In this document: piece by piece, positions 1-64,000 of the stretch | Position numbering within the stretch: position 1 is the stretch's first letter | How the letters are laid out: each line of letters begins with the position of its first letter | Assembly (NCBI RefSeq): GCF_058153355.1 | Contig: NZ_CM177019.1 | Length of the DNA stretch: 64,000 bases | Direction: 5' to 3' (one strand) | The notes under the pieces: model-generated | Databases searched by the model: none | What the model was told of the DNA's origin: nothing | The model's input: the letters and a program-made list of their open reading frames with translations, nothing else | Program-made: the position numbers and the translations under genes

Positions 1-241
1 CGGTATCAACCACGCGCCAGACGCCGTAAAGCTGATTATGGCTGTAGAGCGTTAACCCGTTGGAAAAATGAGTTAACAACGCCTTACCTCGCGTTTCCAC
101 ATGGGTAACGTGTTGACCGATAAGTTGTGATTGATAAGGTTTTAACTGCGGGAAGGCAAACCAGACATCAGTTAGAGGTTTGCCTTTGATCGCCGCCTCC
201 AGGTTATCCGCTGCACGGCGGATCTCCGGGCCTTCAGGCAT
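1..241 (-). CDS. nei: Endonuclease VIII (Nei), N-terminal part only; gene runs off the window start
   Basis: Reverse strand from ATG at 239-241 encodes [22 protein letters not shown]..., the Fpg/Nei N-terminal catalytic Pro2-Glu3 signature; position downstream of pxpA matches K-12 order. Confidence 0.8.
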
Positions 242-276
242 GGTGATATCCTTTTTTCATTCTTTATTAAGCGGGG

Positions 277-1011
277 TTATGCTGCGACAACAATCCCCTT
301 TTCGGCAAATGTAGAGCGTAGTCGGCGGGCGAACGCCAGTGCGTGTTCTCCATCGCCATGCAGGCAGACCGTTTGCGCCGTGACCGTTGCCCATTCGCCG
401 TTGATACTTTTGACTCTGCCGTGTTGCACCATCTCCAGCGTCTGCGCCAGCGCCTGTTCTTCGTTTTCAATCAACGCGCCAGGCTGACTTCGCGGTACCA
501 GTGAGCCGTCAGCCTGATATCCGCGATCGGCAAATACTTCCTCGCGCGTTGTCAGGCCATATTGCTTGCCTGCACGAATCAGCTCGCTTCCCGCCAGCCC
601 AACGAGAATCAACGCCGGATCGCAAGCGTAAACTGCTCTGGCAATGGCGTCTGCCAGTTGTGCCTCTTTCGCCGCCTGGTTGTATAACATGCCGTGCGGT
701 TTGACGTGACGCATCACGCCGCCTTGCGCGCGAGCAATAGCGGCCAGCGCACCAATTTGATACAGCGTTTGGGCGTAAACGGTTTCCGGCGGCAATTGCA
801 TGGCGCTACGGCCAAAATGTTCCCTGTCCGGAAAGCTCGGGTGAGCGCCAATGGCGACACCATTTTGTATGGCGTCACGCACACAAGCCTGCATGGTTTG
901 TGCATCGCCTGCATGAAATCCACAGGCAATATTGGCTGAGGAAACCAGCGTTAATAGCTCTGCATCACTCGCGCAGCCTTCGCCCAGATCGGCGTTCAGG
1001 TCAATTTTCAT
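277..1011 (-). CDS. pxpA: 5-oxoprolinase subunit A (LamB/YcsF family)
   Basis: 244-aa ORF; last gene of a three-gene overlapping operon; recognised as ybgL/pxpA. Confidence 0.85.
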
Positions 1012-1933
1012 TGTGCAGCCGCCACGCTAATTGTTCGAAATAACGTTGCTGATCTTGCCGCGCTTTCAGTGCCTCTTCCAGTGAACACTGGACAAAATGA
1101 ATCGGCTGACCGAGCGGAATTTGCGCCAGATGATACATATCAGCCTCAATGATACAGGCAATACGCGGGTACCCACCGGTGGTTTGCGCGTCGTTCATCA
1201 ACACAATCGGCTGCCCGTTATGCGGCACCTGCACCACGCCCGGCAACAAACCATGAGATAACAGTTCGCGATCGGTGGTGCGTTTTAAAATTTGCCCCTG
1301 TAAGCGATAACCCATGCGGTTACTTTGCGGGCTAAGTTGCCAGGGCGAACGCCAGAATGCATCCTGCGAGGCACGATCGAACTCATGATATTCCGGCCCT
1401 GGCAAGGCGCGAATGCGGTTGCCCCACAGCAGCTGTTTAACGCCCTGCGCTTCCATAAAATCACGCTTCGATTTACCCATCGGGAGTCGGTCACCATCCT
1501 TCAGTAAACGGCCTTCCAGCCCACCAATCCCCACTTTGAGATCGGTACTGCATGACCCCATTACCGGCGGAACATCAATACCACCCGCGACCGCCAGATA
1601 ACTGCGCATCCCGTGCTGCGGGCGTTTAAGCGTTAAACGCTGGCCTGCTTTCATCGGCAATCGCCAGCCAGTCCAGACGGCATTATCATCCAGCCGCGCT
1701 TCGCAACCTGCCCCCGTCAGGGCAAACCAACCATCAGTTTCGAACTCTACCGTTAACTGACCGAGCGTGATTTCCAGCGCCGGAGCGTTGGCATCATTAC
1801 CCACCAGCAGGTTAGCAATGCGTAACGCAGGCATATCCAGTGCGCCGCAGTGGCTGATACCCGACTGGCGAAAACCGTGACGACCGCCATCCTGCACAGT
1901 AGTATACATGCCCGCACGAATAATCTTCAGCAT
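1001..1933 (-). CDS. pxpC: 5-oxoprolinase subunit C (allophanate hydrolase subunit 2-like)
   Basis: 310-aa ORF; start overlaps pxpB stop by 7 bp and stop overlaps pxpA start by 11 bp. Confidence 0.85.
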
Positions 1934-2583
1934 ACTCCCTCCTTCTGCGGTACAAAGCGCACGCTGTCTCCCGGACGTAATAAGATGGGTTCGTCACGCG
2001 CCGGATCAAACAGGCTGAGTGAGGTATGACCAATCAACTGCCAGCCGCCCGGCGTTGCCAGCGGATAAACACCGGTCTGCGGCCCGCCGATCCCGACAGA
2101 ACCTGCCGGAACGAGCAAGCGCGGTTCAGCGCGCCGTGGCGTGTGTAGTTGTTCCGGCAAACTCCCGAGATACGGGAAGCCCGGTTGAAAACCTAAAAAC
2201 CAGACCACGTATTCCACAGAGGAGTGCAATTCAACAACCTGTTTTTCGCTCAATCCACAATGCGCCGCGACCACCGCCAAATCCGGTCCGCCTGCGCCAC
2301 CGTAAACCACCGGAATTTCAATAAAACGAGACTCCGGCTCCAGCGCCTCACTCTCCTCCCACCAGCGTTGCAAACGCTCTATGGCATCCAGCGCCAGCGA
2401 CTCAGGATTACGTAAAATCACCGTGATATTGTTCATGCCGGGAATGGCTTCAACCACATTCGGCATATCCACCAGACGCTGCGCCAGTCGCCAGATCCGT
2501 TTCTGGCTAGCCAGCGTCACCGGCGGTTCCAGCTCCAGCACTACCGCCGTTTCACCTATCAGATAACAACGCGCTCGTTGCAC
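1927..2583 (-). CDS. pxpB: 5-oxoprolinase subunit B (KipI-like)
   Basis: 218-aa ORF; first gene of the pxpBCA operon. Confidence 0.85.
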
Positions 2584-2605
2584 TTTCGATCCCTCTGATT
2601 ATTCG

Positions 2606-3349
2606 TTATGCAGGATTAGGAATATCAATAAAGGTCACATCAAGATCGGTATTTTCATTCAGCCACTCGCTCAATGCGCGAATACCACCGCGTTCAGTGG
2701 CATGGTGACCCGCAGCATAAAAATGCAATCCCTGCTCGCGGGCTGAATGAATGGTCTGTTCAGAAACTTCGCCAGTAATAAAAGCATCCACGCCAAAACG
2801 CGCGGCGCTATCGATAAAACTCTGCCCGCCGCCCGTGCACCAGGCAACGCGCTGAACCACCTCAGGTCCGGTATCGCCACACCATAACGGCTTACGACCC
2901 AGACGCGCTTCAATCCAGGAAGCCAGCTCCAGTCCCGGCACAGGCATGGTCAGTTCGCCCCACGGCACCAACGGCTCAATTTCGCCCAAGACCGTAATCC
3001 CAAGTAACGCCGCCAGCTGTGCGTTATTGCCCAGCTCTGGATGTGCGTCAAGCGGCAAATGCCAGCCATACAGGTTGATATCATTCGCCAGCAACGTTTT
3101 TAAACGGTTACGCTTCATGCCGCGAATTACCGGGGATTCGCCTTTCCAGAAGTAGCCATGATGCACAATGACCGCATCCGCGCCCAGACGCACCGCTTCA
3201 TCGAGCAAAGCCTGGCTGGCGGTGACACCGGTAACAATTTTTTGCACCGTCTCTTTGCCTTCCACCTGCAAACCATTCGGCGCGTAATCACTAATCGCCG
3301 CGCTGTTCAGTTTTTCGTTAATCAGTTGTTCCAGTTCGATGTTTTTCAT
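2606..3349 (-). CDS. ybgI: Nif3-family metal-binding protein (GTP cyclohydrolase 1 type 2 homolog)
   Basis: 247-aa ORF directly upstream of pxpB on the same strand; recognised YbgI sequence. Confidence 0.85.
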   Translation of the reverse strand: MKNIELEQLINEKLNSAAISDYAPNGLQVEGKETVQKIVTGVTASQALLDEAVRLGADAVIVHHGYFWKGESPVIRGMKRNRLKTLLANDINLYGWHLPLDAHPELGNNAQLAALLGITVLGEIEPLVPWGELTMPVPGLELASWIEARLGRKPLWCGDTGPEVVQRVAWCTGGGQSFIDSAARFGVDAFITGEVSEQTIHSAREQGLHFYAAGHHATERGGIRALSEWLNENTDLDVTFIDIPNPA

Positions 3350-3436
3350 CTTCGCGCCTTCCGTATTCTGATAGCTACACCGTTAACATAGCGTTACCTC
3401 GCCTGTTCGTCGATAGCCAATCTTTTGACATATTAA

Positions 3437-5101
<1,665 letters not shown>

Positions 5102-5116
5102 CAGGTCAGCACCGAT

Positions 5117-5149
5117 GCCTGATAAGACGCTCGCTGCGTTTTATCAGGC
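5117..5149. terminator. Hairpin between convergent dtpD and phr (gcctgataa ... ttatcaggc), likely bidirectional terminator / REP-like
   Basis: Perfect 9-bp inverted repeat with 15-nt loop located between two convergent stops. Confidence 0.5.
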
Positions 5150-6562
5150 TCCTTTCCTCGCTTCTTCGTACGCTGCCAGCGTTCGCAGCCTTGCCTCTTT
5201 GTGATCAACTATCGGTTGCGGATAATCCAGCGTCACACCTGCTTTCTGCGCCCACTTCCACGGTTCATGCACCGCTTTCCCTGGTACATCACGCAACTCT
5301 GGTAACCACTGGCGGATAAACTCACCTTCGTGGTCAAATTTCTCGCCCTGAGTTGTCGGGTTGAAAATACGGAAATACGGTGCAGCATCAGTTCCAGTAG
5401 AAGCCGCCCATTGCCAGCCACCGTTATTGGCTGCCAAATCACCATCAATCAGTTGCGACATGAAATATCGCTCGCCTTCCCGCCAGTCGATCAGCAAATC
5501 TTTCACCAGAAAACTGGCAGTAATCATCCGCAGGCGATTATGCATCCAGCCAGCGCTGTTAAGCTGACGCATGGCCGCATCAACAATCGGGTATCCCGTT
5601 TTGCCTTCCTGCCAGGCCTTTAAATGCGCGGGATTGCTTTGCCACTGTACGCGATCGGTCCAGGCAATAAAGGGGCGATGCTTACACAGTGACGGGTGAT
5701 ACGTCATCAAATGACGGTAGAACTCGCGCCAGATCAGCTCATTAAGCCAGACGCTACCCGGTCCGCCTTCCAGCGCCTGCGGCTGTTCCGCCAACAGGCG
5801 ATGCAGACACTGGCGAGGCGATAACCTACCCGTTGCAAGGCTTGCAGACAAACGGCTGGTGCCTTCCACTGCCGGAAAATCACGCTGCTGATCGTACTGA
5901 CTCGCACCGTTCTGGCAAAACTGGCGTAATTGCGCAATCGCCGCTTTTTCTTCCACCGGGAAATGCGCGGTATCGAAAGACTGACGAGGGTAATTCAGCG
6001 TAATAGATGGCGCGGGATCTAATGATCCGCTACTCCGAACTTTTGGCGCAGCGACGCACTCCGGCATCCCTTCCCGCAGCCGTTTCAGCCAGGCATTCTT
6101 AAAAGGCGTAAAGACTTTGTACATCTCATGATTGCCAGTCATCACCGCCCCCGGCGGCAGGATCACGCTGTCATCGAACCCTTCACACACCACGTTACTC
6201 AGCGCTCTTTCAACTTCCACATCCCGCGCCCGCTCATTCACCTCATACTGATAGTTATAAAACAGATGGGTAACACGATTTTCCGCGCACACCTGTTTAA
6301 CTATTTCGACGCTGGCGGCAAAGTCATCCACTTCATGAAACAGCAAAGGAATGCCTTTTTCCGCCAGCGCGATTTGTAGCCCGTTCAGTTGTGCATTGAT
6401 AAATTCAGCCTGACGCGGCGACATATTATGCGCCGCCCACTGGCGTGGTGTAGCGATATACAACGCCAGCACGCGTGCAGACGAATAGCGGCAAGCGGCC
6501 GCCAGCGCGAGATTATCATGCAGACGTAAATCCTGGCGAAACCAGACCAGATGGGTAGTCAT
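5144..6562 (-). CDS. phr: Deoxyribodipyrimidine photolyase
   Basis: 472-aa ORF with C-terminal FAD-binding region (WQWAASTGTDAAPYFRIFNP). Confidence 0.9.
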   Translation of the reverse strand: MTTHLVWFRQDLRLHDNLALAAACRYSSARVLALYIATPRQWAAHNMSPRQAEFINAQLNGLQIALAEKGIPLLFHEVDDFAASVEIVKQVCAENRVTHLFYNYQYEVNERARDVEVERALSNVVCEGFDDSVILPPGAVMTGNHEMYKVFTPFKNAWLKRLREGMPECVAAPKVRSSGSLDPAPSITLNYPRQSFDTAHFPVEEKAAIAQLRQFCQNGASQYDQQRDFPAVEGTSRLSASLATGRLSPRQCLHRLLAEQPQALEGGPGSVWLNELIWREFYRHLMTYHPSLCKHRPFIAWTDRVQWQSNPAHLKAWQEGKTGYPIVDAAMRQLNSAGWMHNRLRMITASFLVKDLLIDWREGERYFMSQLIDGDLAANNGGWQWAASTGTDAAPYFRIFNPTTQGEKFDHEGEFIRQWLPELRDVPGKAVHEPWKWAQKAGVTLDYPQPIVDHKEARLRTLAAYEEARKGA

Positions 6563-7113
6563 AAAACTCCTGCATGGCGCAAGTTAATCACCCGCGGCCA
6601 AAGTTCGAAATAACGCTGCTCTGAAAGCCAGGCGTCAGGATAAAGCGCCATATAGTGTTTGATACGCATCAGCGGCGCAAGAAGCGGTTGCTCGCCACGG
6701 CGATAACTGTCGATAAGCGCCGCCAGCTGCTGGCGTTCTGTGGAATCAATATGTGGGCGAAAATAACCCTGAACGTGCATCAAAACGTTGGTGTGATCGC
6801 GCGGGTTGGCGGGATGAGAAAGCAAAACAATGACGCGTTGGCGGTACTGGTTGTAATAGTCATCCAGATTTTGCCACTGGTGAATATCAGCCACAAACGG
6901 GCCAAGTTTGCGGTATTCCGGCTGGGAATGAGCCAGAAAGACGAGTTTATAGCGGCTGTGATAATCGTTGAGCGCCCCGCGCGTTAAGCCATGTTCTTTC
7001 AGTCGATGTAACTCATAAAGCGCGAAGATACGGATTAAAGTGCTTTCATCAAATCGTTGCTGATTCATTACTGCTCCTGAACGGTTTACAGGAGTAAGTG
7101 TAGACGTTGGCAA
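6559..7113 (-). CDS. ybgA: DUF1722 protein YbgA (co-transcribed with phr)
   Basis: ORF whose stop overlaps phr start by 4 bp; true start may be an internal ATG (K-12 protein is shorter than the 184-aa maximal ORF). Confidence 0.7.
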   Translation of the reverse strand: MPTSTLTPVNRSGAVMNQQRFDESTLIRIFALYELHRLKEHGLTRGALNDYHSRYKLVFLAHSQPEYRKLGPFVADIHQWQNLDDYYNQYRQRVIVLLSHPANPRDHTNVLMHVQGYFRPHIDSTERQQLAALIDSYRRGEQPLLAPLMRIKHYMALYPDAWLSEQRYFELWPRVINLRHAGVL

Positions 7114-7128
7114 ATGATGTTTGTGAAG

Positions 7129-7986
7129 TTAATCCTGTTGTAGCAGGGCAAGATTACGAAAGCACGCTCCCCGCAAGGACTGACGCCAGGTAGTTTCTGT
7201 CCATGGCTGCCCTTTCCATTCACACGTGAAATCAATAAGTTCATCAGGGACATCGCAAACAATGTGAAGACGGATTTCTTCTCTGCCGTGACTCTTTTCA
7301 CTAATTGCGTAACTGTCATGCTCTGGATTATTTAATTCTTTCAGTGAGAATTTTTCCTCAAAGGCTTTATTTAGCCGCCCCTGGTTTCCTTTTACAGCGA
7401 ATAAATAATCACCTCCCTGTTTTTGTATCTTCTCTGCAATATCTTTCTGGCAACCCATCGCATCAGTTGTGATGATTTTTCCTTTAATATCCAGCATGTT
7501 AAGAAGTTCAGGGATAGCTGTAATTTCATTTGATTTCTCATCCGTCCTGATCTGTCCGATGACCAGACTGTGCATTGTTGAGAACGCACTAATGACATGA
7601 ATCGCTCCCCTGCAGCGACTCTTGTCATAAGAATGCCGGAGCTTTTTTCCATCAATTGCAATGACGTCTTTATCATCTGAAGAATGGCAGTCACGCATCC
7701 AGTTAATAAAGCACTCGTGAAATTTTGCAGGACTGATACAGGATACAACTCTGGCAATGGTATCGTGAACAGGAATACCATTTTCAAAATCACCCTATTG
7801 CTTCAAAAAATCGAGATGTGTTTCCCCAAAATCCTCTATATCTTCTCAACCTTCTGCACCCGAAATAACGGCGCAAATAGTCAACAGTAGAATATCCGAT
7901 AATTTATGTTCCACTTTCCAGGCTTGTCTGTAATCGGGGATAATAGAAATATGTTCCATCAATTTTTTAAGTACCATTTTGTTCTC
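7129..7986 (-). pseudogene. Decayed H-repeat (ISAs1-family) transposase: frameshifted and internally deleted
   Basis: N-terminus [43 protein letters not shown] then stop; body in two overlapping frames (7392-7793 and 7129-7698); the canonical C-terminal peptide [12 protein letters not shown] appears out of frame after ...EWKG, indicating an internal deletion. Confidence 0.8.
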
Positions 7987-8370
7987 CTTAATTATGTAAG
8001 GAGTATTTGATCATGTATAAGCAATAAAAAACAGCTTCAGGTAATGAGGAATATCTCAATTTTTAAACATAAAATGCGAATTGTTTAGTACAAAAAAGCA
8101 GCGTTACGTGATCTTTTCCTGCCATGGGTCTTTACCACAGCAGCTGGGGTTGTTTGGGACCGACTTCCGACAGCAGATCCCGGTGAGCCTGCCACCATCT
8201 CTTCACAAGCTTATGCTTATTACATGCAAAACGTCCCGTTTTGCATCTTTGTGCCTACGGCACACGATGATCTTTCCCTGAGGAGTCATACTTTGTTAGG
8301 ATAAAAAACCTTTAAATAGCTTTCCTACCTTCCAATAAAAACCACAGAATCAGCAATGTTTAAATTTCAA

Positions 8371-9192
8371 TCAGTATTGAGTTTCATTTGTGATCTCTAC
8401 ATTCACTCCTGATGGCTTCTCGCTAAATAAATATCTCATACTCTCATTCTCCATAATCACGGATATATTTAACCCTCCATGAATCCATTGATATGTAATA
8501 TTTTTATCATCAATCTTATAACTAAAATTCCCAATTGGTAACTTTTCCTTCAGATAATTATTCTCCTCATAACTAAGTGCTAGTAATTTATCATAGGCAC
8601 CTTTTAAATCAAAACCCTCAAAATAGCAATGTTCTTTTGATGAACCATCAAATTCTTTTCTGGGATTAGCATCATGACACCAAGTCGACCATTTTTCTTT
8701 TTTTTCCTCAGAAGTATGTTTTTTTTCATTGAAAAACAGCACATAATATTTCTCTGGGATTATTATCTGATCATTAATTTTTAAGATATCTCTATATGGC
8801 CCAGGACATTTATGAACAGAATCCATAATGGATATTTCTTCAGGAAAAAGTTTGCCTTCATGTTTAAATAATTTCCTGTACATACCAACTGTTGTTTGTG
8901 ATAAGTAATATGACAAGGGCTTTTTTTTAACTTCAACATAGTCAGTCGAGCATACGAGACTATTTTCCAATGAATAATCATTTATCGTTAGCTTTCGCCC
9001 ATCCATATTTATCACTACCTTACTGTATGTTTCATCAAGGGCACTTATTATAAGCGAATCATGTTTACCAAAAACATCGATATCTGAAACATTATGATAA
9101 ATCCATACGGTATTTTTAGTATTATCATTAGAATATGCGATACCATGAATAAAAAAAATCATTAGAAAGCCCATAAAAAATTTACCGCGCAT
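8371..9192 (-). CDS. Secreted (signal-peptide) protein of unknown function; candidate immunity protein for the upstream effector
   Basis: 273-aa ORF, N-terminal hydrophobic signal peptide (MRGKFFMGFLMIFFIHGIAYS), very AT-rich and K/N/E-rich; AAGGA ribosome-binding site; starts 19 bp after the effector stop. Confidence 0.6.
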   Translation of the reverse strand: MRGKFFMGFLMIFFIHGIAYSNDNTKNTVWIYHNVSDIDVFGKHDSLIISALDETYSKVVINMDGRKLTINDYSLENSLVCSTDYVEVKKKPLSYYLSQTTVGMYRKLFKHEGKLFPEEISIMDSVHKCPGPYRDILKINDQIIIPEKYYVLFFNEKKHTSEEKKEKWSTWCHDANPRKEFDGSSKEHCYFEGFDLKGAYDKLLALSYEENNYLKEKLPIGNFSYKIDDKNITYQWIHGGLNISVIMENESMRYLFSEKPSGVNVEITNETQY

Positions 9193-9211
9193 ACAAATTC
9201 CTTAATGTAAA

Positions 9212-11977
9212 TCAATGTGATGAATCATAAACATTATTCAAAAATAGATTTTGTTCTTTTCGGCGTCGTATAACAAGGCCAGCAACTCCGCCATTTGTAA
9301 TATCAAGAAATTCATTGGAGGCACCTATATAATCCTTTTGATTAAGTTTAGAATTCAAATTCGGTGCCTTACTCATGCTCCCCATATTAAACAATAAACT
9401 TATTAACGCATCAAATTCGTACTGATATAAATCCACACTCACTGTTCTTTTAAGCTCACTAACAAAACCAGATAAACGCTCTTCAAATAACTCATCAGCT
9501 TTAGCAATTGTTATTCCATGCTGAAATTCTTCTGGTAAAACTATATCATTGCAACGTTGTGTAGCAATTAAATGTCCATAACCTATAGTACAGTAACCTT
9601 CTGAATCATTATATGCTGTTAGTTGTAAATATTCCCATTCTTTTATAAAACCCTTACCTTTATTTGATACATTCAAATCTGCAATGGCGATCCTTTCAGC
9701 AGTTTGTTCTTCGTTAAAACTATTGATGTACCCCTCCATCAATATATCAATTGGATCATGTAAATCATCCCGTCTATAAAATGGAGGTATTTGTGTATTA
9801 TTCGGCGGAGGCGCTCCATTGTTTCCTGGATAGTATTCAAAATGCAACATATAAACCACTTCTTCCCCAGGGATTATAACTGGAGGCCTCCCTGTATCAG
9901 GTTTAATCATCAACCCTGTTTTGGCAATTATTGCCCCTTGCATAATATGATCATTAATCTTTACTAAAATACTTGATGGATCAACTTCACCATACCGCAC
10001 ATAGAAATGCCGACCATCTCTAGTCGAGTGCTCAATCGTAACTTGCCAAGTACCGTAATAGTATCGAGAAATAGCTCTTACTATTCCGTTGCAAACCGAA
10101 ACAATATCAGACTTCGGTTCCGTATATAGATCACGCGCTCCATGTTTTCTATTACCATTATTACGATTTCGTCCAAATATAGCTTGAGAGGCATTTCGAT
10201 CTGTCAAGGCAGCAGCCCAAAAATAATTTTTCCACTTTCCATTTTTGTCATTATTAGGTTTTACTTTTAAAGGAAAAATAATTTGATTTGATTTTTTCTG
10301 AGATAATGAATCTAAAAACACAACCGGATGAAAATGCCACACAGCATCATCACTATTAAACGGAGATACCCCGCTCATCCACTCCAGATCCAGCTGCCAC
10401 TTCTCACAGTATGCCACTTCCTCTGTATCCAGATCTTTATAAAATCCTTCCCACCGCCCTGTCGAGCGCCCTCCGTACCATTCGCTGTGGTGTTTAACTA
10501 TCAGATGATTCACCACATTTCTCACCAGTGGTTCACGCACGATCAGCGCCTGTCTGATCTCTTCCTCCGTCACTTTTCCATCACCGTCCTGATCCATACC
10601 CGCCATCAGCTCACGATAAAAGGGCGGTACCTGCTCATACAGCCACTCATCTCCCTGTTCTGCGGCACGGCTTATTGAGTCAAACGCTTCCGGCACCCAT
10701 CCTTCGTACGGGCTGTACGTCATGTCACCGCTGCTGTTCTCCTCCAGCGGTTGAAAACCCAGCTTCAGTAAATCATACTGTCCGGCCTCTTCAACATCCT
10801 TTTGTGGCAGCCAGCCGGTTCCGGTGATATTAAACCACCACTGCTGCGATTCATCCGTGACTGGTGTCGTGGCTTCCCGCGGAAGAACGCGCTGAGCACC
10901 CAGCGTGGCTGCGGTTGCGGTAAATACCTCCTGTCCCGGAACGGCCTGCCGGGTGTATAAAATTATCCCTTTTGGTGCCAGAACAGTCCGTTTTTCTCCC
11001 TTAACGCCTGCCGGGTTGGATAAGAACTTTGGCATATTCGGGTCTGTACTCAGAACCTCCAGATGGACGAACCACTCGCGCTCAATCTCACCGCTTCCCT
11101 CGCCAGGATAATCCTCGCATCCCATAAATCCGACCGGTGTTCCGGCACTGACTTTCCACTCTTCCGTTTCGTCGACCGTCTGTACCGAGTCAAAAATGCC
11201 TTTTGCCTTCGCCTTCTGCATCCACTCAGGCATCAGCATCTGTATTTCGCCATCTGACTCCATCAGATCCGGATCCAGGGTCACCCAGTACTGCTCATTC
11301 CCCGGTTTATTGCCTTCCAGCAGGCGAACCAGTCCGAATGTCGTCAGGACCGGCTGGCCGTTATTGGTCACGTAAAAACGTCCGGTCCGGGATGACACAA
11401 ACCGATCTCCCGCATTAAGTGTCCTGTTTCCGCTGATTTTCGGGGGTATCCAGTACGTGGCATGATCTCCGCTTTCCTGCCCCTCGGGAAGGCCGTTCTT
11501 TCCCGGGATGTATCGGTGCAGCAATATGCCACCATGCCCGGTTTTAACTTTATAGCAGGGGGAGCCGGGATAATCGTTCACCGGGGCCAGATGCATATAG
11601 AGACAGTAAAATTCCAGCCAGCTTTCTTTTTTTTGCGGGTCTGGCTGGCACTGCGATTTCACCAGAACAAATGTGCTGCTGTAACGGAGTTGCTGCCCTT
11701 TGTAGGGGCCTTTCAGGTAATCATTATTTATCCGGTACGCCGCAATGGTGCCATCGGCCATAAACTGAAGAGGAACCGGTTCTCCGGTAGCGGCGGTATC
11801 CGGTTTCAGGGCTGATAACGGATTAGACACGTCACTGATATGTATCCCGCCGTGCCACAGCCCGTTTCCACCCAGCAGCCAGGTTCCGTGCGCTTCTTTG
11901 TCAATAAGCCGCATTATCTCATCCAGTGAGCGAAACTCTTTGCCTTCTTTATCCCTGATGGGATGGCTGATTTTCAT
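9212..11977 (-). CDS. Candidate T6SS cargo effector: multidomain peptidoglycan hydrolase (M23/LytM-like domain plus C-terminal T4-lysozyme-like GH24 domain), with an EF-hand-like loop
   Basis: 921-aa ORF starting 9 bp after the vgrG stop with an AAGGA ribosome-binding site; C-terminus carries the phage-lysozyme signature EWEYLQLTAYNDSEGYCTIGYGHL; middle region has KHGARD (HxxxD) ... YMLHFEY (M23-like); DQDGDGKVTEEE calcium-binding-type loop. Confidence 0.7.
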   Translation of the reverse strand: MKISHPIRDKEGKEFRSLDEIMRLIDKEAHGTWLLGGNGLWHGGIHISDVSNPLSALKPDTAATGEPVPLQFMADGTIAAYRINNDYLKGPYKGQQLRYSSTFVLVKSQCQPDPQKKESWLEFYCLYMHLAPVNDYPGSPCYKVKTGHGGILLHRYIPGKNGLPEGQESGDHATYWIPPKISGNRTLNAGDRFVSSRTGRFYVTNNGQPVLTTFGLVRLLEGNKPGNEQYWVTLDPDLMESDGEIQMLMPEWMQKAKAKGIFDSVQTVDETEEWKVSAGTPVGFMGCEDYPGEGSGEIEREWFVHLEVLSTDPNMPKFLSNPAGVKGEKRTVLAPKGIILYTRQAVPGQEVFTATAATLGAQRVLPREATTPVTDESQQWWFNITGTGWLPQKDVEEAGQYDLLKLGFQPLEENSSGDMTYSPYEGWVPEAFDSISRAAEQGDEWLYEQVPPFYRELMAGMDQDGDGKVTEEEIRQALIVREPLVRNVVNHLIVKHHSEWYGGRSTGRWEGFYKDLDTEEVAYCEKWQLDLEWMSGVSPFNSDDAVWHFHPVVFLDSLSQKKSNQIIFPLKVKPNNDKNGKWKNYFWAAALTDRNASQAIFGRNRNNGNRKHGARDLYTEPKSDIVSVCNGIVRAISRYYYGTWQVTIEHSTRDGRHFYVRYGEVDPSSILVKINDHIMQGAIIAKTGLMIKPDTGRPPVIIPGEEVVYMLHFEYYPGNNGAPPPNNTQIPPFYRRDDLHDPIDILMEGYINSFNEEQTAERIAIADLNVSNKGKGFIKEWEYLQLTAYNDSEGYCTIGYGHLIATQRCNDIVLPEEFQHGITIAKADELFEERLSGFVSELKRTVSVDLYQYEFDALISLLFNMGSMSKAPNLNSKLNQKDYIGASNEFLDITNGGVAGLVIRRRKEQNLFLNNVYDSSH

Positions 11978-11986
11978 GTTCAGTCC

Positions 11987-14186
11987 TTATCGTGAGAATC
12001 TTCCCGGCCGTTGTGGCGGTACCTTATCCTGCTGGGGAGGATCAAAGGCTTCCTGTACACTTTTCCGTGGTGGCTCCGCCCCTTCAGTTCCAGGTCCGCC
12101 ATTGTCATAATCTGCCAGCGCTTTCAAAACCGCCGGTCGTAGCGTCGGCACCGGCGTTCCCGGACTACCGCCGCTATTGAGATTGATTTTCGGCCCGACG
12201 ATGTCCACGCCCCCTGAATGGATGACCACAAACGAACCACCCACCTTTAGGGTGATTTTACCGCCACTCTCCAGTACGATTTCATTCCGGACCTTCATTC
12301 CCAGCGCACCGGTAATCTTCCTCGCCAGGTCGCCCTTCACCTCCAGACTGTGCTTTCCCTCCACCAGGCTGATATGGTTCCCCGTCGTCTTATGCTCCTG
12401 CTTCCCTTCCACCGTCACTTTACGGTCGTTTCTGACATACAGGCCGTCATCGTGACTCACGCTCACCGTCCGGTCATTCGTCACCTTCAGCGTCTGGTCA
12501 TTACGTACCGTTATGCGCCGGTCGTTCGCCACCGTGATACTCTGGTCGTGACCCCCTTCTTTTCTGGTGCCGACCTCAACCGTCTGCCCCTTCACCACCC
12601 TTATCTTCTGGTCGTTACCGATGGTCTCCGTATGGTCATGCTTCACGTCCGTCGTCCGGTCGTTAAGCACCTCCGTGTCCATGTTCTTCTGCGCGTGGAT
12701 ATACACCTGCTCACTGTCCGTCGCATCCTCGAAACGCAGTTCATTAAAGCCGCTTCCTTTATAGGTCTTCGAGCGGATGGTCATCTGCGTCCGCGTGCCC
12801 GGTAAATCCCCCGGTGAACGGTTATCTTCATGGTAGGTCCGCCCCGTCACAATGGGCTGGTCCGGGTCGCCGTTCAGAAAGTCCACTATCACTTCCTGAC
12901 CCACACGCGGTATCGCCAGATTGCCGAACCCCGGTCCCGCCCATGCCTGCGACACCCGTATCCAGCACGAACTCTCCTCCGTCATCCCGTGATAACGGTC
13001 CCAGTGAAACTTCACCCGTACCCGGCCATGCTCGTCGCAGAATATCTCCTCACCCTTCGGCCCGGTCACGATGGCACTCTGCGGGCCGTCCACCTTCGGC
13101 TTCGGCAGCGGCGCGTGACGCCACGTCCTGTCTGCCGGTATCACCTCAAACTGATTGCTCAGTGTCGTCCCTTCACCGTGACTCCCGTGCAGCGCCTGCG
13201 GCTGTTCTCCCCGCAGTGTGCTTCCCACAACCTGCCATTCCCGGTTCAGCGTCTCTGAGGGATGGCCCGTCAGCCGGAACCGCGTTCCCGGCCACAGCCG
13301 CGCCGTGTTACACACCCCGCTCGCCGTCTCCGCCCCGTTCCGCCACCCTTCCGTCTGGTAACGCGCAAAATCCTGGCCATGCTGCTCATCCTTGAAACGC
13401 CCCGGATAATCAAATATCTCGTACTGCGTTCCCTGCCCGTTCAGGCTCTCCCCGTCATGGCTGTAGTACCCCGGCCACCCCGGCGTTTTGAACGTATAAT
13501 CCTGCGTCTCCACCGACGCCACGCTTATCTGCGCACGGTAACGAAACTCACTGATGTACTCCGTCGTTCCCCCGGTCGTGGTATTCGGGTTAAACGCCAG
13601 CGCCCCCATTCCCGTCAGCCCCGCCACGTCATCACACACCGCCAGCTTCTGCTCCGGCCCTTCCTGACCGCAGCGCTCATAAAAGAAGATACCTTCCTCC
13701 GCCCACAGCCGGGTCAGGAATGCCAGGTCGCTCTCCCCGTACTGCACGCAGAACTCCCGCGCCGGGTGCGCCTCATAGAACAGCGGCATCCACGCCGTCA
13801 CCCCGTTCTCTCTCAGAAGCTGTGCTGATATCGTCTGAATGTCCTGCTGCTGGAAGATACGGAAGTTCTGCCGTAACCCTGCCCGCCACAGCGGCGGGCT
13901 GATGCTCAGGGAATAACGCATCTGCCAGTCGTTGTTCTCACCGAGCTGCACCTCCGTCACGATACCGCTGACGTAACGCTGCGGGATATCACCCTGCCAG
14001 ACCGTCAGCACCGCGCTCTTCTCCAGAAAATCCTCCGCCATCAGGTCGGACAGCCCGCTGGCGATATCCACATCCAGGATGAACGACGTGCAGTGGTGCT
14101 GGTACAGACGGAAGCTCACCACCGCCGTCGCCATCTCCACGATACCGTCCACCGACAGCGTGAAACGTAATCCTTCTGAGGACATA
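11987..14186 (-). CDS. vgrG: Type VI secretion spike protein VgrG (gp27/gp5-like)
   Basis: About 733 aa from MSSEGLRFTL; characteristic VgrG N-terminus, gp5-like beta-helix repeats (VTVxNDRxxTV...) and Pro-rich C-terminal tail; the maximal ORF extends 11 codons further upstream. Confidence 0.85.
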
Positions 14187-14360
14187 TAAACCCCATAGCT
14201 ACCGCACTCATGGTGCAAACCATACGGGCTTATAAGAAAGGCTTAAGTGAGATATCTGCCAGATAGCAACTATTAGGAAAATATTTATATATATTTCATG
14301 AATATATATTTCGGTTGGTATAACGGTGTCTAAATATTCCTCTGAACATCTTCCTGATAC

Positions 14361-14394
14361 AAAAAAACCGCCAGCGTCTCCGCTGGCGGTTTTC
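14361..14394. terminator. Rho-independent terminator downstream of ybfA
   Basis: GC hairpin accgccagcg/cgctggcggt flanked by A-run and T-run. Confidence 0.6.
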
Positions 14395-14415
14395 TTTGAA
14401 CGTCATGTTTAGCAA

Positions 14416-14622
14416 TCAGTAAAAATCACCGGTTGCCTTTTCGGCCTGATCCATCCACACCGGTTTATCGCTGGTTTTCGACCAGACGCGATGCAGGTAG
14501 CTGTAAAAGCGGGCGCGGTCTTTCCAGAAAAGCATGAAAGGCAGCGCCAGGACGCCCGCTGCAACCGCATAAGTACGGCGTAAAAAGATAAGCCATGCAG
14601 GATATTCTCTGTAGAGTTCCAT
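14416..14622 (-). CDS. ybfA: DUF2517 small membrane protein YbfA
   Basis: 68-aa ORF recognised as YbfA. Confidence 0.8.
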
Positions 14623-14830
14623 ACTTTTCTCCCCCTTTTGTATCTACCCGGTGAATGGCACCGGAAAAATGAATTTGTTTATCTGATGAAAATAGTACCG
14701 CCTTTTGTGTAATTTTACTACTCATCCGACCACTTATTTTTGCTTATTGATGGTTTATTTACATTCACTCTGTAATTAAGTTACACAAAAGTTAAATTAA
14801 TACTAAACATTAGTTAAATCATGGCTTTTG

Positions 14831-14857
14831 CCATTTTTATACTTTTTTTACACCCCG
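14831..14857 (+). promoter_or_regulatory. T-rich KdpE operator in the kdpFABC promoter
   Basis: ccatttttatacttttttttacacc about 80 bp upstream of kdpF; recalled KdpE binding site. Confidence 0.5.
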
Positions 14858-14934
14858 TCCGCAGATTTTTGCGAAATCTTTGCAGCCAGAATTCTACCCT
14901 TCCGGTATCACTTTTAGGCCACTGGAGGTGCACT

Positions 14935-15024
14935 GTGAGTGCAGGCGTGATAACCGGCGTATTGCTGGTGTTTTTATTACTGGGTTATCTGGTTTATGCC
15001 CTGATCAATGCGGAGGCGTTCTGA
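14935..15024 (+). CDS. kdpF: Kdp-ATPase small subunit KdpF
   Basis: 29-aa hydrophobic peptide [29 protein letters not shown]; GTG start preceded by GGAGG; stop overlaps kdpA start. Confidence 0.8.
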
Positions 15025-16697
15025 TGGCTGCGCAAGGGTTCTTACTGATTGCCACGTTTTTACTGGTATTAATGGTACTGTCGCGTCCTTTAGGCAGCGG
15101 GCTGGCGCGGCTGATTAATGACATACCTCTTCCCGGTACAGCGGGCGTTGAGCGCGTACTTTTTCGTTTACCTGGCGTCTCTGACCGTGAGATGAACTGG
15201 AAGCAGTATCTCTGTGCCATTCTCGGCCTGAACATGCTGGGGCTGGCAGTGCTGTTTTTTATGTTGCTCGGTCAGCACTATCTGCCGCTTAACCCGCAGC
15301 AACTGCCGGGGCTGTCGTGGGATCTGGCGCTGAATACCGCCGTCAGCTTTGTCACGAATACCAACTGGCAATCTTACAGCGGTGAAACCACATTAAGCTA
15401 TTTCAGCCAGATGGTGGGCTTAACGGTACAAAACTTTCTTTCTGCCGCCAGCGGGATTGCGGTGATTTTTGCCCTCATCCGTGCATTTACCCGCCAGAGC
15501 ATGAGCACACTCGGGAATGCCTGGGTCGATCTGCTACGCATCACGTTATGGGTGCTAGTCCCTGTGGCGTTGTTGATCGCACTGTTTTTTATTCAACAAG
15601 GTGCGCTGCAAAACTTTCTGCCCTATCAGGCGGTGAATACCGTTGAAGGAGCGCAACAGCTGTTACCCATGGGGCCTGTAGCTTCTCAGGAAGCGATCAA
15701 GATGCTCGGTACTAACGGCGGTGGCTTCTTTAATGCCAACTCGTCGCATCCGTTTGAAAACCCAACCGCACTGACCAACTTCGTGCAGATGCTGGCGATT
15801 TTCTTGATCCCAACAGCGCTGTGCTTTGCCTTTGGTGAAGTGGCAGGCGATCGCCGCCAGGGGCGCATGTTGCTGTGGGCGATGTCAGTGATTTTTGTCA
15901 TCTGCGTAGGCGTGGTGATGTGGGCAGAAGTTCAGGGTAATCCTCATCTGCTGGCGCTGGGTGCGGACAGCAGCATCAATATGGAAGGTAAAGAGAGCCG
16001 TTTCGGCGTGCTGGTCAGTAGCCTGTTTGCGGTCGTGACTACAGCGGCTTCCTGTGGCGCGGTGATTGCGATGCATGATTCGTTTACCGCTCTCGGCGGC
16101 ATGGTGCCGATGTGGCTGATGCAAATTGGTGAAGTGGTGTTCGGCGGTGTCGGTTCTGGTCTTTACGGCATGATGCTGTTTGTCCTGCTGGCGGTGTTTA
16201 TTGCTGGGCTGATGATTGGTCGTACGCCGGAATATCTGGGTAAAAAAATCGACGTACGCGAGATGAAACTGACCGCACTGGCGATTCTGGTCACTCCAAC
16301 GCTGGTACTGATGGGCGCAGCACTGGCGATGATGACCGACGCCGGACGTAGCGCCATGCTCAACCCTGGCCCGCATGGTTTTAGCGAAGTGCTGTACGCC
16401 GTGTCATCCGCCGCTAACAACAACGGCAGCGCCTTTGCCGGATTAAGCGCCAACTCTCCGTTCTGGAACTGTTTACTGGCGTTCTGCATGTTTGTCGGTC
16501 GCTTCGGGGTGATTATCCCGGTAATGGCAATTGCCGGTTCGCTGGTGAGTAAAAAGAGCCAACCCGCCAGCTCCGGCACGCTGCCAACGCACGGCCCGCT
16601 GTTTGTTGGCCTGTTAATCGGCACCGTGTTGCTGGTTGGCGCACTGACCTTTATCCCTGCCCTGGCGCTTGGTCCGGTGGCGGAATATCTCTCCTGA
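15024..16697 (+). CDS. kdpA: Potassium-transporting ATPase subunit A
   Basis: 557 aa from [12 protein letters not shown]...; the six-frame ORF over-extends upstream. Confidence 0.9.
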
Positions 16698-16719
16698 TGA
16701 TATTGAGTGAGCACTGAAT

Positions 16720-18768
16720 ATGAGTCGTAAACAACTGGCGCTATTCGAACCAACACTTGTCGTTCAGGCGCTGAAAGAAGCGGTGAAAAAATTAAACCCG
16801 CAGGCGCAATGGCGCAATCCGGTGATGTTTATCGTCTGGATCGGCAGTCTGCTGACCACCTGTATTAGCATCGCGATGGCAAGCGGCGTGATGCCTGGCA
16901 ATGCGCTGTTTAGCGCGGCAATTAGCGGCTGGCTGTGGGTCACCGTACTGTTCGCTAATTTCGCCGAGGCGCTGGCAGAAGGCCGCAGTAAAGCGCAGGC
17001 CAACAGTCTGAAAGGGGTGAAAAAAACTGCCTTTGCCCGCAAGCTGCGTGAGCCGAAATATGGCGCTGTGGCAGACAAAGTTCCTGCCGATCAACTGCGT
17101 AAAGGCGATATCGTACTAGTAGAAGCTGGCGATATTATCCCCTGCGATGGTGAAGTCATTGAAGGGGGTGCATCGGTCGATGAAAGCGCCATCACTGGGG
17201 AATCGGCACCGGTGATCCGTGAATCCGGTGGCGATTTTGCCTCCGTCACTGGCGGCACGCGTATTCTTTCTGACTGGCTGGTGATTGAGTGCAGCGTTAA
17301 CCCCGGTGAGACATTTCTGGATCGGATGATCGCGATGGTGGAAGGCGCGCAGCGACGTAAAACGCCGAACGAGATTGCCCTGACCATTCTGCTGATTGCC
17401 CTGACTATCGTCTTTTTACTGGCAACCGCCACGCTGTGGCCGTTTTCCGCGTGGGGCGGTAATGCAGTCAGCGTAACGGTACTGGTGGCGCTGTTGGTCT
17501 GTCTGATCCCAACCACTATTGGCGGCCTGTTGTCAGCGATCGGCGTCGCCGGAATGAGTCGGATGCTGGGCGCGAATGTGATTGCCACCAGCGGACGTGC
17601 AGTTGAAGCGGCGGGCGACGTGGACGTCCTGCTGCTGGATAAAACCGGCACCATCACACTCGGTAACCGTCAGGCATCAGAGTTTATCCCTGCGCAGGGC
17701 GTAGAGGAAAAAACGCTGGCCGACGCAGCACAACTGGCTTCGCTGGCCGACGAAACGCCGGAAGGCCGCAGTATTGTGATCCTCGCCAAGCAGCGTTTTA
17801 ACCTGCGCGAGCGCGATGTGCAGTCGCTTCACGCCACTTTTGTACCGTTTACTGCGCAAAGTCGAATGAGCGGGATCAATATCGACAACCGTATGATCCG
17901 TAAAGGTTCTGTCGATGCCATTCGCCGCCATATTGAAGCTAACGGTGGTCACTTCCCTGCCGATGTCGATCAAAAAGTCGATCAGGTTGCGCGTCAGGGG
18001 GCCACGCCTCTGGTAGTGGTGGAAGGTTCCCGCGTGCTGGGCGTTATTGGGCTGAAAGATATCGTCAAAGGCGGCATTAAAGAGCGCTTCGCCCAACTGC
18101 GCAAAATGGGCATTAAAACGGTGATGATTACCGGTGATAACCGTCTGACTGCCGCCGCGATAGCTGCGGAAGCGGGTGTCGATGATTTTCTCGCCGAAGC
18201 GACACCGGAGGCCAAGCTGGCATTGATTCGTCAGTATCAGGCGGAAGGCCGTTTGGTGGCGATGACCGGCGACGGCACCAACGATGCTCCGGCGCTGGCG
18301 CAGGCAGATGTCGCGGTAGCGATGAACTCCGGCACTCAGGCGGCGAAAGAAGCGGGCAATATGGTGGATCTCGACTCTAACCCGACCAAGTTGATCGAGG
18401 TGGTGCATATTGGCAAACAGATGCTGATGACCCGTGGCTCGCTCACTACCTTCAGCATCGCCAACGATGTGGCGAAATACTTCGCCATTATTCCGGCGGC
18501 GTTCGCGGCAACGTATCCGCAGTTAAATGCGCTGAACATCATGCGCCTGCATTCGCCCGACTCCGCCATTCTCAGTGCGGTCATTTTCAACGCCTTGATT
18601 ATCGTCTTTTTGATTCCCCTGGCGTTAAAAGGCGTGAGTTATAAACCGCTTACCGCTTCTGCCATGTTGCGCCGTAACTTATGGATTTACGGTCTGGGTG
18701 GGCTGCTGGTGCCGTTTATTGGTATCAAAGTCATTGATTTACTGCTGACCGTTTGCGGTCTGGTGTGA
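16720..18768 (+). CDS. kdpB: Potassium-transporting P-type ATPase subunit B
   Basis: 682 aa; P-type ATPase motifs DKTGTIT and [12 protein letters not shown]. Confidence 0.95.
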
Positions 18769-18776
18769 GGTTTACC

Positions 18777-19349
18777 ATGAGTGGATTACGTCCGGCATTA
18801 TCAACATTTCTCTTTTTGTTACTGATTACTGGCGGTGTTTACCCGCTGCTGACCACCGCGCTGGGGCAATGGTGGTTTCCCTGGCAGGCCAATGGTTCGT
18901 TGATTCGCGAAGGTGATACGGTGCGCGGCTCGGCATTAATCGGGCAGAATTTTACCGGCAACGGCTATTTTCATGGTCGCCCGTCGGCAACGGCAGAAAT
19001 GCCCTATAATCCACAGGCTTCTGGCGGGAGCAATCTGGCGGTCAGTAACCCTGAGCTGGATAAACAAATCGCTGCACGCGTTGCCGCATTACGGGCCGCT
19101 AACCCGGACGCCAGCACGAGCGTTCCGGTTGAACTGGTGACGGCGTCAGCAAGCGGGCTGGACAATAACATTACCCCGCAAGCGGCGGCCTGGCAGATTC
19201 CTCGCGTGGCGAAAGCGCGTAATCTCAGCGTTGAACAGCTCACGCAGCTGATCGCAAAATATAGCCAACAACCGCTGGTGAAATATATCGGCCAGCCGGT
19301 CGTCAACATTGTCGAACTCAATCTGGCGCTGGATAAGCTTGATGAATAA
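18777..19349 (+). CDS. kdpC: Potassium-transporting ATPase subunit C
   Basis: 190 aa from [11 protein letters not shown]... Confidence 0.9.
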
Positions 19350-22026
19350 CGAACCCTTACGTCCCGACCCCGATCGTCTGCTGGAACAAACTGCCGCGCC
19401 GCACCGGGGGAAGCTGAAAGTTTTTTTCGGTGCCTGTGCAGGCGTCGGGAAGACCTGGGCGATGCTGGCAGAAGCCCAACGACTGCGGGCGCAAGGGCTG
19501 GATATTGTGGTTGGCGTGGTTGAAACTCACGGACGGAAAGATACCGCCGCAATGCTGGAAGGGCTGGCTGTTCTGCCGCTAAAACGCCAGGCGTACCGTG
19601 GGCGGCATATCAGCGAGTTTGATCTCGATGCCGCCCTCGCCCGCCGTCCGGCGCTGATCTTAATGGACGAACTGGCGCACAGTAATGCGCCAGGTTCTCG
19701 TCATCCTAAACGCTGGCAGGACATTGAAGAGCTGCTGGAAGCAGGCATTGATGTTTTCACTACCGTCAACGTTCAGCATCTGGAAAGTCTGAATGATGTG
19801 GTCAGTGGCGTCACCGGAATTCAGGTACGGGAAACCGTGCCCGATCCTTTTTTTGATGCTGCCGACGACGTGGTGCTGGTGGACTTGCCCCCGGACGATC
19901 TGCGCCAGCGGCTGAAAGAAGGCAAAGTCTATATTGCCGGGCAGGCGGAGCGCGCCATTGAACACTTTTTCCGCAAAGGCAATCTGATCGCCCTGCGCGA
20001 ACTGGCACTGCGCCGTACTGCCGATCGCGTAGATGAGCAAATGCGCGCCTGGCGGGGGCATCCTGGCAAAGAGAAAGTCTGGCACACGCGCGACGCGATC
20101 CTTTTATGTATTGGGCATAACACCGGCAGCGAAAAACTGGTCCGCGCGGCGGCGCGGTTGGCGTCACGGCTGGGGAGCATCTGGCACGCGGTGTATGTTG
20201 AAACCCCTGCCCTGCACCGCTTACCGGAGAAAAAACGTCGGGCAATTCTCAGCGCCTTACGTCTGGCGCAGGAGCTGGGCGCGGAGACGGCAACACTTTC
20301 TGATCCAGCGGAAGAGAAAGCGGTAGTGCGTTATGCCCGTGAACATAATCTCGGCAAGATTATTCTCGGTCGCCCGGCCTCGCGCCGCTGGTGGCGTCGG
20401 GAAACGTTTGCTGACCGACTGGCGCGAATCGCCCCCGATCTCGATCAGGTGCTGGTCGCGCTTGATGAACCACCCGCCCGCACGATTAACAACGCGCCGG
20501 ATAGCCGCTCTTTTAAAGACAAGTGGCGGGTACAGATTCAGGGATGCGTGGTTGCCGCCGCGTTATGCGCCGTTATCACCTTAATTGCCATGCAGTGGCT
20601 GATGGCGTTTGATGCCGCCAACCTAGTGATGCTGTATCTGCTTGGCGTGGTGGTGGTGGCGCTATTTTATGGACGCTGGCCTTCGGTGCTTGCTACCGTC
20701 ATTAATGTGGTGAGTTTCGATCTCTTTTTTATCGCCCCACGCGGCACGCTCGCCGTCTCTGATGTGCAGTATCTGCTGACTTTCGCGGTGATGTTAACCG
20801 TCGGGCTGGTGATCGGGAATCTTACTGCTGGCGTACGTTATCAGGCGCGGGTAGCCCGTTACCGCGAGCAACGCACACGACACTTATATGAAATGTCGAA
20901 AGCTCTGGCTGTGGGACGCAGTCCGCAGGACATCGCCGCCACCAGCGAACAATTTATTGCTTCCACGTTTCATGCCCGCAGTCAGGTGTTGTTGCCCGAT
21001 GACAACGGCAAATTGCAGCCGTTGACACATCCGCAAGGAATGACGCCGTGGGACGATGCCATCGCGCAATGGAGTTTTGATAAAGGCCTGCCTGCGGGCG
21101 CGGGCACCGACACGTTACCCGGTGTGCCATACCAGATTTTGCCGTTAAAAAGCGGCGAGAAAACCTACGGACTGGTGGTGGTGGAACCGGGGAATCTGCG
21201 CCAGTTGATGATCCCGGAACAGCAACGCCTGCTGGAGACGTTCACGCTGTTAGTTGCCAATGCCCTGGAACGCCTGGCACTGACCGCCAGCGAAGAACAG
21301 GCGCGGATGGCAAGCGAACGAGAACAGATCCGCAACGCCCTGCTGGCGGCGCTTTCGCATGATTTACGCACGCCGCTTACGGTGCTGTTCGGTCAGGCAG
21401 AAATCTTAACGCTCGATCTGGCAAGCGAAGGATCGCCTCACGCCCGCCAGGCCAGCGAGATTCGTCAGCATGTGCTGAACACGACCCGACTGGTGAATAA
21501 TCTACTGGATATGGCGCGAATTCAGTCCGGCGGCTTTAATTTGAAGAAAGAGTGGTTAACGCTGGAAGAAGTGGTCGGCAGCGCGCTGCAAATGCTGGAA
21601 CCGGGTTTATCCTCGCCCATCAACCTTTCTCTGCCAGAACCGCTGACCTTAATCCACGTTGACGGGCCACTCTTTGAACGGGTGCTGATTAATCTGCTGG
21701 AGAACGCGGTGAAATACGCGGGTGCGCAGGCCGAAATTGGTATCGATGCCCACGTTGAGGGCGAAAATCTACAACTGGATGTCTGGGATAACGGCCCCGG
21801 TCTTCCACAAGGCCTGGAGCAGGCGATATTCGATAAGTTTGCTCGTGGAAATAAAGAGTCGGCGGTGCCGGGCGTTGGGCTTGGGCTGGCAATTTGTCGG
21901 GCGATTGTGGATGTACACGACGGCACCATTACCGCGTTCAACCGACCGCAAGGTGGTGCCTGTTTTCGTGTTACACTTCCCCAGCAAACTGCCCCTGAAC
22001 TTGAAGAATTTCATGAGGATATGTGA
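19342..22026 (+). CDS. kdpD: Sensor histidine kinase KdpD
   Basis: 894 aa from [14 protein letters not shown]; histidine-kinase H-box (LSHDLRTPL) and ATPase motifs; start overlaps kdpC stop. Confidence 0.9.
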
Positions 22027-22700
22027 CAAACGTTCTGATTGTTGAAGATGAACAGGCTATTCGTCGCTTTCTGCGCACAGCGCTGGAGGGCGATGGGATG
22101 CGCGTCTTTGAGGCCGAAACGCTGCAACGCGGCTTGCTGGAAGCGGCAACCCGTAAGCCAGATTTGATTATTCTCGATCTCGGCCTGCCAGACGGTGATG
22201 GGATTGAGTTTATCCGCGACCTGCGCCAGTGGAGCGCGGTGCCAGTAATTGTGCTTTCCGCCCGCAGCGAAGAGAGCGACAAAATCGCCGCGCTGGATGC
22301 CGGAGCGGATGATTACCTGAGTAAGCCATTTGGTATTGGCGAATTACAGGCCCGTCTGCGCGTTGCTTTACGCCGCCACTCTGCTACCACCGCGCCCGAT
22401 CCGCTGGTGAAATTTTCTGATGTTACCGTCGATTTAGCCGCCCGCGTAATCCACCGCGGCGAGGAAGAGGTGCACCTCACACCGCTTGAGTTCCGCCTGC
22501 TGGCGGTGCTGCTCAACAACGCCGGAAAAGTGCTCACCCAGCGCCAGCTCCTCAACCAGGTGTGGGGGCCAAATGCGGTCGAACACAGCCACTATTTGCG
22601 TATATATATGGGGCATCTGCGACAAAAACTGGAGCAAGATCCCGCCCGCCCTCGCCATTTTATTACTGAAACCGGTATTGGGTATCGGTTTATGCTTTGA
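22023..22700 (+). CDS. kdpE: Response regulator KdpE (OmpR family)
   Basis: 225 aa; receiver domain plus winged-helix; overlaps kdpD stop by 4 bp. Confidence 0.9.
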   Translation: MTNVLIVEDEQAIRRFLRTALEGDGMRVFEAETLQRGLLEAATRKPDLIILDLGLPDGDGIEFIRDLRQWSAVPVIVLSARSEESDKIAALDAGADDYLSKPFGIGELQARLRVALRRHSATTAPDPLVKFSDVTVDLAARVIHRGEEEVHLTPLEFRLLAVLLNNAGKVLTQRQLLNQVWGPNAVEHSHYLRIYMGHLRQKLEQDPARPRHFITETGIGYRFML

Positions 22701-22933
22701 ATGTTAATTTTAATATATCCTGTCTTTTATTAATTAAAGCCGTAATAATAAATACGGCTTTTTATCTTAAACAACACACAAAAATAACAATTCAATATTT
22801 TATATTACTGAGTGAAAAACTCATCATTAAATAAATTAAGGTTGATCATTTTTTATTGATCACCTTCACAGTTCAACCGTATTTTCTGGATAGAATACCT
22901 TCACCTTCATTCACATCAGGAAAGGTAAATCAA

Positions 22934-23038
22934 ATGGAAAACAACAGCCGCACTATGCCCCATATAAGGCGGACAACCCATATTATGAAGTTTGCTCATC
23001 GTAATAGCTTCGACTTTCACTTCTTCAATGCCCGTTAG
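22934..23038 (+). CDS. speFL: speF leader (ornithine-sensing arrest peptide) SpeFL
   Basis: 34-aa ORF MENNSRTMPHIRRTTHIMKFAHRNSFDFHFFNAR about 260 bp upstream of speF. Confidence 0.75.
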   Translation: MENNSRTMPHIRRTTHIMKFAHRNSFDFHFFNAR

Positions 23039-23295
23039 TCTGTCGACTAAGGGCACTTCAGCGTACAGGTCTTCCTGACTCTCTGTATTACAGGCATACG
23101 CCTGTATTCCGCAGTGCTCATTCTCTGTTAACCCTTATATTATCAGCCACCGGACTGGTAAGGGTTTCTGCATTCTGAAAAAAGCAATCTACTGATTTAT
23201 TTATCAGCGGGGTAACTTTGCTTTTTTTCCGGCACGATCGATTTCTCATTCGAGAAATTGAGGACCTGCTATTACCTAAACTAAAGAGATGAAAA

Positions 23296-25494
23296 ATGTC
23301 AAAATTAAAAATTGCGGTTAGTGATTCTTGCCCGGACTGTTTTACCACGCAGCGAGAATGTATCTATATTAATGAAAACAGTAATATCGATGTGGCGGCA
23401 ATAGTTTTATCGATCAACGATGTTGCACGAGGAAAACTCGATGAAATCGATGCCACGGGTTATGGCATCCCGGTATTTATTGCTACTGAAGATAAAGAAC
23501 GTGTACCCGCAGAGTATTTGCCCCGTATTTCGGGTGTATTTGAGAATTGCGAATCACGACGAGAATTTTATGGTCGTCAGTTAGAAACCGCAGCCAGCCA
23601 TTATGAAACTCAACTGCGCCCGCCCTTCTTCCGCGCACTGGTCGATTATGTCAATCAGGGCAATAGCGCTTTTGACTGCCCGGGTCATCAGGGGGGTGAG
23701 TTTTTCCGTCGCCATCCGGCAGGCAATCAGTTCGTGGAATATTTTGGCGAAATGCTCTTCCGCTCCGACTTGTGTAATGCCGACGTAGCAATGGGCGATC
23801 TACTGATTCATGAAGGTGCGCCATGCATTGCACAGCAACATGCGGCTAAAGTGTTTAATGCCGATAAAACGTACTTTGTTTTAAACGGCACCTCCTCTTC
23901 CAACAAAGTGGTTTTAAACGCCCTGCTAACACCGGGTGATCTGGTGCTGTTTGACCGCAATAACCATAAGTCTAACCACCACGGGGCCTTGCTACAGGCT
24001 GGTGCAACACCGGTTTATCTGGAAACAGCACGTAACCCGTATGGTTTTATCGGTGGTATTGATGCGCACTGCTTCGAAGAAAGTTATCTGCGTGAACTGA
24101 TTAGAGAAGTTGCACCGCAACGGGCAAAAGAGGCGCGTCCGTTCCGCCTCGCTGTGATTCAGTTAGGCACCTACGACGGTACTATTTATAACGCCCGCCA
24201 GGTGGTGGATAAAATCGGTCATCTGTGTGACTACATCCTGTTTGACTCAGCATGGGTCGGCTATGAACAGTTTATTCCGATGATGGCGGACTGTTCGCCG
24301 CTGCTACTGGAGCTTAATGAGAACGATCCGGGTATTCTGGTTACGCAATCTGTACATAAGCAGCAGGCTGGTTTTTCTCAGACTTCACAAATTCATAAAA
24401 AAGACAGCCATATCAAAGGGCAACAGCGTTATGTACCGCACAAACGCATGAACAACGCCTTTATGATGCACGCCTCCACCAGCCCGTTCTATCCGCTGTT
24501 TGCCGCACTGGATATTAACGCCAAAATGCATGAAGGTGTCAGCGGTCGTAATATGTGGATGGATTGTGTGGTTAACGGTATTAATGCCCGCAAATTGATC
24601 CTCGATAACTGCCAGCACATTCGTCCGTTCGTTCCTGAACTGGTGGATGGTAAACCCTGGCAATCGTATGAAACAGCGCAAATTGCGGTTGATCTGCGCT
24701 TCTTTAAATTTGTACCCGGTGAGCACTGGCATTCTTTTGAAGGTTACGCAGAGAATCAATACTTTGTCGATCCGTGCAAACTGTTGCTGACAACCCCAGG
24801 TATTGATGCACGTAACGGCGAATACGAAGCGTTCGGTGTACCCGCGACGATTCTTGCTAACTTCCTGCGCGAAAATGGCGTAGTGCCGGAAAAATGCGAT
24901 CTTAACTCCATCCTCTTCCTGCTGACTCCGGCAGAAGATATGGCCAAACTGCAGCAACTTGTTGCCCTGCTGGTACGCTTCGAAAAACTACTGGAAGCTG
25001 ATGCGCCTCTGGCGGAAGTATTGCCTTCCATCTACAAACAGCATGAAGAGCGCTACGCCGGTTATACCCTGCGTCAGTTGTGCCAGGAAATGCATGATTT
25101 GTATGCCCGTCACAACGTGAAACAACTGCAAAAAGAGATGTTCCGTAAGGAACACTTCCCACGCGTCAGCATGAATCCACAGGAAGCCAACTATGCCTAC
25201 TTACGCGGTGAAGTGGAATTGGTTCGTCTGCCGGATGCAGAAGGCCGTATCGCAGCCGAAGGTGCGCTTCCTTATCCTCCGGGTGTGCTGTGTGTTGTTC
25301 CGGGTGAAATCTGGGGTGGTGCTGTTCTGCGTTACTTCAGCGCTCTGGAAGAAGGGATCAATCTGCTGCCAGGTTTTGCACCGGAGCTGCAGGGTGTCTA
25401 TATCGAAGAACATGATGGTCGTAAGCAAGTTTGGTGCTATGTCATCAAGCCTCGTGATGCGCAAAGCACCCTGTTGAAAGGGGAAAAATTATGA
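23296..25494 (+). CDS. speF: Inducible ornithine decarboxylase
   Basis: 732-aa ORF followed by overlapping potE. Confidence 0.9.
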   Translation: MSKLKIAVSDSCPDCFTTQRECIYINENSNIDVAAIVLSINDVARGKLDEIDATGYGIPVFIATEDKERVPAEYLPRISGVFENCESRREFYGRQLETAASHYETQLRPPFFRALVDYVNQGNSAFDCPGHQGGEFFRRHPAGNQFVEYFGEMLFRSDLCNADVAMGDLLIHEGAPCIAQQHAAKVFNADKTYFVLNGTSSSNKVVLNALLTPGDLVLFDRNNHKSNHHGALLQAGATPVYLETARNPYGFIGGIDAHCFEESYLRELIREVAPQRAKEARPFRLAVIQLGTYDGTIYNARQVVDKIGHLCDYILFDSAWVGYEQFIPMMADCSPLLLELNENDPGILVTQSVHKQQAGFSQTSQIHKKDSHIKGQQRYVPHKRMNNAFMMHASTSPFYPLFAALDINAKMHEGVSGRNMWMDCVVNGINARKLILDNCQHIRPFVPELVDGKPWQSYETAQIAVDLRFFKFVPGEHWHSFEGYAENQYFVDPCKLLLTTPGIDARNGEYEAFGVPATILANFLRENGVVPEKCDLNSILFLLTPAEDMAKLQQLVALLVRFEKLLEADAPLAEVLPSIYKQHEERYAGYTLRQLCQEMHDLYARHNVKQLQKEMFRKEHFPRVSMNPQEANYAYLRGEVELVRLPDAEGRIAAEGALPYPPGVLCVVPGEIWGGAVLRYFSALEEGINLLPGFAPELQGVYIEEHDGRKQVWCYVIKPRDAQSTLLKGEKL

Positions 25495-26810
25495 GTCAGG
25501 CTAAATCGAACAAAATGGGCGTCGTTCAGTTAACCATACTGACGATGGTCAACATGATGGGCTCCGGCATCATCATGCTGCCGACAAAGCTTGCCGAAGT
25601 TGGGACAATCTCAATAATCTCCTGGTTGGTGACAGCCGTAGGCTCAATGGCGCTGGCATGGGCATTCGCAAAATGCGGTATGTTCAGCCGTAAATCAGGC
25701 GGTATGGGCGGTTATGCCGAGTATGCTTTCGGTAAATCCGGTAACTTTATGGCGAACTATACCTACGGCGTCTCGCTGCTGATTGCTAACGTGGCGATTG
25801 CTATTTCGGCAGTTGGTTACGGCACCGAACTGCTCGGCGCGAGTTTGTCACCAGTGCAGATTGGTCTGGCAACCATCGGAGTGCTGTGGATTTGTACCGT
25901 GGCTAACTTTGGTGGTGCGCGCATTACCGGGCAAATCAGTAGCATTACCGTGTGGGGGGGCATTATTCCGGTGGTAGGCTTGTGCGTTATCGGCTGGTTC
26001 TGGTTTAGCCCGACACTTTACGTTGATTCCTGGAATCCGCATCATGCACCGTTCTTCAGTGCGGTAGGTTCTTCCATCGCCATGACGCTGTGGGCTTTTC
26101 TTGGTCTGGAGTCTGCGTGTGCGAATACTGATGTAGTGGAAAACCCGGAACGTAATGTGCCAATCGCGGTACTCGGCGGTACGTTAGGTGCGGCGGTGAT
26201 TTATATCGTCTCCACCAACGTGATTGCCGGGATTGTGCCCAATATGGAGCTGGCAAATTCAACGGCACCATTTGGTCTGGCCTTCGCGCAAATGTTCACA
26301 CCGGAAGTGGGTAAAGTCATTATGGCGCTGATGGTGATGTCCTGCTGCGGTTCGCTACTTGGCTGGCAGTTCACCATTGCCCAGGTGTTTAAATCTTCAT
26401 CTGATGAAGGCTACTTCCCTAAAATTTTCTCCCGTGTAACCAAAGTGGATGCACCGGTTCAGGGGATGTTGACCATTGTGATTATTCAGAGTGGATTGGC
26501 ACTGATGACCATTAGCCCGTCACTGAACAGCCAGTTCAACGTGCTGGTTAACCTGGCCGTGGTGACCAATATCATCCCATATATTCTGTCGATGGCGGCA
26601 TTAGTCATTATTCAGAAGGTCGCCAATGTGCCACCATCAAAAGCGAAAGTAGCAAACTTTGTTGCCTTTGTTGGTGCGATGTACAGTTTCTATGCGCTGT
26701 ACTCATCCGGGGAAGAAGCCATGCTGTACGGTTCCATCGTGACTTTCCTTGGTTGGACACTGTATGGTCTGGTATCACCACGCTTTGAACTGAAAAACAA
26801 ACACGGTTAA
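25491..26810 (+). CDS. potE: Putrescine/ornithine antiporter
   Basis: 439-aa APC-family transporter; start overlaps speF stop. Confidence 0.9.
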   Translation: MSQAKSNKMGVVQLTILTMVNMMGSGIIMLPTKLAEVGTISIISWLVTAVGSMALAWAFAKCGMFSRKSGGMGGYAEYAFGKSGNFMANYTYGVSLLIANVAIAISAVGYGTELLGASLSPVQIGLATIGVLWICTVANFGGARITGQISSITVWGGIIPVVGLCVIGWFWFSPTLYVDSWNPHHAPFFSAVGSSIAMTLWAFLGLESACANTDVVENPERNVPIAVLGGTLGAAVIYIVSTNVIAGIVPNMELANSTAPFGLAFAQMFTPEVGKVIMALMVMSCCGSLLGWQFTIAQVFKSSSDEGYFPKIFSRVTKVDAPVQGMLTIVIIQSGLALMTISPSLNSQFNVLVNLAVVTNIIPYILSMAALVIIQKVANVPPSKAKVANFVAFVGAMYSFYALYSSGEEAMLYGSIVTFLGWTLYGLVSPRFELKNKHG

Positions 26811-26825
26811 TAAAGCGAAATAAAA

Positions 26826-26856
26826 AAGGGCGATTGAATGATCGCCCTTTCTGTTT
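26826..26856 (+). terminator. Rho-independent terminator after potE
   Basis: gggcgat...atcgccc hairpin followed by T-rich tract. Confidence 0.6.
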
Positions 26857-26894
26857 GTTGACAAAGAGTTCGTTATTTATGCCGCATCCGGCAG

Positions 26895-27034
26895 GTGTAG
26901 GGTCCAAACGCGGTCGAACACAGCAACTATTTGCGTAATTATATGAGGCATTTGCGACAAAAACTGGAACAGGATCTCGTCCGCCCCGCCATTTCATTAC
27001 TGAAACCGGTATTGGGTATCGGTTTATGCTTTGA
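26895..27034 (+). repeat. Diverged duplicate of the kdpE 3' end (last ~140 bp including stop)
   Basis: Aligns to 22561-22700 at roughly 85-90% identity, ending in the identical aaaccggtattgggtatcggtttatgctttga. Confidence 0.85.
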
Positions 27035-27157
27035 AAAAAGTGGCAATGTATGGATAAAGTCATTTTTTATTCAAATATAAGGAACTTAATATTTAAAAAA
27101 TGTCCCATACAATGCCTCATCATAAATGACACCGTAGCACACAAGGAGCAAGTAGCG

Positions 27158-27808
27158 ATGCGTGAAGTGAGTCAGTTAGTAAATACTGAAGATTCAGCCT
27201 GGCCAATAATCCAGAATTGGTTAAAAGAAGCCACAAACCATGCCGAACTCTTACCGGTTAATAAAGATTTAGCCGAAACCGCGCTTTATCAATTACAGGT
27301 TACAACAAAATCACCGATGGGTGCGCTTGTCTATGGCTCCGGAGGTCTGCTGATTGATAACGGTTGGTTACGCATAGCAGGCTCTGGTCACCCCCGGTTA
27401 CCACGAGATCCAGCAAGTTGGACACAACGCCCTGAATTCGCAAGCGTGCGGGCTTTACCCATCGCCGATGATGTCGCAGGGGGAATTTTTGCTCTTAATG
27501 GTGGCGATCTTGGGGAAGATACTGGCTGCGTTTATTATTTTGCGCCAGATACGCTGAATTGGGAAAGTCTGGAGGTTGGATATTCTGAGTTTCTTCAGTG
27601 GGCATTATCCGGTGATTTAGATACCTTCTATGAAAATGTACGCTGGCCGCAATGGCAAGAAGACGTAATAAAATTATCGGCAACGGAAGCCTTCACTTTC
27701 TACCCTTTCTTATGGGTACAAAGTGAAGAAGCAAGAACAAGAAAAGTTATTTCGCTTACTGAACTCTGGGAAATGCAGTATCAAATGAAAGAAACAATCA
27801 CGCAATAA
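27158..27808 (+). CDS. DUF2625-family protein (YbfG-like), apparently intact
   Basis: 216-aa ORF from MREVSQLVNTEDS preceded by AAGGAG; maximal ORF starts at 27050. Confidence 0.6.
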   Translation: MREVSQLVNTEDSAWPIIQNWLKEATNHAELLPVNKDLAETALYQLQVTTKSPMGALVYGSGGLLIDNGWLRIAGSGHPRLPRDPASWTQRPEFASVRALPIADDVAGGIFALNGGDLGEDTGCVYYFAPDTLNWESLEVGYSEFLQWALSGDLDTFYENVRWPQWQEDVIKLSATEAFTFYPFLWVQSEEARTRKVISLTELWEMQYQMKETITQ

Positions 27809-27848
27809 GACATGTTCAGGTCCGGGTTTCATTCCCGGACTCGCTATT

Positions 27849-28343
27849 TTAATGTGTGTTTATCGCTTTCAATTCTTGCTGGCAATTTTCTGACTGACAG
27901 CGTCGCAACTCAATAATCCCGACATGCATCATCGAGCCAAAAAATCCGCTTTCGCTGACATAATCCTCATTAACTATCGGTCGAGTGCCGGGCTTACCCT
28001 GGCAAATCCCCATAAAAAATGAGGTGTAGCATTGCCATTCAGGATTTAAACCGGTCTTTTCTTGTGCTGACATATCATGAAGATAAGTAAGTTCTTTTTC
28101 GTTCCCGCCTGACAACTGCCAGCGGCGGGTATTATCAGGTAAGTTATCGCCACGGCAATTTGTCTTACACCGGGAAGGCGCAATATTTACCGCAATGCTA
28201 CCCGTTAATCCTCTGGTTTTATCTTTAGGGGTCAGTAACCAGTCACCAGCTAATGATGATTGTTCAGGTTGGGCGCATGCTGTCAGCAGTAGTGTGGCGG
28301 TAATTAATGCCACTCTGACGACCAGACTCCTTTTGGTCTTCAT
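27849..28343 (-). CDS. ybfP: Lipoprotein YbfP
   Basis: 164 aa from MKTKRSLVVRVALITATLLLTAC (lipobox). Confidence 0.75.
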   Translation of the reverse strand: MKTKRSLVVRVALITATLLLTACAQPEQSSLAGDWLLTPKDKTRGLTGSIAVNIAPSRCKTNCRGDNLPDNTRRWQLSGGNEKELTYLHDMSAQEKTGLNPEWQCYTSFFMGICQGKPGTRPIVNEDYVSESGFFGSMMHVGIIELRRCQSENCQQELKAINTH

Positions 28344-28394
28344 TTTGAATTCCCTTGAGCTATTCAGTTTGTTGGCAAAGTACTCGTTGTTCAT

Positions 28395-28493
28395 GCCGGA
28401 TGCGGCGTGAACGCCTTATCCGTCCTACAAAATAGTGCAAATTCAATATATTGCACCATCCTCGTAGGCCTGATGAACGTAGCGTATCAGGCT
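28395..28493. repeat. REP/BIME cluster (two inverted REP units)
   Basis: gccggatgcggcgtgaacgccttatccg..cctac and gtaggcctgatgaacgtagcgtatcaggc. Confidence 0.8.
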
Positions 28494-28546
28494 ATCATAA
28501 GTAAAAAGGGCGATCTTCCGACCGCCCTTTTTCTTATTTAATGTGT

Positions 28547-30187
28547 TTACGCGTTTTTCAGAACTTCGCTAACAATCTCAACCGCTTCTTTCTCGATCTG
28601 CTTGCGATGTTCTTCACCGAGGAAGCTTTCGCAGTAGATTTTGTATGCGTCTTCCGTGCCTGACGGACGCGCGGCGAACCAGCCGTTGTCAGTCATCACT
28701 TTCAGACCGCCAATAGAAGCACCGTTGCCCGGTGCCGCCGTCAGGCGCGCGGTGATCGGGTCACCAGCCAGGGTGCTGGCGCTCACCATTTCCGGAGACA
28801 GCTTAGACAGCGCCGCTTTTTGCGCGGAAGTCGCAGCTGCCTGCAAACGGTTATAGCTCGGCGCACCAAACCGTTTTGCCAGTTCGTTGTAGTGTTCCTG
28901 CGGGTTCTTACCGGTGACCGCGGTGATTTCTGCCGCCAGCAGACACATAATGATACCGTCTTTATCGGTGGACCACGGCGTGCCGTCGAAACGCAGGAAG
29001 GAAGCCCCTGCGCTCTCTTCGCCGCCAAAGCCGAAGCTGCCGTCGAACAGACCATCAACAAACCATTTGAAGCCTACCGGGACTTCTACCAGCTTACGGC
29101 CCAAATCATTGACCACACGGTCGATCATCGCAGATGAAACCAGCGTTTTACCGACAGCAACATCTTTGCCCCACTGCGGACGATGCTGGAACAGGTAGTT
29201 GATCGCCACTGCCAGGTAATGGTTAGGATTCATCAAACCTGCCGGAGTGACGATACCGTGACGGTCATAATCCGGGTCGTTAGCAAACGCCAGATCGAAC
29301 TTATCACGCAGTGCCAGCAGACCCGCCATCGCACACTCGGAGGAGCAGTCCATACGGATCGCGCCGTCTTTATCAAGGTGCATAAAGCGGAAGGTTTGAT
29401 CGACCTGATCGTTAACGATGGTCAGGTTGAGGTTGTAATACTCGCCAATGCGCTTCCAGTATTCAATACCGGAACCGCCCAGCGGATCAACGCCCAGCGT
29501 CAGGCCCGCTTTCTGAATCGCCGCCATATCAACTATATCGGCCAGACCTTCCACAAACGGCTGCACCAGATCCTGCTCTTTCACATGACCGGATGCCATC
29601 GCTTCGTCGAGGGAGATACGCTTCACACCTTTCAGGCCATCGGCCATCAGTGCGTTGGCCCTGTCCTCCACCACTTTGGTGACGTTAGTATCAGCCGGGC
29701 CACCATTTGGTGGATTGTACTTGATACCACCATCTTCCGGCGGGTTATGGGACGGTGTAATCACGATACCGTCTGCCAGCGGGCCACCTTTTTTATTGTG
29801 AACCAGGATGGCATTGGAAACGGCAGGCGTCGGAGTGAAGCCATTGTTTTCCTGCACAATAACATCTACGCCGTTCGCTGCCAGCACTTCCAGTACGGAA
29901 ATGAACGCAGGCTCGGACAGGGCGTGAGTATCTTTACCCACATAGCAAGGGCCAGTGATGCCGTTTTTCGCACGTTCTTCAGCAATTGCCTGAGCGATCG
30001 CCAGAATATGCGGCTCGTTAAAGCTGTGGCGCGCTGCACTGCCACGGTGACCGGAAGTACCGAATTTCACCGCGTGCTCCGCATTCCCTGCTTCTGGTTT
30101 CAGTACATAGTATTGCGCCGTCAGTTGGGCGACGTTAATCAAATCACTCTGTTGTGCAGGTTGGCCTGCACGATTGTGGATTGCCAT
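28547..30187 (-). CDS. pgm: Phosphoglucomutase
   Basis: 546 aa from [13 protein letters not shown]; active-site TPSHNP motif. Confidence 0.9.
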
Positions 30188-30212
30188 TGCTTTGTCCTTT
30201 GTCTGCAACGTT

Positions 30213-30758
30213 TTAGATAGTTCCGCAAACCTTCTCAATCAATTCCGCCGGGAATTGCATCGACTGCATGATGTGTTCGATCATGCTGCATTTACGGCCG
30301 GTGTTGGTGTTGGTGATCACCCAATACGGCGTGCCTGGCACATGTTTCGGCTTGGTCTGATTACCATTTTTCAGCAGCGTTTGTTCATCTGCCGCAAAGT
30401 AAACGCGTGTACGACCGTGCAACGATTCCGTGGCCTCGGCAAACGCCTGGGCGTCAAGAGAATATAGTGTAGACAACAGCAGCATGAAGCGATTGACCGC
30501 TCGCTTTTGCTCTGCGTATTCGTCTGAAAGCAAAAGTTCACGCATTGCGCGAACCTTGTCTTTAATCGTTTTGACCGGCTTCGCTTCGACGATAGCAGGT
30601 GACGCAACGCGAACCTCTTTCGTCACCGGAGCAGCAGGCTGTGATGCGGCGGAAAATTTCAACATACGCCGTAAAATGTCGGATGCGCTCTCGCCGATAT
30701 GCTTAGTGTGGCTGGCAATATAGCTGTAGAGTTCATCATCAACTTCAATCGTTTTCAT
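30213..30758 (-). CDS. seqA: Replication-initiation negative regulator SeqA
   Basis: 181 aa from [22 protein letters not shown]. Confidence 0.9.
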
Positions 30759-30942
30759 CTTAATCCAGTGCAGTGTCTTAGCTGAATACAAGTCGCCAGG
30801 AGTATATGAATAAATCCCGGCAGCGGATAGCGTCAAGCCTGGCTTGCAGAAAAACTCGGATTAAACCTTATTTGTTGCAGCCCTGTGGCACAATGGTCAA
30901 CATAATACCCTAACCCGACAACGCGAAAAAAAGAACTTTGCC

Positions 30943-31707
30943 ATGAAATTGAATATCCGCGCGCAAACTGCACAAAACCAGCACAATAATTCTCCCATCG
31001 TTCTTGTCCATGGTCTGTTTGGCAGCCTCGACAACCTTGGCGTACTGGCTCGCGATCTGGTAAACGATCACAATATCATCCAGGTTGATATGCGTAACCA
31101 CGGTCTTTCCCCGAGAGATCCGGTGATGAGTTACCCGGCGATGGCCCAGGATCTTGTTGACACTCTGGATGCACAGCAGATCGATAAGGCAACATTTATT
31201 GGACACTCAATGGGCGGTAAAGCGGTGATGGCACTGACTGCACTGGCCCCCGATCGCATCGATAAACTGGTGGCGATTGACATCGCGCCGGTCGACTATC
31301 ACGTACGCCGTCATGATGAGATTTTCGCGGCCATCAACGCAGTCAGTGAATCAGACGCACAAACACGCCAGCAAGCAGCGGCAATAATGCGCCAGCATCT
31401 TAATGAAGAAGGGGTGATTCAGTTTCTGTTGAAATCTTTTGTTGACGGGGAGTGGCGCTTTAACGTGCCAGTATTGTGGGATCAGTATCCGCATATTGTG
31501 GGTTGGGAGAAAATCCCGGCATGGGATCACCCTGCCCTGTTTATCCCAGGCGGCAATTCTCCGTATGTTAGCGAGCAGTATCGTGATGATTTACTGACAC
31601 AATTTCCACAGGCACGAGCGCATGTGATTGCTGGCGCGGGTCACTGGGTCCATGCTGAAAAACCGGATGCGGTATTACGCGCTATCCGTCGCTATCTCAA
31701 TGATTAA
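30943..31707 (+). CDS. ybfF: Alpha/beta-hydrolase esterase YbfF
   Basis: 254 aa; HSMGG nucleophile elbow. Confidence 0.85.
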   Translation: MKLNIRAQTAQNQHNNSPIVLVHGLFGSLDNLGVLARDLVNDHNIIQVDMRNHGLSPRDPVMSYPAMAQDLVDTLDAQQIDKATFIGHSMGGKAVMALTALAPDRIDKLVAIDIAPVDYHVRRHDEIFAAINAVSESDAQTRQQAAAIMRQHLNEEGVIQFLLKSFVDGEWRFNVPVLWDQYPHIVGWEKIPAWDHPALFIPGGNSPYVSEQYRDDLLTQFPQARAHVIAGAGHWVHAEKPDAVLRAIRRYLND

Positions 31708-31846
31708 CGTAACTGATTAAAAACCCAGCGTCCGCGTCGCTTTCCGCGCGTGGGCGTTGGCGTGACTCATCGCGCTGATGTATTATGGCGCGCTATCCAT
31801 CCGGGCAGAGGCCTGGCTGATTGTTTCCCCCGAAGTCACCAAGATC

Positions 31847-32140
31847 ATGGCCAAAGAACAAACGGACCGTACGACATTAGATCTGTTCGCGCACGAGCGT
31901 CGACCGGGACGACCGAAAACTAATCCGCTTTCGCGCGATGAACAGCTGCGTATTAATAAACGCAACCAGCTAAAACGCGACAAAGTACGTGGCCTTAAGC
32001 GTGTCGAACTGAAGCTGAACGCGGAAGCTGTCGAGGCACTGAACGAGCTGGCAGAATCGCGCAATATGAGCCGTAGCGAACTGATCGAAGAGATGTTAAT
32101 GCAGCAACTGGCGGCGCTGCGTAGTCAGGGCATCGTTTAA
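31847..32140 (+). CDS. ybfE: Small DNA-damage-inducible protein YbfE
   Basis: 97 aa from [14 protein letters not shown]; maximal ORF starts at 31778. Confidence 0.7.
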
Positions 32141-32279
32141 ATTTCCACTTTCATGTAGCACAGTGTGCAGTCCTGCTCGTTTGCTGATTCCGCAAGACTG
32201 CCTGTTCTGCTATGATTGCCTTTATCCGTGGGCAATTTTCCACCCCCATTTCAATAAGTTTCAAGAGGTTATTTCACTC

Positions 32280-32810
32280 ATGGCTATCACTGGCATCTTT
32301 TTCGGCAGCGACACCGGTAATACCGAAAATATCGCAAAAATGATTCAAAAACAGCTTGGTAAAGACGTTGCCGATGTCCATGACATTGCAAAAAGCAGCA
32401 AAGAAGATCTGGAAGCTTATGACATTCTGCTGCTGGGCATCCCAACCTGGTATTACGGCGAAGCGCAGTGTGACTGGGATGACTTCTTCCCGACTCTCGA
32501 AGAGATTGATTTCAATGGCAAACTGGTTGCGCTGTTTGGTTGTGGTGACCAGGAAGATTACGCTGAATACTTCTGTGACGCATTGGGCACCATCCGCGAC
32601 ATCATTGAACCGCGCGGTGCAACCATCGTTGGTCACTGGCCAACTGCGGGCTACCATTTCGAAGCATCAAAAGGTCTGGCAGATGACGACCACTTTGTCG
32701 GTCTGGCTATCGACGAAGACCGTCAGCCGGAACTGACCGCTGAACGTGTAGAAAAATGGGTTAAACAGATTTCTGAAGAATTGCATCTCGACGAAATTCT
32801 CAATGCCTGA
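32280..32810 (+). CDS. fldA: Flavodoxin 1
   Basis: 176 aa from [19 protein letters not shown] (FMN-binding loop). Confidence 0.9.
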
Positions 32811-33019
32811 TGTGATGCGGCGTAGACTCATGTCTACGCCGTATTAATAGATAATGCCAATCAAAATAATTGCTACAAATTTGTAACTTTTGCTGTTGTA
32901 CCTGTACAATGTCCCGGTGTTCAAGTGGCCTTGCCGTTGTAAATGTAAGCTGTGCCACGTTTTTATTAACAATATTTGCCAGGGACTTGTGGTTTTCATT
33001 TAGGCGTGGCAATTCTATA

Positions 33020-33106
33020 ATGATACGCATTATCTCAAGAGCAAATTCTGTCACTTCTCCTAATGAAGTGAACCGCTTAGTAACAGGACAGATTCCGCAT
33101 GACTGA
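33020..33106 (+). CDS. uof: fur upstream leader peptide Uof
   Basis: 28-aa ORF MIRIISRANSVTSPNEVNRLVTGQIPHD overlapping the fur start by 8 bp. Confidence 0.7.
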   Translation: MIRIISRANSVTSPNEVNRLVTGQIPHD

Positions 33107-33545
33107 TAACAATACCGCCCTAAAGAAAGCTGGCCTGAAAGTAACGCTTCCTCGTTTAAAAATCCTGGAAGTTCTTCAGGAGCCGGACAACCATCACGTC
33201 AGTGCGGAAGATTTATACAAACGTCTGATCGATATGGGTGAAGAAATTGGTCTGGCTACGGTATATCGCGTACTGAACCAGTTTGACGATGCTGGTATCG
33301 TCACCCGCCACAATTTTGAAGGCGGTAAATCCGTATTTGAACTGACACAGCAACATCACCACGATCACCTGATCTGCCTCGACTGCGGCAAGGTTATCGA
33401 ATTTAGTGATGATTCCATCGAAGCGCGTCAGCGTGAAATTGCCGCCAAACATGGCATTCGCCTGACTAACCACAGTCTCTATCTTTACGGTCACTGTGCC
33501 GAAGGCGATTGCCGCGAAGATGAGCACGCGCACGAAGGCAAATAA
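33099..33545 (+). CDS. fur: Ferric uptake regulator
   Basis: 148 aa; HHHDHLICLDCGK metal-binding motifs. Confidence 0.95.
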   Translation: MTDNNTALKKAGLKVTLPRLKILEVLQEPDNHHVSAEDLYKRLIDMGEEIGLATVYRVLNQFDDAGIVTRHNFEGGKSVFELTQQHHHDHLICLDCGKVIEFSDDSIEARQREIAAKHGIRLTNHSLYLYGHCAEGDCREDEHAHEGK

Positions 33546-33561
33546 GCCAGCCTGAACGAGA

Positions 33562-33589
33562 AAAGCCAACCTGCGGGTTGGCTTTTTTA
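33562..33589 (+). terminator. Rho-independent terminator after fur
   Basis: agccaacc..ggttggct hairpin followed by tttttt. Confidence 0.7.
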
Positions 33590-33628
33590 TGCAAGGGAAA
33601 TAAGAAAAGCGAGAGTTACAGCTCTCAC

Positions 33629-33955
33629 TTATTTGTTATTACTGCGAATTTCCTGCCAGACTTTATCACAATCGGCTTTCACCGCCTGATCATTTCCGGT
33701 TTGCGTTGCACGCAGACACTGCTGATAATCCAGTACGCGTACACTTTCCTGCTCGGCAAACTGCTGATGTTGTTTCTCTTTCTTCAGCACGTTTAACACG
33801 CTCTGACAGGCTTCAATTTTTTCCGGCGAACCTTGCGCGGTGTTGATACAGGCGCTGTAAGCTTCTTTCAGATGGCTGTCTTCCTGTGGCGCGGTGGATT
33901 GTGCACAAGCCACCAGCCCCGATGCCATCATGGCGATGAGAATCAGTTTTTTCAT
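33629..33955 (-). CDS. chiQ: Lipoprotein ChiQ (YbfN)
   Basis: 108 aa with lipoprotein signal (LVAC); immediately downstream of chiP. Confidence 0.8.
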   Translation of the reverse strand: MKKLILIAMMASGLVACAQSTAPQEDSHLKEAYSACINTAQGSPEKIEACQSVLNVLKKEKQHQQFAEQESVRVLDYQQCLRATQTGNDQAVKADCDKVWQEIRSNNK

Positions 33956-34004
33956 TGCAAATTCCTCAAACGTGCGGCAGGCACAAAACCTGCCGCGTCG
34001 GGCA

Positions 34005-35411
34005 TCAGAAGATGGTGAATGGTGCGATTACCATAAATTTCACGTCACGCTCATCCTGGAAGATGTTGCCGTAACCACCGCCCCAGCTTGGGATGTCGGA
34101 GTGGTTGTCGTATTCGGTAAAGTGCAGTTTGAACATCGTGCCTTTGGCGCGACCGTCCTGAATGGTGTAGACCGCATCCAGGCTGTACGCAGACTCTTCA
34201 ATAGTCCGGTTCTTGTCGTAGTATGCATCCGGATTGCTCTGCCAGGTAGCGGGTTTAGCATCCCATGCGTAAACGTAGGAAGCGCCGATGGCGAAGCCTG
34301 GAAGATTCCAGTTTTTCAGGTCATACATCGCACCGAAGAAGACCGCTTTTTCGCCGTTGGCGTTGAAGTCAGAACGGTTATCCCACCAGATATCCAGGCG
34401 ACCGTTCGAGGAAGCATAGGTTGGAGTCATACGTTGCAGGAAGTATCCCTGCTGACCGTCGGCTTTAACCCAGGTGCCTTCCAGACGCAAATCCACTACG
34501 TCAGCCGCCCGGTAACCAAAGGTCAACGCTTGCAGCCAGGCAGTGCCGTCGTAAAGGTCGTTGACGCTGCGATCGTCAACTTTATCGCGCGTACCGTAGA
34601 ACTGGTAGCTGGTGGTTAACGGGCTACCGGCGATATCAAATTTATAGCTGGCTTTGGCAAAATACTGATCAATATACCCTTCCGCCTGACCAAACGCCGC
34701 TTCCAGTACGAAGTTATTTTTGAAGTCGTACTTCGCCCCAAGGGAGTGTAGATAATCAACTTTGGTGGTTTTATCGTTCTGATAAAACTCATCCATTTCC
34801 AGATGCCACGGCGCTTTATATTCGTTGGTCCACATGTAGGAGAAACTCAACGCACCAGCATCGCCGTAATCAAAATTCGCCCCCGCTTCCGCCCCCTGAT
34901 AAGTACCCGGCATAAAGCTCCAGTGCGGCGCTAACAGCGTCTGACCGGTTGGCTGAATATAACCTGCCCGCGCCCACACCGGACCGTATTTAAATTTGGC
35001 CGCTGCTTTATACAGGCTTATACCGCTTTTATCGCCGGACCAGTCTTCGTCATAGGCTTTATTGCTTTTTGAAAACGCGATTTCGTTCGGGTGAGAACTG
35101 TCGCCGTTTTCCGCCATTTCAATCGCCGTAAACGCCGCAATATCAAGGCCGAACATATCAGCAGCATAACCAGACTGAAAATCGAGGTTGGCGTTCCAGG
35201 TGGAATGAGAAAGGTTGGTTTTGTATTTGTCGCCGTCGGTAACGTCTTTACGGTCGCGTTCACGCTGCCAGTAATAGATACCGCCGGTTAAGGTTGAATC
35301 GTCGATGAATCCTTCGGCGCGAGCCTCCGGCATTGCCATAAAGCCCGACATTGCTGTAACACCGGCGATAGCCAGCGCCAGCGTACTACGTTTGCCACTA
35401 AACGTACGCAT
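34005..35411 (-). CDS. chiP: Chitoporin ChiP (OprD-family outer membrane porin)
   Basis: 468 aa with signal peptide; C-terminal aromatic residue typical of beta-barrels. Confidence 0.85.
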
Positions 35412-35858
35412 GGGTTAATCCTCTTTGACGTATAAATTGCTGCACCAAAGGTGAACAGCGAAAAAAATAAAAATTAAAAAAGTAGCGTTGAGAAAAGTCT
35501 CGCTGACTACAGGAACAGACTATTTTTCGCGACGCGAATTATCAATCTCTTTCTGTAACCAGAATGTAAGAACATGAGCAACCGCACATATTTTGATGAT
35601 TTTTGTTACAAGGCTTAAGTTTGCAGTTGAAAGGCTTGCAGAAGAATAAAAGCGTGAATTTCCAGCAAGATGAAAACGGTTACATTTTATTTAATTATGG
35701 TTTGTGATTTTAAATTTGTTTTATGGATAAATTGCGAAGCGGAATTAATTCGCGAAGAAAAGCAGAAAAAAACGCCGCGGAGCGCGGCGTTTGGGTTTGT
35801 TTGCTATTTCTTGCCGGATGCGACGTAAACGCCTCACCCGGCCTGGTAGAACTTAAAA

Positions 35859-37523
35859 TTACTCGCCTACTTTCGCCCAGGTATCACGCAGCCCAACGGT
35901 GCGGTTAAATACCGGTTTTTCCGCCGTAGAATGGCGGCTGTCGAGGCAGAAATAACCTTCACGCTCAAACTGGAATGCTTTGCCCGCTACCGCGTCTTTC
36001 AGCGACGGTTCAGCAAAGCCCTGTTTGATCACCAGCGATTCCGGGTTAATCACCGACAGGAAATCATCCGCAGCACCTGGGTTCGGCACGCTGAACAGAC
36101 GATCATACAGACGAATTTCTACCGGCAACGCATGTGCCGCGCTCACCCAGTGAATAACACCTTTTACTTTACGACCATCTGCCGGATCTTTGCTTAAGGT
36201 GTCAGCATCATAAGTACAGAAGATAGTGGTGATATTGCCTTCGGCATCTTTCTCCACGCGCTCTGCCTTAATAACGTAAGCATTACGCAGACGCACTTCT
36301 TTACCCAGCACCAGACGCTTGTACTGCTTGTTAGCTTCTTCGCGGAAATCAGCGCGATCGATCCAAATCTCACCGCTGAATGGCACCTGACGGCTGCCCA
36401 TTTCCGGTTTGTTCGGATGGTTCGGCATGGTGACCATTTCGCCTTCGCCCTGATAGTTTTCGATAACCAGTTTCACCGGATCGATAACCGCCATTGCGCG
36501 CGGGGCGTTTTCGTTGAGATCTTCACGAATGCAGGATTCCAGCGACGCCATCTCAATGGTGTTGTCCTGCTTGGTCACGCCAATGCGTTTGCAGAACTCA
36601 CGAATAGAAGCCGCCGTGTAACCACGACGACGCAGACCGGAAATAGTCGGCATACGCGGATCATCCCAGCCTTCAACGTGCTTGTCGGTCACCAGCAGGT
36701 TCAGCTTACGCTTGGACATCACGGTGTATTCCAGATTCAGGCGCGAGAATTCGTACTGGCGCGGGTGAACAGGAATGGTGATGTTGTCCAGTACCCAGTC
36801 GTACAGACGACGGTTGTCCTGGAACTCAAGCGTACACAGAGAGTGCGTAATACCTTCCAGCGCATCGCTGATGCAGTGTGTGAAGTCGTACATCGGGTAG
36901 ATGCACCACTTGTTGCCAGTCTGGTGGTGTTCAGCAAATTTAATGCGGTACAGCACCGGATCGCGCATTACGATAAATGGCGACGCCATGTCGATTTTCG
37001 CACGCAGGCAGGCTTTACCTTCTTCAAAACCGCCGGTACGCATTTTTTCGAACAGCGCCAGGTTCTCTTCAACGCTACGGTCGCGGTACGGGCTGTTTTT
37101 ACCCGGCTGAGTCAGGGTGCCGCGGTATTCGCGGATCTGTTCCGGTGTCAGTTCATCAACGTACGCCAGGCCTTTATTGATCAGTTCGATCGCATAGGCG
37201 TGGAGCTGATCAAAATAATCGGAGGAGTAACGGACGTTACCAGACCAGTGAAAACCTAACCACTCAACGTCGTTTTTGATCGACTCAACATACTCGATAT
37301 CTTCTTTTACCGGGTTAGTGTCGTCGAAACGCAGGTTGCACTGGCCTTTATAGTCCTGGGCGATCCCGAAGTTCAGGCAGATAGATTTCGCATGCCCAAT
37401 ATGCAGATAGCCATTCGGCTCCGGCGGGAAACGGGTGTGTACTGTGGTGTGCTTACCACTGGCCAGATCTTCATCGATGATCTGACGAATAAAGTTAGTC
37501 GGGCGGGCTTCTGCCTCACTCAT
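35859..37523 (-). CDS. glnS: Glutaminyl-tRNA synthetase
   Basis: 554 aa; class I HIGH motif (HIGH) and KMSKS-like (VMSKR). Confidence 0.95.
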
Positions 37524-37696
37524 CGCGGATTCCTCAAAGCGTAAACAACGTATAACGGCGTATGATCTTATAAGCGGGACAGGCTGACAACTGTTAGTTA
37601 GTGAAAATCGAAAATCTCACTGAGATTATGGGGATGATTGATGAAAAAAAAAGCGGCAGAGAAGATCTCCACCGCTTCTGCCAGTCCTGCGTCATT

Positions 37697-37780
37697 GTTG
37701 GATGCGACGCTTAAGCGTCTTATCCAACCTGGACTGAGCTTTTGTAGGCCTGATAAGACGCGTCATGCGTCGCATCAGGC
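37697..37780. repeat. REP/BIME cluster between glnS and nagE
   Basis: Two inverted REP units (gttggatgcgacgcttaagcgtcttatccaacc; gtaggcctgataagacgcgtcatgcgtcgcatcaggc). Confidence 0.8.
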
Positions 37781-37790
37781 ATGAAGCAGA

Positions 37791-39737
37791 TTACTTTTTG
37801 ATTTCATACAGCGGCGTTTGACCCGCCACAACATGACCCTGAGCTTTAATGATAAGGCCGCTGAAATCGTCGATATTGCTGCAAACCACCGGGCTAATCA
37901 TCGAACGGGCGTTAGCGTTCAGGTAATCCAGATCCATTTCCAGAATCGGTTGCCCTGCGCTTACTTGCGCCCCCTCTTCCACCAGACGTTTAAAGCCTTT
38001 GCCTTCCAGCGCTACGGTGTCGATACCCATATGGACGACAATCTCAGCGCCTTTTTCGGTTTCCAGGCAGAACGCGTGATTGGTGTTGAAGATTTTCACG
38101 ATTGTCCCTGCGGCTGGCGATACGACGATTTTATCCGTCGGTTTCACCGCCACACCGTCACCCACCGCTTTGCTGGCAAATGCTTCGTCAGGAACCTGAT
38201 CCAGCGCCACAACATCACCGGTAATCGGCGATACCAGCTCCGCGACAGACACCGCGTTTGGTACAGCCTGCGGTTTTGCTACAGGCGCGGCAGTTACAGG
38301 CGCAGTTTCAGCTGACGCAGCGGCTACCGGACCACGGGCAACAACTTTCTTCATTGCATCGCCAATGGATTCCGCTTTCGCGCCAACAATCACCTGAATA
38401 GTCTGTTTGTTCAGTTTCACTACCCCAGAAGCACCCAGACGTTTACACATCGTATCGTTAACGCGGGCAGAGTCAGCCACGGTCAGACGCAGACGGGTGA
38501 TACAGGCGTCAATCGCTTTCAGGTTGTCAGTACCGCCAACCGCAGCAATATAGTTGGTCGCCAGTTGAGTCAGGCCTTCCTCGGTATTGCTGTTGGCTTC
38601 TTCAGTAACGATCTCGTCTTCTTTATCTTCGCGACCCGGCGTTTTCAGATTGAACATGCGGATAACCACACTGAACACCACGAAGTAGATAGCGAAGAAC
38701 ACAACCCCCATCACCAGCAGCATCCAGACGTTCTGGCTGGCGGCCGGCAGGTTATACATCAACGCGTAGTCGATAGCCCCCGCAGAGAAGGAGAAGCCAG
38801 CATGGATACCCAGCAGCGTTGCCACAAACAGGCTGATACCCGTCAGCAGTGCGTGCAGGAGGTACAGCAGCGGTGCAAGGAACATGAACAGGAATTCCAG
38901 CGGCTCAGTCACACCGGTCAGGAACGCAGTAACAGCAACAGAAAGCAGCATACCGCCAACCATCGGACGACGCTCTTTCGGTGCTGCGAAGTACATCGCC
39001 AGCGCCGCGCCCGGCAGACCGAACATCATAATCGGGAAGAAGCCGGACATGAACATCCCCGCGGTGCCGTCACCGGCATAGAAGCGGTTAATGTCGCCGT
39101 GGAAAACCGTACCCGCCGCGTTGGTGAATTCACCAATCTGGAACCAGGCGATGGTGTTCAGCACCTGATGCAGACCGGTTGGGATCAGCAGACGGTTGAT
39201 GAAACCAAAGATACCGGAACCCAGCGCGCCCGCAGAAACGATCCATTCGCCGCCTGCATGGATAGCGTGCTGTACCGGTGGCCAGACGTAACCAAAAATG
39301 GCCGCCAGCACCAGGCAGAAGAAGCCGGTGGCGATCGGCACAAAACGTTTGCCGCCGAAGAAGCTCAGGAAGTCCGGCAGTTTAATATCGGACCAACGGT
39401 TATAGGCAGCACCACCGACCAGACCGGTAATGATACCCGCCAGTACACCCATGTTAATTTCTGGGTTGATGGTCACCATCGCTTTGGTTAACACAAAGTA
39501 ACCGACCGCACCCGCCAGCGCCGCCGCACCTGCGCTGTCTTTCGACCAGCTGGATGCCACACCGATGGCGAAGATTAATGCGAGGTTATCAAAAATCGCA
39601 CCGCCCGCCTGGGCAATAAACGCAACGTTAAGTAAATCTGGCTGACCGAATCGCAGCAACAGTGCCGCCACCGGCAGCACCGCGATAGGGAGCTGTAACG
39701 CCCTACCGAGTCGCTGGAAAAAACCTAAAATATTCAT
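37791..39737 (-). CDS. nagE: PTS N-acetylglucosamine-specific EIICBA
   Basis: 648 aa; membrane domain plus EIIB/EIIA domains. Confidence 0.9.
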   Translation of the reverse strand: MNILGFFQRLGRALQLPIAVLPVAALLLRFGQPDLLNVAFIAQAGGAIFDNLALIFAIGVASSWSKDSAGAAALAGAVGYFVLTKAMVTINPEINMGVLAGIITGLVGGAAYNRWSDIKLPDFLSFFGGKRFVPIATGFFCLVLAAIFGYVWPPVQHAIHAGGEWIVSAGALGSGIFGFINRLLIPTGLHQVLNTIAWFQIGEFTNAAGTVFHGDINRFYAGDGTAGMFMSGFFPIMMFGLPGAALAMYFAAPKERRPMVGGMLLSVAVTAFLTGVTEPLEFLFMFLAPLLYLLHALLTGISLFVATLLGIHAGFSFSAGAIDYALMYNLPAASQNVWMLLVMGVVFFAIYFVVFSVVIRMFNLKTPGREDKEDEIVTEEANSNTEEGLTQLATNYIAAVGGTDNLKAIDACITRLRLTVADSARVNDTMCKRLGASGVVKLNKQTIQVIVGAKAESIGDAMKKVVARGPVAAASAETAPVTAAPVAKPQAVPNAVSVAELVSPITGDVVALDQVPDEAFASKAVGDGVAVKPTDKIVVSPAAGTIVKIFNTNHAFCLETEKGAEIVVHMGIDTVALEGKGFKRLVEEGAQVSAGQPILEMDLDYLNANARSMISPVVCSNIDDFSGLIIKAQGHVVAGQTPLYEIKK

Positions 39738-40069
39738 CTTATTCCCCCTACGAGAACCCTATTTGGCTCGTTTAAAGCCGTATTTTTATTTTGCTGCAAA
39801 TTGTACTGCCGATGTTCTGTAATCAGATTGTTAGATCATCTGCTACAGAGTGTGTGAAAATTTAATTCGTATCGCAAATTAAACGCGTGTCTTTTGTGAG
39901 TTTTGTCACCAAATATCGTTATCATCACTCCCTTTTACTGGCTAAACCAGAAAACTTATTTTATCATTCAAAAAATCAGGTCGGATTGACGCCTGTCTGC
40001 GCAAATCCAGGTTACGCTTAAAGATGCCTAATCCGCCAACGGCTTACATTTTACTTACTGAGGTGAATA
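39738..40069. promoter_or_regulatory. Divergent nagE / nagBACD promoter region (NagC and CRP sites expected)
   Basis: 332-bp AT-rich intergenic region between divergently oriented operons; individual sites not resolved by eye. Confidence 0.5.
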
Positions 40070-42078
<2,009 letters not shown>

Positions 42079-42086
42079 GAGAAAGT

Positions 42087-43307
42087 ATGACACCAGGCGG
42101 ACAAGCTCAGATAGGTAATGTTGATCTCGTAAAACAGCTTAACAGCGCGGCGGTTTATCGCCTGATTGACCAGTATGGGCCAATCTCGCGGATTCAGATT
42201 GCCGAGCAAAGCCAGCTTGCCCCCGCCAGCGTAACAAAAATTACGCGTCAGCTTATCGAACGCGGGCTGATTAAAGAAGTTGATCAGCAGGCCTCCACCG
42301 GGGGCCGCCGCGCTATCTCTATCGTCACCGAAACCCGCAATTTCCACGCAATCGGCGTACGGCTTGGTCGTCACGACGCCACCATCACCCTGTTTGATCT
42401 CAGCAGCAAAGTGCTGGCAGAAGAACATTACCCGCTGCCAGAACGTACCCAGCAGACGCTGGAACATGCCCTGCTGAATGCCATTGCTCAGTTTATTGAT
42501 AGCTACCAGCGCAAACTGCGCGAGCTGATCGCCATTTCCGTGATCCTGCCAGGGCTTGTTGACCCGGACAGCGGCAAAATTCATTACATGCCGCATATTC
42601 AGGTGGAAAACTGGGGACTGGTAGAAGCACTGGAAGAGCGTTTTAAAGTGACCTGTTTCGTCGGTCACGATATCCGTAGTCTGGCACTGGCAGAGCACTA
42701 CTTCGGTGCAAGTCAGGATTGCGAAGATTCCATTCTGGTGCGTGTCCATCGCGGGACCGGGGCCGGGATTATCTCTAATGGGCGCATTTTTATCGGCCGC
42801 AACGGCAACGTCGGTGAAATTGGCCATATTCAGGTCGAACCGCTGGGTGAACGCTGCCACTGCGGCAACTTTGGCTGCCTGGAAACTATCGCCGCCAACG
42901 CTGCCATTGAACAACGGGTGTTGAATCTGTTAAAGCAGGGCTACCAGAGCCGTGTGCCACTGGACGACTGCACCATCAAAACTATCTGCAAAGCCGCGAA
43001 CAAAGGCGATAGCCTGGCGTCGGAAGTGATTGAGTATGTCGGTCGTCATCTGGGCAAAACCATCGCCATTGCTATCAACTTATTTAATCCGCAAAAAATT
43101 GTTATTGCCGGTGAAATCACCGAAGCCGATAAAGTGCTGCTCCCTGCTATTGAAAGCTGCATTAATACCCAGGCGCTGAAGGCGTTTCGTACTAATCTGC
43201 CGGTGGTACGTTCTGAGCTGGATCACCGCTCGGCAATCGGCGCTTTTGCGCTGGTAAAACGCGCCATGCTCAACGGTATTTTGCTCCAGCATTTGCTGGA
43301 AAATTAA
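42087..43307 (+). CDS. nagC: ROK-family transcriptional repressor NagC
   Basis: 406 aa; N-terminal helix-turn-helix and ROK domain with CxCGxxGC. Confidence 0.9.
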   Translation: MTPGGQAQIGNVDLVKQLNSAAVYRLIDQYGPISRIQIAEQSQLAPASVTKITRQLIERGLIKEVDQQASTGGRRAISIVTETRNFHAIGVRLGRHDATITLFDLSSKVLAEEHYPLPERTQQTLEHALLNAIAQFIDSYQRKLRELIAISVILPGLVDPDSGKIHYMPHIQVENWGLVEALEERFKVTCFVGHDIRSLALAEHYFGASQDCEDSILVRVHRGTGAGIISNGRIFIGRNGNVGEIGHIQVEPLGERCHCGNFGCLETIAANAAIEQRVLNLLKQGYQSRVPLDDCTIKTICKAANKGDSLASEVIEYVGRHLGKTIAIAINLFNPQKIVIAGEITEADKVLLPAIESCINTQALKAFRTNLPVVRSELDHRSAIGAFALVKRAMLNGILLQHLLEN

Positions 43308-43354
43308 TGTGCTTTTATAGTGGCGCTTATTGTTGTCAATATTCTGGGTAGTCC

Positions 43355-44107
43355 ATGACCATTAAAAATGTAATTTGCGATATCGACGGCGTGCTGATGC
43401 ACGATAACGTCGCCGTACCGGGTGCAGCGGAATTTTTGCACGGGATTATGGATAAAGGCCTGCCGCTGGTGTTGCTGACCAACTATCCTTCGCAGACCGG
43501 GCAAGATCTGGCGAACCGCTTTGCCACTGCGGGTGTCGATGTGCCGGACAGCGTGTTTTATACCTCCGCGATGGCGACCGCCGATTTCCTGCGTCGCCAG
43601 GAAGGTAAGAAAGCGTATGTGGTGGGCGAAGGCGCACTGATTCATGAACTGTACAAAGCCGGTTTCACTATTACCGATGTGAACCCTGATTTTGTGATTG
43701 TTGGCGAAACGCGTTCCTACAACTGGGACATGATGCATAAAGCAGCCTATTTCGTCGCTAACGGTGCACGCTTTATCGCCACCAACCCGGACACCCACGG
43801 GCGCGGTTTTTATCCGGCCTGTGGCGCGCTATGCGCGGGGATCGAAAAAATCTCCGGACGTAAACCGTTCTATGTTGGTAAGCCGAGTCCGTGGATCATC
43901 CGCGCAGCATTAAACAAAATGCAGGCGCATTCGGAAGAAACGGTGATTGTCGGCGATAACTTGCGCACCGACATTCTGGCGGGCTTCCAGGCCGGTCTGG
44001 AGACGATTCTGGTGCTTTCTGGTGTTTCATCGCTCGACGATATCGACAGTATGCCGTTCCGCCCAAGCTGGATTTACCCGTCAGTCGCTGAAATCGACGT
44101 TATCTGA
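43355..44107 (+). CDS. nagD: HAD-family UMP phosphatase NagD (UmpH)
   Basis: 250 aa; HAD motif I (CDIDGVL). Confidence 0.9.
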   Translation: MTIKNVICDIDGVLMHDNVAVPGAAEFLHGIMDKGLPLVLLTNYPSQTGQDLANRFATAGVDVPDSVFYTSAMATADFLRRQEGKKAYVVGEGALIHELYKAGFTITDVNPDFVIVGETRSYNWDMMHKAAYFVANGARFIATNPDTHGRGFYPACGALCAGIEKISGRKPFYVGKPSPWIIRAALNKMQAHSEETVIVGDNLRTDILAGFQAGLETILVLSGVSSLDDIDSMPFRPSWIYPSVAEIDVI

Positions 44108-44180
44108 ATACCACCCACGTCTGCGGACGTGGTTGGCTCTGATGACAAACGCCAAACTGCCTGATGCGCTACGCTTATCA

Positions 44181-45407
<1,227 letters not shown>

Positions 45408-45783
45408 CATGCCTGCAATCTGGGAAACCGGGGTAGAAAAAAACTTGCAGGCCATAACAGTATCTACGCAGCTCCTGCAATATATTGAATTTTCATGCTT
45501 TTGTAGGCAGGATAAGGCGTTCACGCCGCATCCGGCATGAACAAATCGCACTTTGTCAGCAATTTGGCCCCCGTAAAATATAACCATTTAATAAAACCCG
45601 CTAAAAATTATCGATTCATCAATAAATACATCCTCACACCAGACCTTTTTTCACCAATCGACAATCACCATTACGTTTTTTATTCCCCCCCTGCCAAATC
45701 GCTTGCGCACAGTGCTGCTTTGCGGCATTTTTTTAAACAAGCAAACACAACAAGCAACAAATACCAGGTTAACGGAGAAGGTT

Positions 45784-47448
45784 ATGTGTTCAATTTTTGG
45801 CGTATTCGATATCAAAACAGACGCAGTTGAGCTGCGTAAGAAAGCACTCGAGCTGTCACGCCTGATGCGTCATCGTGGCCCGGACTGGTCCGGTATTTAT
45901 GCCAGCGATAACGCCATTCTCGCCCACGAACGTCTGTCCATTGTTGACGTTAACGCGGGGGCGCAACCTCTCTACAACCAACAAAAAACGCATGTGCTGG
46001 CGGTAAACGGTGAAATCTACAACCACCAGGCATTGCGCGCTGAATATGGCGATCGTTACCAGTTCCAGACCGGGTCTGACTGTGAAGTGATCCTCGCGCT
46101 GTATCAGGAAAAAGGGCCGGAATTTCTCGACGATTTGCAGGGCATGTTCGCTTTTGCCCTGTACGACAGCGAAAAAGATGCGTATCTGATTGGTCGCGAC
46201 CATCTGGGGATCATCCCACTGTATATGGGCTATGACGAACATGGTCAGCTGTATGTGGCCTCAGAAATGAAAGCCCTGGTGCCGGTATGCCGCACGATTA
46301 AAGAGTTCCCGGCGGGGAGCTATTTGTGGAGTCAGGACGGCGAAATCCGTTCTTATTATCACCGCGACTGGTTCGACTACGATGCGGTGAAAGATAACGT
46401 GACCGACAAAAACGAGCTGCGTCAGGCGCTGGAAGATTCCGTTAAAAGCCATCTGATGTCTGACGTGCCTTACGGTGTGCTGCTTTCTGGTGGTCTGGAT
46501 TCCTCAATTATTTCCGCGATCACCAAGAAATACGCCGCCCGTCGCGTGGAAGATCAGGAACGCTCTGAAGCCTGGTGGCCGCAGCTGCACTCCTTTGCTG
46601 TAGGTCTGCCGGGTTCACCGGATCTGAAGGCAGCCCAGGAAGTGGCAAACCATCTGGGCACTGTGCATCATGAAATTCACTTCACTGTACAGGAAGGTCT
46701 GGATGCCATCCGCGATGTTATTTACCACATCGAAACCTATGACGTGACGACTATCCGCGCTTCAACGCCGATGTATTTAATGTCGCGTAAGATCAAGGCG
46801 ATGGGCATTAAAATGGTGCTGTCCGGTGAAGGTTCTGATGAAGTGTTTGGCGGTTATCTCTACTTCCACAAAGCACCAAACGCCAAAGAGCTACATGAAG
46901 AGACGGTGCGTAAACTGCTGGCCCTGCATATGTATGATTGCGCGCGTGCCAACAAAGCGATGTCAGCCTGGGGCGTGGAAGCGCGCGTTCCGTTCCTCGA
47001 CAAGAAATTCCTCGACGTGGCAATGCGTATTAACCCACAGGATAAAATGTGCGGTAACGGCAAAATGGAAAAACACATCCTGCGTGAATGTTTTGAAGCG
47101 TATCTGCCTGCAAGCGTGGCCTGGCGGCAGAAAGAGCAGTTTTCCGATGGCGTCGGTTACAGTTGGATAGACACTCTGAAAGAAGTGGCGGCGCAGCAGG
47201 TTTCTGATCAACAACTGGAAACTGCCCGTTTCCGCTTCCCGTACAACACGCCGACCTCAAAAGAAGCGTATCTGTACCGGGAGATCTTTGAAGAACTGTT
47301 CCCGCTACCGAGCGCCGCTGAGTGTGTACCGGGCGGCCCGTCCGTCGCGTGTTCTTCCGCTAAAGCGATTGAATGGGATGAGGCGTTCAAGAAAATGGAC
47401 GATCCGTCTGGTCGTGCGGTTGGCGTTCACCAGTCGGCCTATAAGTAA
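45784..47448 (+). CDS. asnB: Asparagine synthetase B (glutamine-hydrolysing)
   Basis: 554 aa from MCSIFGVFDIK (N-terminal nucleophile Cys2); maximal ORF over-extends. Confidence 0.9.
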   Translation: MCSIFGVFDIKTDAVELRKKALELSRLMRHRGPDWSGIYASDNAILAHERLSIVDVNAGAQPLYNQQKTHVLAVNGEIYNHQALRAEYGDRYQFQTGSDCEVILALYQEKGPEFLDDLQGMFAFALYDSEKDAYLIGRDHLGIIPLYMGYDEHGQLYVASEMKALVPVCRTIKEFPAGSYLWSQDGEIRSYYHRDWFDYDAVKDNVTDKNELRQALEDSVKSHLMSDVPYGVLLSGGLDSSIISAITKKYAARRVEDQERSEAWWPQLHSFAVGLPGSPDLKAAQEVANHLGTVHHEIHFTVQEGLDAIRDVIYHIETYDVTTIRASTPMYLMSRKIKAMGIKMVLSGEGSDEVFGGYLYFHKAPNAKELHEETVRKLLALHMYDCARANKAMSAWGVEARVPFLDKKFLDVAMRINPQDKMCGNGKMEKHILRECFEAYLPASVAWRQKEQFSDGVGYSWIDTLKEVAAQQVSDQQLETARFRFPYNTPTSKEAYLYREIFEELFPLPSAAECVPGGPSVACSSAKAIEWDEAFKKMDDPSGRAVGVHQSAYK

Positions 47449-47826
47449 GAAAGGCGGTACTGCCCCGGAGAAATCCGGGGCTGTTTCAGTTATTGAGCTG
47501 CTTGTTGATTCTCATATGCAGTAAGGAAATGTTCCGGGTTTGCCACATCACTGTTTGACAACTCATCACTGTAGGCCAGTACTTCATAGATTAATTTCCT
47601 ACCACTATTGTTGAATTCCGAATTTCATCCTGTATGACAAAAGAATGGCTGTAGGGTGGGGAAAAAACACAAAGTAAACAATAATTGACGAATATAGCGC
47701 CACGCTGTTCGCAACCTAACCAAACAGTCACTTTCGAGCAATTTTCCTTGAAAAAGAGGTTGACGCTGCAAGGCTCTATACGCATAATGCGCCCCGCAAC
47801 GCCGATAAGGTATCGCGAAAAAAAGA

Positions 47827-47903
47827 TGGCTACGTAGCTCAGTTGGTTAGAGCACATCACTCATAATGATGGGGTCACAGGTTCGAATCCCGTCGTAGCC
47901 ACC
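47827..47903 (+). tRNA. metT: tRNA-Met (elongator, anticodon CAU)
   Basis: 77-nt cloverleaf ggctacgtagctcag...ctCATaa...gtagccacca. Confidence 0.9.
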
Positions 47904-47911
47904 ATCTTTTT

Positions 47912-47996
47912 TGCGGGAGTGGCGAAATTGGTAGACGCACCAGATTTAGGTTCTGGCGCCGCAAGGTGTGCGAGTTCAAGTCTCGCCTCCCGCACC
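47912..47996 (+). tRNA. leuW: tRNA-Leu (anticodon UAG)
   Basis: 85-nt sequence with long variable arm, ends ...cccgcacca. Confidence 0.85.
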
Positions 47997-48019
47997 ATTC
48001 ACCAGAAAGCGTTGTACGG

Positions 48020-48094
48020 ATGGGGTATCGCCAAGCGGTAAGGCACCGGTTTTTGATACCGGCATTCCCTGGTTCGAATCCAGGTACCCCAGCC
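48020..48094 (+). tRNA. glnU: tRNA-Gln (anticodon UUG)
   Basis: 75-nt tggggtatcgccaagcggtaaggcaccggtttTTGat... Confidence 0.9.
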
Positions 48095-48129
48095 ATCTTC
48101 TTCGAATAAGCGGTTCACCGCCCGGTTAT

Positions 48130-48204
48130 TGGGGTATCGCCAAGCGGTAAGGCACCGGTTTTTGATACCGGCATTCCCTGGTTCGAATCCAGGTACCCCA
48201 GCCA
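48130..48204 (+). tRNA. glnW: tRNA-Gln (anticodon UUG), tandem copy
   Basis: Identical to the 48020-48094 copy. Confidence 0.9.
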
Positions 48205-48219
48205 TCGAAGAAACAATCT

Positions 48220-48296
48220 GGCTACGTAGCTCAGTTGGTTAGAGCACATCACTCATAATGATGGGGTCACAGGTTCGAATCCCGTCGTAGCCACCA
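48220..48296 (+). tRNA. metU: tRNA-Met (elongator, anticodon CAU), second copy
   Basis: Identical to the 47827-47903 copy. Confidence 0.9.
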
Positions 48297-48344
48297 AATT
48301 CTGAATGTGTCGAATGCGTTCGGCAAATTCACAAACCAATTTGT

Positions 48345-48419
48345 TGGGGTATCGCCAAGCGGTAAGGCACCGGATTCTGATTCCGGCATTCCGAGGTTCG
48401 AATCCTCGTACCCCAGCCA
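48345..48419 (+). tRNA. glnV: tRNA-Gln (anticodon CUG)
   Basis: 75-nt ...ccggattCTGattccgg... Confidence 0.9.
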
Positions 48420-48456
48420 ATTTATTCAAGACGCTTATATTGTAAGTGCACCCAGT

Positions 48457-48531
48457 TGGGGTATCGCCAAGCGGTAAGGCACCGGATTCTGATTCCGGCA
48501 TTCCGAGGTTCGAATCCTCGTACCCCAGCCA
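48457..48531 (+). tRNA. glnX: tRNA-Gln (anticodon CUG), tandem copy
   Basis: Identical to the 48345-48419 copy. Confidence 0.9.
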
Positions 48532-48540
48532 CATTAAAAA

Positions 48541-48570
48541 AACTCGCTTCGGCGAGCTTTTTGCTTTTCT
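48541..48570 (+). terminator. Rho-independent terminator closing the tRNA operon
   Basis: ctcgcttcggcgag hairpin followed by ctttttgcttttc. Confidence 0.75.
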
Positions 48571-48619
48571 GCGTATATTCAATGTCGAATGCGATGTTGA
48601 CACGTCTTATTCTTCAAAG

Positions 48620-48655
48620 TCGGATGCGACGCTGATGCGTCTTATCCGACCTACA
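48620..48655. repeat. REP element
   Basis: gtcggatgcgacgctgatgcgtcttatccgacctac. Confidence 0.75.
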
Positions 48656-48684
48656 GTTGGCATGCATCCGTCAATGTTGTAAGG

Positions 48685-49860
48685 CTACAACCCTAACGCA
48701 TATTTCAGCGCCTGCCGTTTCAATACGCCAGCACGCTCCGCCGCCATTAACCCGAGATTACGCATAAAACGCAGTGGCGGCAGATTATTGCTGAATCCGG
48801 CATAAAACAGATCCATACCGCTTTGCATAATGAAGTTATCCGCCATACGCCGCATCTGGTAACGCTTGAGGACAGGATAACTGGCCCACGCTTCACCGTA
48901 GCTGCGGGCATTCACCAGAACGTCAATCAGCGCATCAACATCGCGATAACCGAGGTTAACCCCCTGCCCCGCCAACGGATGAATGGTGTGCGCGGCATCG
49001 CCCACCAGCGCAAGCCCTGGTTGCACATACTGCAACGCATGGCGGCGCGTCAGCGGAAACGCACCAGCGGCGAGTGGCATCACGTACCCAAGACGCGACG
49101 GGAAATGCTTCGCGATTTCCGCCTGTAACTGCGCCATATTCATATTCTGCAACTGGCGAATGCGTGCCGGAGAGTCATACCACACCAGCGATGCCCAGTT
49201 ATCAAACAGCGGCAGAAACGCACGAGGTCCATCCGGGGTAAATTGCTGCCAGGTGCTGTCGCCGGGATCGTTCTCACACTGTACGCTAATCAACATACAC
49301 GACTGTGCATACTGCCAGGCATGAACGCCAATTCCCGCCATCTGCCGCACCTGCGAATTTGCGCCGTCGGCACCAATCACCAGCTTCGCGCGGATCGTTT
49401 CACCGCCCTTCAGTTCCAGCTCCTGAAGATCATTATGGCGATGCAGCGCAATCAGCGAGCCTGGCACACGTAACGTTACTTTCGGATGCGCTTCCAGCGC
49501 CTGCCACAGCGCCTGTTGCAGGACAGTGTTTTCCACCATATAGCCAAGCAACGGCAGCTTCAATTCGGCTGCATCAAACACCACATGCGCCGTTTCCCAC
49601 TCCCACGTTTCCAGTCTGCGATAAGGATGGCAACGCATGGCCTGTACCGCGTCCCAGACGCCTAAACCTTTAAGCAATGATACCGAAGCCGCACTAATCG
49701 CCGAGATCCGCACGTCAGGCTGGCTGTCAGCGACAAACGGTGCAGGTTGGGCATGTTCGATAACCGTTACCGAAAATCCGTGCTGAGCCAGTCCCAGCGC
49801 CAGTGCGCCGCCGACCATTCCTCCGCCGACAATGGCAATTTCCGTTGGTTGATTTGTCAT
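48685..49860 (-). CDS. ubiF: 2-octaprenyl-3-methyl-6-methoxy-1,4-benzoquinol hydroxylase
   Basis: 391 aa from MTNQPTEIAIVGGGMVGG (FAD-binding GxGxxG). Confidence 0.85.
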   Translation of the reverse strand: MTNQPTEIAIVGGGMVGGALALGLAQHGFSVTVIEHAQPAPFVADSQPDVRISAISAASVSLLKGLGVWDAVQAMRCHPYRRLETWEWETAHVVFDAAELKLPLLGYMVENTVLQQALWQALEAHPKVTLRVPGSLIALHRHNDLQELELKGGETIRAKLVIGADGANSQVRQMAGIGVHAWQYAQSCMLISVQCENDPGDSTWQQFTPDGPRAFLPLFDNWASLVWYDSPARIRQLQNMNMAQLQAEIAKHFPSRLGYVMPLAAGAFPLTRRHALQYVQPGLALVGDAAHTIHPLAGQGVNLGYRDVDALIDVLVNARSYGEAWASYPVLKRYQMRRMADNFIMQSGMDLFYAGFSNNLPPLRFMRNLGLMAAERAGVLKRQALKYALGL

Positions 49861-50005
49861 GGTCAATCATCCTGTTAGCAATATGCTTTAAGTTTACAGG
49901 ATTTTTACCCCCAAGGGCTGATAACGCTCATACTGGTCACAACGGCAGCAAAGCATTACACTATGCGCCCTGCATTCCTGGCTACTATTTCGCAAGAGCA
50001 AGTCG

Positions 50006-51430
50006 ATGACCAAAAAACTCCATATTAAAACCTGGGGCTGTCAGATGAATGAGTACGATTCATCGAAGATGGCCGATCTGCTGGATGCCACCCACGGCTA
50101 TCAACTGACCGACGTGGCGGAAGAAGCGGATGTGCTGCTGCTGAACACCTGCTCAATCCGCGAGAAGGCTCAGGAAAAAGTCTTCCATCAGTTGGGTCGC
50201 TGGAAACTGTTAAAAGAGAAGAATCCAGACCTGATTATCGGCGTCGGCGGCTGCGTGGCATCGCAAGAAGGCGAGCACATTCGCCAGCGCGCCCACTATG
50301 TTGATATTATTTTTGGGCCGCAAACGCTGCACCGTCTGCCGGAGATGATCAACTCCGTGCGCGGCGATCGCAGCCCGGTTGTAGATATCAGCTTCCCGGA
50401 AATCGAGAAGTTTGACCGTCTGCCGGAACCGCGTGCCGAAGGACCAACCGCGTTTGTCTCCATCATGGAAGGCTGCAATAAATATTGCACCTACTGTGTG
50501 GTGCCTTACACCCGTGGTGAAGAGGTAAGCCGTCCTTCCGACGATATTCTGTTTGAGATTGCCCAGCTTGCGGCTCAGGGCGTGCGTGAAGTCAACCTGC
50601 TCGGTCAGAACGTGAACGCCTGGCGTGGTGAGAACTACGACGGCACCACCGGATCGTTTGCCGATCTGCTGCGTCTGGTTGCGGCGATCGACGGGATCGA
50701 TCGTATTCGCTTTACCACCAGCCATCCGATCGAATTCACCGACGATATAATCGAGGTGTACCGCGACACGCCGGAGCTGGTGAGCTTCCTGCATCTGCCG
50801 GTTCAGAGCGGTTCCGATCGCATTCTAAACCTGATGGGACGTACCCACACGGCGCTGGAGTACAAAGCGATCATCCGTAAATTGCGTGCGGCGCGTCCTG
50901 ATATTCAGATCAGTTCTGACTTCATTGTCGGCTTCCCGGGCGAAACCACCGAAGACTTCGAAAAAACGATGAAGCTGATTGCCGACGTCAATTTCGACAT
51001 GAGCTACAGCTTTATCTTCTCCGCTCGTCCAGGAACGCCTGCCGCCGATATGGTTGATGATGTTCCGGAAGAAGAGAAGAAGCAGCGTCTGTATATTCTG
51101 CAAGAGCGCATTAATCAGCAAGCGATGGCATGGAGCCGCCGTATGCTCGGCACCACCCAGCGTATTCTGGTAGAAGGTACATCGCGTAAGAGCATCATGG
51201 AGCTTTCCGGTCGTACTGAAAATAACCGCGTGGTCAACTTCGAAGGTACGCCGGATATGATCGGTAAATTCGTCGATGTAGAAATTACCGACGTCTACCC
51301 GAACTCTCTGCGCGGTAAAGTGGTGCGTACTGAAGATGAAATGGGTCTGCGCGTGGCAGAAACACCGGAATCGGTGATTGCCCGTACCCGCAAAGAAAAT
51401 GACCTGGGCGTGGGTTATTATCAGCCGTAA
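50006..51430 (+). CDS. miaB: tRNA-i6A37 methylthiotransferase
   Basis: 474 aa; radical-SAM CxxxCxxC (CNKYCTYC) and TRAM domain. Confidence 0.9.
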
Positions 51431-51582
51431 TTCTCAGGCCCGCCGTTCCGGTGGGCCTTGTTTTTTCTCTCTTTATCCCCATCTTTATCGCAATGCTTGC
51501 GCCTTTTTCCTGTGGCGTGAATAATTTCCTTATAGGCCGGTGAATGTTCAGCTTCCGGCGGCATACAGATAAGAGGAACGGT

Positions 51583-52623
51583 TTGAACATAGACACTCGC
51601 GAAATCACTCTGGAGCCAGCAAACAACGCACGTCTGTTGAGCCTGTGCGGCCCGTTTGATGACAACATCAAACAACTCGAACGCCGTCTCGGCATCGAAA
51701 TCAATCGCCGCGATAACCACTTTAAACTGACCGGCCGTCCGATTTGCGTCACCGCTGCGGCAGACATTCTGCGTAGCCTGTATGTCGATACTGCCCCGAT
51801 GCGCGGTCAGATTCAGGATATCGAGCCGGAACAGATCCACCTGGCGATTAAAGAAGCGCGCGTGCTGGAACAAAGTGCGGAGAGCGTGCCGGAGTATGGC
51901 AAAGCGGTCAATATCAAGACCAAACGAGGTGTAATTAAACCGCGCACGCCAAACCAGGCGCAGTACATCGCCAATATTCTCGACCATGATATTACCTTCG
52001 GCGTTGGCCCGGCGGGTACGGGTAAAACCTACCTGGCAGTGGCTGCGGCAGTTGATGCCCTGGAGCGTCAGGAAATTCGCCGTATTCTGCTGACTCGTCC
52101 GGCGGTAGAAGCCGGTGAGAAACTGGGCTTCCTGCCTGGCGATTTAAGCCAGAAAGTGGACCCGTATCTGCGCCCGCTGTATGACGCGCTGTTTGAAATG
52201 TTGGGCTTTGAGAAAGTCGAGAAGCTGATTGAGCGCAACGTTATTGAAGTCGCGCCACTGGCCTATATGCGTGGTCGTACGCTGAACGACGCGTTTATCA
52301 TTCTTGATGAGAGCCAGAACACCACCATCGAACAGATGAAGATGTTCCTGACTCGTATCGGTTTTAACTCAAAAGCGGTTATTACCGGCGATGTCACGCA
52401 GATCGACTTACCGCGTAATACTAAATCAGGTTTACGTCACGCTATCGAAGTGTTAGCCGATGTCGAAGAGATCAGCTTTAACTTCTTCCACAGCGAAGAC
52501 GTGGTTCGTCACCCGGTGGTAGCGCGTATCGTTAACGCTTATGAAGCCTGGGAAGAAGCCGAACAAAAACGAAAAGCGGCGCTGGCAGCAGAACGCAAGC
52601 GCGAAGAACAGGAACAAAAATGA
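51583..52623 (+). CDS. ybeZ: PhoH-like ATPase YbeZ
   Basis: Walker A GPAGTGKT; start uncertain (possible TTG at 51583 versus ATG at 51544). Confidence 0.8.
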
Positions 52624-53087
52624 GTCAGGTGATCCTCGATTTACAACTGGCATGTGAAGATAATTCCGGGTTACCGGAAGAGAGCCAGTTTCAGACATGG
52701 CTGAATGCGGTGATCCCGCAGTTTCAGGAAGAATCGGAAGTGACGATTCGCGTGGTCGATACCGCCGAAAGCCACAGTCTCAATCTGACCTATCGCGGTA
52801 AGGATAAGCCGACCAACGTGCTCTCCTTCCCGTTTGAAGTACCGCCTGGCATGGAGATGTCGCTGCTGGGCGATCTGGTTATCTGCCGTCAGGTCGTTGA
52901 GAAGGAAGCACAAGAGCAAGGCAAACCACTGGAAGCGCACTGGGCGCATATGGTGGTGCACGGCAGTCTGCATTTGTTAGGTTACGATCACATCGAAGAC
53001 GACGAAGCAGAAGAAATGGAAGCCCTCGAAACAGAGATTATGCTTGCTCTGGGCTATGAGGATCCGTACATTGCCGAGAAAGAATAA
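52620..53087 (+). CDS. ybeY: Endoribonuclease YbeY (rRNA maturation)
   Basis: 155 aa with [11 protein letters not shown] zinc motif; overlaps ybeZ stop. Confidence 0.9.
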
Positions 53088-53176
53088 TTTGCCAGGCATT
53101 TGACTGGCAGACATCCCCGCCGTTGGTGATTAACGACGGCGTTTTGATTAACCAACATGAGAACCCATACGACGCC

Positions 53177-54055
53177 ATGAGCGACGACAATTCACACAGT
53201 AGTGACACGATAAGCAACAAGAAGGGATTTTTCTCCCTGTTACTCAGCCAACTTTTCCACGGTGAACCGAAAAACCGTGACGAACTGCTGGCGCTGATCC
53301 GTGATTCCGGGCAGAACGACCTTATCGACGAAGATACGCGCGATATGCTCGAAGGGGTGATGGACATCGCAGACCAACGCGTTCGCGACATCATGATCCC
53401 CCGCTCCCAGATGATTACCCTGAAACGCAACCAGACGCTGGACGAATGCCTTGATGTCATCATCGAGTCCGCCCACTCACGTTTCCCGGTGATTAGCGAA
53501 GACAAAGATCACATTGAAGGGATTCTGATGGCGAAAGACTTGCTGCCGTTTATGCGCAGCGATGCAGAAGCCTTCAGCATGGACAAAGTGTTACGTCAGG
53601 CGGTTGTCGTTCCTGAAAGTAAGCGCGTAGACCGGATGCTGAAAGAGTTTCGCTCTCAGCGTTACCACATGGCGATCGTCATTGACGAATTCGGTGGGGT
53701 TTCCGGTCTGGTGACCATTGAAGATATCCTGGAACTGATTGTTGGTGAGATTGAAGACGAGTATGACGAAGAAGATGATATCGACTTCCGTCAGCTGAGT
53801 CGTCATACCTGGACCGTGCGCGCACTGGCTTCCATCGAAGATTTCAACGAAGCCTTCGGCACCCACTTTAGCGATGAAGAAGTCGACACCATCGGAGGTC
53901 TGGTGATGCAGGCATTTGGGCATCTCCCGGCGCGTGGCGAAACCATCGACATCGACGGTTACCAGTTCAAAGTGGCGATGGCCGACAGTCGGCGTATTAT
54001 TCAGGTTCATGTCAAAATCCCGGATGACTCACCCCAGCCAAAGCTGGATGAATAA
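53177..54055 (+). CDS. corC: Magnesium/cobalt efflux protein CorC (CBS-pair plus CorC_HlyC domains)
   Basis: 292 aa from [11 protein letters not shown]. Confidence 0.85.
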
Positions 54056-54079
54056 AACCGAAACTGGATAGATAACTAC

Positions 54080-55618
54080 ATGGCTTTTGCCTCATTAATT
54101 GAACGCCAGCGCATTCGCCTGCTGCTGGCGTTATTATTCGGTGCCTGCGGAACGCTGGCCTTCTCTCCTTACGATGTCTGGCCTGCGGCGATTATTTCGC
54201 TGATGGGACTTCAGGCGCTCACCTTTAACCGCCGTCCACTCCAGTCTGCCTCTATTGGCTTTTGCTGGGGATTTGGCCTGTTTGGCAGCGGTATTAACTG
54301 GGTCTATGTCAGCATCGCGACCTTTGGCGGAATGCCTGGCCCGGTTAACATCTTCCTGGTGGTGCTGCTGGCGGCGTATTTGTCGCTGTATACCGGACTG
54401 TTTGCTGGCGTGCTGTCGCGTCTGTGGCCGAAAACCACCTGGCTGCGCGTGGCGATTGCCGCCCCTGCTCTCTGGCAAGTGACCGAGTTTCTGCGCGGTT
54501 GGGTGCTGACTGGCTTCCCGTGGTTGCAGTTCGGCTATAGCCAGATTGACGGTCCGTTAAAAGGACTGGCACCGATAATGGGCGTGGAAGCCATTAACTT
54601 CCTGCTGATGATGGTAAGCGGCCTGCTGGCACTGGCGTTGGTCAAACGCAACTGGCGTCCGCTGGTGGTGGCCGTCGTGCTGTTTGCCCTTCCCTTCCCG
54701 CTACGTTACATCCAGTGGTTTACCCCGCAACCGGAGAAAACCATTCAGGTTTCGATGGTTCAGGGCGACATTCCGCAATCGCTGAAGTGGGATGAAGGCC
54801 AGCTTCTCAATACGCTGAAGATTTACTACAACGCAACGGCACCGCTGATGGGCAAGTCATCGCTGATTATCTGGCCTGAATCGGCGATAACCGACCTGGA
54901 AATTAATCAGCAGCCGTTCCTCAAAGCACTGGACGGTGAGTTGCGTGATAAAGGTAGCTCGCTGGTCACCGGGATTGTCGACGCGCGTCTCAATAAGCAG
55001 AATCGCTACGATACCTACAACACCATCATCACGCTGGGTAAAGGTGCACCGTATAGCTACGAATCAGCCGATCGCTATAACAAAAACCATCTGGTACCGT
55101 TTGGCGAGTTTGTCCCGCTGGAGTCGATTCTGCGTCCGTTAGCACCGTTCTTTGATCTGCCGATGTCGTCATTCAGCCGTGGACCATATATCCAACCACC
55201 GCTGTCGGTAAATGGTATTGAGCTTACTGCGGCTATTTGCTACGAGATCATTCTCGGCGAGCAAGTGCGCGATAACTTCCGCCCGGATACCGACTATCTG
55301 CTGACTATCTCCAACGATGCGTGGTTTGGTAAGTCTATTGGCCCATGGCAGCACTTTCAGATGGCGCGAATGCGTGCGCTGGAGCTGGCGCGCCCGCTGC
55401 TGCGTAGCACCAACAACGGCATTACGGCGGTGATTGGCCCGCAGGGTGAGATTCAGGCGATGATCCCGCAATTCACCCGCGAGGTGTTGACCACTAATGT
55501 GACGCCGACTACCGGACTCACACCGTACGCACGTACCGGCAACTGGCCGCTGTGGGTACTGACGGCACTGTTTGGTTTTGCCGCTGTGTTGATGAGACTG
55601 CGAGCACGTCAACGTTAA
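54080..55618 (+). CDS. lnt: Apolipoprotein N-acyltransferase
   Basis: 512 aa; N-terminal transmembrane segments plus C-terminal nitrilase-fold domain. Confidence 0.9.
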
Positions 55619-55748
55619 TGTGAATGATGCACTGGCCAGCAAAATCGCATCATTTTTGCAGGCCAGATAAACTGTTCACACCACATCCGGTATCAACAAA
55701 ACGTACTTTCTCATTGAGCTGTGGGGCGTGATTATCATGCCCCTTTTT

Positions 55749-57626
55749 TTACGGTTCAGGGATACAAGCCACATCGCCATATTGGGGATGCCGAATAATT
55801 GCCTGCGGATCAAGCGAGCGCGTCCTGTCCATTTGGATTAACCCGTTCTTCGCCATAACAAATATCTTTCTACCATCCGCTGAAAAACGAAGATGATTAA
55901 CGTAGCTGGCAGGATAAACGCCAATAATCTGCCCGGCATTAATATTGAGCAGGATGACATAACCTTGCAGGCCATATGACACCAACGCTAAATACTGACC
56001 GTCCGGGCTAATACCCTCAACAGAATAAACGCTCCTGCTACACCATTGCGTCATAATGCTGGCTTGTTGATCCCCTGTGCTTATACGTGAAATCCCCTGA
56101 CTATCGGCAAAAATAACCTCACCATTTTTTGGTCGGAATCCCATCGCAGAAACGACACCACGCGCATCACCTGCGGGAAAGTCTTCTTTCTGATGCGTGA
56201 TGGTATTGATCCGCACGATGTTACCTCTGCCTGCTCCTGGAACCAGTAATGTTTTTTCATCCGGGGAAAGTGCCATAACCCAGGCGCCTGGTTTACCGCT
56301 CGTCCCCGTCCCGTCGTATTTCTCCAGTGCGATATCCGCCACATGCTGATAAGTCACCAGATCAATCGCTGACACACTATTACTGGTGCGATTCATCACC
56401 CAGGCTTTTGTGCCATCACGCGAGAGGATAAGGCTGTCAGGATGGGCGCCGGTGGTAATCGACTGAATAATCTCCCCCGTCGCCACGTTAACGACCGATA
56501 ATGCATTCGCTTCAAATGAAGTCGCATACAGCAACTTTTCATCGGGGCTTAACACCAGCGATCTGACGCCCTGATCTTTACAGCCACCACAATGTTTGAC
56601 TGACTTTTCTTTCGCTATGGGCGCTGTAAAGGTATGCAGGATTTTCTTTTGTCCGAGGTCGAAAACAACAATACTGTTCGTGTTTTCAATTGCGGCATAT
56701 AACGTATTACCATCCCGATTGATCGCCATATCATGGATATCGGCAATCTCAGCGAGCAAATCACCACTGGCCTGTTCACGACTTACCGGAGCGGATAATG
56801 TTTCCCTGAGGGCATTGCGTTCCTCCGCTAACTGCTGCTTTTTATGCCGTCGCTCTTGTTCAATCTCCTGCGGATAAAACTCTTCACGCAGGCTTTGCCT
56901 GACCTGCAAAACTGATTCATCAATCTGCTGCTGCACAAGCCAGATAGCCCCGGTCAGTAGAAGACTACCCGCAACAATAATCCCACCTTCCGTAACGAGC
57001 CGGTTTTGCCCAGATAAACGCGCACTCAGCCAACCCAACGCTCCACCTGCCATCAGGCCGCCAATGTGGCAAGCGTTATCTATTCCTGCTTGCCGGGCAC
57101 CATACAACAGTGTCAGCGCCACCATACCCAACAGAGAAAATACTCGCCGCTGGTTTTTATGGTGTGTACCCGCACCTGAAGAAAGCTGTGTTGCTATCGC
57201 AGCGCCAGCTATTCCCATAATTGCCCCGGATGCCCCAACGCTGATGACTATCTGCTCACTTTCGCGTAACGCATAACAGGCGCTGATGAGCCCACCAAAG
57301 ATGCCGGAGAATAACCAGATAATCAGGAGTCGCCATTTCCCCAGTATCCGTTCCGCCACTGTCCCCACCACCAGGAGTGCAAACATATTCATCAGCAAAT
57401 GGGAAAAACTACTGTGCAGAAAAACACTGCTCAATAAGCGCCAGGGTTCACCCGACAACGTGAGAGAGGCAACGTTAGCGCCGAGATGGATGAGTGCGGA
57501 TTGATCGACTTCTTCATAACTCATCCATTGTGCGAGGTAACAAAATATCCCAACACATAGCGCAAAAAGGATCAGGGTTATTGCGGGTAATTGAACATTT
57601 AACGGCTTAACCGAAGATGCAGACAT
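55749..57626 (-). CDS. Rhomboid-family intramembrane serine protease fused to a C-terminal beta-propeller (YVTN-like repeat) domain
   Basis: About 625 aa from MSASSVKPLN (AAGGAAG ribosome-binding site); rhomboid signatures GASGAIMG (GxSG) and HIGG; coiled-coil linker; repeated S/T-rich beta-strand motifs (e.g. NSIVVFDL, NALSVVNVATGE, NSVSAIDL). Confidence 0.7.
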   Translation of the reverse strand: MSASSVKPLNVQLPAITLILFALCVGIFCYLAQWMSYEEVDQSALIHLGANVASLTLSGEPWRLLSSVFLHSSFSHLLMNMFALLVVGTVAERILGKWRLLIIWLFSGIFGGLISACYALRESEQIVISVGASGAIMGIAGAAIATQLSSGAGTHHKNQRRVFSLLGMVALTLLYGARQAGIDNACHIGGLMAGGALGWLSARLSGQNRLVTEGGIIVAGSLLLTGAIWLVQQQIDESVLQVRQSLREEFYPQEIEQERRHKKQQLAEERNALRETLSAPVSREQASGDLLAEIADIHDMAINRDGNTLYAAIENTNSIVVFDLGQKKILHTFTAPIAKEKSVKHCGGCKDQGVRSLVLSPDEKLLYATSFEANALSVVNVATGEIIQSITTGAHPDSLILSRDGTKAWVMNRTSNSVSAIDLVTYQHVADIALEKYDGTGTSGKPGAWVMALSPDEKTLLVPGAGRGNIVRINTITHQKEDFPAGDARGVVSAMGFRPKNGEVIFADSQGISRISTGDQQASIMTQWCSRSVYSVEGISPDGQYLALVSYGLQGYVILLNINAGQIIGVYPASYVNHLRFSADGRKIFVMAKNGLIQMDRTRSLDPQAIIRHPQYGDVACIPEP

Positions 57627-57959
57627 AAGGTGATTCTTCCTTGAAAAGACAGGTAAAAAAGCATTTTTCCCGTGTGCAGTTATCATCCCGGCAAACGTCC
57701 CATACCGAAAAGTTAACTCTGTCCGAAATATGACTTTTTCAGCCTGAAATTACAATCGTAATTAATTCACCCCTAAGTATTTTTTGGCATGTAAGTTGCT
57801 TTATTTACTGTGTAAGCAATGAAATCAGCCGCAACGCAACCGGGTTGCACCAACACAAATCAGCGGTAGCACCAAAAAGGTGCGGTTTAAGAGTTTTGCT
57901 TCGGAATGGTGCGGCGCATCTCGCAAAAACAAACAATAAAACATCAATATCTTTACATT

Positions 57960-58081
57960 TAACCAAACTAAATGTTACCTAACAAACACAACACTGCACA
58001 ATAAAGTTGCAGATGATAACAACACAAACACTCACAACGGGTATCCATGCGTTCTTAACGCAGAAGATAAAGGAGTTGGAT
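57960..58081 (+). promoter_or_regulatory. C/A-rich gltI 5' leader (translational enhancer / candidate sRNA target)
   Basis: Long run of acaaac / caacac repeats immediately upstream of the gltI ribosome-binding site AAGGAG. Confidence 0.45.
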
Positions 58082-58990
58082 ATGCAATTACGTAAACCTG
58101 CCACAGCAATCCTGGCCCTGGCGCTTTCCGCAGGACTGGCACAGGCAGATGACGCCGCCCCGGCAGCAGGCAGTACGCTGGACAAAATCGCCAAAAACGG
58201 TGTGATTGTCGTCGGTCACCGTGAATCTTCAGTACCTTTCTCTTATTACGACAATCAGCAAAAAGTGGTGGGTTACTCGCAGGATTACTCCAACGCCATT
58301 GTTGAAGCAGTGAAAAAGAAACTCAACAAACCGGACTTGCAGGTGAAATTGATTCCGATCACCTCACAAAACCGTATTCCGCTGCTGCAAAACGGCACTT
58401 TCGATTTTGAATGTGGTTCTACCACCAACAACGTCGAACGCCAGAAACAGGCGGCTTTCTCCGACACTATTTTCGTGGTCGGTACGCGCCTGCTGACAAA
58501 AAAAGGCGGCGATATTAAAGATTTTGCCGATCTGAAAGACAAAGCCGTCGTAGTCACTTCCGGCACCACCTCTGAAGTTTTGCTCAACAAACTGAATGAA
58601 GAGCAAAAAATGAACATGCGCATCATCAGCGCCAAAGATCACGGTGACTCTTTCCGCACCCTGGAAAGCGGTCGTGCCGTTGCCTTTATGATGGATGACG
58701 CTCTGTTAGCCGGTGAGCGAGCGAAAGCGAAGAAACCAGACAACTGGGAAATCGTCGGCAAGCCGCAGTCTCAGGAAGCCTACGGTTGCATGTTGCGTAA
58801 AGACGATCCGCAGTTCAAAAAGCTGATGGATGACACTATCGCTCAGGTGCAGACCTCCGGTGAAGCGGAAAAATGGTTTGATAAGTGGTTCAAAAATCCA
58901 ATTCCGCCGAAAAACCTGAACATGAATTTCGAACTGTCGGACGAAATGAAAGCACTGTTCAAAGAACCGAATGACAAGGCACTGAACTAA
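58082..58990 (+). CDS. gltI: Glutamate/aspartate ABC transporter periplasmic binding protein
   Basis: 302 aa from MQLRKPATAILALALSAGLAQA (signal peptide). Confidence 0.9.
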   Translation: MQLRKPATAILALALSAGLAQADDAAPAAGSTLDKIAKNGVIVVGHRESSVPFSYYDNQQKVVGYSQDYSNAIVEAVKKKLNKPDLQVKLIPITSQNRIPLLQNGTFDFECGSTTNNVERQKQAAFSDTIFVVGTRLLTKKGGDIKDFADLKDKAVVVTSGTTSEVLLNKLNEEQKMNMRIISAKDHGDSFRTLESGRAVAFMMDDALLAGERAKAKKPDNWEIVGKPQSQEAYGCMLRKDDPQFKKLMDDTIAQVQTSGEAEKWFDKWFKNPIPPKNLNMNFELSDEMKALFKEPNDKALN

Positions 58991-58994
58991 TTAC

Positions 58995-59150
58995 AAGAAC
59001 CAGGGGCGGAAATTCCAGCCCTCTCGATTGTTACGTAGCACGGACAGACTATACGCCTGATGGTCGTTCCCCATCGGGCCTGAAAACCGCAATACGCTGG
59101 GTAACAATCTTCGAGGGTAGCAGTTAACGCTGCTACCCTTTTTTTTCTGG
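58995..59150 (+). ncRNA. sroC: Candidate SroC-type sRNA from the gltI-gltJ spacer
   Basis: 169-bp structured intergenic segment ending in a strong terminator hairpin gggtagcagttaacgctgctaccc plus T8. Confidence 0.45.
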
Positions 59151-59159
59151 AGTAGATTT

Positions 59160-59900
59160 ATGTCTATAGACTGGAACTGGGGTATTTTTTTACAACAAGC
59201 CCCGTTCGGCAACACCACCTATCTTGGTTGGATCTGGAGTGGTTTTCAGGTGACGATTGCTTTGTCGATCTGCGCCTGGATTATCGCTTTCCTCGTCGGT
59301 TCATTTTTCGGCATTTTACGTACCGTTCCAAACCGTTTTCTCTCCGGTCTGGGTACGTTGTATGTCGAACTGTTCCGCAACGTGCCGTTGATTGTGCAAT
59401 TCTTTACCTGGTATCTGGTTATCCCTGAACTGTTGCCGGAAAAAATCGGCATATGGTTTAAGGCAGAACTAGACCCAAATATTCAGTTTTTCCTCTCCTC
59501 CATGCTCTGTCTGGGACTGTTTACTGCAGCTCGTGTTTGCGAACAAGTACGCGCCGCGATTCAGTCGCTGCCGCGTGGGCAAAAAAATGCCGCGCTGGCG
59601 ATGGGTCTGACGCTTCCGCAGGCTTACCGCTACGTACTGTTGCCTAACGCTTATCGCGTTATCGTCCCGCCAATGACCTCTGAGATGATGAACCTGGTAA
59701 AAAACTCCGCCATCGCCTCGACCATCGGTCTGGTAGATATGGCGGCGCAGGCCGGTAAATTGCTCGATTACTCAGCCCACGCCTGGGAGTCATTTACCGC
59801 CATTACGTTGGCGTATGTGTTGATTAACGCTTTTATCATGCTGGTGATGACGCTGGTTGAACGTAAAGTTCGCCTGCCCGGCAACATGGGGGGCAAATAA
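59160..59900 (+). CDS. gltJ: Glutamate/aspartate ABC transporter permease
   Basis: 246-aa membrane protein. Confidence 0.9.
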
Positions 59901-60573
59901 TGTACGAGTTTGACTGGAGTTCCATTGTTCCTTCCCTGCCATATCTGCTCGACGGGCTGGTGATCACCCTGAAAATCACCATCACGGCGGTGGTCATTGG
60001 TATTTTGTGGGGTACGTTGCTGGCAGTAATGCGCTTGTCCAGCTTTGCGCCGATTGCCTGGTTTGCCAAAGCCTACGTTAACGTGTTCCGTTCGATCCCG
60101 TTAGTCATGGTTTTGCTATGGTTTTACCTGATTGTGCCGGGTTTTCTGCAAAACGTGCTGGGATTATCGCCAAAAAATGATATCCGTTTAATTTCGGCGA
60201 TGGTGGCGTTTTCGATGTTTGAAGCGGCCTACTATTCAGAGATTATCCGTGCCGGTATTCAAAGTATTTCCCGTGGTCAGTCGAGCGCCGCGCTGGCGTT
60301 GGGGATGACTCACTGGCAGTCGATGAAACTGATTATTCTGCCGCAGGCGTTCCGCGCGATGGTGCCGCTGCTGCTCACTCAGGGCATCGTACTGTTCCAG
60401 GATACCTCGCTGGTGTATGTGTTATCTCTGGCCGATTTCTTCCGTACCGCCTCAACCATTGGTGAGCGTGATGGTACGCAGGTTGAGATGATCCTGTTTG
60501 CCGGATTTGTTTATTTCGTTATTAGCCTTAGCGCATCGTTGTTGGTCAGCTACTTGAAAAGAAGGACAGCTTA

Positions 60574-60574
<1 letters not shown>
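59900..60574 (+). CDS. gltK: Glutamate/aspartate ABC transporter permease
   Basis: 224-aa membrane protein; start overlaps gltJ stop. Confidence 0.9.
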
Positions 60575-61299
<725 letters not shown>

Positions 61300-61416
61300 T
61301 CACTCTGGCGCGCATACCCAAGTGCGCGCCATCTCACGCTTTATCGTTTCGCTCCTCGTATCTGTTACATCCTGGCGGTACCCTTGTCGCAAAGAAGCAC
61401 ACAACAAGGAGCAACA

Positions 61417-62352
61417 ATGGCACTGCCAATTCTGTTAGATTGCGACCCAGGTCATGACGACGCTATCGCAATAGTTCTTGCCCTCGCCTCACCAGAGCTT
61501 GATGTCAAAGCAATTACGTCTTCCGCCGGAAACCAGACTCCAGAAAAAACCTTACGCAATGTTCTGCGTATGCTGACCTTGCTCAATCGCACCGATATTC
61601 CGGTAGCAGGCGGCGCGGTAAAACCGTTAATGCGTGAGTTGATTATCGCGGACAATGTGCACGGCGAAAGCGGTCTCGACGGCCCGGCATTACCGGAACC
61701 AACGTTCGCACCGCAAAACTGCACGGCGGTGGAGTTGATGGCGAAAACGCTGCGTGAAAGTGCGGAACCTGTCACGATTGTTTCTACCGGGCCGCAAACT
61801 AACGTTGCCTTGCTGCTCAATAGCCATCCGGAACTGCATAGCAAAATGGCCCGTATCGTGATTATGGGCGGCGCAATGGGGCTTGGTAACTGGACGCCAG
61901 CGGCAGAATTTAATATTTACGTTGACCCAGAAGCGGCAGAAATTGTCTTCCAGTCAGGGATACCGGTGGTGATGGCCGGTCTGGATGTTACTCACAAAGC
62001 GCAAATTCACGTTGAGGACACCGAGCGTTTCCGCACCATTGGTAACCCGGTTTCTACCATTGTTGCCGAACTGCTGGATTTCTTCCTCGAATATCACAAA
62101 GACGAAAAATGGGGCTTTGTGGGCGCACCGCTGCATGACCCATGCACCATCGCCTGGCTGTTGAAACCCGAGTTGTTTACCACTGTTGAGCGCTGGGTTG
62201 GCGTGGAAACACAGGGGAAATATACTCAGGGCATGACGGTTGTTGATTATTATTATCTGACGGGCAATAAACCGAATGCCACTGTAATGGTCGACGTTGA
62301 TCGTCAGGGCTTTGTTGATTTACTGGCTGAGCGTCTGAAATTTTACGCTTAA
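61417..62352 (+). CDS. rihA: Pyrimidine-specific ribonucleoside hydrolase
   Basis: 311 aa from [16 protein letters not shown] (nucleoside hydrolase DxDxxxDD motif). Confidence 0.9.
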
Positions 62353-62435
62353 CACACGTCATTGATTAAGATCACCACGCGTTACCTGGGTGGTCTTAAT
62401 CTGTTTATCTCTTTTTCCTTTAAGATATAAATGCA

Positions 62436-64000
62436 ATGGATAATGCAGAACTCGCCATTGGTATCTATCTCGGTACTACCAATAGTTTAATTGCCGTCTG
62501 GAAAGACGGTGCCGCGCAATTAATTCCAAATAAGTTCGGTGAATATTTAACACCATCCATAATTAGCATGGATGAAAATAATCATATTTTAGTCGGAAAA
62601 CCGGCTGTATCACGGCGCACTTCGCATCCGGATAAAACCGCCGCATTATTTAAACGCTCAATGGGCAGTAATACCAACTGGCGGTTAGGCAGCGACACAT
62701 TTAACGCACCAGAACTGTCCTCTTTGGTCTTACGTTCATTAAAAGAAGATGCCGAAGAATTTCTGCAACGTTCTATTAAAAATGTGGTGATCTCCGTTCC
62801 GGCTTATTTCAGCGATGAACAACGCAAGCATACCCGTTTAGCAGCGGAGTTAGCCGGGTTAAATGCGGTACGCTTAATTAATGAACCCACAGCAGCTGCA
62901 ATGGCGTATGGCCTGCATACCCAACAAAATACCCGTTCGCTGGTGTTTGATCTCGGTGGCGGCACGTTTGACGTTACGGTGCTTGAGTACGCCACGCCGG
63001 TGATTGAAGTTCACGCCTCCGCTGGCGACAACTTTCTTGGCGGCGAAGATTTTACTCATATGCTGGTGGATGAAGTTTTAAAACGCGCCGCAGTGGCTAA
63101 AAACATGCTCAACGAAAGTGAGCTGGCAGCCCTGTACACCAGCGTGGAAGCGGCAAAATGCAGCAATCAATTACCGCTACAAATTAGCTGGCAGTATCAG
63201 GAAGAAACGCGTGAGTGCGAATTTTACGAGAACGAACTGGAAGATTTGTGGTTGCCGCTGCTCAATCGCTTGCGAGTGCCGATTGAACAGGCGTTGCGCG
63301 ATGCGCGTCTGAAACCGAGTCAAATCGACAGTCTGGTGCTGGTTGGCGGCGCGTCACAAATGCCGCTAGTGCAACGAATCGCCGTGCGTCTGTTTGGCAA
63401 ATTGCCATATCAAAGTTACGACCCGAGCACCATTGTCGCGCTGGGCGCAGCGATCCAGGCCGCCTGCCGCTTACGCAGCGAAGACATTGAAGAAGTGATC
63501 CTCACCGATATTTGCCCCTACTCCTTAGGTGTTGAAGTTAACCGCCAGGGCGTTTCCGGCATTTTCTCACCGATTATTGAACGAAACACCACTGTACCGG
63601 TGTCGCGTGTAGAAACTTACTCGACCATGCACCCGGAACAGGATTCAATTACGGTTAACGTCTATCAGGGAGAAAACCACAAAGTTAAAAATAACATTCT
63701 GGTGGAATCCTTCGATGTGCCGTTGAAGAAAACCGGGGCTTATCAGTCGATTGATATTCGCTTTAGTTATGATATCAACGGGTTGCTTGAAGTTGACGTG
63801 CTTCTGGAAGACGGCAGCGTTAAGTCCAGAGTCATTAATCACAGTCCTGTAACATTGAGCGCACAGCAGATTGAAGAGAGTCGGACGCGGTTATCCGCAT
63901 TGAAAATTTATCCACGCGATATGCTCATCAACCGCACCTTTAAGGCCAAACTGGAAGAGTTGTGGGCGCGGGCGCTGGGTGACGAGCGAGAAGAGATCGG
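62436..64000 (+). CDS. hscC: Hsp70-family chaperone HscC, 5' portion only; continues beyond window end
   Basis: Open frame from MDNAELAIGIYLGTTNSLIAVW with Hsp70 signatures (DLGGGTFD); no stop within the window. Confidence 0.8.
   Translation, partial: MDNAELAIGIYLGTTNSLIAVWKDGAAQLIPNKFGEYLTPSIISMDENNHILVGKPAVSRRTSHPDKTAALFKRSMGSNTNWRLGSDTFNAPELSSLVLRSLKEDAEEFLQRSIKNVVISVPAYFSDEQRKHTRLAAELAGLNAVRLINEPTAAAMAYGLHTQQNTRSLVFDLGGGTFDVTVLEYATPVIEVHASAGDNFLGGEDFTHMLVDEVLKRAAVAKNMLNESELAALYTSVEAAKCSNQLPLQISWQYQEETRECEFYENELEDLWLPLLNRLRVPIEQALRDARLKPSQIDSLVLVGGASQMPLVQRIAVRLFGKLPYQSYDPSTIVALGAAIQAACRLRSEDIEEVILTDICPYSLGVEVNRQGVSGIFSPIIERNTTVPVSRVETYSTMHPEQDSITVNVYQGENHKVKNNILVESFDVPLKKTGAYQSIDIRFSYDINGLLEVDVLLEDGSVKSRVINHSPVTLSAQQIEESRTRLSALKIYPRDMLINRTFKAKLEELWARALGDEREEI

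Follow-up and report, generated by a model that had tools for sequence, protein, structure and literature searches.

The minus-strand element at positions 7144–8121 of the window, by which we mean the whole 64-kb stretch of DNA analysed, is most probably (a probability of about 0.88) a non-functional H-repeat of the ISAs1 family (ISEc1/ISEc5 type), which is orthologous to ybfD and forms the ybgA-proximal border of the hypervariable ybfA–ybgA (rhsC) locus. The window has the order pxpABC-ybgI-dtpD-phr-ybgA, H-repeat, 273-aa ORF, 921-aa protein, VgrG, ybfA and kdpFABC. The element is incapable of encoding a transposase, and we infer that it has no enzymatic activity and remains in place as the fixed border of a hot spot for cassette exchange.

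Identity and extent of the H-repeat

The minus-strand ORF fragments belong to an ISAs1/H-repeat transposase. Pfam assigned PF13808 (DDE_Tnp_1_assoc) to 7846–7977 (E = 7.9e-12) and PF01609 (DDE_Tnp_1) to the 189-aa piece at 7129–7698 (E = 7.9e-17), and the NCBIfam model NF033564 ("ISAs1 family transposase"), computed on the transposase frame with its two stops masked, gave 285 bits against a cutoff of 70 over profile positions 1–229 of 314. In BLASTP, the frame running from 7977 to 7129 aligned without a gap to residues 1–256 of the intact 378-aa YdcC (ISEc5-type), with 246/256 residues identical (96%), and blastn gave nucleotide identities to the intact ydcC element of 96.5% over nt 1–1075 and 97% over nt 1387–1453; a match of this kind is far beyond chance. 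A single H-repeat copy was found in the window by blastn. The first-pass annotation of this DNA had proposed a decayed H-repeat (ISAs1-family) transposase, a reading that would fall if alignment to intact ISAs1/H-repeat ORFs found the fragments to be unrelated; we have run this alignment, the fragments are related to YdcC, and the family assignment is borne out by the two Pfam domains, NF033564 and the YdcC alignment together.

The ISAs1 family is characterized by terminal inverted repeats starting with CAGGG at both ends, as given in the ISfinder descriptions. On the basis of blastn, multiple alignment and the end sequences, the canonical H-repeat was placed at 7144–8121 (minus strand), and both of its termini are retained: the left end CAGGAAAAGATCAC at 8121 and the right end CAGGGCAAGATTACG reading inward from 7144, each starting with CAGGG. 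Homology to intact elements spans 7144 to 8280, and a second copy of the left terminus, CAGGGAAAGATCATC, is found at 8280; the ends at 7144, 8121 and 8280 agree with those of the ydcC, O55:H7 and K-12 copies. The element is therefore larger than the interval 7129–7986 first given for it, since it reaches 8121 with both inverted repeats and an appended block of 159 bp extends to 8280. In domain order (a PF13808-type domain followed by PF01609), in the NCBIfam equivalog and in its terminal repeats it is an ISAs1 element, and it differs from a complete one, which has a length of about 1.3 kb, an uninterrupted ORF of about 378 aa and a full DDE domain: its 978 bp correspond to about 1289 bp less an internal deletion of 311 bp, and two in-frame stops interrupt the frame. 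The window copy is thus a remnant and not an active member of the family.

Comparison of the flanks (...CCTGTTGTAG|7144, 8121|CCATGGGTC and 8280|AGGAGTCATA) gave no matching 8–10-bp repeat around either 7144–8121 or 7144–8280. Because neither unit has a target-site duplication, the original insertion event cannot be reconstructed.

Reading frame and lesions

The conceptual transposase frame (7129–7977, minus strand), which was defined by three-frame translation, BLASTP, Pfam and NCBIfam, starts from an ATG at 7977 with the RBS AAGGAG upstream, and consists of 256 transposase codons followed by 26 out-of-frame codons that run beyond the IS end to a TAA at 7131–7129. The first nonsense codon is at 7846–7848 (minus strand), where alignment of the copies shows a change of Trp44 from TGG to TGA; codon 44 is TGG in K-12 ybfD, ybfL and ydcC, in the ybfD copies of N96 and R32_14_1F, in O55:H7 ISEc1 and in an ISEc5 copy, which confirms the premature stop after about 43 codons that had been noticed initially. 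The second is at 7795–7797 (minus strand), where translation and the same alignment show Tyr61 changed to TAG; this codon is TAT or TAC (Tyr) in all other copies compared. Both stops (W44* and Y61*) are private to the lineage of the window among these copies.

The frameshift that the first-pass annotation placed between the frames 7392–7793 and 7129–7698 is absent: three-frame translation and the gap-free protein alignment to YdcC residues 1–256 leave a single frame from 7977 to 7129, and what had been read as a frameshift is the second in-frame stop, which had been missed. The 133-aa ORF at 7392–7793 (minus strand) lies in an alternative frame outside the transposase and matched no Pfam family. 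All the copies examined, whether intact or deleted, have this alternative frame open, with a length of 136 aa, or 121 aa in ATCC 8739.

The internal deletion, by contrast with the frameshift, was read correctly. Its junction, located by blastn and alignment at 7208–7210 (minus strand), lies directly after ...EWKG with a 2-bp GC microhomology, and 311 bp corresponding to ISEc5 nt 1076–1386 (residues 257–360) are missing. As 311 is not divisible by three, the canonical C-terminal peptide follows in another frame; this relic, recognised by translation and comparison with the C-terminus of intact YdcC, occupies 7154–7204 (minus strand) with an ATG at 7204, and its frame differs from that of the N-terminal part. 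The DDE_Tnp_1 match covers profile positions 3–139 of 200 in the window copy and in K-12 YbfD, compared with 3–200 of 200 in intact copies, and the C-terminal third of the catalytic domain has thus gone. Judging from the motif, the lost segment includes the HVEN motif region (...NHWHVENKLHW...), which should carry the catalytic glutamate.

Age and spread of the lesions

The first-pass annotation had also called for comparison of the junction across strains. We found that the deletion junction is identical in the window copy and in the ybfD copies of K-12, N96 and R32_14_1F, and the IS-to-ybgA flank is also common to those ybfD copies aligned across it. When complete E. coli genomes were counted as covered if at least 80% of 6950–7330 was matched (the interval spanning ybgA, the IS end and the deletion junction), 3091 of the 5426 genomes (~57%) were covered, and all the fully covered rows sampled matched 6950–7330 as one piece. 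The deletion is accordingly an old and common allele and not a decay of this genome. The word "decayed" in the initial description therefore holds in that the element is dead, and does not hold for the deletion, which was inherited; only the two stops are private to the lineage.

The closest allele is the R32_14_1F ybfD (98.7%), which has the private substitutions V2 and C252 of the window and neither of the stops; the stops are therefore recent. A different stop, at codon 254, is found in K-12 ybfD. Lineage-specific nonsynonymous and synonymous changes numbered 5:4 plus the two stops for the window, 12:8 for K-12 and 4:2 for N96, i.e., about 1.6 nonsynonymous per synonymous change over the ybfD alleles, with small counts, and by a rough estimate the three stops across these alleles would be near the neutral expectation. 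Pairwise dN/dS among the ybfD alleles was 0.18–0.25, again on small counts, which could point to some earlier constraint, or to gene conversion by functional copies, in place of pure neutral decay. The substitution pattern would fit either relaxed constraint with older divergence dating from an active period or homogenisation by gene conversion, and stops short of proving neutrality.

These data bear on the possibility that a truncated YbfD-type ORF has been domesticated, e.g., as an inhibitor or regulator of transposition, and is still expressed, through stop-codon readthrough or through initiation at the internal ATG at 7698, which would give the 189-aa product. The RBS and ATG of the window copy are intact, the 189-aa ORF is open, and the low pairwise dN/dS and the persistence of an open frame despite the old deletion (through the deletion in R32_14_1F, and over 253–266 codons in K-12 and N96) would fit such a role. 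However, two independent nonsense codons have arisen in the N-terminal domain of the window copy and another stop in K-12, lineage-specific changes are mostly nonsynonymous with a number of stops that is roughly neutral, and the low dN/dS is explicable by inheritance from the active era or by gene conversion; furthermore, the 189-aa product would have neither the N-terminal domain nor the last catalytic residue. We consider domestication very unlikely.

It may also be asked whether the two stops are sequencing or assembly errors in a copy of the common ybfD allele, since both are single-base substitutions that none of the other copies compared has. Finished assemblies, however, seldom contain substitution errors; further private substitutions of both the synonymous and the nonsynonymous kind are present in the copy, as expected of real divergence, and across the whole window the divergence from each complete E. 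coli genome is at least 1.6–2%. We regard such errors as extremely improbable, and take the stops as genuine.

The ybfA–ybgA locus

The conserved flank of the H-repeat consists of ybgA (DUF1722; 6559–7068, minus strand) followed by phr (5144–6562, minus strand), and the right end of the IS is 75 bp upstream of the ybgA ATG. In K-12 the corresponding interval is ybfA-rhsC-ybfB-ybfO-ybfC-ybfQ-ybfL-ybfD-ybgA-phr, in which ybfQ, ybfL and ybfD are three tandem H-repeats. Window positions 8101–6900 are colinear with the K-12 sequence at 738 kb with one 1-nt gap, and point substitutions are the only differences from K-12 in GAATGGAAAGGGCAGCCATGG, which spans the deletion, and in the IS-to-ybgA flank; because the ybgA junction and the deletion junction are the same, we treat the window copy as the orthologue of ybfD. 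Homology to K-12 on the other side ends at 14217, 45 bp upstream of the rhsC ATG, and resumes at 8101/8121, which is the left end of the H-repeat.

The ybfA...ybgA interval is the region b0699–b0706, which is among the Rhs loci of laboratory strains (PMC3032704), and the window has an H-repeat at the downstream end of this recognised locus. The Rhs element itself, with a large core ORF, YD repeats and a variable C-terminal tip, was not found: tblastn of K-12 RhsC against the whole 64-kb window gave no match, and Pfam and NCBIfam gave no RHS domain in the 921-aa, 743-aa and 273-aa ORFs. Since no Rhs core is present in the 64-kb window, the term "Rhs-type element" is here a statement of position only. 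The same interval contains an RHS core gene and an intact ISEc1 in O55:H7; an RHS gene, the group II intron E.c.I9 and ybfD in R32_14_1F; and tssI, a pyocin-type module, an H-repeat fragment, a truncated copy of the window's effector, E.c.I9 and ybfD in N96. RHS genes or vgrG cassettes thus occupy this interval in other strains, and the vgrG module of the window occupies a known Rhs hot spot. The initial proposal that this module sits in a remodelled Rhs locus is therefore upheld as to position, through the synteny with the K-12 rhsC edge, and goes no further than position because no Rhs core has survived. An Rhs gene may once have been present in this lineage, or Rhs and VgrG cassettes may simply be alternative occupants of the site.

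An independent ISAs1 insertion, unrelated to Rhs history and lying beside the vgrG cassette by coincidence, would agree with the lack of an Rhs core in the window and of a target-site duplication, and H-repeats do occur away from Rhs genes in some genomes. Against such a coincidence, the ybgA flank and the deletion junction match the last RhsC H-repeat, K-12 ybfD, base for base, RHS genes are present in the same interval of O55:H7 and R32_14_1F, and it is the R32_14_1F ybfD that is most similar to the window copy. We regard a coincidental insertion as extremely improbable, and retain the assignment to the rhsC locus.

We also considered the O55:H7 ISEc1 as the undeleted ancestor at the same site and rejected it, because its spacer to ybgA differs and is longer (~110 nt). 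Since O55:H7 has its intact ISEc1 in the equivalent place behind a different spacer, the order of insertion and deletion given below is tentative.

A consensus scan for a promoter of ybgA-phr or a terminator supplied by the IS end found the sequence no richer in sites than shuffled sequence, with zero sites on the minus strand of 7069–7300. Between the right end of the IS and the ybgA ATG (7068) there is a 7-bp inverted repeat, CTCCTG TAAACCGT TCAGGAG, at 7075–7095 (minus strand), which is conserved in K-12 and O55:H7.

The neighbouring VgrG–effector cassette

The cassette consisting of VgrG, the effector and the 273-aa ORF (8371–14218, minus strand), delimited by Pfam, NCBIfam and the breakpoints of K-12 homology, occupies the place of rhsC...ybfL in K-12. 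Its components, all on the minus strand, are VgrG (11987–14218; Pfam, NCBIfam), the 921-aa protein (9212–11977; Pfam, NCBIfam), in which a Peptidase_M23-like region, an EF-hand and a C-terminal phage-lysozyme domain were found, and the 273-aa ORF (8371–9192), which has an N-terminal hydrophobic signal-like segment, has no family match and may encode an immunity protein. Any part of the DNA of 8371–11977 was found in only 3 of the 5426 complete E. coli genomes and the complete effector gene in 0 of 5426, and none of the 5426 carries the full arrangement of the window.

N96 and MFDS1022581 both have the effector gene cut off at one identical base, where it is joined to an internally deleted H-repeat fragment that is likewise the same in the two strains. 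The fusion is at the rhsC locus (ybfA–ybgA; 15690–15790 of the extract) in N96 and at the rhsA locus (yibF–yibH; 8488–8588 of the extract) in MFDS1022581, and its window equivalents are ~10843 (codon ~378 of the 921-aa effector) and 7374–7394/7705. The same junction at two Rhs loci means that one junction has moved between loci or strains.

The best identity of nagABC (window 40000–43000) among the 5426 complete E. coli genomes was 98.4%, and identity to K-12 was ~93–95% towards phr-ybgA/dtpD and ~96.5% towards kdp; these values suggest that the source genome belongs to a divergent Escherichia lineage. Three short segments of the window (28393–28474, 45464–45538 and 37744–37782) are ~87–97% similar to the phr–dtpD intergenic region of K-12, and are probably repeats of the REP/BIME type.

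A group II intron fragment at the left end

The block at 8122–8280 might be taken as a tandem duplication of the left end of the IS, and this candidate was rejected: it consists of a 5' fragment of the group II intron E.c.I9 and a 15-nt copy of the IS terminus. The fragment (8122–8265, minus strand; Rfam and alignment) corresponds to about nt 1–144 of the intron. Window 8265–8119 is 96.6% identical to nt 1–147 of the ATCC 8739 E.c.I9, whose reference coordinates were taken from the supplement of Leclercq and Cordaux (2012; PMC3522654), and RF01999, a group II intron domain-I family, matched on the minus strand with 42.9 bits (gathering score 36); the Rfam alignment continues to 8079 with low posterior probability, and the real homology ends at about 8122. 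The fragment has the 5' features of E.c.I9, namely a GUGYG start (GTGTGCC at 8265) and domain I. Neither an RF00029 match for domains V/VI nor ltrA homology for the maturase was obtained in this part of the window; both are present in N96, and the full-length intron (1887 nt, 96%) with ltrA was found in N96 and R32_14_1F.

E.c.I9 inserts 15 nt inside the left end of the H-repeat. In the window the homing site (CAGGAAAAGATCACG^TAACGC; 8106–8107, minus strand), identified from the junction sequences, is empty (8107^8106); a full intron occupies it in N96 and R32_14_1F, and ATCC 8739 has its equivalent site occupied as well. The outer second copy of the left terminus (8266–8280, minus strand) is the 5' exon of the intron fragment. 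Given the empty homing site and this outer terminus, the 159-bp block is composed of a 15-nt 5' exon and ~144 nt of intron, lying outside a complete left end. As a speculation, it could have originated when an H-repeat inserted into an intron-bearing copy and the two IS bodies then recombined.

The relic is of a kind already described: E.c.I2 and E.c.I9 target "Rhs IS (=ISEc1-5)", and E.c.I9 fragments of 159 bp and 193 bp "in a Rhs region" are catalogued in the supplement of the same study (PMC3522654). Full-text literature searches for H-rpt together with group II intron gave no match, and the targeting statement was found in PMC3522654. The fragment at 8122–8280 is present in 2549 of the 5426 complete E. 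coli genomes, and was unannotated in the sampled rows spanning it.

At the ydcC locus of NZ_LT883142.1 (~2939–2973 of the extract) we observed another partial IS terminus, CAGGGAAAGATCA directly before CAGGGAAAGATCATCGTGTG, upstream of the intron fragment; as read from the alignment, the 13–15-nt terminus is reiterated there.

A possible history and its meaning

A history that would account for these features starts with the arrival of an H-repeat at the downstream end of an effector island. The old 311-bp deletion would then have removed residues 257–360 and frameshifted the tail, with this allele becoming common in E. coli, and W44* and Y61* would have arisen later in the divergent Escherichia lineage. 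Homologous recombination, with homology in the H-repeat at one end and on the ybfA side at the other, may have replaced the cargo. The 159 bp beyond the left end are the relic of a past invasion by E.c.I9, which homes into this IS. Having both terminal repeats undamaged, the element might conceivably be mobilised in trans by an intact copy.

Because the cargo varies while the H-repeat and ybgA stay fixed, and the breakpoints fall at the left end of the H-repeat and at the rhsC/vgrG start, the likeliest role of the H-repeat is passive: on the breakpoints in a handful of strains, it would act as repeated homology that bounds the replacement of cassettes by recombination. More tentatively, H-repeats in general might serve as portable homology through which T6SS effector cassettes of the Rhs or VgrG type are exchanged, truncated or moved between the classical Rhs loci, and the ybfD relic might be the anchor that keeps the ybfA–ybgA swap point. 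The breakpoints at 8101/8121 and the effector/H-repeat junction shared by the N96 rhsC and MFDS1022581 rhsA loci are hints in this direction; we hold this wider idea as possible but somewhat doubtful.

All the parts are of described kinds (the H-rpt/ISEc1-5 of Rhs elements, a ybfD allele and E.c.I9 fragments) and thus already known, and the element has little importance on its own; its main value is for annotation. It can be recorded as a ybfD-type ISAs1 pseudogene with two nonsense codons, the common 311-bp deletion and no frameshift, with an unannotated fragment of the group II intron E.c.I9 ahead of it. This also fixes the genomic address of the VgrG–effector cassette as the classical rhsC hot spot, a single site, with the same dead IS as its border, in which toxin cassettes of the Rhs or the VgrG type serve as alternative cargo.

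Comparison with known systems

The nearest known counterpart is K-12 ybfD (b0706), the last of the three tandem RhsC H-repeats, which has the same position upstream of ybgA-phr, the same flank and deletion junction, and the same truncated domain content as the window copy (PF13808 and positions 3–139 of PF01609). The two differ in their stops, W44* and Y61* in the window and that at codon 254 in K-12, and in the left end, which in the window is complete to 8121 and followed by the intron-fragment block, whereas homology to K-12 reaches only 8101, inside the left end, where the K-12 copy abuts the end of ybfL, the tandem copy that precedes it; the upstream cargo is vgrG and its effector in the window and rhsC in K-12. 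ISEc1/ISEc5 (ydcC, and the O55:H7 copy beside ybgA) share with the window copy the terminal repeats (CAGGG...), the ORF start and the RBS, with 96–97% nucleotide identity to its retained parts, and their intact copies code for a 378-aa transposase whose DDE domain is complete, whereas the window copy is without 311 bp and has the two stops.

The block appended at the left end of the H-repeat has the length of E.c.I9-tr2 (159 bp; Leclercq and Cordaux, 2012; PMC3522654), and in comparison with the full E.c.I9 intron it retains only the first ~144 nt, without the maturase gene and domains V/VI. In contrast to Rhs elements, the window has no Rhs core (YD-repeat) gene, and its effector is VgrG-adjacent and of the M23/lysozyme type. 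With the Rhs elements and VgrG-linked T6SS effector islands of Enterobacteriaceae it nevertheless shares the hot spot b0699–b0706 and the layout, in which a large toxin gene is followed by a small downstream ORF and then by the H-repeat.

Follow-up and report, generated by a model that had tools for sequence, protein, structure and literature searches.

[quoted passage not shown] SARI_02625 and SARI_02624, from SPI-21 of Salmonella enterica subsp. arizonae, were studied in competition assays and in tests of periplasmic toxicity, from which the immunity protein, a 276-aa product with a Sec signal peptide, gave only partial rescue; the effector carries the triad E890/D899/T905 (Parra-Calisto et al., Front Microbiol 2026, PMC12992299). 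The second pair, TseP and TsiP, comes from Aeromonas dhakensis (Liang et al. 2021; Wang et al., eLife 2025, PMC11893102); the N-terminal domain of TseP, TseP-N, binds the upstream VgrG (VgrG2), acts as a Zn amidase and is required for the T6SS to assemble (PMC11893102). Cargo islands around an orphan vgrG, hotspots for Rhs and vgrG, and the effector/immunity family treated here have already been described; for vgrG, Rhs and H-rpt in E. coli, a literature search brought up no open-access paper of direct relevance. Here we analyse a 64-kb stretch of DNA (the window) and find it very probable that the interval 8371–14186 is an intact auxiliary T6SS cargo island, 'orphan' within the window, that occupies the ybfA–ybgA (RhsC) hotspot. 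The cassette is a mosaic that joins the 5' half of a resident-type vgrG to a 3' half with a cargo-specific VgrG tail, a TseP-N-like effector domain and a low-GC peptidoglycan-hydrolase module.

The locus and its flanks

The ORF list holds exactly three large minus-strand ORFs in 8371–14186, all co-directional: vgrG (tssI; 11987–14185), an effector gene encoding 921 aa (9212–11977) and a gene for a 273-aa protein (8371–9192). The vgrG stop and the effector ATG are 9 nt apart and the effector stop and the next ATG 19 nt apart, as a first-pass annotation of the window had described, and AGGA-type ribosome-binding sites precede both downstream genes. GC content steps through the cassette from 59.7 to 53.0, 35.1 and 30.9%, and comparable steps have been reported for TseP.

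The left flank of the hotspot is ybfA (14416–14622, minus strand), with kdpFABC beyond it, as identified from the ORF list and annotated orthologues. At the right-hand boundary lies a decayed transposase gene of the ISAs1 family (H-repeat, ybfD-like; 7129–7977, minus strand), an element common to Rhs elements in this position, and past it are ybgA, phrB and dtpD. Frame translation shows that this gene is interrupted by two in-frame stops and lacks part of its C-terminus; it matches NF033564 (transpos_ISAs1) at 7.7e-56 over profile positions 66–229 of 314, and is 96–97% identical to the ybfD pseudogenes of N96 and JNE23-011. On the 3' side of the 273-aa gene is a conserved cassette-end segment of 162 bp (8119–8280), also found after other effector/immunity cassettes: copies that are 96–97.5% identical follow a pyocin immunity gene in MFDS1022581 and occupy 8661–8822 of the N96 locus.

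The placement between ybfA and a decayed H-repeat transposase, previously described as the RhsC site, is borne out by comparison with other genomes. E. coli JNE23-011 has an Rhs core, immunity genes and ybfD between the same flanks. Among 5426 complete E. coli genomes, an Rhs core adjoins ybfA in 3543 and vgrG does so in only two; N96 is a third case, with an IS66 standing between vgrG and ybfA. We detected no Rhs core and no YD-repeat ORF with a PxxxxDPxGL-type demarcation at the locus, where the ORF list has no Rhs-sized ORF and profile searches gave no RHS family match, in keeping with the earlier reading that the YD-repeat core is missing. T6SS core genes, including tss and hcp, are likewise absent from the 64-kb window as had been claimed, judged from synteny (nei–chiP and glnS/nagE–lnt) with annotated E. 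coli genomes and from NCBIfam matches of the terminal ORFs (pxpA, pxpC, gltI, gltK, an ABC ATPase and rihA). The term 'orphan' used in the first-pass annotation is accordingly kept with its scope limited to the window.

Spike, effector and immunity protein

VgrG exceeds the family cutoffs of TIGR03361 (586 bits; cutoff 186) and TIGR01646 (424 bits; cutoff 122) and contains Phage_GPD (3e-74), Phage_base_V (5e-14) and Gp5_trimer_C (6e-22, twice) domains, as well as a β-helix stretch at 12450–12672 encoded by 24-nt periodic repeats of two families, D1 and D2. On these matches it is a complete spike with a gp27-like hub, a gp5 OB-fold and a β-helix, so the earlier description as a full-length VgrG holds. 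Its 5' end needs correction by one base: 11987–14186 is not a multiple of three and reads through 39 stops, and the ATG is at 14185. The length of 743 aa given previously is right for the longest ORF (11987–14218, with a TTG start at 14218) and wrong for translation from the ATG, which yields 732 aa. The most similar vgrG within a core cluster aligns for about 430 nt close to the 5' end, at 79% nucleotide identity, and that cluster is present in only 546 of 5426 complete E. coli genomes; in other E. coli, a vgrG related to that of the window is found in a core cluster adjoining yafV.

The last ~42 residues of VgrG (11990–12115, minus strand), with the end ...DPPQQDKVPPQRPGRFSR, form a tail that is a putative docking element for the effector N-domain. 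Apart from one residue further upstream, it equals the tail of the VgrG at the yibF locus of MFDS1022581, which carries an effector with the same N-domain, and it bears no relation to the tails of VgrGs that, at this locus or comparable ones, have different cargo such as a pyocin or a 690-aa M23 protein. VgrGs encoded 5' of this N-domain end in ...RGRFSR in Enterobacter, Klebsiella, Cronobacter, Pantoea and Lelliottia, and in RIFSR in Salmonella. The RGRFSR end spans two VgrG classes, as the DUF2345-class VgrGs that have it are only 24% identical to the VgrG of the window. Scanning 100,044 species-representative genomes with the degenerate DNA pattern 'GRFSR-stop-RBS-ATGAAA' returned one locus, in Lelliottia; the association of tail and cargo is therefore based on about ten hand-picked loci rather than a census, and across these loci the alignments show a tail that is specific to cargo type and covaries with it. 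A search of the literature for GRFSR found nothing relevant.

The effector opens with an N-domain (residues 1–555; 10313–11977, minus strand; GC 53%) that is TseP-N-like and combines an M23/LytM-like fold with SH3b-like parts and an EF-hand. Alignment identifies W41-H42-G-G-x-H46, H305 and E307 as conserved; the EF-hand loop D462–E473 (10559–10594) gives a weak match to EF-hand_1 (9.8e-4, Pfam), and a junction motif, W547-H-F-H-P-V-V-F-L-D556, closes the domain. As the AF2 model of the full-length effector was of low confidence (pLDDT 68), we remodelled the N-domain alone with a more diverse alignment, obtaining an M23-like (3SLU-like) Zn-site fold at a pLDDT of 91.7. Its homologues comprise 682 representatives of 50%-identity clusters, in a family consistently linked to vgrG. 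The connection to TseP goes through one such cluster representative, P0232, used as a proxy: its C-domain matches the TseP-C crystal structure 8XCL (6e-79), and its N-domain aligns with that of the window effector (phmmer E=6e-35; BLASTP E=3e-26 and 5e-21) at an identity of only 26–38%. A sister E. coli protein, P0009, combines the same N-domain with a TseP-C-like domain (8XCL at 4e-8). By analogy, we infer that the N-domain serves as a VgrG-loading and structural domain, and it is possibly also a Zn amidase.

Residues 556–921 constitute the toxin module (9215–10312, minus strand; GC 35%; stop codon at 9212–9214), which combines M23-like and GH24 parts. The second M23-like domain of the protein (approximately residues 611–715; 9833–10147, minus strand) matches Peptidase_M23 weakly and partially (4e-5, model positions 2–73 of 96; Pfam); it retains H612xxxD616, H650 and H712 but has M710 in place of the first histidine of the HxH motif (M710-x-H712) and, for this reason, may be non-catalytic. 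The GH24 phage-type muramidase domain (residues 779–908; 9254–9643, minus strand) has the family profile, the fold and the Glu/Asp/Thr triad (E782/D791/T797), with matches to Phage_lysozyme (7.5e-25, Pfam), a PHROG endolysin (6e-32) and endolysins in the PDB (~1e-16). Identity across the toxin module is 64% (over 371 positions) to P0346, a partial 867-aa protein of S. enterica subsp. arizonae, 67% to the effector of E. coli SW070919 and 69% to an Enterobacter effector, encoded within a core cluster of Enterobacter hormaechei, that is also 69% identical over its full length and has the same 921 aa. The exact effector and VgrG sequences are both absent from a collection of 15 billion proteins. 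In the T6SS core clusters of E. hormaechei and SW070919 the homologues directly follow vgrG and stand between it and PAAR/tssM, which, together with the M23 and GH24 domains, supports the earlier view that the downstream genes belong to secretion and not to housekeeping.

The 273-aa gene (GC 31%) is a candidate cognate immunity gene by its position, homologues and signal peptide. Its product begins MRGKFFMGFLMIFFIHGIAYS, where a basic n-region precedes a hydrophobic core and a cleavage region of small residues, in agreement with the previous description of a signal-peptide protein; the Sec-type signal would span about residues 1–21 (9130–9192), predicting a periplasmic location. The protein has no match in Pfam, NCBIfam or PHROGs and belongs to no named family, and a word-indexed homologue search retrieved only five relatives. 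It is 40% identical (2e-73) to a 278-aa protein encoded after the Enterobacter effector and 32% identical (1e-46) to a 277-aa protein after the SW070919 effector, and every copy that is 100% identical to it in draft E. coli genomes is preceded by this toxin module. We infer from these parallels that it is the cognate immunity protein.

Mosaic structure and candidate histories

Sliding identity places a probable crossover in vgrG at 12950–13250. Compared with the cassette at the yibF locus of MFDS1022581, identity is 98.7–100% for 10400–13099 and then 51–81% for 13100–14299; compared with the vgrGs of N96 and of the MFDS1022581 ybfA locus, it is 88–100% for 12350–14149. A second probable crossover, at 10542–10751, would join a 'full-length-type' 5' part of the effector gene to an 'orphan-type' 3' toxin block: at 10751–10840 the single-nucleotide polymorphisms (SNPs) of the window match the full-length gene at the MFDS1022581 yibF locus and not the orphans, and position 10542 together with the toxin/immunity block (8107–10313) matches the N96 orphan (99.5%). 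Elsewhere in E. coli this toxin module occurs only as a 5'-truncated orphan, accompanied by a full immunity gene; two different orphans are cut off at one and the same point (10843) and agree in their 'orphan-type' SNPs, suggesting that the orphan form is older than the chimera in the window. The mosaic structure in these alignments shows the gene set to be recombinant. Its vgrG 5' half would be of the type resident at the ybfA locus, the vgrG 3' half, along with the tail and the N-domain of the effector, of the type seen at yibF (rhsA), and the low-GC toxin and immunity block of the type kept elsewhere in E. coli as a truncated orphan.

These observations suggest to us a two-part proposal, offered tentatively and with confidence slightly below even. 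The extreme C-terminal VgrG peptide ...PPxRRGRFSR would be a docking tag for the TseP-N-like domain which, because it travels with the effector cassette, would allow the same cargo family to be loaded on unrelated VgrG classes; and the window effector would be a re-armed orphan, produced by homologous recombination in a tract of about 530 bp between a full-length gene of the yibF-locus type and a 5'-truncated orphan toxin/immunity module. If true, this would extend orphan activation in the style of Rhs and CdiA to VgrG cargo effectors. The arrangement in the window could alternatively be ancestral and undisrupted, with truncated orphans such as that of N96 derived from it through an incoming vgrG–pyocin cassette, in which case the window gene was never re-armed; we regard this as possible, at roughly one-in-three confidence. 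The simplest arrangement is that of the window (vgrG, effector, immunity gene and H-rpt), and N96 carries extra elements at the ybfA site (a pyocin pair, an H-rpt fragment, a group II intron and IS66). In the classical Rhs model incoming cassettes displace resident ones, and such displacement would fit here. Against it, the vgrG 3' half and N-domain are 99–100% identical to the yibF-locus cassette of another strain although the 5' half is resident-type, the change in SNP type lies within the 530 bp of homology common to the window and the orphans, and the two orphans agree in both truncation point and SNPs.

As to function, domain content, homologies, synteny and the co-occurrence of tail and N-domain are shown by the sequence comparisons, and secretion, toxicity, immunity and the identity of the VgrG-binding domain are extrapolated from TseP/TsiP and SARI_02625/SARI_02624. 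A VgrG trimer would form the spike and the 921-aa effector would bind it directly, the most likely contact being between the TseP-N-like N-domain and the cargo-specific tail ending RGRFSR. We rejected adaptor-dependent loading because the 9-nt and 19-nt gaps hold no DUF4123, DUF1795 or DUF2169 gene. A T6SS encoded elsewhere in the genome would then fire the loaded spike into neighbouring Gram-negative cells, in whose periplasm the GH24 muramidase would cut the glycan strands of peptidoglycan and the M23-like domain or domains peptide or amide bonds, leading to lysis; the Sec-exported 273-aa protein would neutralize, in the producer periplasm, toxin arriving from sister cells. That the genes are instead a silent relic seems unlikely to us. 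Though intact, they would then sit in a host without a compatible T6SS or without expression of the island; the effector would never be delivered, and the immunity gene alone would matter, as a shield against neighbours firing this toxin. The window contains no core genes, only about 10% of complete E. coli genomes have the related core cluster, Rhs-type loci with an Rhs core at this site persist in strains without a T6SS, and relatives keep the toxin truncated beside a full immunity gene; yet each of the three ORFs is full length, free of frameshifts and provided with a ribosome-binding site, next to a decayed ISAs1 gene, the effector matches its Enterobacter homologues in length exactly, and vgrG is present in several copies in the closest relatives (MFDS1022581 has six matching places), as is typical of T6SS-positive strains. 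We give very little credence to a phage-derived lysis or tail-lysin module that would use GH24 and M23 for phage entry or lysis. The low GC of the block and the best C-terminal matches in sequence and fold, which are to phage endolysins, would suit such an origin, but the ORF list has no phage structural, holin or integrase genes nearby, the gene starts 9 nt after a T6SS VgrG that scores above the TIGR03361 cutoff, homologues sit inside T6SS core clusters and the N-domain family is vgrG-linked throughout; we rejected this reading on the VgrG adjacency, the core-cluster homologues and the missing phage genes.

Comparison with described systems

The cassette is a new allele of characterised families, real and fairly ordinary, and leaves the current understanding of T6SS biology unchanged. 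It indicates that the RhsC hotspot can hold a VgrG-borne peptidoglycan-hydrolase weapon in place of an Rhs toxin, in about 3 of 5426 complete genomes, and it supplies, in intact form, a toxin/immunity pair that other E. coli carry only as a truncated orphan. The covariation of RGRFSR with the TseP-N-like domain in two VgrG classes offers a cheap, testable hypothesis for matching a widespread effector family to its spike, and could guide the loading of engineered cargo.

SARI_02625 has the same order of EF-hand, M23-like domain and GH24 endolysin as the window effector and the same E-x8-D-x5-T spacing, and P0346, with the SARI_02625 domain order, is the S. arizonae protein to which the toxin module is 64% identical. 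In both pairs the effector is followed by a protein of about 275 aa with a Sec signal; SARI_02624 is matched by size, position and signal peptide, and immunity homology was measured against the E. coli and Enterobacter counterparts (32–40%). The N-terminal ~555 residues belong to another branch than in S. arizonae (29% identity over 277–555, and about 110 residues shorter), and the VgrG to another class than the SARI partner, being 25% identical to the VgrG of the SW070919 cluster. The SARI pair is located in a T6SS core cluster, the window pair at an Rhs hotspot as part of an orphan island. TseP resembles the window effector in that the gene immediately following vgrG encodes a homologous N-domain of ~560–600 aa, containing an EF-hand and having an M23-like (3SLU-like) fold with a Zn site, and in its chimeric build, with a lower-GC peptidoglycan-hydrolase C-domain and an immunity gene downstream; the C-terminus is M23-like plus GH24 in the window and a GH19-like lysozyme (8XCL) in TseP.

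With Rhs elements the locus has in common the RhsC site between ybfA and ybgA, the right-hand ISAs1/H-rpt remnant, a conserved delivery part, a short junction motif (WHFHPVVFLD here), a low-GC polymorphic toxin and an immunity gene, as well as 5'-truncated orphan toxin/immunity copies in relatives and a homology tract usable for recombination. It differs from them in having no YD-repeat shell, PAAR or Rhs core, the toxin being a separate VgrG-borne cargo with a predicted periplasmic peptidoglycan target. Like the orphan vgrG–effector–immunity modules of Pseudomonas, Acinetobacter and Vibrio, in which the VgrG C-terminus specifies the cargo, it lies away from a T6SS core; unlike them, it is situated in an E. 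coli Rhs hotspot and pairs, with no adaptor gene, a TseP-N-like effector domain with an M23 and GH24 toxin.

A VgrG cassette at the RhsC site

The minus-strand interval under study holds three large ORFs in the same direction: vgrG (11987–14218; 743 amino acids from a TTG start or 732 from the first ATG, at 14185), an effector gene (9212–11977; 921 amino acids) and a third gene (8371–9192; 273 amino acids). The intergenic gaps are 9 nt and then 19 nt, and AGGA-type ribosome-binding sites precede both genes downstream of vgrG. This is the compact unit described in the first-pass annotation, except that vgrG had been given the end coordinate 14186, one base out of frame. That a full-length VgrG is encoded is upheld by profile search: by its score against TIGR03361 (586 bits; cutoff 186) and its domains (Phage_GPD, Phage_base_V and two copies of Gp5_trimer_C), the first cassette protein is a complete VgrG. 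The GC content falls in steps from vgrG (59.7%) through effector residues 1–555 (53.0%) and 556–921 (35.1%) to the third gene (30.9%), around a window mean of 51%.

The cassette is flanked on one side by ybfA and kdpFABC, and on the other by a decayed ISAs1/H-rpt gene with two in-frame stops (7129–7977), followed by ybgA, phrB and dtpD. The earlier placement of this interval at the RhsC site agrees with Escherichia coli JNE23-011, in which the same flanks enclose an Rhs core, immunity genes and ybfD, and with the 3543 of 5426 complete E. coli genomes in which an Rhs core abuts ybfA. A vgrG abuts ybfA in two of the 5426, and also in N96 with IS66 between. Outside the cassette region the window is housekeeping DNA; as had been stated, the 64 kb contain no tss or hcp genes and, on the ORF map, no Rhs-sized ORF that could hold an Rhs core. 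The cassette itself has no adaptor gene. No complete E. coli genome holds at least 80% of the module, and the most similar core-cluster vgrG comes from a cluster next to yafV that about 10% of these genomes carry. The flanks (14200–20000 and 34000–58900) reach at best 97.7% identity, in the three strains MFDS1022581, MFDS1019527 and N96, and core-genome flanks typically show about 96.3–96.8% identity to complete E. coli genomes; these values point to a somewhat divergent Escherichia lineage as the source.

The vgrG relatives at the ybfA site carry vgrG with an S-type pyocin gene and a pyocin immunity gene. In N96 (L003:12340–15795) and MFDS1022581 (L012:10531–13986) the resident vgrG is annotated without its C terminus and is followed, 66 nt on, by the pyocin (DNase) gene and then its immunity gene, an arrangement like a split form of the SPI-21 evolved VgrG–nuclease VgrG-NucSe1. 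In these closest relatives a group II intron (ltrA) also separates the cassette from ybfD (L003:6998–8320; L012:8338–9659), an intron absent from the window. Elsewhere in the window, a 645-residue minus-strand ORF (55749–57686) joins a rhomboid protease domain to β-propeller repeats; it is annotated in E. coli HS as a rhomboid family protease, and the surrounding 25 kb are contiguous in only 3321 of 5426 genomes.

A chimeric effector and its putative immunity protein

The effector N-domain (residues 1–555) is widespread and conserved, with 682 representatives at 50% identity clustering, and includes an EF-hand (455–478) and the residues His42, His46, His305 and Glu307, which are near-invariant among 78 diverse homologues. 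Directly after the motif WHFHPVVFLD (residue 556), the family switches between interchangeable peptidoglycan hydrolases as C-terminal partners: GH19, PF11860 muramidase, pesticin-like, GH108, CHAP, and M23 with GH24. The window N-domain aligns (E = 3e-26 and 5e-21) with P0232, an 844-residue cluster representative with a C-domain that matches 8XCL, the crystal structure of TseP-C, at 6e-79; the alignment takes in WHGGIH, YMHL, VHLEV, the EF-hand and KHxSEWY. Among characterized chimeric effectors is TseP of Aeromonas dhakensis, whose N-domain binds VgrG2, encoded upstream, contributes to T6SS assembly, and acts as a Zn amidase superposing on the M23 protein 3SLU (PMC11893102). Its N-domain has a higher GC content than its C-domain (PMC11893102), as in the window effector. 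Toxin swapping is likewise seen on a second N-domain branch, in an effector family that is very common in E. coli (P0275–P0387; 849–899 amino acids; GH108 or GH19 C-domains) whose N-terminal ~65% is common to the 1024-residue effector of strain SW070919.

The toxin module (556–921) combines a weak M23 match (611–688) with a strong GH24 phage-lysozyme match (779–908; 7.5e-25), and PHROGs and the PDB both give endolysin matches to the effector. The GH24 triad is present (Glu782/Asp791/Thr797). The M23-like domain keeps H612xxxD616, His650 and His712, and its catalytic competence is uncertain because methionine replaces the first histidine of HxH. The module shares 64% identity with a protein of Salmonella enterica subsp. 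arizonae, 67% with a 1024-residue effector from a T6SS core cluster of E. coli and 69% with 921-residue Enterobacter proteins.

The 273-residue product begins with a Sec-type signal peptide and matches no family in Pfam, NCBIfam or PHROGs profile searches. In an Enterobacter hormaechei core cluster, the homologue of the 921-residue effector lies between vgrG and PAAR/tssM and is followed by a 278-residue protein 40% identical to the window third gene product; for the counterpart in E. coli SW070919 the identity is 32%. Such homologues in T6SS core clusters support the earlier effector–immunity reading, and on the basis of homology and conserved gene order the three genes encode, as predicted from sequence, the spike, cargo and immunity protein of one T6SS module.

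A VgrG tail that accompanies the N-domain

VgrG tails part company after GPKINLNxGGxPGTP according to cargo. The window tail ends in PPQRPGRFSR (GRFSR codons, 11990–12004). Among VgrGs encoded directly upstream of N-domain effectors, mostly with the same 9-nt gap, the ending is RRGRFSR in Klebsiella, Lelliottia, Enterobacter and Pantoea, QRGRFSR in Cronobacter and QRIFSR in Salmonella (L016, L017, L019, L021, L023, L024 and L025, besides the window). Outside E. coli and Salmonella, the tail-bearing VgrGs with domains on record (all but that of Lelliottia) are DUF2345-class, and the Enterobacter VgrG is only 24% identical to that of the window; GRFSR-type tails, RIFSR in Salmonella, thus span two VgrG classes at about 24% mutual identity. 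The motif decays as the N-domain grows more distant from that of the window, to GNISK (59% N-domain identity), GRNSR (42%), GSISG (39%) and FLFSE at a TseP-like locus. From this association, seen across about ten loci, we infer that the tail may be a docking element for the effector, or at least moves with the cargo cassette. Scanning species-representative genomes for the pattern added one match only, and a literature search found no T6SS paper mentioning GRFSR. One E. hormaechei assembly (L015:9850–10000) has a premature stop in vgrG 18 codons before the RGRFSR end (AEQ*QDG...RGRFSR), which makes it a naturally tail-less form lying immediately before the 921-residue effector gene.

Probable mosaic origin of the cassette

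Neither the exact 921-residue sequence nor the VgrG sequence occurs in a collection of 15 billion proteins, and the best full-length relative is 71% identical. At the nucleotide level the cassette is a patchwork. Apart from its 3′ end, vgrG (14149–12350) is 88–100% identical to the N96 ybfA-locus vgrG. The vgrG 3′ part, tail and N-domain (13099–10400) are 98.7–100% identical to the cassette at the yibF (rhsA) site of MFDS1022581, which encodes an 829-residue effector with a GH19 C-domain; the vgrG 5′ part and upstream DNA (14299–13100) show 51–81% identity to the same cassette. The stretch 10843–8107 is 99.5% identical to a 5′-truncated orphan of 551 residues with the same immunity gene, found in N96 and several drafts; upstream of the orphan in N96 and two draft contigs (L005 and L006) lies an H-rpt/transposase fragment.

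Full-length and orphan genes have a 530-bp tract in common, within which the window bases are orphan-type up to 10542 and full-length-type from 10751. This switch indicates a crossover within the tract, and the simplest reading of the patchwork is that a full-length cassette recombined with an orphan, which would have yielded a newly armed effector. The reverse polarity, in which the orphans would derive from the window-type gene, is the less probable direction, though one to be taken seriously. A second orphan in the MFDS1022581 yibF locus (L001:5352–6812), comprising the EF-hand end of the N-domain and an N-acetylmuramidase, is truncated at the equivalent of window position 10843, adjoins an ISAs1 fragment and has orphan-type SNPs in common with the N96 orphan.

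Systems of this kind have been described before, from orphan vgrG islands, TseP-type chimeric effectors and Rhs-style displacement to the SPI-21 pair SARI_02625/SARI_02624 of S. arizonae, established as T6SS effector and immunity protein by competition and periplasmic-toxicity assays (PMC12992299). SARI_02625 has the same architecture as the window effector (EF-hand, M23 and endolysin), and SARI_02624 is a 276-residue signal-peptide partner (PMC12992299), similar in size and gene position to the 273-residue protein. Against this background, the modestly novel leads are the coupling of the RGRFSR tail to the N-domain and a probable re-armed orphan effector.

Follow-up and report, generated by a model that had tools for sequence, protein, structure and literature searches.

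A probable two-domain periplasmic immunity protein encoded beside a WHIX-class T6SS effector in Escherichia coli

RESULTS

A candidate immunity gene follows a T6SS effector gene. A small, AT-rich gene in an E. coli vgrG island very probably encodes a Sec-exported periplasmic immunity protein directed against the M23-like plus GH24 module of the WHIX effector encoded 19 nt upstream. The toxin-antidote pair itself is ordinary and of a recently described kind; its notable feature is an antidote with two separable domains, which track the two enzyme domains of the toxin. The original prediction had proposed this gene as the cognate immunity gene of the effector, and that proposal is supported by its position and orientation, a signal-peptide-like N terminus, strict synteny, divergence faster than that of the toxin, cotransfer with the toxin as a swappable cassette, retention as an orphan in E. 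coli N96, and homology to a family that probably includes SARI_02624 from Salmonella enterica subsp. arizonae.

The gene occupies 8371..9192 on the (-) strand of the window, the 64-kb stretch of DNA analyzed here, and reads from an ATG through 273 codons to a stop codon. It was delimited by the ORF, its homologues, and synteny, and it belongs to a family that carries no annotation and probably includes SARI_02624. As predicted, it directly follows the effector gene: 19 nt separate the stop of the 921-aa effector ORF (9212..11977) from the start of the 273-aa ORF, and a Shine-Dalgarno sequence, AAGGA (9199..9203, (-) strand), lies within this gap, 6 nt 5′ of the ATG. Neither a sigma-70-like promoter nor a terminator was found in the gap, consistent with a single operon for the two genes. 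The adjacency looked for in an immunity gene is present; the ORF is co-oriented with the effector gene, and the arrangement is kept in about 17 related loci.

The composition of the ORF is extreme for this DNA. Its GC content is 0.309 (GC3, 0.259), compared with 0.595 (GC3, 0.728) for vgrG and a window mean of 0.511; across the 64 kb, just 0.4% of 822-bp segments reach this AT content, and GC falls to its lowest point of the whole window inside the ORF. The encoded protein is likewise rich in lysine (10.3%) and asparagine (6.6%) relative to VgrG (3.9% and 3.6%), so that the contrast with vgrG noted in the original prediction holds at both levels. A chance ORF was rejected: the probability of 273 stop-free codons at this base composition is about 1e-11, homologues are conserved, and the AF2 model has a confident fold. 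That model, with a pLDDT of 89.8, was made with a 46-sequence alignment and was used in place of one made with 5 sequences, which gave a pLDDT of 58.7.

The protein is probably exported and has two domains. Residues 1 to 21 (9130..9192, (-) strand), MRGKFFMGFLMIFFIHGIAYS followed by N, read from the sequence as a Sec-type signal peptide. The N terminus, MRGK-FFMGFLMIFFIHGIA-YS with cleavage before ND, combines a basic n-region, a hydrophobic core of 15 residues, and an AxS motif with A at -3 and S at -1, and it fits a Sec/SPase I signal. The call was made by rule, from the n-h-c pattern, and by this rule the predicted signal peptide stands. A hydrophobic N terminus is found in 17/17 aligned full-length relatives. 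Together with two conserved Cys pairs, the rule-based call indicates the export (by signal peptide or lipobox) looked for in an immunity protein. Several distant homologues, from loci that look Bacteroidota-like, have a lipobox Cys instead. A lipoprotein reading was rejected for the 273-aa protein, as this member has no lipobox Cys.

The mature protein appears to divide into two autonomous domains with one conserved Cys pair each. The N-domain (aa ~25 to 160; 8713..9120, (-) strand) contains Cys81 and Cys129, conserved in 69/71 and 71/71 aligned sequences, and is the putative anti-GH24 (lysozyme) module. The C-domain (aa ~166 to 273; 8374..8697, (-) strand) contains Cys172 and Cys189, conserved in 63/65 and 67/68 aligned sequences; it may be an anti-M23 module, an assignment made with less assurance than that of the N-domain. 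Each domain also occurs by itself in signal-peptide proteins, those with the C-domain being 126 to 156 aa long. A disulfide between the two conserved Cys residues would be expected to stabilize each immunity domain.

The effector combines a WHIX domain with tandem M23-like and GH24 domains. The effector gene (9212..11977, (-) strand) encodes a 921-aa protein that was assigned, from its domains and homology, to the WHIX class of T6SS cargo effectors. Its WHIX secretion domain (aa 1 to 556; 10310..11977, (-) strand) has a host-like GC content of 0.50 to 0.59 and ends in VWHFHPVVFLD (aa 546 to 556); within it lie the WHxxxH motif, WHGGIH (aa 41 to 46; 11840-11857, (-) strand), and an EF-hand loop (aa 455 to 478; 10544-10615, (-) strand). 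Residues 1 to 561 are 98.8% identical to WP_000703217.1, a protein present in the parts of the sequence and tree supplements of the WHIX dataset (PMC12135965) considered here. The features that define the class, a bipartite domain with WHxxxH, a peptidoglycan-targeting C-terminal extension, and linkage to vgrG, are thus all found. The VgrG/TssI spike gene (11987..14218, (-) strand; TIGR03361, E 5e-176) lies directly upstream, 10 nt away.

Residues 557 to 745 (9743..10309, (-) strand) form an M23-like metallopeptidase domain that matches Pfam PF01551 in part (E 4.3e-5); a profile of 10 homologues matches M23 enzymes of the PDB (LytM, ShyA, and lysostaphin) with E values of 1e-5 to 1e-2. The HxxxD motif is present as H612/D616, and H650 is a further conserved His. 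Judged from these matches and motifs, the M23 fold assignment is likely. The canonical HxH, however, reads M-L-H (aa 710 to 712) in this effector and in all related toxins, so the domain may be noncatalytic and may need no antidote. The phage-type GH24 lysozyme domain (aa 761 to 921; 9215..9697, (-) strand) matches the full PF00959 model (E 7.5e-25) and the NCBIfam endolysin BgtA (E 2.4e-18), and its catalytic triad, E782, D791, and T797, has the spacing of T4 lysozyme (+9, +6), as is characteristic of GH24.

The family is unannotated and linked to GH24 toxins. The original prediction recognized no homology for the 273-aa protein. For annotated families this was correct: searches of Pfam, NCBIfam, and PADLOC with the ORF gave no match, Pfam on 46 family members gave nothing significant, and the family profile matched no sequence in the PDB. 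It did not hold more widely, since a profile search recovered 103 cluster representatives (about 100 clusters), all unannotated. A search of AFDB50 returned only family members named "uncharacterized protein" or "lipoprotein." Comparison with the Pfam families and structures of known immunity proteins and lysozyme inhibitors revealed no likeness in sequence or structure, and this includes Ivy, MliC/PliC, PliG, PliI, LprI/DUF1311, Tai3/DUF3828, and Tsi3. The family ranges over Enterobacterales, according to the source records, and has Gilliamella and Bacteroidota members in AFDB. Within E. coli the gene is rare, occurring in 1 of 5426 complete genomes; a profile scan of genome contigs found it on one Escherichia contig only, and a tblastn search of plasmids with the ORF found no match. 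No accession of a family member was found in the portion of the WHIX supplements (PMC12135965) covered here.

Like the 273-aa ORF, which lies 3′ of an effector with EF-hand, M23, and GH24 features, the four distant homologues recovered by the first search (38 to 57% identity) are, without exception, encoded directly 3′ of a homologue of the M23+GH24 effector C terminus. In 13 further metagenomic loci, a family member again lies directly downstream of an M23+GH24 effector. For the four distant homologues, the immunity candidate diverges faster than the toxin, at 38 to 57% versus 63 to 80% identity.

The closest characterized parallel is the SPI-21 pair SARI_02625/SARI_02624 of S. arizonae. [quoted passage not shown] SARI_02624 was placed in the family from its primer-derived termini, length, strain, and synteny rather than from the full sequence. 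The published cloning primers encode MKTLLVF... and ...AVIIKSGY (PMC12992299); among the family representatives, only P0016 has this C terminus, and its length is 276 aa when counted from an internal MKILLV start. P0016 aligns end to end with the 273-aa protein (33.6% identity over 256 aa, E 1e-43), and AFDB lists a family member, A9MN06, from S. arizonae RSK2980, the same strain as SARI_02624. The two systems are alike in having EF-hand, M23, and GH24-type endolysin domains, C-terminal in a protein of about 1000 aa in the case of SARI_02625, and a Sec signal peptide protein encoded directly downstream in a bicistronic unit. They differ in that identity between the immunity proteins is only about one-third (via P0016) and in that the gene described here belongs to an orphan vgrG island (rhsC site) and not to a T6SS core cluster. 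The S. arizonae study (PMC12992299) does not describe a WHIX domain in the effector, a two-domain immunity protein, or the wider family.

Toxin module and immunity gene share a low-GC cassette. The original prediction took the compositional break relative to vgrG as a sign of a mosaic, separately acquired effector-immunity pair. The break does not lie at the border between the effector and immunity genes but inside the effector gene, where GC3 falls from 0.50 (codons 501 to 550) to 0.20 (codons 551 to 600) and stays low through the 273-aa ORF. It coincides with the junction between the WHIX and toxin parts at about aa 550 to 556, and the GC3 profile defines a low-GC cassette of toxin module plus immunity gene at 8371..10327 ((-) strand), with its boundary at effector codon ~550. 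Such a break within the gene implies that one cassette brought in both toxin module and immunity gene. The toxin module (effector aa 557 to 921) and the immunity gene were thus apparently acquired as one unit and grafted onto a host-like WHIX domain. The predicted mosaic origin holds in essence, though for the toxin-immunity unit and not for the effector as a whole.

E. coli MFDS1022581 illustrates the exchange. It has the same WHIX scaffold (98.8% identity), with homology to our effector breaking off after aa 556 to 561; there, the scaffold continues into a GH19-like C terminus, followed by an unrelated 136-aa signal-peptide protein. Both this swap and the shared low GC show the immunity gene covarying with the toxin domain rather than with the delivery domain. 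In E. coli N96, an intact ORF and a 5′-truncated effector are kept as an orphan toxin/immunity module.

DISCUSSION

We consider it very likely that the 273-aa protein shields producing cells and their kin against the peptidoglycan-hydrolase module at the C terminus of the effector, which is presumably delivered on the adjacent VgrG. Neutralization would be expected to occur in the periplasm by direct 1:1 binding; the N-domain (aa 25 to 160) may block the GH24 lysozyme, and the C-domain (aa 166 to 273) may handle the M23-like domain.

The comparative pattern speaks for such a division of labor. Proteins with the N-domain only lie directly after GH24 toxins that lack M23 (loci L013, L032, and L011/12), and in the GH24 tree these loci branch from within the group that has M23 and N+C. 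Toxins with another middle domain, "Y," are accompanied by immunity proteins in which the N-domain is joined to a different domain, "X." (The Y domain, found in putatively Bacteroidota-type effectors, was considered as an M15/LAS peptidase; Pfam, NCBIfam, and PDB searches did not confirm this and gave only spurious WD40 matches.) Among toxin-linked members, the C-domain is present in 10/10 dereplicated lineages with M23 and in 0/6 without (10/0/0/6). That the N-domain accompanies GH24 toxins, and the C-domain only those that also have M23, suggests that immunity may be domain for domain. Carried further, the protein would be two antidotes fused in one, the N-domain representing a new family of inhibitors of GH24 (phage T4/lambda-type) lysozymes and the C-domain a separate family of M23-type peptidase inhibitors. 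Each would also circulate as a stand-alone orphan gene, and immunity domains would be gained, lost, or swapped as the toxin gains, loses, or swaps its enzyme domains: N for GH24, N+C for M23+GH24, and N+X for Y+GH24. We put forward this fuller version tentatively and give it somewhat less than an even chance.

The possibility that immunity works through a single interface is one we also take seriously, although we lean against it. In that case, the whole protein or its N-domain would inhibit GH24 only, and the C-domain would be a lineage-specific accessory providing stability, tethering, or extra contacts. The experiments on the S. arizonae homologue concern only the endolysin domain, and the degenerate HxH (MLH) in all toxins of the family may mean that there is no second activity to neutralize. 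In addition, the association between C-domain and M23 reduces to about 2 to 3 evolutionary transitions (NJ tree, no bootstrap), and the co-occurrence may reflect shared ancestry. No C-domain-only protein was found beside an M23 toxin: for the six C-domain homologues without an N-domain, four of them stand-alone (P0032, P0074, P0085, and P0093) and two with a different N-terminal part (P0061 and P0062), no toxin gene was called nearby, two of the contigs being under 1.4 kb. The immunity candidate downstream of an M23-only toxin in A. baumannii is an unrelated lipoprotein. Also against the domain-level model, the proteins downstream of the M23+GH24 effectors of loci L047-L050 and of Paraburkholderia are not detectably of this family, and the one 3′ of the Paraburkholderia effector has a weak LprI match. 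Against a single interface, the C-domain is missing exactly where M23 is missing and is replaced where M23 is replaced. Its existence as autonomous secreted proteins with their own conserved Cys pair argues for an independent function.

There is also a precedent for one protein inhibiting both halves of a chimeric effector. In Aeromonas dhakensis, one immunity protein, TsiP, encoded downstream of the T6SS effector TseP, binds the two halves of TseP and inhibits each of them (eLife 2025, PMC11893102). TseP is, like the effector described here, chimeric, and it combines two activities against peptidoglycan; its enzymes, however, are an amidase and a lysozyme, and no sequence relationship was detected.

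A different reading would make the 273-aa protein a general envelope inhibitor of lysozymes or peptidoglycan hydrolases, acting against host or phage enzymes in the manner of Ivy, MliC, PliG, or LprI, with its link to the effector due to chance or comobilization. Some members do stand alone among housekeeping genes, as an array at L008 and singly at L009, L014, and L015. Ivy, PliC/MliC, PliG, PliI, LprI/DUF1311, and the T6SS muramidase immunity proteins Tsi3/Tgi are small Sec-exported proteins or lipoproteins, often disulfide bonded, that block the active site of a glycosidase in the periplasm, the mode we propose for the N-domain. Yet none of the 46 members has a Pfam hit, neither the Pfam families nor the structures of known inhibitors are matched, the PDB sequence search gave no hit, and the target here would be GH24. 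In about 25 loci from different phyla, members lie strictly next to GH24 toxins, which also weighs against this reading, as does rarity in E. coli (the single complete genome noted above), unlike housekeeping inhibitors; orphan immunity genes are a known trait of polymorphic toxin systems (PMC9796082). We therefore consider a general inhibitor highly improbable.

Least likely of all, and barely credible, is that the protein is no antidote but another secreted factor: a co-effector, a surface protein, or a chaperone or adaptor that serves the effector in the periplasm. The lack of a recognizable domain would permit this reading, but it is opposed by a Sec signal incompatible with VgrG loading and by the faster divergence, an immunity-gene signature. 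The T6SS adaptors known so far are proteins of the cytoplasm with no signal peptide, which counts against the same reading; a cytoplasmic adaptor or chaperone was rejected.

Taking the 273-aa protein as an immunity protein, the pair fits well among WHIX effectors (Fridman et al., PLoS Biol 2025, PMC12135965), which share the N-terminal WHIX domain with WHxxxH, a peptidoglycan-targeting C-terminal extension, vgrG linkage, and a downstream gene for a signal-peptide protein. In the "double-blade" effectors of that study, WHIX has a toxin on either side, and two separate immunity genes are required, whereas here both enzyme domains follow WHIX in tandem and the partner is one fused two-domain protein. 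The immunity families named there, DUF1311/LprI and DUF3828/Tai3, do not match it. The pair is a rare case in E. coli of a WHIX effector whose toxin module has M23 and GH24 in tandem, located at the classical rhsC site.

The immunity domains appear to correspond one to one with the enzyme domains of the toxin; if confirmed, this would provide a simple rule for predicting domain counterparts. Confirmation would also yield protein inhibitors of GH24 endolysin-type lysozymes and of M23 peptidases, both of antibacterial interest, and would account for the many "hypothetical" signal-peptide genes that stand alone, which would then be orphan immunity genes with a single domain.

The locus itself lies at the ybfA-ybgA site of E. 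coli, the classical rhsC position, and is an orphan vgrG island without an Rhs gene. The delivery domain is WHIX, not an Rhs/YD shell or a CdiA filament, and in this it differs from Rhs and CdiA systems, even at the rhsC position. As with the orphan modules of those systems, the toxin C terminus and its immunity gene travel together as a cassette that begins after a conserved junction (here, ...VWHFHPVVFL), and displaced 5′-truncated copies that retain the immunity gene pile up downstream, as in N96 and MFDS1022581.

A probable immunity gene and its effector

The ORF at 9192 to 8371 on the minus strand, which has an ATG start and encodes 273 aa, is very probably the immunity gene of the effector encoded just upstream (921 aa, 11977-9212, minus strand). 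Its start lies 19 nt from the effector stop codon, with AAGGA correctly spaced before the ATG as a ribosome-binding site, and neither a sigma-70-like promoter nor a terminator was found between the two genes. The N terminus reads MRGK-FFMGFLMIFFIHGIA-YS|ND and is predicted from its n-, h- and c-regions to be a Sec/signal peptidase I signal; inspection of this sequence revealed no lipobox. GC content is 0.309 (vgrG, 0.595) and GC3 is 0.259 (vgrG, 0.728). The GC minimum of the entire 64-kb window falls within the ORF, and just 0.4% of windows of that size match it in AT-richness. Lysine (10.3%) and asparagine (6.6%) occur at about twice their VgrG frequencies. At this composition, the chance of 273 codons without a stop is about 1e-11. 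The ORF call, N terminus, base composition and residue counts thus bear out the original observation of an AT-rich, K- and N-rich signal-peptide ORF right after the effector.

The upstream gene is predicted to encode a WHIX effector of subclass I, extended at its C terminus by M23 and GH24 in tandem. The protein carries WHGGIH at aa 41-46, and over its N-terminal 556 aa (the WHIX scaffold) it shares 98.8% identity with WP_000703217.1 from E. coli MFDS1022581, a protein present in the published WHIX dataset. Pfam detects a partial match to M23 peptidases at aa 611-688 (E 4.3e-5) and, after it, a GH24 phage lysozyme at aa 779-908 (E 7.5e-25). WHIX domains serve type VI secretion in a polymorphic class of effectors, most of which target peptidoglycan, and the genes flanking such effectors mostly encode signal-peptide proteins considered to be immunity proteins (PMC12135965). 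In the GH24 domain, E782, D791 and T797 keep the spacing of T4 lysozyme. Ten homologous M23 regions, searched as a profile against the PDB, match LytM, ShyA and lysostaphin (E 1e-5 to 1e-2), and the M23-like domain retains HxxxD (H612, D616) and a mid-domain H650. The canonical HxH reads M-L-H in every M23 homologue seen (here YMLHF, aa 708-712, window 9842-9856), so this may be a noncanonical or noncatalytic M23 subfamily. Loci sharing the motif (L002, L003, L017-L026, L042, L044, L047-50, L099 and L100) span Enterobacterales-type, Paraburkholderia, Acinetobacter and lipoprotein-linked, possibly Bacteroidota, sources.

Family and precedent

A word-indexed search of 5.8 billion proteins with the ORF returned five clusters only. 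In each of the four non-identical clusters the gene sits immediately after a homologue of the effector C terminus, with toxin identities of 80, 63, 67 and 75% against immunity identities of 57, 41, 40 and 38% at the same loci. Effector/immunity pairs typically show this asymmetry. Exhaustive searching with a profile brought the family to 103 representatives; members with a source given in the records or in AFDB come from Klebsiella, Citrobacter, Enterobacter, Yersinia, Shimwellia, Providencia, Photorhabdus, Gilliamella, Salmonella and Bacteroidota. All are annotated as "hypothetical," "uncharacterized" or "lipoprotein"; no member searched has a Pfam match, a 46-sequence family profile matches nothing in the PDB, and the ORF belongs to none of the known lysozyme-inhibitor families. 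AlphaFold2 (46 sequences; pLDDT 89.8, pTM 0.60) folds aa 28-156 and 168-271 into separate alpha/beta domains, with a linker of low confidence between them. Each domain has two near-invariant cysteines (C81 in 69/71 aligned sequences and C129 in 71/71; C172 in 63/65 and C189 in 67/68), a pattern that fits a disulfide-bonded periplasmic protein.

There is a precedent in Salmonella arizonae SPI-21. SARI_02625 (1032 aa) combines EF-hand, M23 and endolysin domains, and its downstream neighbour, SARI_02624 (276 aa, with a Sec signal peptide), partly relieves toxicity of the periplasm-targeted endolysin domain (PMC12992299, 2026). The SARI_02624 cloning primers encode MKTLLVF... and ...AVIIKSGY (PMC12992299). 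P0016 is the sole family representative ending in AVIIKSGY, measures 276 aa from its internal MKILLV start, and aligns with the ORF protein at 33.6% identity over 256 aa (E 1e-43); A9MN06 (AFDB), from the same Salmonella strain, is a family member at 33% identity. From these primer-derived termini we infer that SARI_02624 belongs to the ORF family; the argument is strong but indirect.

Both members of the pair are of known kinds: the effector is WHIX-class (2025) and the immunity protein is of the SARI_02624 type (2026). "Double-blade" WHIX effectors have toxins on both sides of WHIX and two separate immunity genes (PMC12135965), whereas here the enzyme domains are in tandem and the antidote is one two-domain protein. 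TsiP acts against both the amidase and the lysozyme half of the effector TseP (PMC11893102); it is a functional analogue of the ORF protein with no detectable kinship.

Does each immunity domain match one toxin domain?

The two halves of the ORF protein (N-domain, aa ~25-160; C-domain, aa ~166-273) also occur apart. Among family representatives, 47 are N+C, 16 N-only (<200 aa), 12 N plus another domain, 19 C-only (<170 aa) and 4 another domain plus C, and almost every one bears a signal peptide or lipobox of its own. We annotated the 80 loci that a metagenome scan for the GH24 toxin domain gave, using HMMs for N, C, M23, GH24, WHIX and two further unannotated domains, X and Y. An N+C protein follows M23+GH24 effectors at 13 loci, with two more in which N and C are split by a frameshift and one with a divergent N part. 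N-only proteins follow GH24 toxins without M23 at L013 (246-aa toxin), L032 (314-aa toxin) and L011/12 (upstream part of the toxin unseen). Effectors with a PG_binding_1-like segment, a ~220-aa Y and GH24 (L034, L037/38, L039/40, L027-L031, L033, L035 and L051), which look Bacteroidota-type from their lipoprotein neighbours, are followed by lipoproteins carrying N plus X, or X with an N part too divergent to score. The Y motifs STNHMGKAVD and SWIHLDV recall LAS/M15 peptidases; Pfam, NCBIfam and PDB gave no confirmation of this assignment.

Dereplicated at 80% GH24 identity and confined to loci with a family gene downstream, C-domain against M23 presence gives 10/0/0/6 lineages (naive Fisher p 1.2e-4). 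In a rough, unbootstrapped neighbor-joining tree of GH24 domains, the GH24-only/N-only clade nests inside the M23/N+C group, which implies joint loss of M23 and the C-domain. On the simplest reading, GH24 is countered by the N-domain and M23 by the C-domain, a testable and moderately novel hypothesis. We hold it only tentatively, at slightly under an even chance and well below the immunity assignment, because the association shrinks to perhaps two or three evolutionary events, M23 reads M-L-H, and there are exceptions. None of six C-without-N homologues examined has a toxin gene called nearby (two are on contigs <1.4 kb). In Acinetobacter baumannii, a toxin of the same M23 subtype that lacks GH24 has an unrelated lipoprotein of 161 aa behind it. 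The M23+GH24 effectors of L047-L050, and of Paraburkholderia phymatum pBPHY01, precede signal-peptide proteins that our HMMs do not assign to the family; the one from Paraburkholderia weakly matches the lysozyme inhibitor LprI (i-E 0.0055).

One of those six homologues comes first in an array at L008 (7323-9362), a metagenome contig with sugar-utilisation genes, where three consecutive signal-peptide genes encode C-only (135 aa), N+C (275-277 aa) and a further protein (172-176 aa). With no toxin nearby, it looks like an orphan immunity island. At the metagenomic locus L041 (4824-6358), GH24 (228-aa ORF) and M23-like (276-aa ORF) domains are separate adjacent genes in reversed order, with a 371-aa lipoprotein after them, in a context resembling a phage-tail-like cluster.

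Cassette boundary and locus

A mosaic, separately acquired pair had also been proposed. The codon-usage and GC check upholds a low-GC acquired module and moves its edge: effector GC3 is 0.50 to 0.68 up to codon 550, then 0.14 to 0.32 to the gene end and into the ORF (50-codon windows), so the break lies inside the effector and not at its border with the ORF. Homology with the MFDS1022581 effector ends at ...VWHFHPVVFLD (aa 556), beyond which that protein diverges completely to a GH19-like domain; the gene after it encodes an unrelated signal-peptide protein of 136 aa. E. coli N96 retains the toxin module as a 5′-truncated gene from scaffold aa 382, then an intact ORF copy (99.6% DNA identity), downstream of another vgrG-pyocin-immunity set. 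Because of these three observations, we conclude that the acquired unit is toxin module plus immunity gene, swapped at the 3′ end of WHIX, much as C-terminal toxin modules and their immunity genes are swapped as units in Rhs and CDI systems. MFDS1022581 also has an orphan fragment that begins at scaffold aa 419 and terminates in an N-acetylmuramidase. For same-scaffold WHIX effectors, ...VWHFHPVVFL(D/N) (aa 546-556, window 10310-10345) is the divergence point, with M23+GH24, GH19-like or N-acetylmuramidase toxins beyond it (compared regions, L001 [N96] 7326-8981 and L006 [MFDS1022581] 9611-10668). The displaced copies (N96 aa 382, MFDS1022581 aa 419) preserve ~140 to 175 aa of WHIX 3′ sequence, which could serve as a homology arm for cassette exchange.

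The region matches N96 DNA at 96.9 to 99.6% and is flanked by ybfA and ybgA-phrB-dtpD, an interval that rhsC occupies in K-12. In minus-strand order, vgrG (14218-11987; TIGR03361, E 5e-176) comes first, the effector second, the ORF third, and ybgA and phrB last, beyond a minus-strand ISAs1/H-repeat (ybfD/ybfL-like) transposase pseudogene with in-frame stops (7129-7980) that separates the immunity cassette from ybgA. ISAs1 fragments likewise sit between successive orphan toxin modules in MFDS1022581 and N96. The mechanical vgrG call starts at a TTG (14186-14218, minus strand; MHHECGSYGVYMSSEGL...); the true start is probably the in-frame ATG of MSSEGLRF..., as this lies 11 codons in and the TIGR03361 alignment begins at residue 20. 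The 7981-8370 spacer, directly after the immunity gene, holds a minus-strand group II intron D1-D4 fragment (8079-8196; Rfam RF01999, 42.9 bits, gathering 36, E 8e-7). At this exact point N96 has ~1.9 kb extra with an intact ltrA reverse transcriptase/maturase, so that the window carries a deleted remnant, or N96 the full copy, of one intron insertion.

Pfam also identifies an EF-hand at effector aa 455-478 (window 10544-10615), within the C-terminal portion of WHIX, and its loop, DQDGDGKVTEEE, is canonical. SARI_02625 shares this feature, and one orphan fragment of MFDS1022581 is separately annotated as "EF-hand domain-containing protein"; calcium may have a role in this effector class.

Follow-up and report, generated by a model that had tools for sequence, protein, structure and literature searches.

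A probable WHIX-class T6SS cargo effector with M23-like and GH24 domains in an Escherichia vgrG island

WHIX is the domain through which a polymorphic class of T6SS effectors is loaded for secretion (Fridman et al., PLoS Biol 2025, PMC12135965). It suffices for T6SS secretion and requires the VgrG C-terminus (PMC12135965), and VgrG-dependent, WHIX-mediated secretion has been demonstrated in Aeromonas and Vibrio members (PMC11893102, PMC12135965). WHIX effectors have peptidoglycan-targeting C-termini and are followed by immunity genes encoding signal peptides; the "Lysozyme-like" C-terminal class of the survey comprises 432 unique proteins (PMC12135965). Bifunctional T6SS effectors that target peptidoglycan were known earlier, according to the survey's citation of Le et al. 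(PMC12135965). In Salmonella, SARI_02625 forms a T6SS effector/immunity pair with SARI_02624 and contributes to T6SS-dependent competition; its endolysin domain is toxic when targeted to the periplasm, and this toxicity was partly rescued by the downstream 276-aa SARI_02624, which has a signal peptide (PMC12992299). For the Aeromonas effector TseP, Foldseek structural homologues of the N-terminal part (TseP-N) include "lysozyme" proteins of E. coli, Enterobacter and Salmonella and "Peptidase_M23 domain" proteins of Aeromonas and Pseudomonas (PMC11893102).

Here we describe a 921-aa protein encoded in a 64-kb window, the whole stretch of DNA that was analysed. We consider it highly likely that this protein is a TseP-like WHIX effector, carried as T6SS cargo and accompanied by an immunity gene.

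An effector gene in a small vgrG island

Housekeeping genes in the window share 90-95% identity with those of most E. coli, so that the chromosome is probably that of a non-coli or cryptic-clade Escherichia. The effector gene belongs to a small vgrG island flanked by kdp/ybfA and ybgA-phrB (Table 1). Its reading frame is intact, with an ATG start and 921 codons plus stop, and begins 9 nt after the end of vgrG. The protein is identical at 917 of 921 positions (99%) to E. coli HIA4031393.1 from an equivalent locus. Of 5426 complete E. coli genomes, 3 carry part of the gene, limited to its N-terminal 60%. Near-identical effector proteins are already present in public deposits. The vgrG ORF as listed has a TTG start and encodes 743 aa; its equivalent in an E. 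coli assembly is called as a 732-aa protein and contains Phage_GPD, Phage_base_V and Gp5_trimer_C. No adaptor gene is present at the vgrG-effector locus. The ISAs1 remnant, with in-frame stops in its upstream part, closes the island beside ybgA.

Table 1. Features of the vgrG island and of the effector, with positions in the 64-kb window.
Feature	Position	Strand	Details
Effector gene, whole	9212..11977	minus	921 aa; probable subclass I WHIX effector; without signal peptide
WHIX domain, aa 1-557	10307..11977	minus	99% identity to WP_000703217.1; WHxxxH; GC ~53-55%
EF-hand-type 12-residue loop DQDGDGKVTEEE, aa 462-473	10559..10594	minus	inside WHIX region 2; Pfam EF-hand_1
M23/LytM-fold domain, ~aa 596-745	9743..10192	minus	zinc-ligand positions H612, D616, H712 kept; E664 and M710 in place of the two catalytic His
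GH24 phage-type lysozyme (muramidase), ~aa 769-921	9212..9672 including stop codon	minus	E782/D791/T797
vgrG (TssI) spike gene, presumed effector carrier	11987..14218	minus	TIGR03361 VI_Rhs_Vgr, E 5e-176
Candidate cognate immunity gene, 273 aa	8371..9192	minus	N-terminal Sec-type signal peptide MRGKFFMGFLMIFFIHGIAYS; ~30% GC
Degraded ISAs1 (H-repeat-type) transposase remnant	7129..7975	minus	NF033564 ISAs1, E 7.7e-56 on 189-aa ORF

PADLOC gave no match for the effector, the immunity candidate or VgrG, and NCBIfam and PHROGs returned only endolysin- or VgrG-type matches for the effector and VgrG. In both sequence and fold, the effector C-terminus matches phage endolysins best, with 7M5I as the top structural match. 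Together with the adjoining ISAs1 remnant and a 64-kb window in which T6SS core genes are lacking, these matches would fit an endolysin fusion that serves a prophage or tailocin as lysis enzyme, or else a silent relic, rather than a T6SS effector. Such an origin is scarcely credible. No phage structural or lysis genes were found around the effector, which directly follows vgrG, and its intact frame is 99% conserved in another assembly. WHIX is almost confined to T6SS-positive genomes (PMC12135965), and an Enterobacter homologue is encoded within a main T6SS cluster that also comprises Hcp, ClpV, VgrG, PAAR and TssM. Moreover, the gene downstream of the effector encodes an immunity-type signal-peptide protein and not a holin or spanin. 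The prophage-endolysin reading was dropped on this genomic context, that is, the vgrG neighbour and the Enterobacter T6SS cluster. An active T6SS in the source genome is assumed. The earlier note had read the protein as a VgrG-linked cell-wall toxin, a view that the analysis upholds; the GH24 triad is likewise intact.

The 273-aa protein, whose signal sequence was judged by inspection, belongs to no known family (no match in Pfam, NCBIfam, PHROG or PADLOC). In six other Escherichia loci its gene always follows the M23+GH24 module, and its product is 40% identical (E 2e-73) to a 278-aa gene product downstream of the Enterobacter homologue. Synteny, co-variation and the analogous SARI_02624 suggest that the 273-aa protein is the periplasmic immunity protein of the effector.

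The WHIX domain and its EF-hand loop

In the N-terminal ~450 aa the earlier note had recognised no motif, which needs correction: the region is a WHIX domain that contains WHxxxH. We assign it to this class because aa 1-557 share 99% identity with E. coli WP_000703217.1, a protein placed in the WHIX tree of the survey; the WHIX data also contain two full-length homologues from Citrobacter, WP_181631881.1 and WP_181637571.1 (PMC12135965). The motifs comprise W41-H42-G-G-I-H46 (WHxxxH), YMH129L, H305-L-E307, H496/E499/W500 and the junction W547-H-F-H-P551-VVFLD. Among ~130 family representatives, one per 50%-identity cluster, W41, H42 and H46 are conserved at 97-99%, and the listed residues at 89% or more except H129 (75%). 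A profile search with WHIX yielded 1079 clusters at 50% identity. The core is bipartite, with conserved blocks at ~aa 28-144 and 270-557 and a variable insert between them. On motif reading only, the conserved H42, H46, H129 and H305 may be equivalent to H19, H23, H109 and H359 of TseP; His at positions 19 and 23, as in TseP, occurred in none of the proteins compared.

For WHIX, AlphaFold gave no usable model (pLDDT 44). Compared by sequence with solved structures, the WHIX profile gave nothing beyond weak matches to EF-hand proteins. The idea, prompted by the motifs WHGGIH / YMHL / VHLE, that WHIX might represent an M23-like fold split in two was rejected, as hhalign of the WHIX and M23-like profiles gave a probability of 0.4% and found no relation between the two domains. 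The sole remaining support for this view is the superposition on 3SLU in the TseP paper (PMC11893102).

A single EF-hand loop was detected in the effector by a Pfam-A search (EF-hand_1, residues 455-478, E 9.8e-4). DQDGDGKVTEEE fits the consensus, in which D/N/S occupy positions 1, 3 and 5, while G stands at position 6, E at position 12 and a hydrophobic side chain at position 8; helices predicted at 452-461 and 471-479 flank it in a poor model. Of the ~130 representatives, 70-81% conserve loop positions 1, 3, 5, 6 and 12, and the EF-hand is conserved in WHIX region 2 across effectors with many different toxins. Judged by this pattern, the EF-hand appears to be a conserved part of WHIX and not an additional calcium switch. 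Mutating the EF-hand of TseP had no critical consequence, and its amidase activity was restored by Zn2+ and not by Ca2+ (PMC11893102). The suggestion that the toxin might be calcium-gated was dropped, since it finds support neither in the conservation of the EF-hand, a common WHIX feature, nor in the TseP data.

The M23-like and GH24 cassette

At ~aa 557 (WHFHPVVFLD) the GC content falls from 0.53-0.55 to 0.32-0.40 (about 54% to about 35%), and identity to WP_000703217.1 collapses exactly past residue 557. Elsewhere, the WHIX N-domain is joined to varied C-termini, namely GH19, pesticin-like, PF11860, GH108, CHAP and M23+GH24. N-truncated orphan cassettes with their immunity genes were found in E. 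coli and Salmonella, and ISAs1 fragments border related cassettes in E. coli. From these sequence comparisons, the M23-like and GH24 toxin and its immunity gene appear to be a swappable cassette that is exchanged by recombination at the WHFHPVVFLD junction. With its sharp GC break, and with sister strains that keep displaced N-truncated orphan copies, the locus is a clean case of cassette exchange.

The lysozyme signature, KHGARD, MLHFE and the EF-hand loop quoted in the earlier note all lie where it had placed them, and profile and fold matches of the C-terminal part support both a lysozyme and an M23 fold. The AlphaFold model of the C-terminal module is of moderate quality only (pLDDT 59.6). 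Pfam Phage_lysozyme (PF00959) matched residues 779-908 over the full model (E 7.5e-25), in agreement with the lysozyme fold. EWEYLQLTAYNDSEGYCTIGYGHL contains E782, D791 and T797 with the 9+6 spacing that the E-[D/C]-T triad has in phage lysozymes, which bears out the GH24 signature as catalytically complete; the triad is conserved in homologues, with Ser in place of T797 in one.

The middle domain of the effector has an M23 fold and matches Pfam Peptidase_M23 (PF01551) at residues 611-688 (E 4.3e-5), covering only model positions 2-73 of 96. The HxxxD zinc motif (KHGARD, H612-G-A-R-D616) aligns to that of LytM and is invariant in homologues. The HxH motif is incomplete: in MLHFE (M710-L-H712) only the second His is present, and the Met is invariant in all homologues. 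M23 peptidases use two histidines regarded as catalytic, H260 and H291 in LytM. In the profile alignment to 6yj1, E664 (RYGE) stands opposite the equivalent of LytM H260 ("GHL" of the phage 2638A M23 domain); the LytM profile alignment is gapped around this stretch, and the placement comes from the 2638A domain. The M23 signature, correctly described before as lacking the first His of HxH, is thus even less complete than claimed, for the alignment with 2638A and LytM indicates that the other catalytic His is replaced too.

Neither replacement, E664 nor M710, varies among homologues from Escherichia to Aeromonas. Full-length homologues of Enterobacter, Citrobacter and Aeromonas preserve the M23-like and GH24 segments together with their key residues, which speaks against a chance resemblance; one Salmonella member is an N-terminally truncated 684-aa copy. 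Over the same range, identity among homologues is 45-71% for the M23-like domain and 49-72% for GH24. Because the former is as conserved as the latter, a selected function is indicated rather than decay. From sequence, the M23-like domain most likely either serves as a non-canonical module for peptidoglycan binding or positioning or works as a modified peptidase.

It is quite possible that the domain is a catalytically dead LytM-type module, serving to bind or target peptidoglycan or as a dock for the immunity protein or VgrG, in which case the effector would be a plain lysozyme. The substituted catalytic His positions are consistent with this, as is the size of the immunity protein (273 aa), which could touch two domains. 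Contacts with VgrG2 likewise involve TseP-C, and both halves of TseP are touched by TsiP (PMC11893102). All three zinc ligands are, however, invariant here. In the classical degenerate LytM factors EnvC and NlpD the zinc ligands are lost, and this difference suggests that metal binding is probably relevant in the effector.

Another, unlikely model is that of a trifunctional toxin cleaving three bonds, with WHIX as a Zn-dependent N-acetylmuramoyl-L-alanine amidase, the M23-like domain as an endopeptidase that uses Glu664 as general base, and GH24 cutting the glycan. It draws on the amidase activity of TseP-N, which was detected by LC-MS, abolished by His mutations and EDTA, and restored by Zn2+ (PMC11893102). 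The WHxxxH, YMH and HxE residues are conserved at 75-99% across the family, H612, D616 and H712 are kept, E664 is invariant, and the M23-like domain is about as conserved as GH24. Against it, both catalytic M23 histidines are replaced, and WHIX alone is non-toxic in the E. coli periplasm, in conflict with a strong amidase role (PMC12135965). In addition, the amidase-dead TseP H339A kills prey like the wild type (PMC11893102), and the toxicity assay of the Salmonella study covered the endolysin part only (PMC12992299). More doubtful still is a version in which the M23-like domain cleaves peptidoglycan as a peptidase or amidase with a new type of mechanism; combined with amidase activity in WHIX and muramidase activity in GH24, it would yield a three-activity toxin neutralised by one 273-aa immunity protein of no known family.

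Taking the M23-like domain as a binding or positioning module or modified peptidase, we propose the following working model. WHIX, including its EF-hand loop, would load the effector directly on the C-terminal tail of the VgrG encoded upstream, as experiments on homologues suggest, and T6SS firing would deliver it to the periplasm of an adjacent Gram-negative cell. There, the GH24 muramidase, with an activity predicted from SARI_02625 and phage lysozymes, would cut the glycan strands of peptidoglycan and cause lysis. The M23-like domain, located between WHIX and GH24 and travelling with GH24 as one cassette, is predicted to bind peptidoglycan or help in positioning, or to act as a modified peptidase. 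WHIX may add a Zn-dependent amidase activity comparable to that of TseP-N, which is contested. The producer would be protected by the periplasmic 273-aa protein encoded directly downstream.

Comparison with described WHIX and TseP-like effectors

Like TseP of Aeromonas dhakensis, described as an amidase-lysozyme chimera (eLife 2025), the effector combines VgrG dependence, presumed here, and an N-domain with an EF-hand (~600 aa in TseP) with a lower-GC lysozyme module and one downstream immunity gene (PMC11893102). It differs in that TseP-C is GH19-like (PDB 8xcl) and not GH24, and TseP has no M23-like middle domain; TseP-N shares only ~17-20% identity with the enterobacterial proteins in its own list (PMC11893102). 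Two Aeromonas proteins of 844-846 aa (P0218, P0394) considered as TseP turned out not to be TseP, and a homologue search seeded with 8xcl found nothing above 58% identity. Tse4 of Acinetobacter baumannii, attributed to Le and colleagues in 2021, is reportedly a bifunctional lytic transglycosylase and endopeptidase T6SS effector with one immunity protein. By description only, it is alike in having glycan- and peptide-cleaving domain types on one polypeptide and unlike in its carrier and domain families, which are unrelated.

The SARI_02625/SARI_02624 pair of S. enterica subsp. arizonae (SPI-21, Front Microbiol 2026, PMC12992299) shows the same order of EF-hand, M23-like domain and GH24 endolysin. 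Compared by coordinates, all positions reported for SARI_02625 equal ours plus 108; its E890/D899/T905 have the 9+6 spacing seen here, its best structural match is again 7M5I, and the 276-aa SARI_02624 with its signal peptide corresponds to our 273-aa candidate (PMC12992299). In contrast to the effector, SARI_02625 is annotated with 1,032 aa, ~108 residues longer N-terminally, and lies within SPI-21 instead of an orphan vgrG island; the study did not recognise WHIX, and it assayed only the endolysin part (PMC12992299). The combination of domains had been called unusual for VgrG cargo; the 432 unique lysozyme-like WHIX proteins surveyed (PMC12135965) and the published competition and toxicity assays of SARI_02625 (PMC12992299) contradict this, as do the bifunctional peptidoglycan effectors of Le et al. 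that the survey cites (PMC12135965).

With WHIX subclass I, the effector shares the N-terminal WHxxxH, the bipartite core, the vgrG neighbour, a peptidoglycan toxin and a downstream signal-peptide immunity gene; the survey, on its part, classed C-termini by their last 100 residues and mentions neither an M23-like domain nor an EF-hand (PMC12135965). The 921-aa protein is therefore of little discovery value, as the WHIX/TseP-like class was defined in 2025 and the same EF-hand/M23/GH24 layout was tested in Salmonella in 2026: it is an ordinary member of a widespread, recently described WHIX/TseP-like T6SS toxin family. By filing the cassette under "lysozyme-like" and nothing else, the survey misses a conserved M23-like domain of non-canonical type, in which the zinc site is intact and the catalytic histidines are replaced (PMC12135965).

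Domain architecture and island setting

The domains of the effector were assigned with Pfam, and their coordinates are listed together with those of the genomic features.

Features of the effector and of the surrounding window (E-values from Pfam unless indicated)
Feature	Location	Details
Effector ORF	9212-11977 (-)	intact, 921 aa encoded
Phage_lysozyme	effector residues 779-908	E 7.5e-25, model covered in full
Peptidase_M23	effector residues 611-688	E 4.3e-5, model positions 2-73 of 96
EF-hand_1	effector residues 455-478	E 9.8e-4
Immunity candidate	8371-9192 (-)	273 aa, Sec-type signal sequence
dtpD, phrB, ybgA	3620-7113	
645-aa ORF	55749-57686 (-)	rhomboid/rhombosortase-like N-terminal region (aa ~20-222), beta-propeller repeats (aa ~320-500) (NCBIfam)

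All motifs quoted in the earlier note were found in place in the effector, and the proposed union of lysozyme, M23-like and EF-hand elements on one protein was confirmed. Phage endolysins were matched in PDB sequence searches with E-values down to 2.5e-16 and PHROG 7 (endolysin) with 6e-32; the GH24 triad is E782/D791/T797. AlphaFold gave only a moderate model of residues 556-921 (pLDDT 59.6).

The effector gene begins 9 nt after an upstream vgrG at 11987-14218 (-) (TIGR03361, E 5e-176), and the earlier note's reading of its product as cell-wall-degrading VgrG cargo is supported. The immunity candidate lies 19 nt further downstream and matched no known family in Pfam, NCBIfam, PHROG or PADLOC. 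Beyond it follow a degraded ISAs1 element and ybgA-phrB-dtpD, and the opposite flank carries ybfA and kdpFABCDE, so the island fills the intergenic space between kdp and ybgA in a chromosome of Escherichia. No T6SS core genes were found within the 64-kb window. Identity of its dtpD, phrB and ybgA to complete E. coli genomes is 90-95% in 5405 of 5423 cases and 95-99% in the other 18; a cryptic Escherichia clade, or a species of the genus other than E. coli, is the probable source of the window. The rhomboid-propeller fusion in the 645-aa ORF is unusual amid its otherwise standard Escherichia housekeeping genes.

The WHIX carrier domain

Residues 1 to ~557 are common to hundreds of enterobacterial proteins (50-99% identity) whose C-termini are entirely different, namely GH19 chitinase-like, pesticin-like, PF11860 muramidase, GH108, CHAP or M23+GH24. 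A profile search with this domain yielded 1079 clusters (50% identity) that extend to Aeromonas, Pseudomonas and Rahnella; best conserved are W41-H42-G-G-x-H46, Y127-M-H129-L, A278-G279, H305-x-E307, H496/E499/W500 and W547-H-x-H-P551. According to its description, the WHIX domain has a conserved core in two parts and a WHxxxH motif; its fusion partners are almost always peptidoglycan-targeting toxins, followed by signal-peptide immunity genes (Fridman et al., PMC12135965). E. coli WP_000703217.1, which belongs to the published WHIX tree, shares 99% identity with residues 1-557, and Citrobacter WP_181631881.1 and WP_181637571.1 (921 aa, 66% full-length identity to the effector) are present in both that tree and the C-terminal set (PMC12135965). 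By sequence, residues 1-557 are thus assigned directly to WHIX, with WHxxxH (W41-H46) lying in the N-terminal ~450 aa in which no motif had been recognised. The proposals that WHIX is an amidase or an M23-like fold come from the literature, as the N-domain structure model was unusable and an hhalign comparison with M23 found no relationship; PMC11893102 and PMC12135965 disagree on its toxic activity. Some enterobacterial family members (P0015, P0023) carry an extra N-terminal toxin domain of ~150 aa (GSVGYCARYVKNAISAGG...) before WHIX, which would place them in subclass II of the WHIX effectors ('double-blade').

The EF-hand loop is located within WHIX region 2, and its key positions are kept in 70-81% of ~130 diverse family representatives. 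The loop is ancestral to the carrier and is no regulator that was added to the effector's toxin. The suggested calcium gating is therefore unsupported: the loop is part of WHIX, and EF-hand mutants of the Aeromonas relative TseP had no critical phenotype (PMC11893102), which by analogy argues against strict gating.

The M23-like domain and the exchangeable cassette

A profile built on the M23-like segment gave alignments with LytM at E 0.02 and, at E 2e-4, with the M23 domain of phage 2638A. The zinc motif HxxxD is present as H612xxxD616, and H712 is the second His of HxH; M710 occupies the first HxH position, and E664 (RYGE) stands opposite the catalytic 'GHL' His. The earlier note's reading of HxxxD and of the His-to-Met change therefore holds, and the signature fails further at E664. 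With HxxxD and H712 kept and M710 and E664 in place of the catalytic histidines, the domain has the M23 fold and a probable metal site but a failed catalytic signature. All five residues are invariant across Escherichia, Enterobacter, Citrobacter and Aeromonas members, and the domain is as conserved as GH24. Such conservation suggests that this non-canonical domain is under selection for a function, be it in binding or positioning, in docking of the immunity protein or in catalysis by an altered mechanism.

Identity to WP_000703217.1 is lost directly after WHFHPVVFLD, where GC falls from 0.53-0.55 to 0.32-0.40 (immunity gene ~0.30). The M23-like+GH24 unit also occurs on an Aeromonas protein (P0334) with a 29% identical WHIX carrier and a 45-56% identical unit. 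One other Escherichia assembly carries a full-length copy at the same locus (99% identical), and others, in which a VgrG-pyocin-DNase fusion has taken its place, hold an N-truncated 551-aa M23+GH24 orphan next to the same immunity gene. At this site in some E. coli (loci L003 and L008), a 1151-aa 'evolved' VgrG that includes a pyocin-S/colicin DNase as fusion partner, accompanied by a colicin-type immunity gene, replaced the WHIX effector and left the orphan behind with its immunity gene intact. The kdp-ybgA locus is a hotspot for effector replacement. In Enterobacter hormaechei, a 921-aa homologue lies within a main T6SS cluster, with vgrG on one side and PAAR/tssM on the other, and the 278-aa gene downstream is 40% identical to the immunity candidate.

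Arrays of N-truncated orphan cassettes were found in E. coli and Salmonella loci. In Salmonella enterica LS483428.1 (locus L009), one set of vgrG, WHIX effector and immunity gene is followed downstream by an array of four or more WHIX C-terminal cassettes with truncated N-termini. They comprise pesticin-like + LprI, M23+GH24, PF11860 muramidase and GH19 types, a small gene lies after each, and the layout is similar to Rhs/CDI orphan toxin arrays.

Published equivalents

The effector is a further representative of the already described WHIX T6SS effectors. The notion that it is unusual VgrG cargo finds no support, since the 'Lysozyme-like' C-terminal class comprises 432 unique proteins, an example of which has a terminal sequence closely like the effector's (PMC12135965), and S. 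arizonae SARI_02625 has an equal layout. The latter (1,032 aa) contains an EF-hand (555-588), an M23 domain (719-795) and an endolysin domain (882-1024) with the triad E890/D899/T905 (PMC12992299). As judged from the reported coordinates, these equal the effector's +108 throughout, and both proteins share the structure match 7M5I; SARI_02625 is annotated ~108 aa longer, which may be a genuine extension or may stem from the choice of start codon. The next gene encodes a signal-peptide protein of 276 aa, compared with the 273-aa signal-peptide candidate here; their status as an effector/immunity pair was supported by competition assays and by expressing the endolysin domain in the periplasm (PMC12992299). 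TseP is a VgrG2-dependent relative, whose N-domain restored T6SS assembly and is reported as a Zn-dependent amidase; the structural homologues of TseP-N in the supplement include E. coli, Enterobacter and Salmonella 'lysozyme' proteins of the effector's family (PMC11893102).

Follow-up and report, generated by a model that had tools for sequence, protein, structure and literature searches.

How does a VgrG spike protein carry an effector when no adaptor gene lies between the two? The question is raised by a vgrG-effector pair in the window, the whole 64,000-nucleotide stretch of DNA that was analysed, in which all features of the locus lie on the minus strand (the earlier note on this DNA gave no strand). 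At its kdp-ybgA (rhsC) site, this E. coli-like chromosome has an orphan vgrG island, whose product pair is a WHIX-class cargo effector with its own dedicated spike protein. Sequence comparison and analogy with homologous systems make it likely that this effector is carried directly by the terminal peptide of its VgrG, without an adaptor. Table 1 lists the features of the locus.

Table 1. Features of the vgrG-effector island, in window positions; residue numbers refer to the protein named in the same row or group.
Feature	Residues	Position	Strand	Basis or remark
vgrG (tssI)	732 aa	11987..14185	(-)	counted from the likely start, ATG at 14185
VgrG: generic Pro-rich hinge after the beta-helix (GGSPGTPVPTLRPAVLKALAD)	672-692	12110..12172	(-)	not cargo-specific
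VgrG: variable acidic, Gly-/Pro-containing spacer (YDNGGPGTEGAEPPRKSVQEAF)	693-714	12044..12109	(-)	loosely alignable to other E. coli VgrG tails
VgrG: apparently cargo-specific terminal peptide (DPPQQDKVPPQRPGRFSR)	715-732	11990..12043	(-)	candidate WHIX-docking motif
VgrG: conserved core of the terminal peptide, VPPQRPGRFSR	722-732	11990-12022	(-)	
Junction: TAA stop 11989-11987, AAGGA 11988-11984, 9-nt spacer GGACTGAAC 11986-11978		11978..11989	(-)	
Effector: WHIX secretion/loading domain	1-556	10310..11977	(-)	99% identity to a listed WHIX protein
Effector: WHxxxH motif (W41-H42-G-G-I-H46)	41-46	11840-11857	(-)	
Effector: EF-hand at the end of WHIX	455-478	10544-10615	(-)	EF-hand_1, 9.8e-4
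Effector: toxin part	557-921	9212..10309	(-)	
Effector: M23-like module	611-688	9914-10147	(-)	Pfam Peptidase_M23, 4.3e-5
Effector: phage-lysozyme module	779-908	9254-9643	(-)	Pfam Phage_lysozyme, 7.5e-25
Putative immunity gene	273 aa	8371..9192	(-)	19 nt downstream of effector
ISAs1 (H-repeat) transposase remnants bounding the island		7129..7977	(-)	NF033564 transpos_ISAs1, 7.7e-56, on 7129-7698
Short ORF beside the ISAs1 remnant		7846-7977		putative ISAs1 N-terminal fragment, judged by eye
Small ORF upstream of vgrG		14465-14725		DUF2517/YbfA by synteny

A WHIX effector follows the spike gene

The mechanically called vgrG reading frame (14218..11987) encodes 743 aa and begins with TTG at 14218. 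The ATG given in Table 1 is the likely start, because the gene called in E. coli L084 and the homolog in H1 both match it; the L084 gene, at the same site, encodes 732 aa and its product is 98% identical to this VgrG. Curated VgrG models place the protein in the VgrG/TssI spike family (TIGR03361, 586 bits against a cut-off of 186; TIGR01646, 424 bits against a cut-off of 122), with gp27-like and gp5-like domains, and the Pfam families Phage_GPD, Phage_base_V and Gp5_trimer_C reach ORF residue 633. Two other VgrG architectures were rejected: DUF2345/TTR-type loading as in EAEC VgrG1 (DUF2345 scored only E = 1.2 and no folded domain follows the helix) and an evolved (specialised) VgrG (by Pfam, the 61-aa low-complexity tail carries no domain and no fused toxin).

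The gene immediately downstream of vgrG encodes an effector of 921 aa. Over its N-terminal domain it shares 99% identity with residues 1-561 of WP_000703217.1, which is an E. coli entry of the published WHIX set (Fridman et al. 2025, PMC12135965). WHIX membership was assigned by proxy, through this listed protein and through phmmer matches to proteins whose N-terminal M23 domain resembles Awe1 (P0222, P0209 and P0230, E = 1e-34 to 1e-37; 1e-37 and 3.7e-35 for the subclass II proteins P0209 and P0222, respectively). A search with the domain returned 664 representatives at E <= 1e-3. Invariant columns are W41, H42, G43, G44 and H46, then H305 and E307, then W547, H548, H550 and P551, clustering in aa 1-132 and 215-556, on either side of a variable stretch. 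Both alignments (29 and 38 sequences) keep H42, G43, G44 and H46 without exception, and W41 is invariant among the 29 sequences and present in at least 90% of the 38. The AlphaFold2 (AF2) model of the domain is confident (pTM 0.79) and has an M23/LytM-like core. The earlier note did not recognise this domain; MIX, FIX, RIX and PIX-type N-terminal markers were dropped from consideration after the WHIX assignment.

Around position 10300, at aa 556, the GC content steps down (51-56% before, 31-38% after), and close to that residue, at aa ~561, identity with the H1 effector breaks off. As in other members of the WHIX class, the C-terminal toxin is of a peptidoglycan-targeting type and a putative immunity gene is adjacent, whose product has a hydrophobic N-terminus that resembles a signal peptide by eye. 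Searches of this protein against Pfam and NCBIfam gave no match.

No adaptor gene separates vgrG from the effector gene

According to the earlier note, the effector ATG lies 9 bp past the vgrG stop with its own AAGGA site and no adaptor gene intervenes, and on both points the sequence agrees. The AAGGA, a Shine-Dalgarno-like site, overlaps the vgrG stop and ends 6 nt before the ATG at 11977, and because the gap is only 9 nt there is no intervening ORF. In loci where a subclass I WHIX gene comes straight after an intact vgrG, the gap is 9-21 nt in every case. DUF4123, DUF1795 and DUF2169 gave no match in the scanned island ORFs (VgrG, effector and immunity protein by Pfam and NCBIfam, the ISAs1 fragment by NCBIfam), in contrast to a sister VgrG of STEC299, which has a DUF4123 gene after it. 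The junction was also considered as the site of a regulatory RNA or a terminator, but none was found, and on the minus strand it shows no promoter-like or terminator-like site.

From the lack of an adaptor gene the earlier note had concluded that VgrG and effector bind directly. This conclusion agrees with experiments in homologous systems and with the comparative data described below, but adaptor absence alone is weak ground for it: an adaptor may be encoded at a distance, and a missing neighbour gene is by itself no proof that the two proteins bind directly.

The Pro-rich hinge is generic and the terminal peptide appears cargo-specific

The VgrG tail comprises 61 residues and ends in ...NLNSGGSPGTPVPTLRPAVLKALADYDNGGPGTEGAEPPRKSVQEAFDPPQQDKVPPQRPGRFSR*, exactly as quoted in the earlier note. 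Its description there as a Gly/Pro-rich low-complexity tail needs amending, as the tail is rich in Pro (12/61 against 3.9% in the rest of VgrG, binomial p = 3e-6) but shows no enrichment in Gly (8/61 against 10.1%, p = 0.27).

The Pro-rich hinge is conserved in E. coli VgrGs that precede DUF4123 and Tle1, that precede an M35 peptidase, or that are fused to Pyocin_S/DNase, and it is 69-95% identical among VgrGs with quite different C-termini. The STEC299 VgrG-DUF4123-Tle1 and VgrG-Pyocin_S/DNase systems share the VgrG body and hinge up to ..PAVLKALAD (69-95% identity). Beyond the hinge, such same-backbone VgrGs continue with an adaptor-recognised tail (DUF4123, then Tle1), with a longer, apparently folded extension that looks TTR-like by eye (ahead of the M35 peptidase), or with a fused DNase toxin, whereas the VgrG studied here continues with a putative WHIX-docking peptide. 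Allelic VgrGs at the kdp-ybgA site carry Pyocin_S and Col-Pyo_DNase after the same hinge. When positions 11600-12200 were used as a query, 624 of 5426 E. coli genomes matched only the first ~78-94 nt, and these partial matches end within or just past the hinge. Throughout this VgrG lineage, the Pro-rich hinge reads as the point at which C-termini are swapped.

The spacer that follows is probably disordered. At the very end of the protein, same-backbone E. coli VgrGs with other cargo have unrelated termini, with 0-17% identity over the last 12 residues. From these alignments, the discriminating part of the tail appears to be its last 11-18 residues and not the Pro-rich stretch; the proposal that the tail is a cargo-docking extension would hold for the former, which look cargo-specific, but not for the latter, which is generic.

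The terminal peptide recurs on unrelated VgrG scaffolds

The closest WHIX effectors are preceded by DUF2345-type VgrGs that end in LVPPQRRGR[FI]SR. These carriers, from Citrobacter, Pantoea, Buttiauxella and Lelliottia, are ~790-aa proteins with T6SS_Vgr and DUF2345 that are only ~25% identical to this Gp5_trimer_C-type VgrG, and their terminal peptide stands ~35 residues after DUF2345, with no long Pro-rich tail. Both scaffolds end in VPPQR[PR]GR[FI]SR, followed by TAAGGA, 6 nt and the ATG, and the combination of VPPQRxGR[FI]SR, TAAGGA and 9-nt spacing is shared across these Enterobacterales loci (L006-L009, L011-L019 and others). This terminus is still shared where the WHIX domains have dropped to ~70% identity (67-73% for L006-L009). 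In the last 12 codons, comparison with L006 and L007 shows 6-7 synonymous and 2-3 non-synonymous differences, and because most codon differences are synonymous, the terminal peptide seems to be under constraint at the protein level.

Across the wider family, terminus classes (RFSR/RISR, IPSR, xMSR, SISG, PLSN and SFND) are paired with WHIX clades. Some WHIX effectors follow tailed PAAR proteins, with tails ending in LLSR or IFSR. Tail class and WHIX clade correlate with a Spearman rho of 0.79 over 406 pairs, a value that is confounded by, and not counted as independent proof because of, the co-inheritance of adjacent genes. Between the window and the H1 locus, the C-terminal half of VgrG and the WHIX domain are ~99% identical while the N-terminal half of VgrG and the toxin differ, and the two conserved parts therefore travel as one module. 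Distant Awe1-like loci also show this design, in which the beta-helix ends, ~55 aa of low-complexity tail follow and a short motif closes the protein; in two of them (L089, L092) the helix is of the Gp5_trimer_C type and the tail flexible, as here.

Homologous systems and the candidate docking site

Awe1 of A. jandaei depends on the 14 C-terminal residues of VgrG4: without them its WHIX domain no longer co-precipitates with VgrG4, and secretion and killing fail (Fridman et al. 2025, PMC12135965). In A. dhakensis, TseP-N, a Zn-dependent amidase, binds VgrG2 directly, and TseP-C bound VgrG2 as well; TseP mutants in H-x3-H and neighbouring residues lose a role in T6SS assembly, which one amidase-dead mutant (H339A) keeps (PMC11893102). 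By analogy with these systems, the effector described here would bind VgrG directly and would require its terminal residues for delivery.

The VgrG4-Awe1 pair, of subclass II ('double-blade'), resembles the present one in having a WHxxxH WHIX downstream of VgrG, a peptidoglycan-targeting toxin and a neighbouring immunity gene for a signal-peptide protein (here judged by eye), and the adaptor-free use of VgrG C-terminal residues is proposed to be alike. It differs in several respects. The effector here is of subclass I with an N-terminal WHIX, no upstream immunity gene and a 9-nt vgrG-effector gap; its carrier ends in ..GRFSR and not ..KVSFSGR; its C-terminal cargo is M23-like plus lysozyme and not a glucosaminidase; and it lies in an orphan island, whereas Awe1 lies at the end of a T6SS cluster. 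VgrG2-TseP shares with our pair an N-terminal H-x3-H, an M23-like fold, an EF-hand, a C-terminal lysozyme and a GC step between the N and C modules, but in our effector an additional M23-like module separates WHIX from the lysozyme. A different kind of direct loading is said to operate in EAEC VgrG1-Tle1 (work of Flaugnatti and colleagues), where the cargo, a phospholipase, reportedly binds without an adaptor to a VgrG C-terminal extension that includes DUF2345 and a folded transthyretin-like domain; here, a probably disordered tail is instead proposed to offer a short linear peptide to a cavity in WHIX.

In order to look for docking, AF2 was run on a single chain in which a (GGGGS)6 linker joined WHIX 1-556 to the 30 C-terminal residues of the carrier; the alignment had 29 paired rows. 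In the cognate fusion, WHIX was well folded and pLDDT rose above 50 in the last 4 tail residues only, staying below 50 over tail residues 703-728 (block means 24-37), a range that takes in the C-terminal half of the spacer, aa 703-714. A control in which all tails were reversed gave an equal small rise at the reversed motif and was otherwise low. Because the control rises alike, the tail signal tracks conserved columns and not docking, and the fusion models were given no weight for or against docking.

The lack of a specific docking signal in the AF2 fusion is among the observations that would be compatible with the tail being a mere flexible spacer and the effector being held by another VgrG surface (the beta-helix or the gp27 head), by a PAAR protein or by an adaptor encoded at an unlinked site. 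Two thirds of the tail are generic or poorly conserved, the binding of TseP-C to VgrG2 (PMC11893102) indicates that contacts beyond WHIX and tail may exist, and some WHIX effectors follow a tailed PAAR and not a VgrG. We regard this explanation as improbable, because the terminal 11 residues are conserved on two unrelated VgrG scaffolds with signs of protein-level constraint, and the PAAR carriers too have a C-terminal tail ending in hydrophobic-Ser-Arg. In the homologous A. jandaei system, moreover, a 14-aa truncation abolishes binding, and the interaction took place in E. coli BL21, where Aeromonas adaptors are absent (PMC12135965).

Proposed delivery mechanism

In the mechanism that we favour, vgrG and the effector gene would be co-transcribed, with the ribosome-binding site of the effector embedded in the vgrG stop codon. 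In the VgrG trimer, the Pro-rich hinge and a flexible spacer of ~40 residues would present the C-terminal peptide (..VPPQRPGRFSR-COOH), to which WHIX, with its M23/LytM-like core and presumed cavity, would bind directly, giving one adaptor-free effector per spike tip. Once fired into a neighbouring cell, the M23-like and lysozyme modules would attack peptidoglycan, possibly joined by WHIX itself, as reported for TseP-N, and the periplasmic 273-aa protein encoded by the adjacent gene would protect the producer.

A more far-reaching version, which we offer as a speculation and consider doubtful, is that the last 11-18 residues of the carrier are a portable, clade-specific address tag, sufficient on either VgrG scaffold or on PAAR, that docks as a pseudo-substrate in a degenerate M23/LytM groove of WHIX (H42, H46, H305 and E307). 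If this were true, loading would be linked to enzyme latency, and contact with prey peptidoglycan would release or activate the effector. Such a tag would also explain the TseP mutant pattern, in which H-x3-H and neighbouring mutants differ from H339A.

The mechanism linking VgrG tail and WHIX was already published in 2025, and the main value of the present locus would be to confirm its use by orphan vgrG islands of E. coli. About a dozen terminal residues appear to make up the cargo address; this peptide is found again on unrelated VgrG scaffolds, the terminus changes with the WHIX clade, and PAAR proteins have a comparable hydrophobic-Ser-Arg tail end. If confirmed, so short an address code would help to predict pairs of spikes and WHIX effectors and would be useful for engineering T6SS delivery of a chosen cargo.

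Integrity and distribution of the island

Orphan vgrG islands far from the core cluster are commonly functional. In the present case, no T6SS core genes were found within the 64-kb window, ISAs1 fragments flank the island, and among 5426 complete E. coli genomes only 3 have the vgrG-effector junction intact. Other strains carry this effector in an N-terminally truncated form, orphaned behind another VgrG, and the E. whittamii copy is interrupted by an in-frame stop, its vgrG being truncated. These observations would fit a decaying orphan that has lost its function and in which the coupling of tail and effector is a relic. That reading is quite improbable, as vgrG, the effector gene and the putative immunity gene are all full length and intact here, further E. 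coli records (L084, L088) carry the trio in intact form as well, and orphan islands remote from a core cluster commonly function.

It is very improbable that the 3' end of vgrG is kept for reasons at the nucleotide level, as a translation-initiation or coupling signal or as the scar of a recombination junction with the effector cassette, since, although TAAGGA (in an alignment of six loci that represent five genera) and the 9-nt spacing do not vary and DNA homology between scaffolds begins only ~33 nt before the stop, as at a cassette boundary, the last 12 codons differ mostly at synonymous third positions with the amino acids kept, a terminus shared by WHIX domains of ~70% identity is not explained by recency, and distant clades retain the design of tail plus terminus with different sequences.

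An NCBIfam search of the DUF2517-like ORF upstream of vgrG gave no match, and the exact VgrG and effector sequences are absent from a collection of 15 billion proteins. The exact immunity protein is the only one of the three that is present in that collection, and in E. coli it always follows this toxin module.

Chromosomal setting of the vgrG island

The effector gene belongs to an orphan vgrG island on the minus strand, bounded by kdpA and ybgA, with no T6SS core genes within the 64-kb window. The chromosome is E. coli-like: the first 7 kb (ybgI, pxpABC, dtpD, phr, ybgA) shares 95–98.5% identity with nearly all complete E. coli genomes, and the other side carries kdpABCDE, speF-potE, pgm and seqA. 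NCBIfam gave no match for the 86-codon ORF ahead of vgrG, which synteny with L084, an intact E. coli locus at the same site, equates with a 68-aa DUF2517 (YbfA-like) gene; it is not a T6SS adaptor.

Features of the vgrG island and of its two main products (VgrG tail positions in 732-aa numbering)
Feature	Position	Strand	Sequence or source
ORF upstream of vgrG	14465-14725	minus	
vgrG	14185..11987	minus	
vgrG stop codon	11989-11987	minus	TAA
Ribosome-binding-site-like motif	11988-11984	minus	AAGGA
921-aa effector gene	11977..9212	minus	
273-aa gene (putative immunity)	9192..8371	minus	
ISAs1 remnants	7977..7129	minus	
VgrG generic hinge	residues 672-692	minus	GGSPGTPVPTLRPAVLKALAD
VgrG acidic, Gly- and Pro-containing spacer, loosely conserved	residues 693-714		
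VgrG WHIX-cargo-specific terminus	residues 715-732		above all VPPQRPGRFSR
Effector EF-hand	aa 455-478		Pfam
Effector M23-like module	aa 611-688		Pfam
Effector phage lysozyme	aa 779-908		Pfam

The end of VgrG and the adjacent WHIX effector

VgrG clears both curated VgrG models; its last Pfam domain, Gp5_trimer_C, ends at ORF residue 633, and DUF2345 reaches only E = 1.2. The tail sequence quoted in the earlier note matches the translation exactly, and its description as Gly/Pro-rich narrows to Pro-rich, as 12 of the last 61 residues are Pro compared to 3.9% in the rest (p = 3e-6) and Gly is not enriched (p = 0.27). The effector ATG does lie nine bases past the vgrG stop with an AAGGA that shares bases with the stop codon, albeit on the minus strand, and no promoter-like or terminator-like site was found at this junction.

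Pfam finds no domain in the first 450 residues of the effector. Residues 1–561 are 99% identical to WP_000703217.1, an E. coli “hypothetical protein” annotated as chitinase/GH19 by its sources, and past residue 561 the two are unrelated. The same 556-residue N-terminus occurs in hundreds of Enterobacterales proteins, ahead of exchangeable C-termini (GH19, pesticin-like, N-acetylmuramidase, GH108, CHAP, M23 + lysozyme), and relatives of this domain number 664 cluster representatives in all, some with an additional N-terminal domain. It is the WHIX domain described by Fridman et al. 2025 (PMC12135965) and named after a WHxxxH motif that reads W41-H42-G-G-I-H46 here. That dataset lists WP_000703217.1, and its example of a “lysozyme-like” C-terminus, WP_032211049.1, ends almost like the present effector. 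GC content is 56–65% in vgrG, 51–56% in WHIX, 31–38% in the toxin part and 29–33% in the immunity gene; the sharp drop from WHIX to toxin at about 10300 falls near aa ~556–561, where the two E. coli effectors cease to be identical, and the two breaks mark one module boundary.

Loading of a WHIX effector through the VgrG C-terminal tail is a known mechanism, and the earlier note's conclusion of direct VgrG-effector binding is probably essentially correct for the present pair, by inference from homologous systems. Work in A. jandaei showed that the Awe1 WHIX domain alone suffices for secretion and that it co-precipitates with full-length VgrG4. Removal of the last 14 residues of VgrG4 abolishes the co-precipitation; the truncated protein is still secreted but loses delivery of Awe1; an AlphaFold-Multimer model places VgrG4 residues 684–694 (..K S.. 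K V S F S G R) inside the WHIX cavity (PMC12135965). VgrG2 of A. dhakensis is bound directly by TseP-N (PMC11893102). The literature search found no later structural work on a WHIX-VgrG complex.

Carrier termini across WHIX loci

A WHIX alignment scanned against species-representative genomes yielded 76 loci, every one in Enterobacterales. The closest WHIX domains (67–73% identity; Citrobacter, Pantoea, Buttiauxella, Lelliottia) lie behind a different VgrG (about 790 aa; domains T6SS_Vgr and DUF2345; 25% identity to the window VgrG). This VgrG nevertheless terminates in ..LVPPQRRGR[FI]SR, after which the DNA reads TAAGGA, 6 nt and ATG, identically to the window. DNA homology to these loci starts only about 33 nt ahead of the stop, and the last 12 vgrG codons differ from those of two of them, L006 and L007, by 6–7 synonymous and 2–3 non-synonymous changes; therefore, the peptide itself is under constraint. 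Other WHIX clades pair with carriers that end in ..TRNIPSR, ..DG[NV]MSR, ..HTGSISG, ..ISKPLSN or ..SSKSFND, the last mostly in subclass II (the subclass of Awe1), with an immunity gene lying between vgrG and effector. Similarity of WHIX correlates with similarity of the terminus (rho 0.79), although these adjacent genes are co-inherited. Distant Awe1-like loci are built like the window: the beta-helix ends, an Ala/Pro/Gly-rich tail of ~55 residues follows, and a short motif closes the protein.

Three loci (L023 and L027, Siccibacter; L030, an Erwinia MAG) have as carrier a PAAR protein (NF033420, about 123 bits), followed by the WHIX effector, with a ~45-residue C-terminal tail ending in ..ALLSR or ..AIFSR. 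L023 and L027 also have a VgrG farther upstream, and its terminus, ..PDAPDRR, is of another kind. This suggests that PAAR tails, too, can act as WHIX carriers. Compared with the E. coli H1 locus, the C-terminal half of VgrG and WHIX are about 99% identical, whereas the VgrG head has ~65% identity and the toxin differs; the two presumably interacting parts therefore travel together as a single cassette.

A generic hinge and a cargo-specific terminus

The whole stretch from tail through junction to WHIX occurs in only 3 of 5426 complete E. coli genomes, and a further 624 match only its first ~78–94 nt, ending in or just past the hinge. Sister VgrGs with the same hinge show four different continuations, the WHIX-type tail being one. 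In STEC299 the hinge is followed by a tail and then DUF4123 and Tle1 genes; in CFT073 and others by a longer extension (TTR-like by eye) with an M35 peptidase downstream; and a VgrG at the same chromosomal site is 95% identical up to ..ALAD and then continues into a fused Pyocin_S/DNase toxin. The Pro-rich stretch is a hinge and swap point throughout this VgrG lineage. The earlier note had taken the low-complexity tail as a plausible cargo-docking extension, a role that probably holds for the terminal residues and not for this stretch, as the hinge is common to VgrGs with other cargo. Docking most likely depends on the last ~11–18 residues and not on the Pro-rich low-complexity region.

In AlphaFold2 fusion models, a (GGGGS)6 linker connected WHIX 1–556 with the final 30 residues of the carrier, which left the natural C-terminus free; the alignment paired 29 homologs. 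A pLDDT above 50 was reached by the last four residues only (final block mean 54), and residues 703–728, which overlap the C-terminal half of the spacer, stayed below 50. With all tails reversed, the C-terminal block fell to 37 and the same rise appeared at the reversed motif beside the linker, so the signal follows conserved columns and speaks neither for nor against docking.

A more speculative possibility is that the terminal peptide serves as a portable, clade-specific address tag, with the degenerate M23-like active site of WHIX as its dock. Mutants of the TseP H-x3-H residues lose its role in T6SS assembly, while the amidase-dead H339A retains it, which is consistent with such a tag without proving it.

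Variants and decay at related loci

Four other E. coli loci (L081, L085, L086 and L087) occupy the same kdpA-DUF2517 ... ybgA-phr site as window positions 7100–14900. Their VgrG, of 1151 aa, is fused to Pyocin_S + Col-Pyo_DNase and has a Colicin_Pyocin immunity gene; behind an ISAs1 fragment lies a 551-aa orphan of the window effector, N-terminally truncated with loss of the WHIX head, and an immunity gene identical to that of the window. This arrangement recalls the displaced-toxin arrays of Rhs loci. Just past the immunity gene, L081 (8143–9396) and the comparison locus L082 (2772–4019) carry a reverse transcriptase of the group II intron type (RVT_1 + GIIM); in the window, this position contains only ISAs1 remnants.

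Outside E. coli, the module has its nearest relative in Escherichia whittamii (L005, 4044–6310; WHIX 95%, same tail). This copy looks decayed, with a vgrG ORF of only 202 codons and an in-frame stop near codon 33 of the WHIX gene. In E. coli MFDS1022581 (L001), the yibF-selA site holds a tandem pair of vgrG islands, in which the WHIX/GH19 effector and a 136-aa gene are followed by an ISAs1 fragment and then by an “EF-hand domain” ORF and an “N-acetylmuramidase” ORF, apparently the 3' portion of a second WHIX effector left without its head.

Follow-up and report, generated by a model that had tools for sequence, protein, structure and literature searches.

The stretch of DNA analysed here (hereafter the window) comprises 64,000 nucleotides of contig NZ_CM177019.1 from RefSeq assembly GCF_058153355.1, and within it an accessory island of 7.25 kb, at approximately 7107-14360, lies between ybgA and ybfA. 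A first-pass annotation, made from the letters alone, had drawn attention to positions 14187-14415, just upstream of vgrG, as a curved, AT-rich, A/T-alternating tract likely to be an island promoter subject to silencing by nucleoid proteins. The spacer between ybfA and vgrG spans 230 bp (14186-14415) and is composite. Read along the minus strand, it consists of a terminator, a 144-bp leader, and a 31-nt 5′ UTR. The genes and the main parts of the spacer are, in the direction of transcription:

14416..14622, minus strand, coding sequence of ybfA (DUF2517), with its stop codon TGA at 14418-14416; Pfam PF10725, E = 2.9e-34; annotated ybfA in K-12 and other E. coli
14361..14389, minus strand, predicted intrinsic (Rho-independent) terminator of ybfA, from an inverted repeat and RNA fold
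14361..14364, no strand, left junction of the accessory island, inside the T-run of the terminator, from the alignment to the empty site of E. coli ECO20
14217..14360, minus strand, AT-rich leader module, 144 bp, 32% GC, common to the ybfA-rhsC spacers of K-12 and O157
14186..14216, minus strand, vgrG-specific 5′ UTR GCACCATGAGTGCGGTAGCTATGGGGTTTAT, 31 nt, with a GGGG Shine-Dalgarno-like run at 14194-14191
11987..14185, minus strand, vgrG (732 aa), the first cargo gene, with its ATG at 14185-14183; Pfam Phage_GPD (2.2e-74), Phage_base_V, and Gp5_trimer_C
9212..11977, minus strand, 921-aa effector; Phage_lysozyme, and a Peptidase_M23 match just under the Pfam cutoff
8371..9192, minus strand, 273-aa ORF, putative immunity gene, from the ORF list and without a Pfam match

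The island was delimited by comparison with E. coli ECO20, an empty-site strain in which ybfA adjoins ybgA-phrB and which aligns to 2115-7106 and 14361-19500 of the window. At the junction, about 10 nt of the empty site are replaced. Because the island lacks direct repeats at its ends, none having been seen, and no integrase was found within it, only a remnant of an ISAs1-type transposase, an att-type integration site is unlikely. In E. coli MFDS1022581 the first cargo gene bears the annotation tssI/VgrG. The island contains no rhs core, and neither the leader module nor vgrG has a second copy within the 64-kb window. The proposal that the AT-rich tract was horizontally acquired is borne out by the alignment, since the tract forms the first 144 bp of the island and homology to the ECO20 empty site resumes at 14361.

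The part of the spacer nearest to ybfA is a GC-rich hairpin. A stem arm CCGCCAGCG (14389-14381), a GAGA loop, a second stem arm CGCTGGCGG (14376-14368), and a run of seven U residues (14367-14361) follow one another, and the stem is perfect, 9 bp long, GC-rich, and starts 26 nt past the ybfA stop codon. The RNA of 14350-14420 (71 nt) folds with a predicted energy of -30.3 kcal/mol (z = -5.6), a value not matched by any of 200 shuffled sequences. The hairpin is conserved whether or not the island is present, in ECO20 as in every island-bearing strain. A consensus terminator scan did not flag it. An Rfam search of 13500-15200 at E ≤ 1 returned only sub-threshold matches, to the same hairpin, at 22-25 bits against gathering cutoffs of 39-59, and a known structured RNA or sRNA family was rejected on this basis. 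We conclude that 14389-14361 is a predicted strong intrinsic terminator of ybfA. The ybfA transcript would end there, and the island would be insulated from ybfA transcription. This hairpin (14368-14389) had been overlooked by the first-pass annotation even though it lies within the interval described. A 39-aa ORF with a TTG start (14296-14415) crosses both the terminator hairpin and the island junction and was judged spurious. On the other side of the spacer, the candidate fold of the vgrG 5′ UTR (14225-14140) is unremarkable (z = -0.02), and no leader structure was found there.

The A/T-alternating tract itself is real. The 34-nt string quoted for it occurs once, at 14281-14314, and two of the three strictly alternating A/T runs of at least 8 nt in the 64 kb fall in the spacer. 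GC content is 38.4% over 14187-14415 against 51.1% for the window (5.6th percentile among windows of equal length), 31.9% over the leader (14217-14360), and 23% over 14260-14320 (0.7th percentile among windows of that size). TpA density over 14260-14320 is 0.20 against 0.045 window-wide, a value reached by 0.05% of 61-bp windows, and the TpA peak of the entire 64-kb window lies at 14262. The claim that this DNA is unlike the neighbouring core intergenic DNA holds for the TA alternation and fails for base composition, as the core ybfA-kdpF spacer (14623-14936) is equally AT-rich at 36% GC with a TpA density of 0.086. The description of the tract as curved was not sustained. Its AA/TT periodicity at 10-11 bp is ordinary (65th percentile overall and 38th among AT-rich windows), as judged by simple periodicity instead of a full curvature (wedge) model, and the A-tracts are not phased, their centres being spaced by 4.5, 10, 15, 24, 30.5, and 27.5 bp. 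Among the properties expected of a xenogeneic promoter, horizontal acquisition and AT-richness (32% vs 51% GC) were thus found and phased A-tracts were not.

The leader starts exactly at the island junction, and comparison with other genomes shows where it belongs. Over 14217-14360 it shares 91.7% identity with the ybfA-rhsC spacer of K-12 and matches that of O157 at about 92%, and its 3′ half (74 bp) also matches the yibF-rhsA spacer; a TAAATA..TT core can still be found upstream of rhsB and rhsD in K-12. Identity to K-12 is lower in the leader than in the ybfA-kdpF spacer (98.4%) or ybfA itself (97.6%), consistent with the leader module having had a history of its own. Homology to K-12 stops at 14217, and rhs-led versions carry a different 44-45 nt in place of the vgrG-specific UTR. 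The leader was detected in 3,884 of 5,426 complete E. coli genomes (~72%), with a median of two places per genome, and also in E. albertii, E. whittamii, and Escherichia sp. MOD1-EC7003. The leader heads an rhs core gene in almost all genomes; the junction to the present vgrG type occurs in only three of the 5,426 complete E. coli genomes and also in E. whittamii. In MOD1-EC7003, vgrG has been deleted and the leader and vgrG-specific UTR are retained. In a metagenome contig (L024), the same vgrG 5′ UTR follows a yibF-type leader, with an equivalent breakpoint 44 nt before the would-be rhsA start. This distribution and the breakpoint of the metagenome contig argue that the leader is a shared module, while the cargo and the last 31-45 nt of UTR vary. 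By homology, the spacer is best described as the predicted ybfA terminator followed by a conserved RhsA/RhsC-type leader, which here heads a putative vgrG-effector-immunity cassette. The membership of the tract in a multi-copy family of Rhs-element leaders with a BglJ-RcsB-type box had escaped the first-pass annotation.

Within the leader, conservation and motif searches single out four further features:

14272..14307, minus strand, 36-nt core ATATATTCATGAAATATATATAAATATTTTCCTAAT, invariant in 8/8 ybfA-locus orthologues, E. albertii included
14270..14291, minus strand, predicted BglJ-RcsB-type box TATATAAATATTTTCCTAATAG, centred at 14277.5, from a motif match
14284..14305, plus strand, second, weaker box-like match TTTATATATATTTCATGAATAT, 16.0 bits, third best in the window, overlapping the first box
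14219..14246, minus strand, candidate weak core promoter, with -35 TTAAGC (14246-14241), a 16-nt spacer, and -10 TATGGT (14224-14219), start at about 14211-14214

The 36-nt core covers most of the quoted A/T-alternating tract, and its region holds an imperfect palindrome, ATATATATT/AATATATAT, around TCATG (14287-14309). When paralogous loci are included, a 19-nt run at 14290-14272, ATATAAATATTTTCCTAAT, remains invariant in 10/10 leaders and is the longest such run in the alignment. Elsewhere in the module, sequences from different species and paralogous loci have diverged by 8-11%. The A/T-alternating tract is the most constrained part of the spacer and the most conserved non-coding block of the locus.

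The conservation bears directly on the idea that the tract is non-functional boundary DNA and that vgrG, if expressed at all, depends on transcripts running on from ybfA. Both genes point in the same direction and lie only 230 bp apart, there is no consensus promoter between them, and the module, taken whole, has diverged further than the core genes on either side, all of which would fit. Read-through would nevertheless have to pass the strong predicted terminator between the two genes, non-functional DNA would not be expected to hold an invariant core of 19-36 nt in a module 8-11% diverged elsewhere, and the leader is kept before different cargos, even after the loss of vgrG in MOD1-EC7003. 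We regard this explanation as distinctly improbable.

If the leader is a promoter, it is not an obvious one. A sigma-70 consensus scan of 13900-15000 returned no hexamer pair of at least 9/12 at a spacing of 16-18 bp, and in a sigma-70 PWM scan the best pair reached 6.3 bits, with no strong pair kept in position. The candidate pair TTAAGC-16-TATGGT scores only 5.4 bits. The T, A, and final T of its -10 hexamer are kept in all leaders (TATGGT, TAGGGT, or TAGAGT), and an alternative -10 hexamer, TATAAG (14236-14231), would place the start near 14224. The break in homology between rhs-led and vgrG-led versions, at 14217, falls at about the predicted start. No start sites at the K-12 rhsC, rhsA, and rhsB positions appear among the Cappable-seq entries listed, and rhs and ybfA are absent from the SMRT-Cappable-seq supplements. 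The constitutive RpoD promoters found by genomic SELEX include the rhsD and rhsE spacers, each flagged for H-NS, but not the ybfA-rhsC spacer of K-12 (PMC3946193). The lack of a sigma-70 consensus, together with the absence of the K-12 spacer from the list of constitutive RpoD promoters, fits an activator-dependent promoter.

The reading of the tract as an island promoter therefore survives in part: the tract is island-borne and precedes vgrG in the same direction, while no sigma-70 consensus promoter was found and curvature gained no support. In its simplest form this reading would make the tract an ordinary sigma-70 promoter in curved AT-rich DNA, one that works unaided and is held off just by H-NS bound to that DNA. 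The surroundings agree with H-NS involvement. In K-12, the orthologous locus around rhsC lies, at low resolution, in a transcriptionally silent and protein-occupied region (PMC8282354), and H-NS SELEX sites have been flagged at the neighbouring kdpF-ybfA spacer as well as at the rhsD and rhsE spacers (PMC3946193). The tract itself is AT-rich, TpA-rich, and horizontally acquired. Such a promoter is at odds with the scans, which returned no hexamer pair of 9/12 and a best PWM score of about 6 bits, and with the missing RpoD SELEX signal in the K-12 ybfA-rhsC spacer (PMC3946193) and the lack of A-tract phasing at 10-11 bp. A self-active sigma-70 promoter is, in our view, unlikely. Binding of H-NS to the TpA-rich tract is a separate matter and is plausible from its composition and context; the best likeness to the high-affinity H-NS motif TCGATAAATT is CCGAAATATA, with 6/10 positions by eye. 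The vgrG DNA bordering the AT-rich tract is 58-66% GC, and a short AT-rich tract beside DNA of this composition is an atypical substrate for an H-NS filament.

A different sigma factor was also considered. If the leader held a sigma-E (RpoE) promoter, envelope stress would induce the island, and an RpoE SELEX peak of intensity 5.6 between ybfA and rhsC has been reported for K-12 W3110 (PMC5493296); its map position, 728638, corresponds to about 14340 of the window by our own coordinate conversion. The best match to GGAACTT-N15-17-TCAAA/TCTGA/TCTAA is nonetheless only 8/12 (9/12 in K-12), and 259 window positions score at least 9. The resolution of SELEX-chip is coarse, and AT-rich DNA binds holoenzymes non-specifically. 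Control by sigma-E is extremely unlikely.

The invariant run offers a more specific candidate. The BglJ-RcsB box was defined by Salscheider, Jahn and Schnetz (NAR 2014; PMC3950696) with the core wwTTCykA and resembles the right half of the RcsAB box. In that study the boxes in K-12 rhsA and rhsB were FIMO predictions, the genes were only “putative” microarray targets, and rhsC and vgrG-led versions go unmentioned (PMC3950696). In the window, the predicted box at 14291-14270 has a core, TTTTCCTA (14281-14274), that fits wwTTCykA, and its RcsB-type half faces vgrG in the usual orientation, with TTCCTAA toward that gene. Distances from box to start range from 52 to 79 bp in the published targets (PMC3950696), and the starts predicted from the two weak -10 hexamers, 66 bp (TATGGT) and 53 bp (TATAAG) from the box centre, both fall inside this range.

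To score the match, the motif was rebuilt from the upstream regions of leuO, bglG, ynbA, ynjI, molR (yehF), ygiZ, sfsB, ykiA, yidL, and yecT. A 22-nt PWM was derived from nine K-12 target sites with wwTTCykA, yidL being omitted because the core match is absent there. The bgl site was recovered 76 bp upstream of the P2 start, as in PMC3950696, by our own conversion between genome versions. With this matrix, 14291-14270 scores 18.4 bits and ranks first among 127,958 window positions on both strands; in leave-one-out scoring, seven of the nine training sites reach 17.7-25 bits. The training sites were picked from the upstream regions of published targets, not from the mapped sites of PMC3950696, a concern lessened, and not removed, by an unbiased Gibbs sampler run on the same ten regions, which returned the same motif with eight of the same sites and ranked the window box second. 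The score of the box falls to 12.6 bits when an AT-rich background is assumed, and it is then surpassed by one other site of the window, 47609-47626. A random AT-rich 144-mer reaches 18.4 bits with P of about 0.002-0.003, and elsewhere in the window AT-rich stretches score at most 13.4 bits. The box is retained in every homologous leader, at 16.7-21.3 bits. The longest invariant run of the leader family matches the BglJ-RcsB box by sequence and is a predicted activator box. The second, inverted match at 14284-14305 is held with low confidence, as its TTC core is out of register, and it may just reflect the A/T alternation.

The same conservation could have another cause. The 36-nt core may be held constant by a different factor, such as a regulator of the TTCATGAA palindrome, RcsB with another partner, IHF, or Fis, or it may serve as a homology anchor for cassette exchange, with the BglJ-RcsB match being incidental. 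At the ybfA locus, invariance reaches 17 nt upstream of the box and covers the palindrome, and the inverted second match overlaps the box. For the homology anchor, the same breakpoint between leader and cargo at two loci means that recombination in or beside the leader does happen. The paralogous leaders (rhsA, rhsB), however, keep the 19-nt box part and not the palindrome, the box ranks best or second among some 128,000 positions, and no candidate factor was identified for TTCATGAA. This alternative appears improbable.

Together, these observations make an activator-dependent, probably H-NS-silenced promoter in an Rhs/VgrG leader, with a start at about 14211-14224, moderately likely. From motif, context, and conservation we infer promoter activity, the start position, H-NS binding, and dependence on BglJ-RcsB alike. 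The island begins in the T-run of the predicted ybfA terminator, and its first 144 bp are the RhsA/RhsC-type leader that heads the vgrG cassette. Under the proposed mechanism, this leader would carry the promoter. The leader promoter would most likely be activator-dependent and silent under ordinary conditions, with the TpA-rich tract around the box as a plausible nucleation site for H-NS/StpA. BglJ-RcsB is made only once LeuO lifts H-NS repression of yjjQ-bglJ and would then counter the silencing; BglJ-RcsB is known to antagonize H-NS/StpA repression at bgl and yidL (PMC3950696). Bound at 14291-14270, it would recruit RNA polymerase at the leader, as at bgl, leuO, and yidL, and drive the weak core promoter 53-66 bp downstream, from a start near the boundary between leader and UTR.

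To our knowledge, laboratory growth leaves Rhs and orphan vgrG islands silent, and we know of no signals that switch them on in E. coli. The present analysis gives the vgrG island a testable control region with a defined edge, a predicted insulating terminator, an invariant block of 19-36 nt, and a named candidate activator. As the same leader stands before rhsC and rhsA in ~72% of complete E. coli genomes, results obtained with K-12 rhsC or rhsA, for which constitutive bglJ strains exist, would probably transfer to this island. More broadly, we hypothesize, tentatively and with considerable doubt, that Rhs/VgrG islands across Escherichia share a portable promoter module that is silenced by H-NS and activated by BglJ-RcsB downstream of LeuO, and that rhs-led and vgrG-led cassettes are swapped at or beside its start point. 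If this were true, very different toxins would inherit the same regulatory input, and most orphan contact-dependent toxin loci of E. coli would be coordinated through BglJ, a single cryptic regulator. In other respects a regulatory leader of AT-rich DNA bordering an accessory island is the kind of feature to be expected and leaves current understanding unchallenged; the useful addition is a specific activator hypothesis for the leader of Rhs/Vgr elements.

Several known systems resemble this arrangement. The hcp3-vgrG3 spacer of EHEC, termed h3R, likewise lies upstream of a vgrG, and in it the terminator of the gene before is paired with a distinct promoter or regulatory region (PMC13141884). 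It belongs to an H-NS-repressed EHEC T6SS for which other candidate regulators have been proposed (PMC13141884, 2026). The likeness drawn here is one of architecture, and whereas h3R is located inside a core T6SS cluster after hcp, the spacer of the window borders an orphan island and follows a core gene. H-NS-silenced xenogeneic promoters such as bgl and proU, and EPODs, offer a second comparison. The tract is likewise AT-rich, TpA-rich, and horizontally acquired, and the orthologous K-12 locus likewise sits in a silent, highly occupied domain, but the AT-rich stretch of the window is only ~144 bp long, has GC-rich coding flanks, and is without A-tract phasing.

The established targets of BglJ-RcsB (bgl, leuO, molR, sfsB, ygiZ, ynbA, ynjI, ykiA, and yidL) share with the window box the wwTTCykA core, the T/A-rich 5′ half, and the gene-facing orientation, and the window box scores comparably to the training sites. 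Several of these targets are H-NS/StpA-repressed loci of unknown or accessory function. In contrast to the K-12 targets, the window box is a prediction from a sequence match. The closest relatives of the leader are those of the K-12 Rhs elements. The RhsC leader (ybfA-rhsC) occupies the same chromosomal position, directly past the ybfA terminator, with 91.7% identity, and the RhsA leader (yibF-rhsA) matches the 3′ half of the window leader. By its homology to the rhsC and rhsA spacers the window leader is that of an Rhs element, although the ORF that directly follows it is vgrG instead of an rhs core. The K-12 leaders continue into a 44-45-nt rhs-specific UTR and an rhs core, whereas that of the window continues into the 31-nt vgrG UTR and the vgrG-effector-immunity cassette.

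Core genes of the window are only about 96-98% identical to those of E. coli K-12, and 94-95% identical to those of E. whittamii and Escherichia sp. MOD1-EC7003; judged from these identities, the window probably derives either from a divergent lineage of E. coli or from a close relative. Identity to K-12 is 97.6% for ybfA itself and 77% over 14361-14415, and the 20-odd nucleotides from the ybfA stop codon to the terminator stem (14390-14415) differ from K-12 but are the same as in the empty-site strain E. coli ECO20. Because this segment is unlike K-12 but like ECO20, the sequence comparison suggests past recombination exactly at the ybfA 3' end.

Segment 14361-14396 contains a hairpin whose stem is 9 bp long and GC-rich and whose loop measures 4 nt; U7 follows it (fold z=-5.6), and a consensus terminator scan returned nothing on either strand across these positions. 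Since a U7 hairpin went unflagged despite this z-score, the consensus scan gives false negatives.

The accessory island that begins beyond the hairpin, with vgrG as its first cargo gene, carries the following features:

7107-14360: island; cargo atypical of E. coli
Next after vgrG: 921-aa effector; its Peptidase_M23 match falls slightly short of the Pfam cutoff, and it also has an EF-hand-like motif and, at the C terminus, a phage-lysozyme domain
After the effector: AT-rich 273-aa ORF without a Pfam match; putative immunity gene
7129-7698, after the 273-aa ORF: ISAs1 remnant

A vgrG 5' end of the window type was found in only 5 of 5,426 complete E. coli genomes. The three complete E. coli genomes with the vgrG arrangement of the window came from cattle, an animal-source food and a Tibetan pig.

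Outside the island, a second BglJ-RcsB-type match, ACTATTGTTGAATTCCGAATTT, lies at 47604-47626 (+), ranking second in the window with the matrix rebuilt from K-12 BglJ target regions (16.2 bits) and first with the unbiased Gibbs matrix (13.6 bits). The match is intergenic, between ORFs with ends at 47448 and 48685, a gap that is probably the asnB-ubiF region.

MOD1-EC7003 (10040-10200 of its locus) keeps the AT-rich leader module and the vgrG-specific 5' UTR, and vgrG has been lost through a deletion that starts immediately upstream of the start codon; the small AT-rich ORFs that now lie downstream of the leader are possibly orphan immunity genes. In 2 of the 30 genomes in the spread listing, homology to the window ends 1-3 nt past the ybfA stop codon (window 14412-14414). 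E. coli R12 has different DNA in place of the usual ybfA terminator (4215-5005 of its locus), comprising an AT-rich sequence of about 790 bp that is followed by an RHS gene, and this R12-type junction is a third junction type at the ybfA hotspot.
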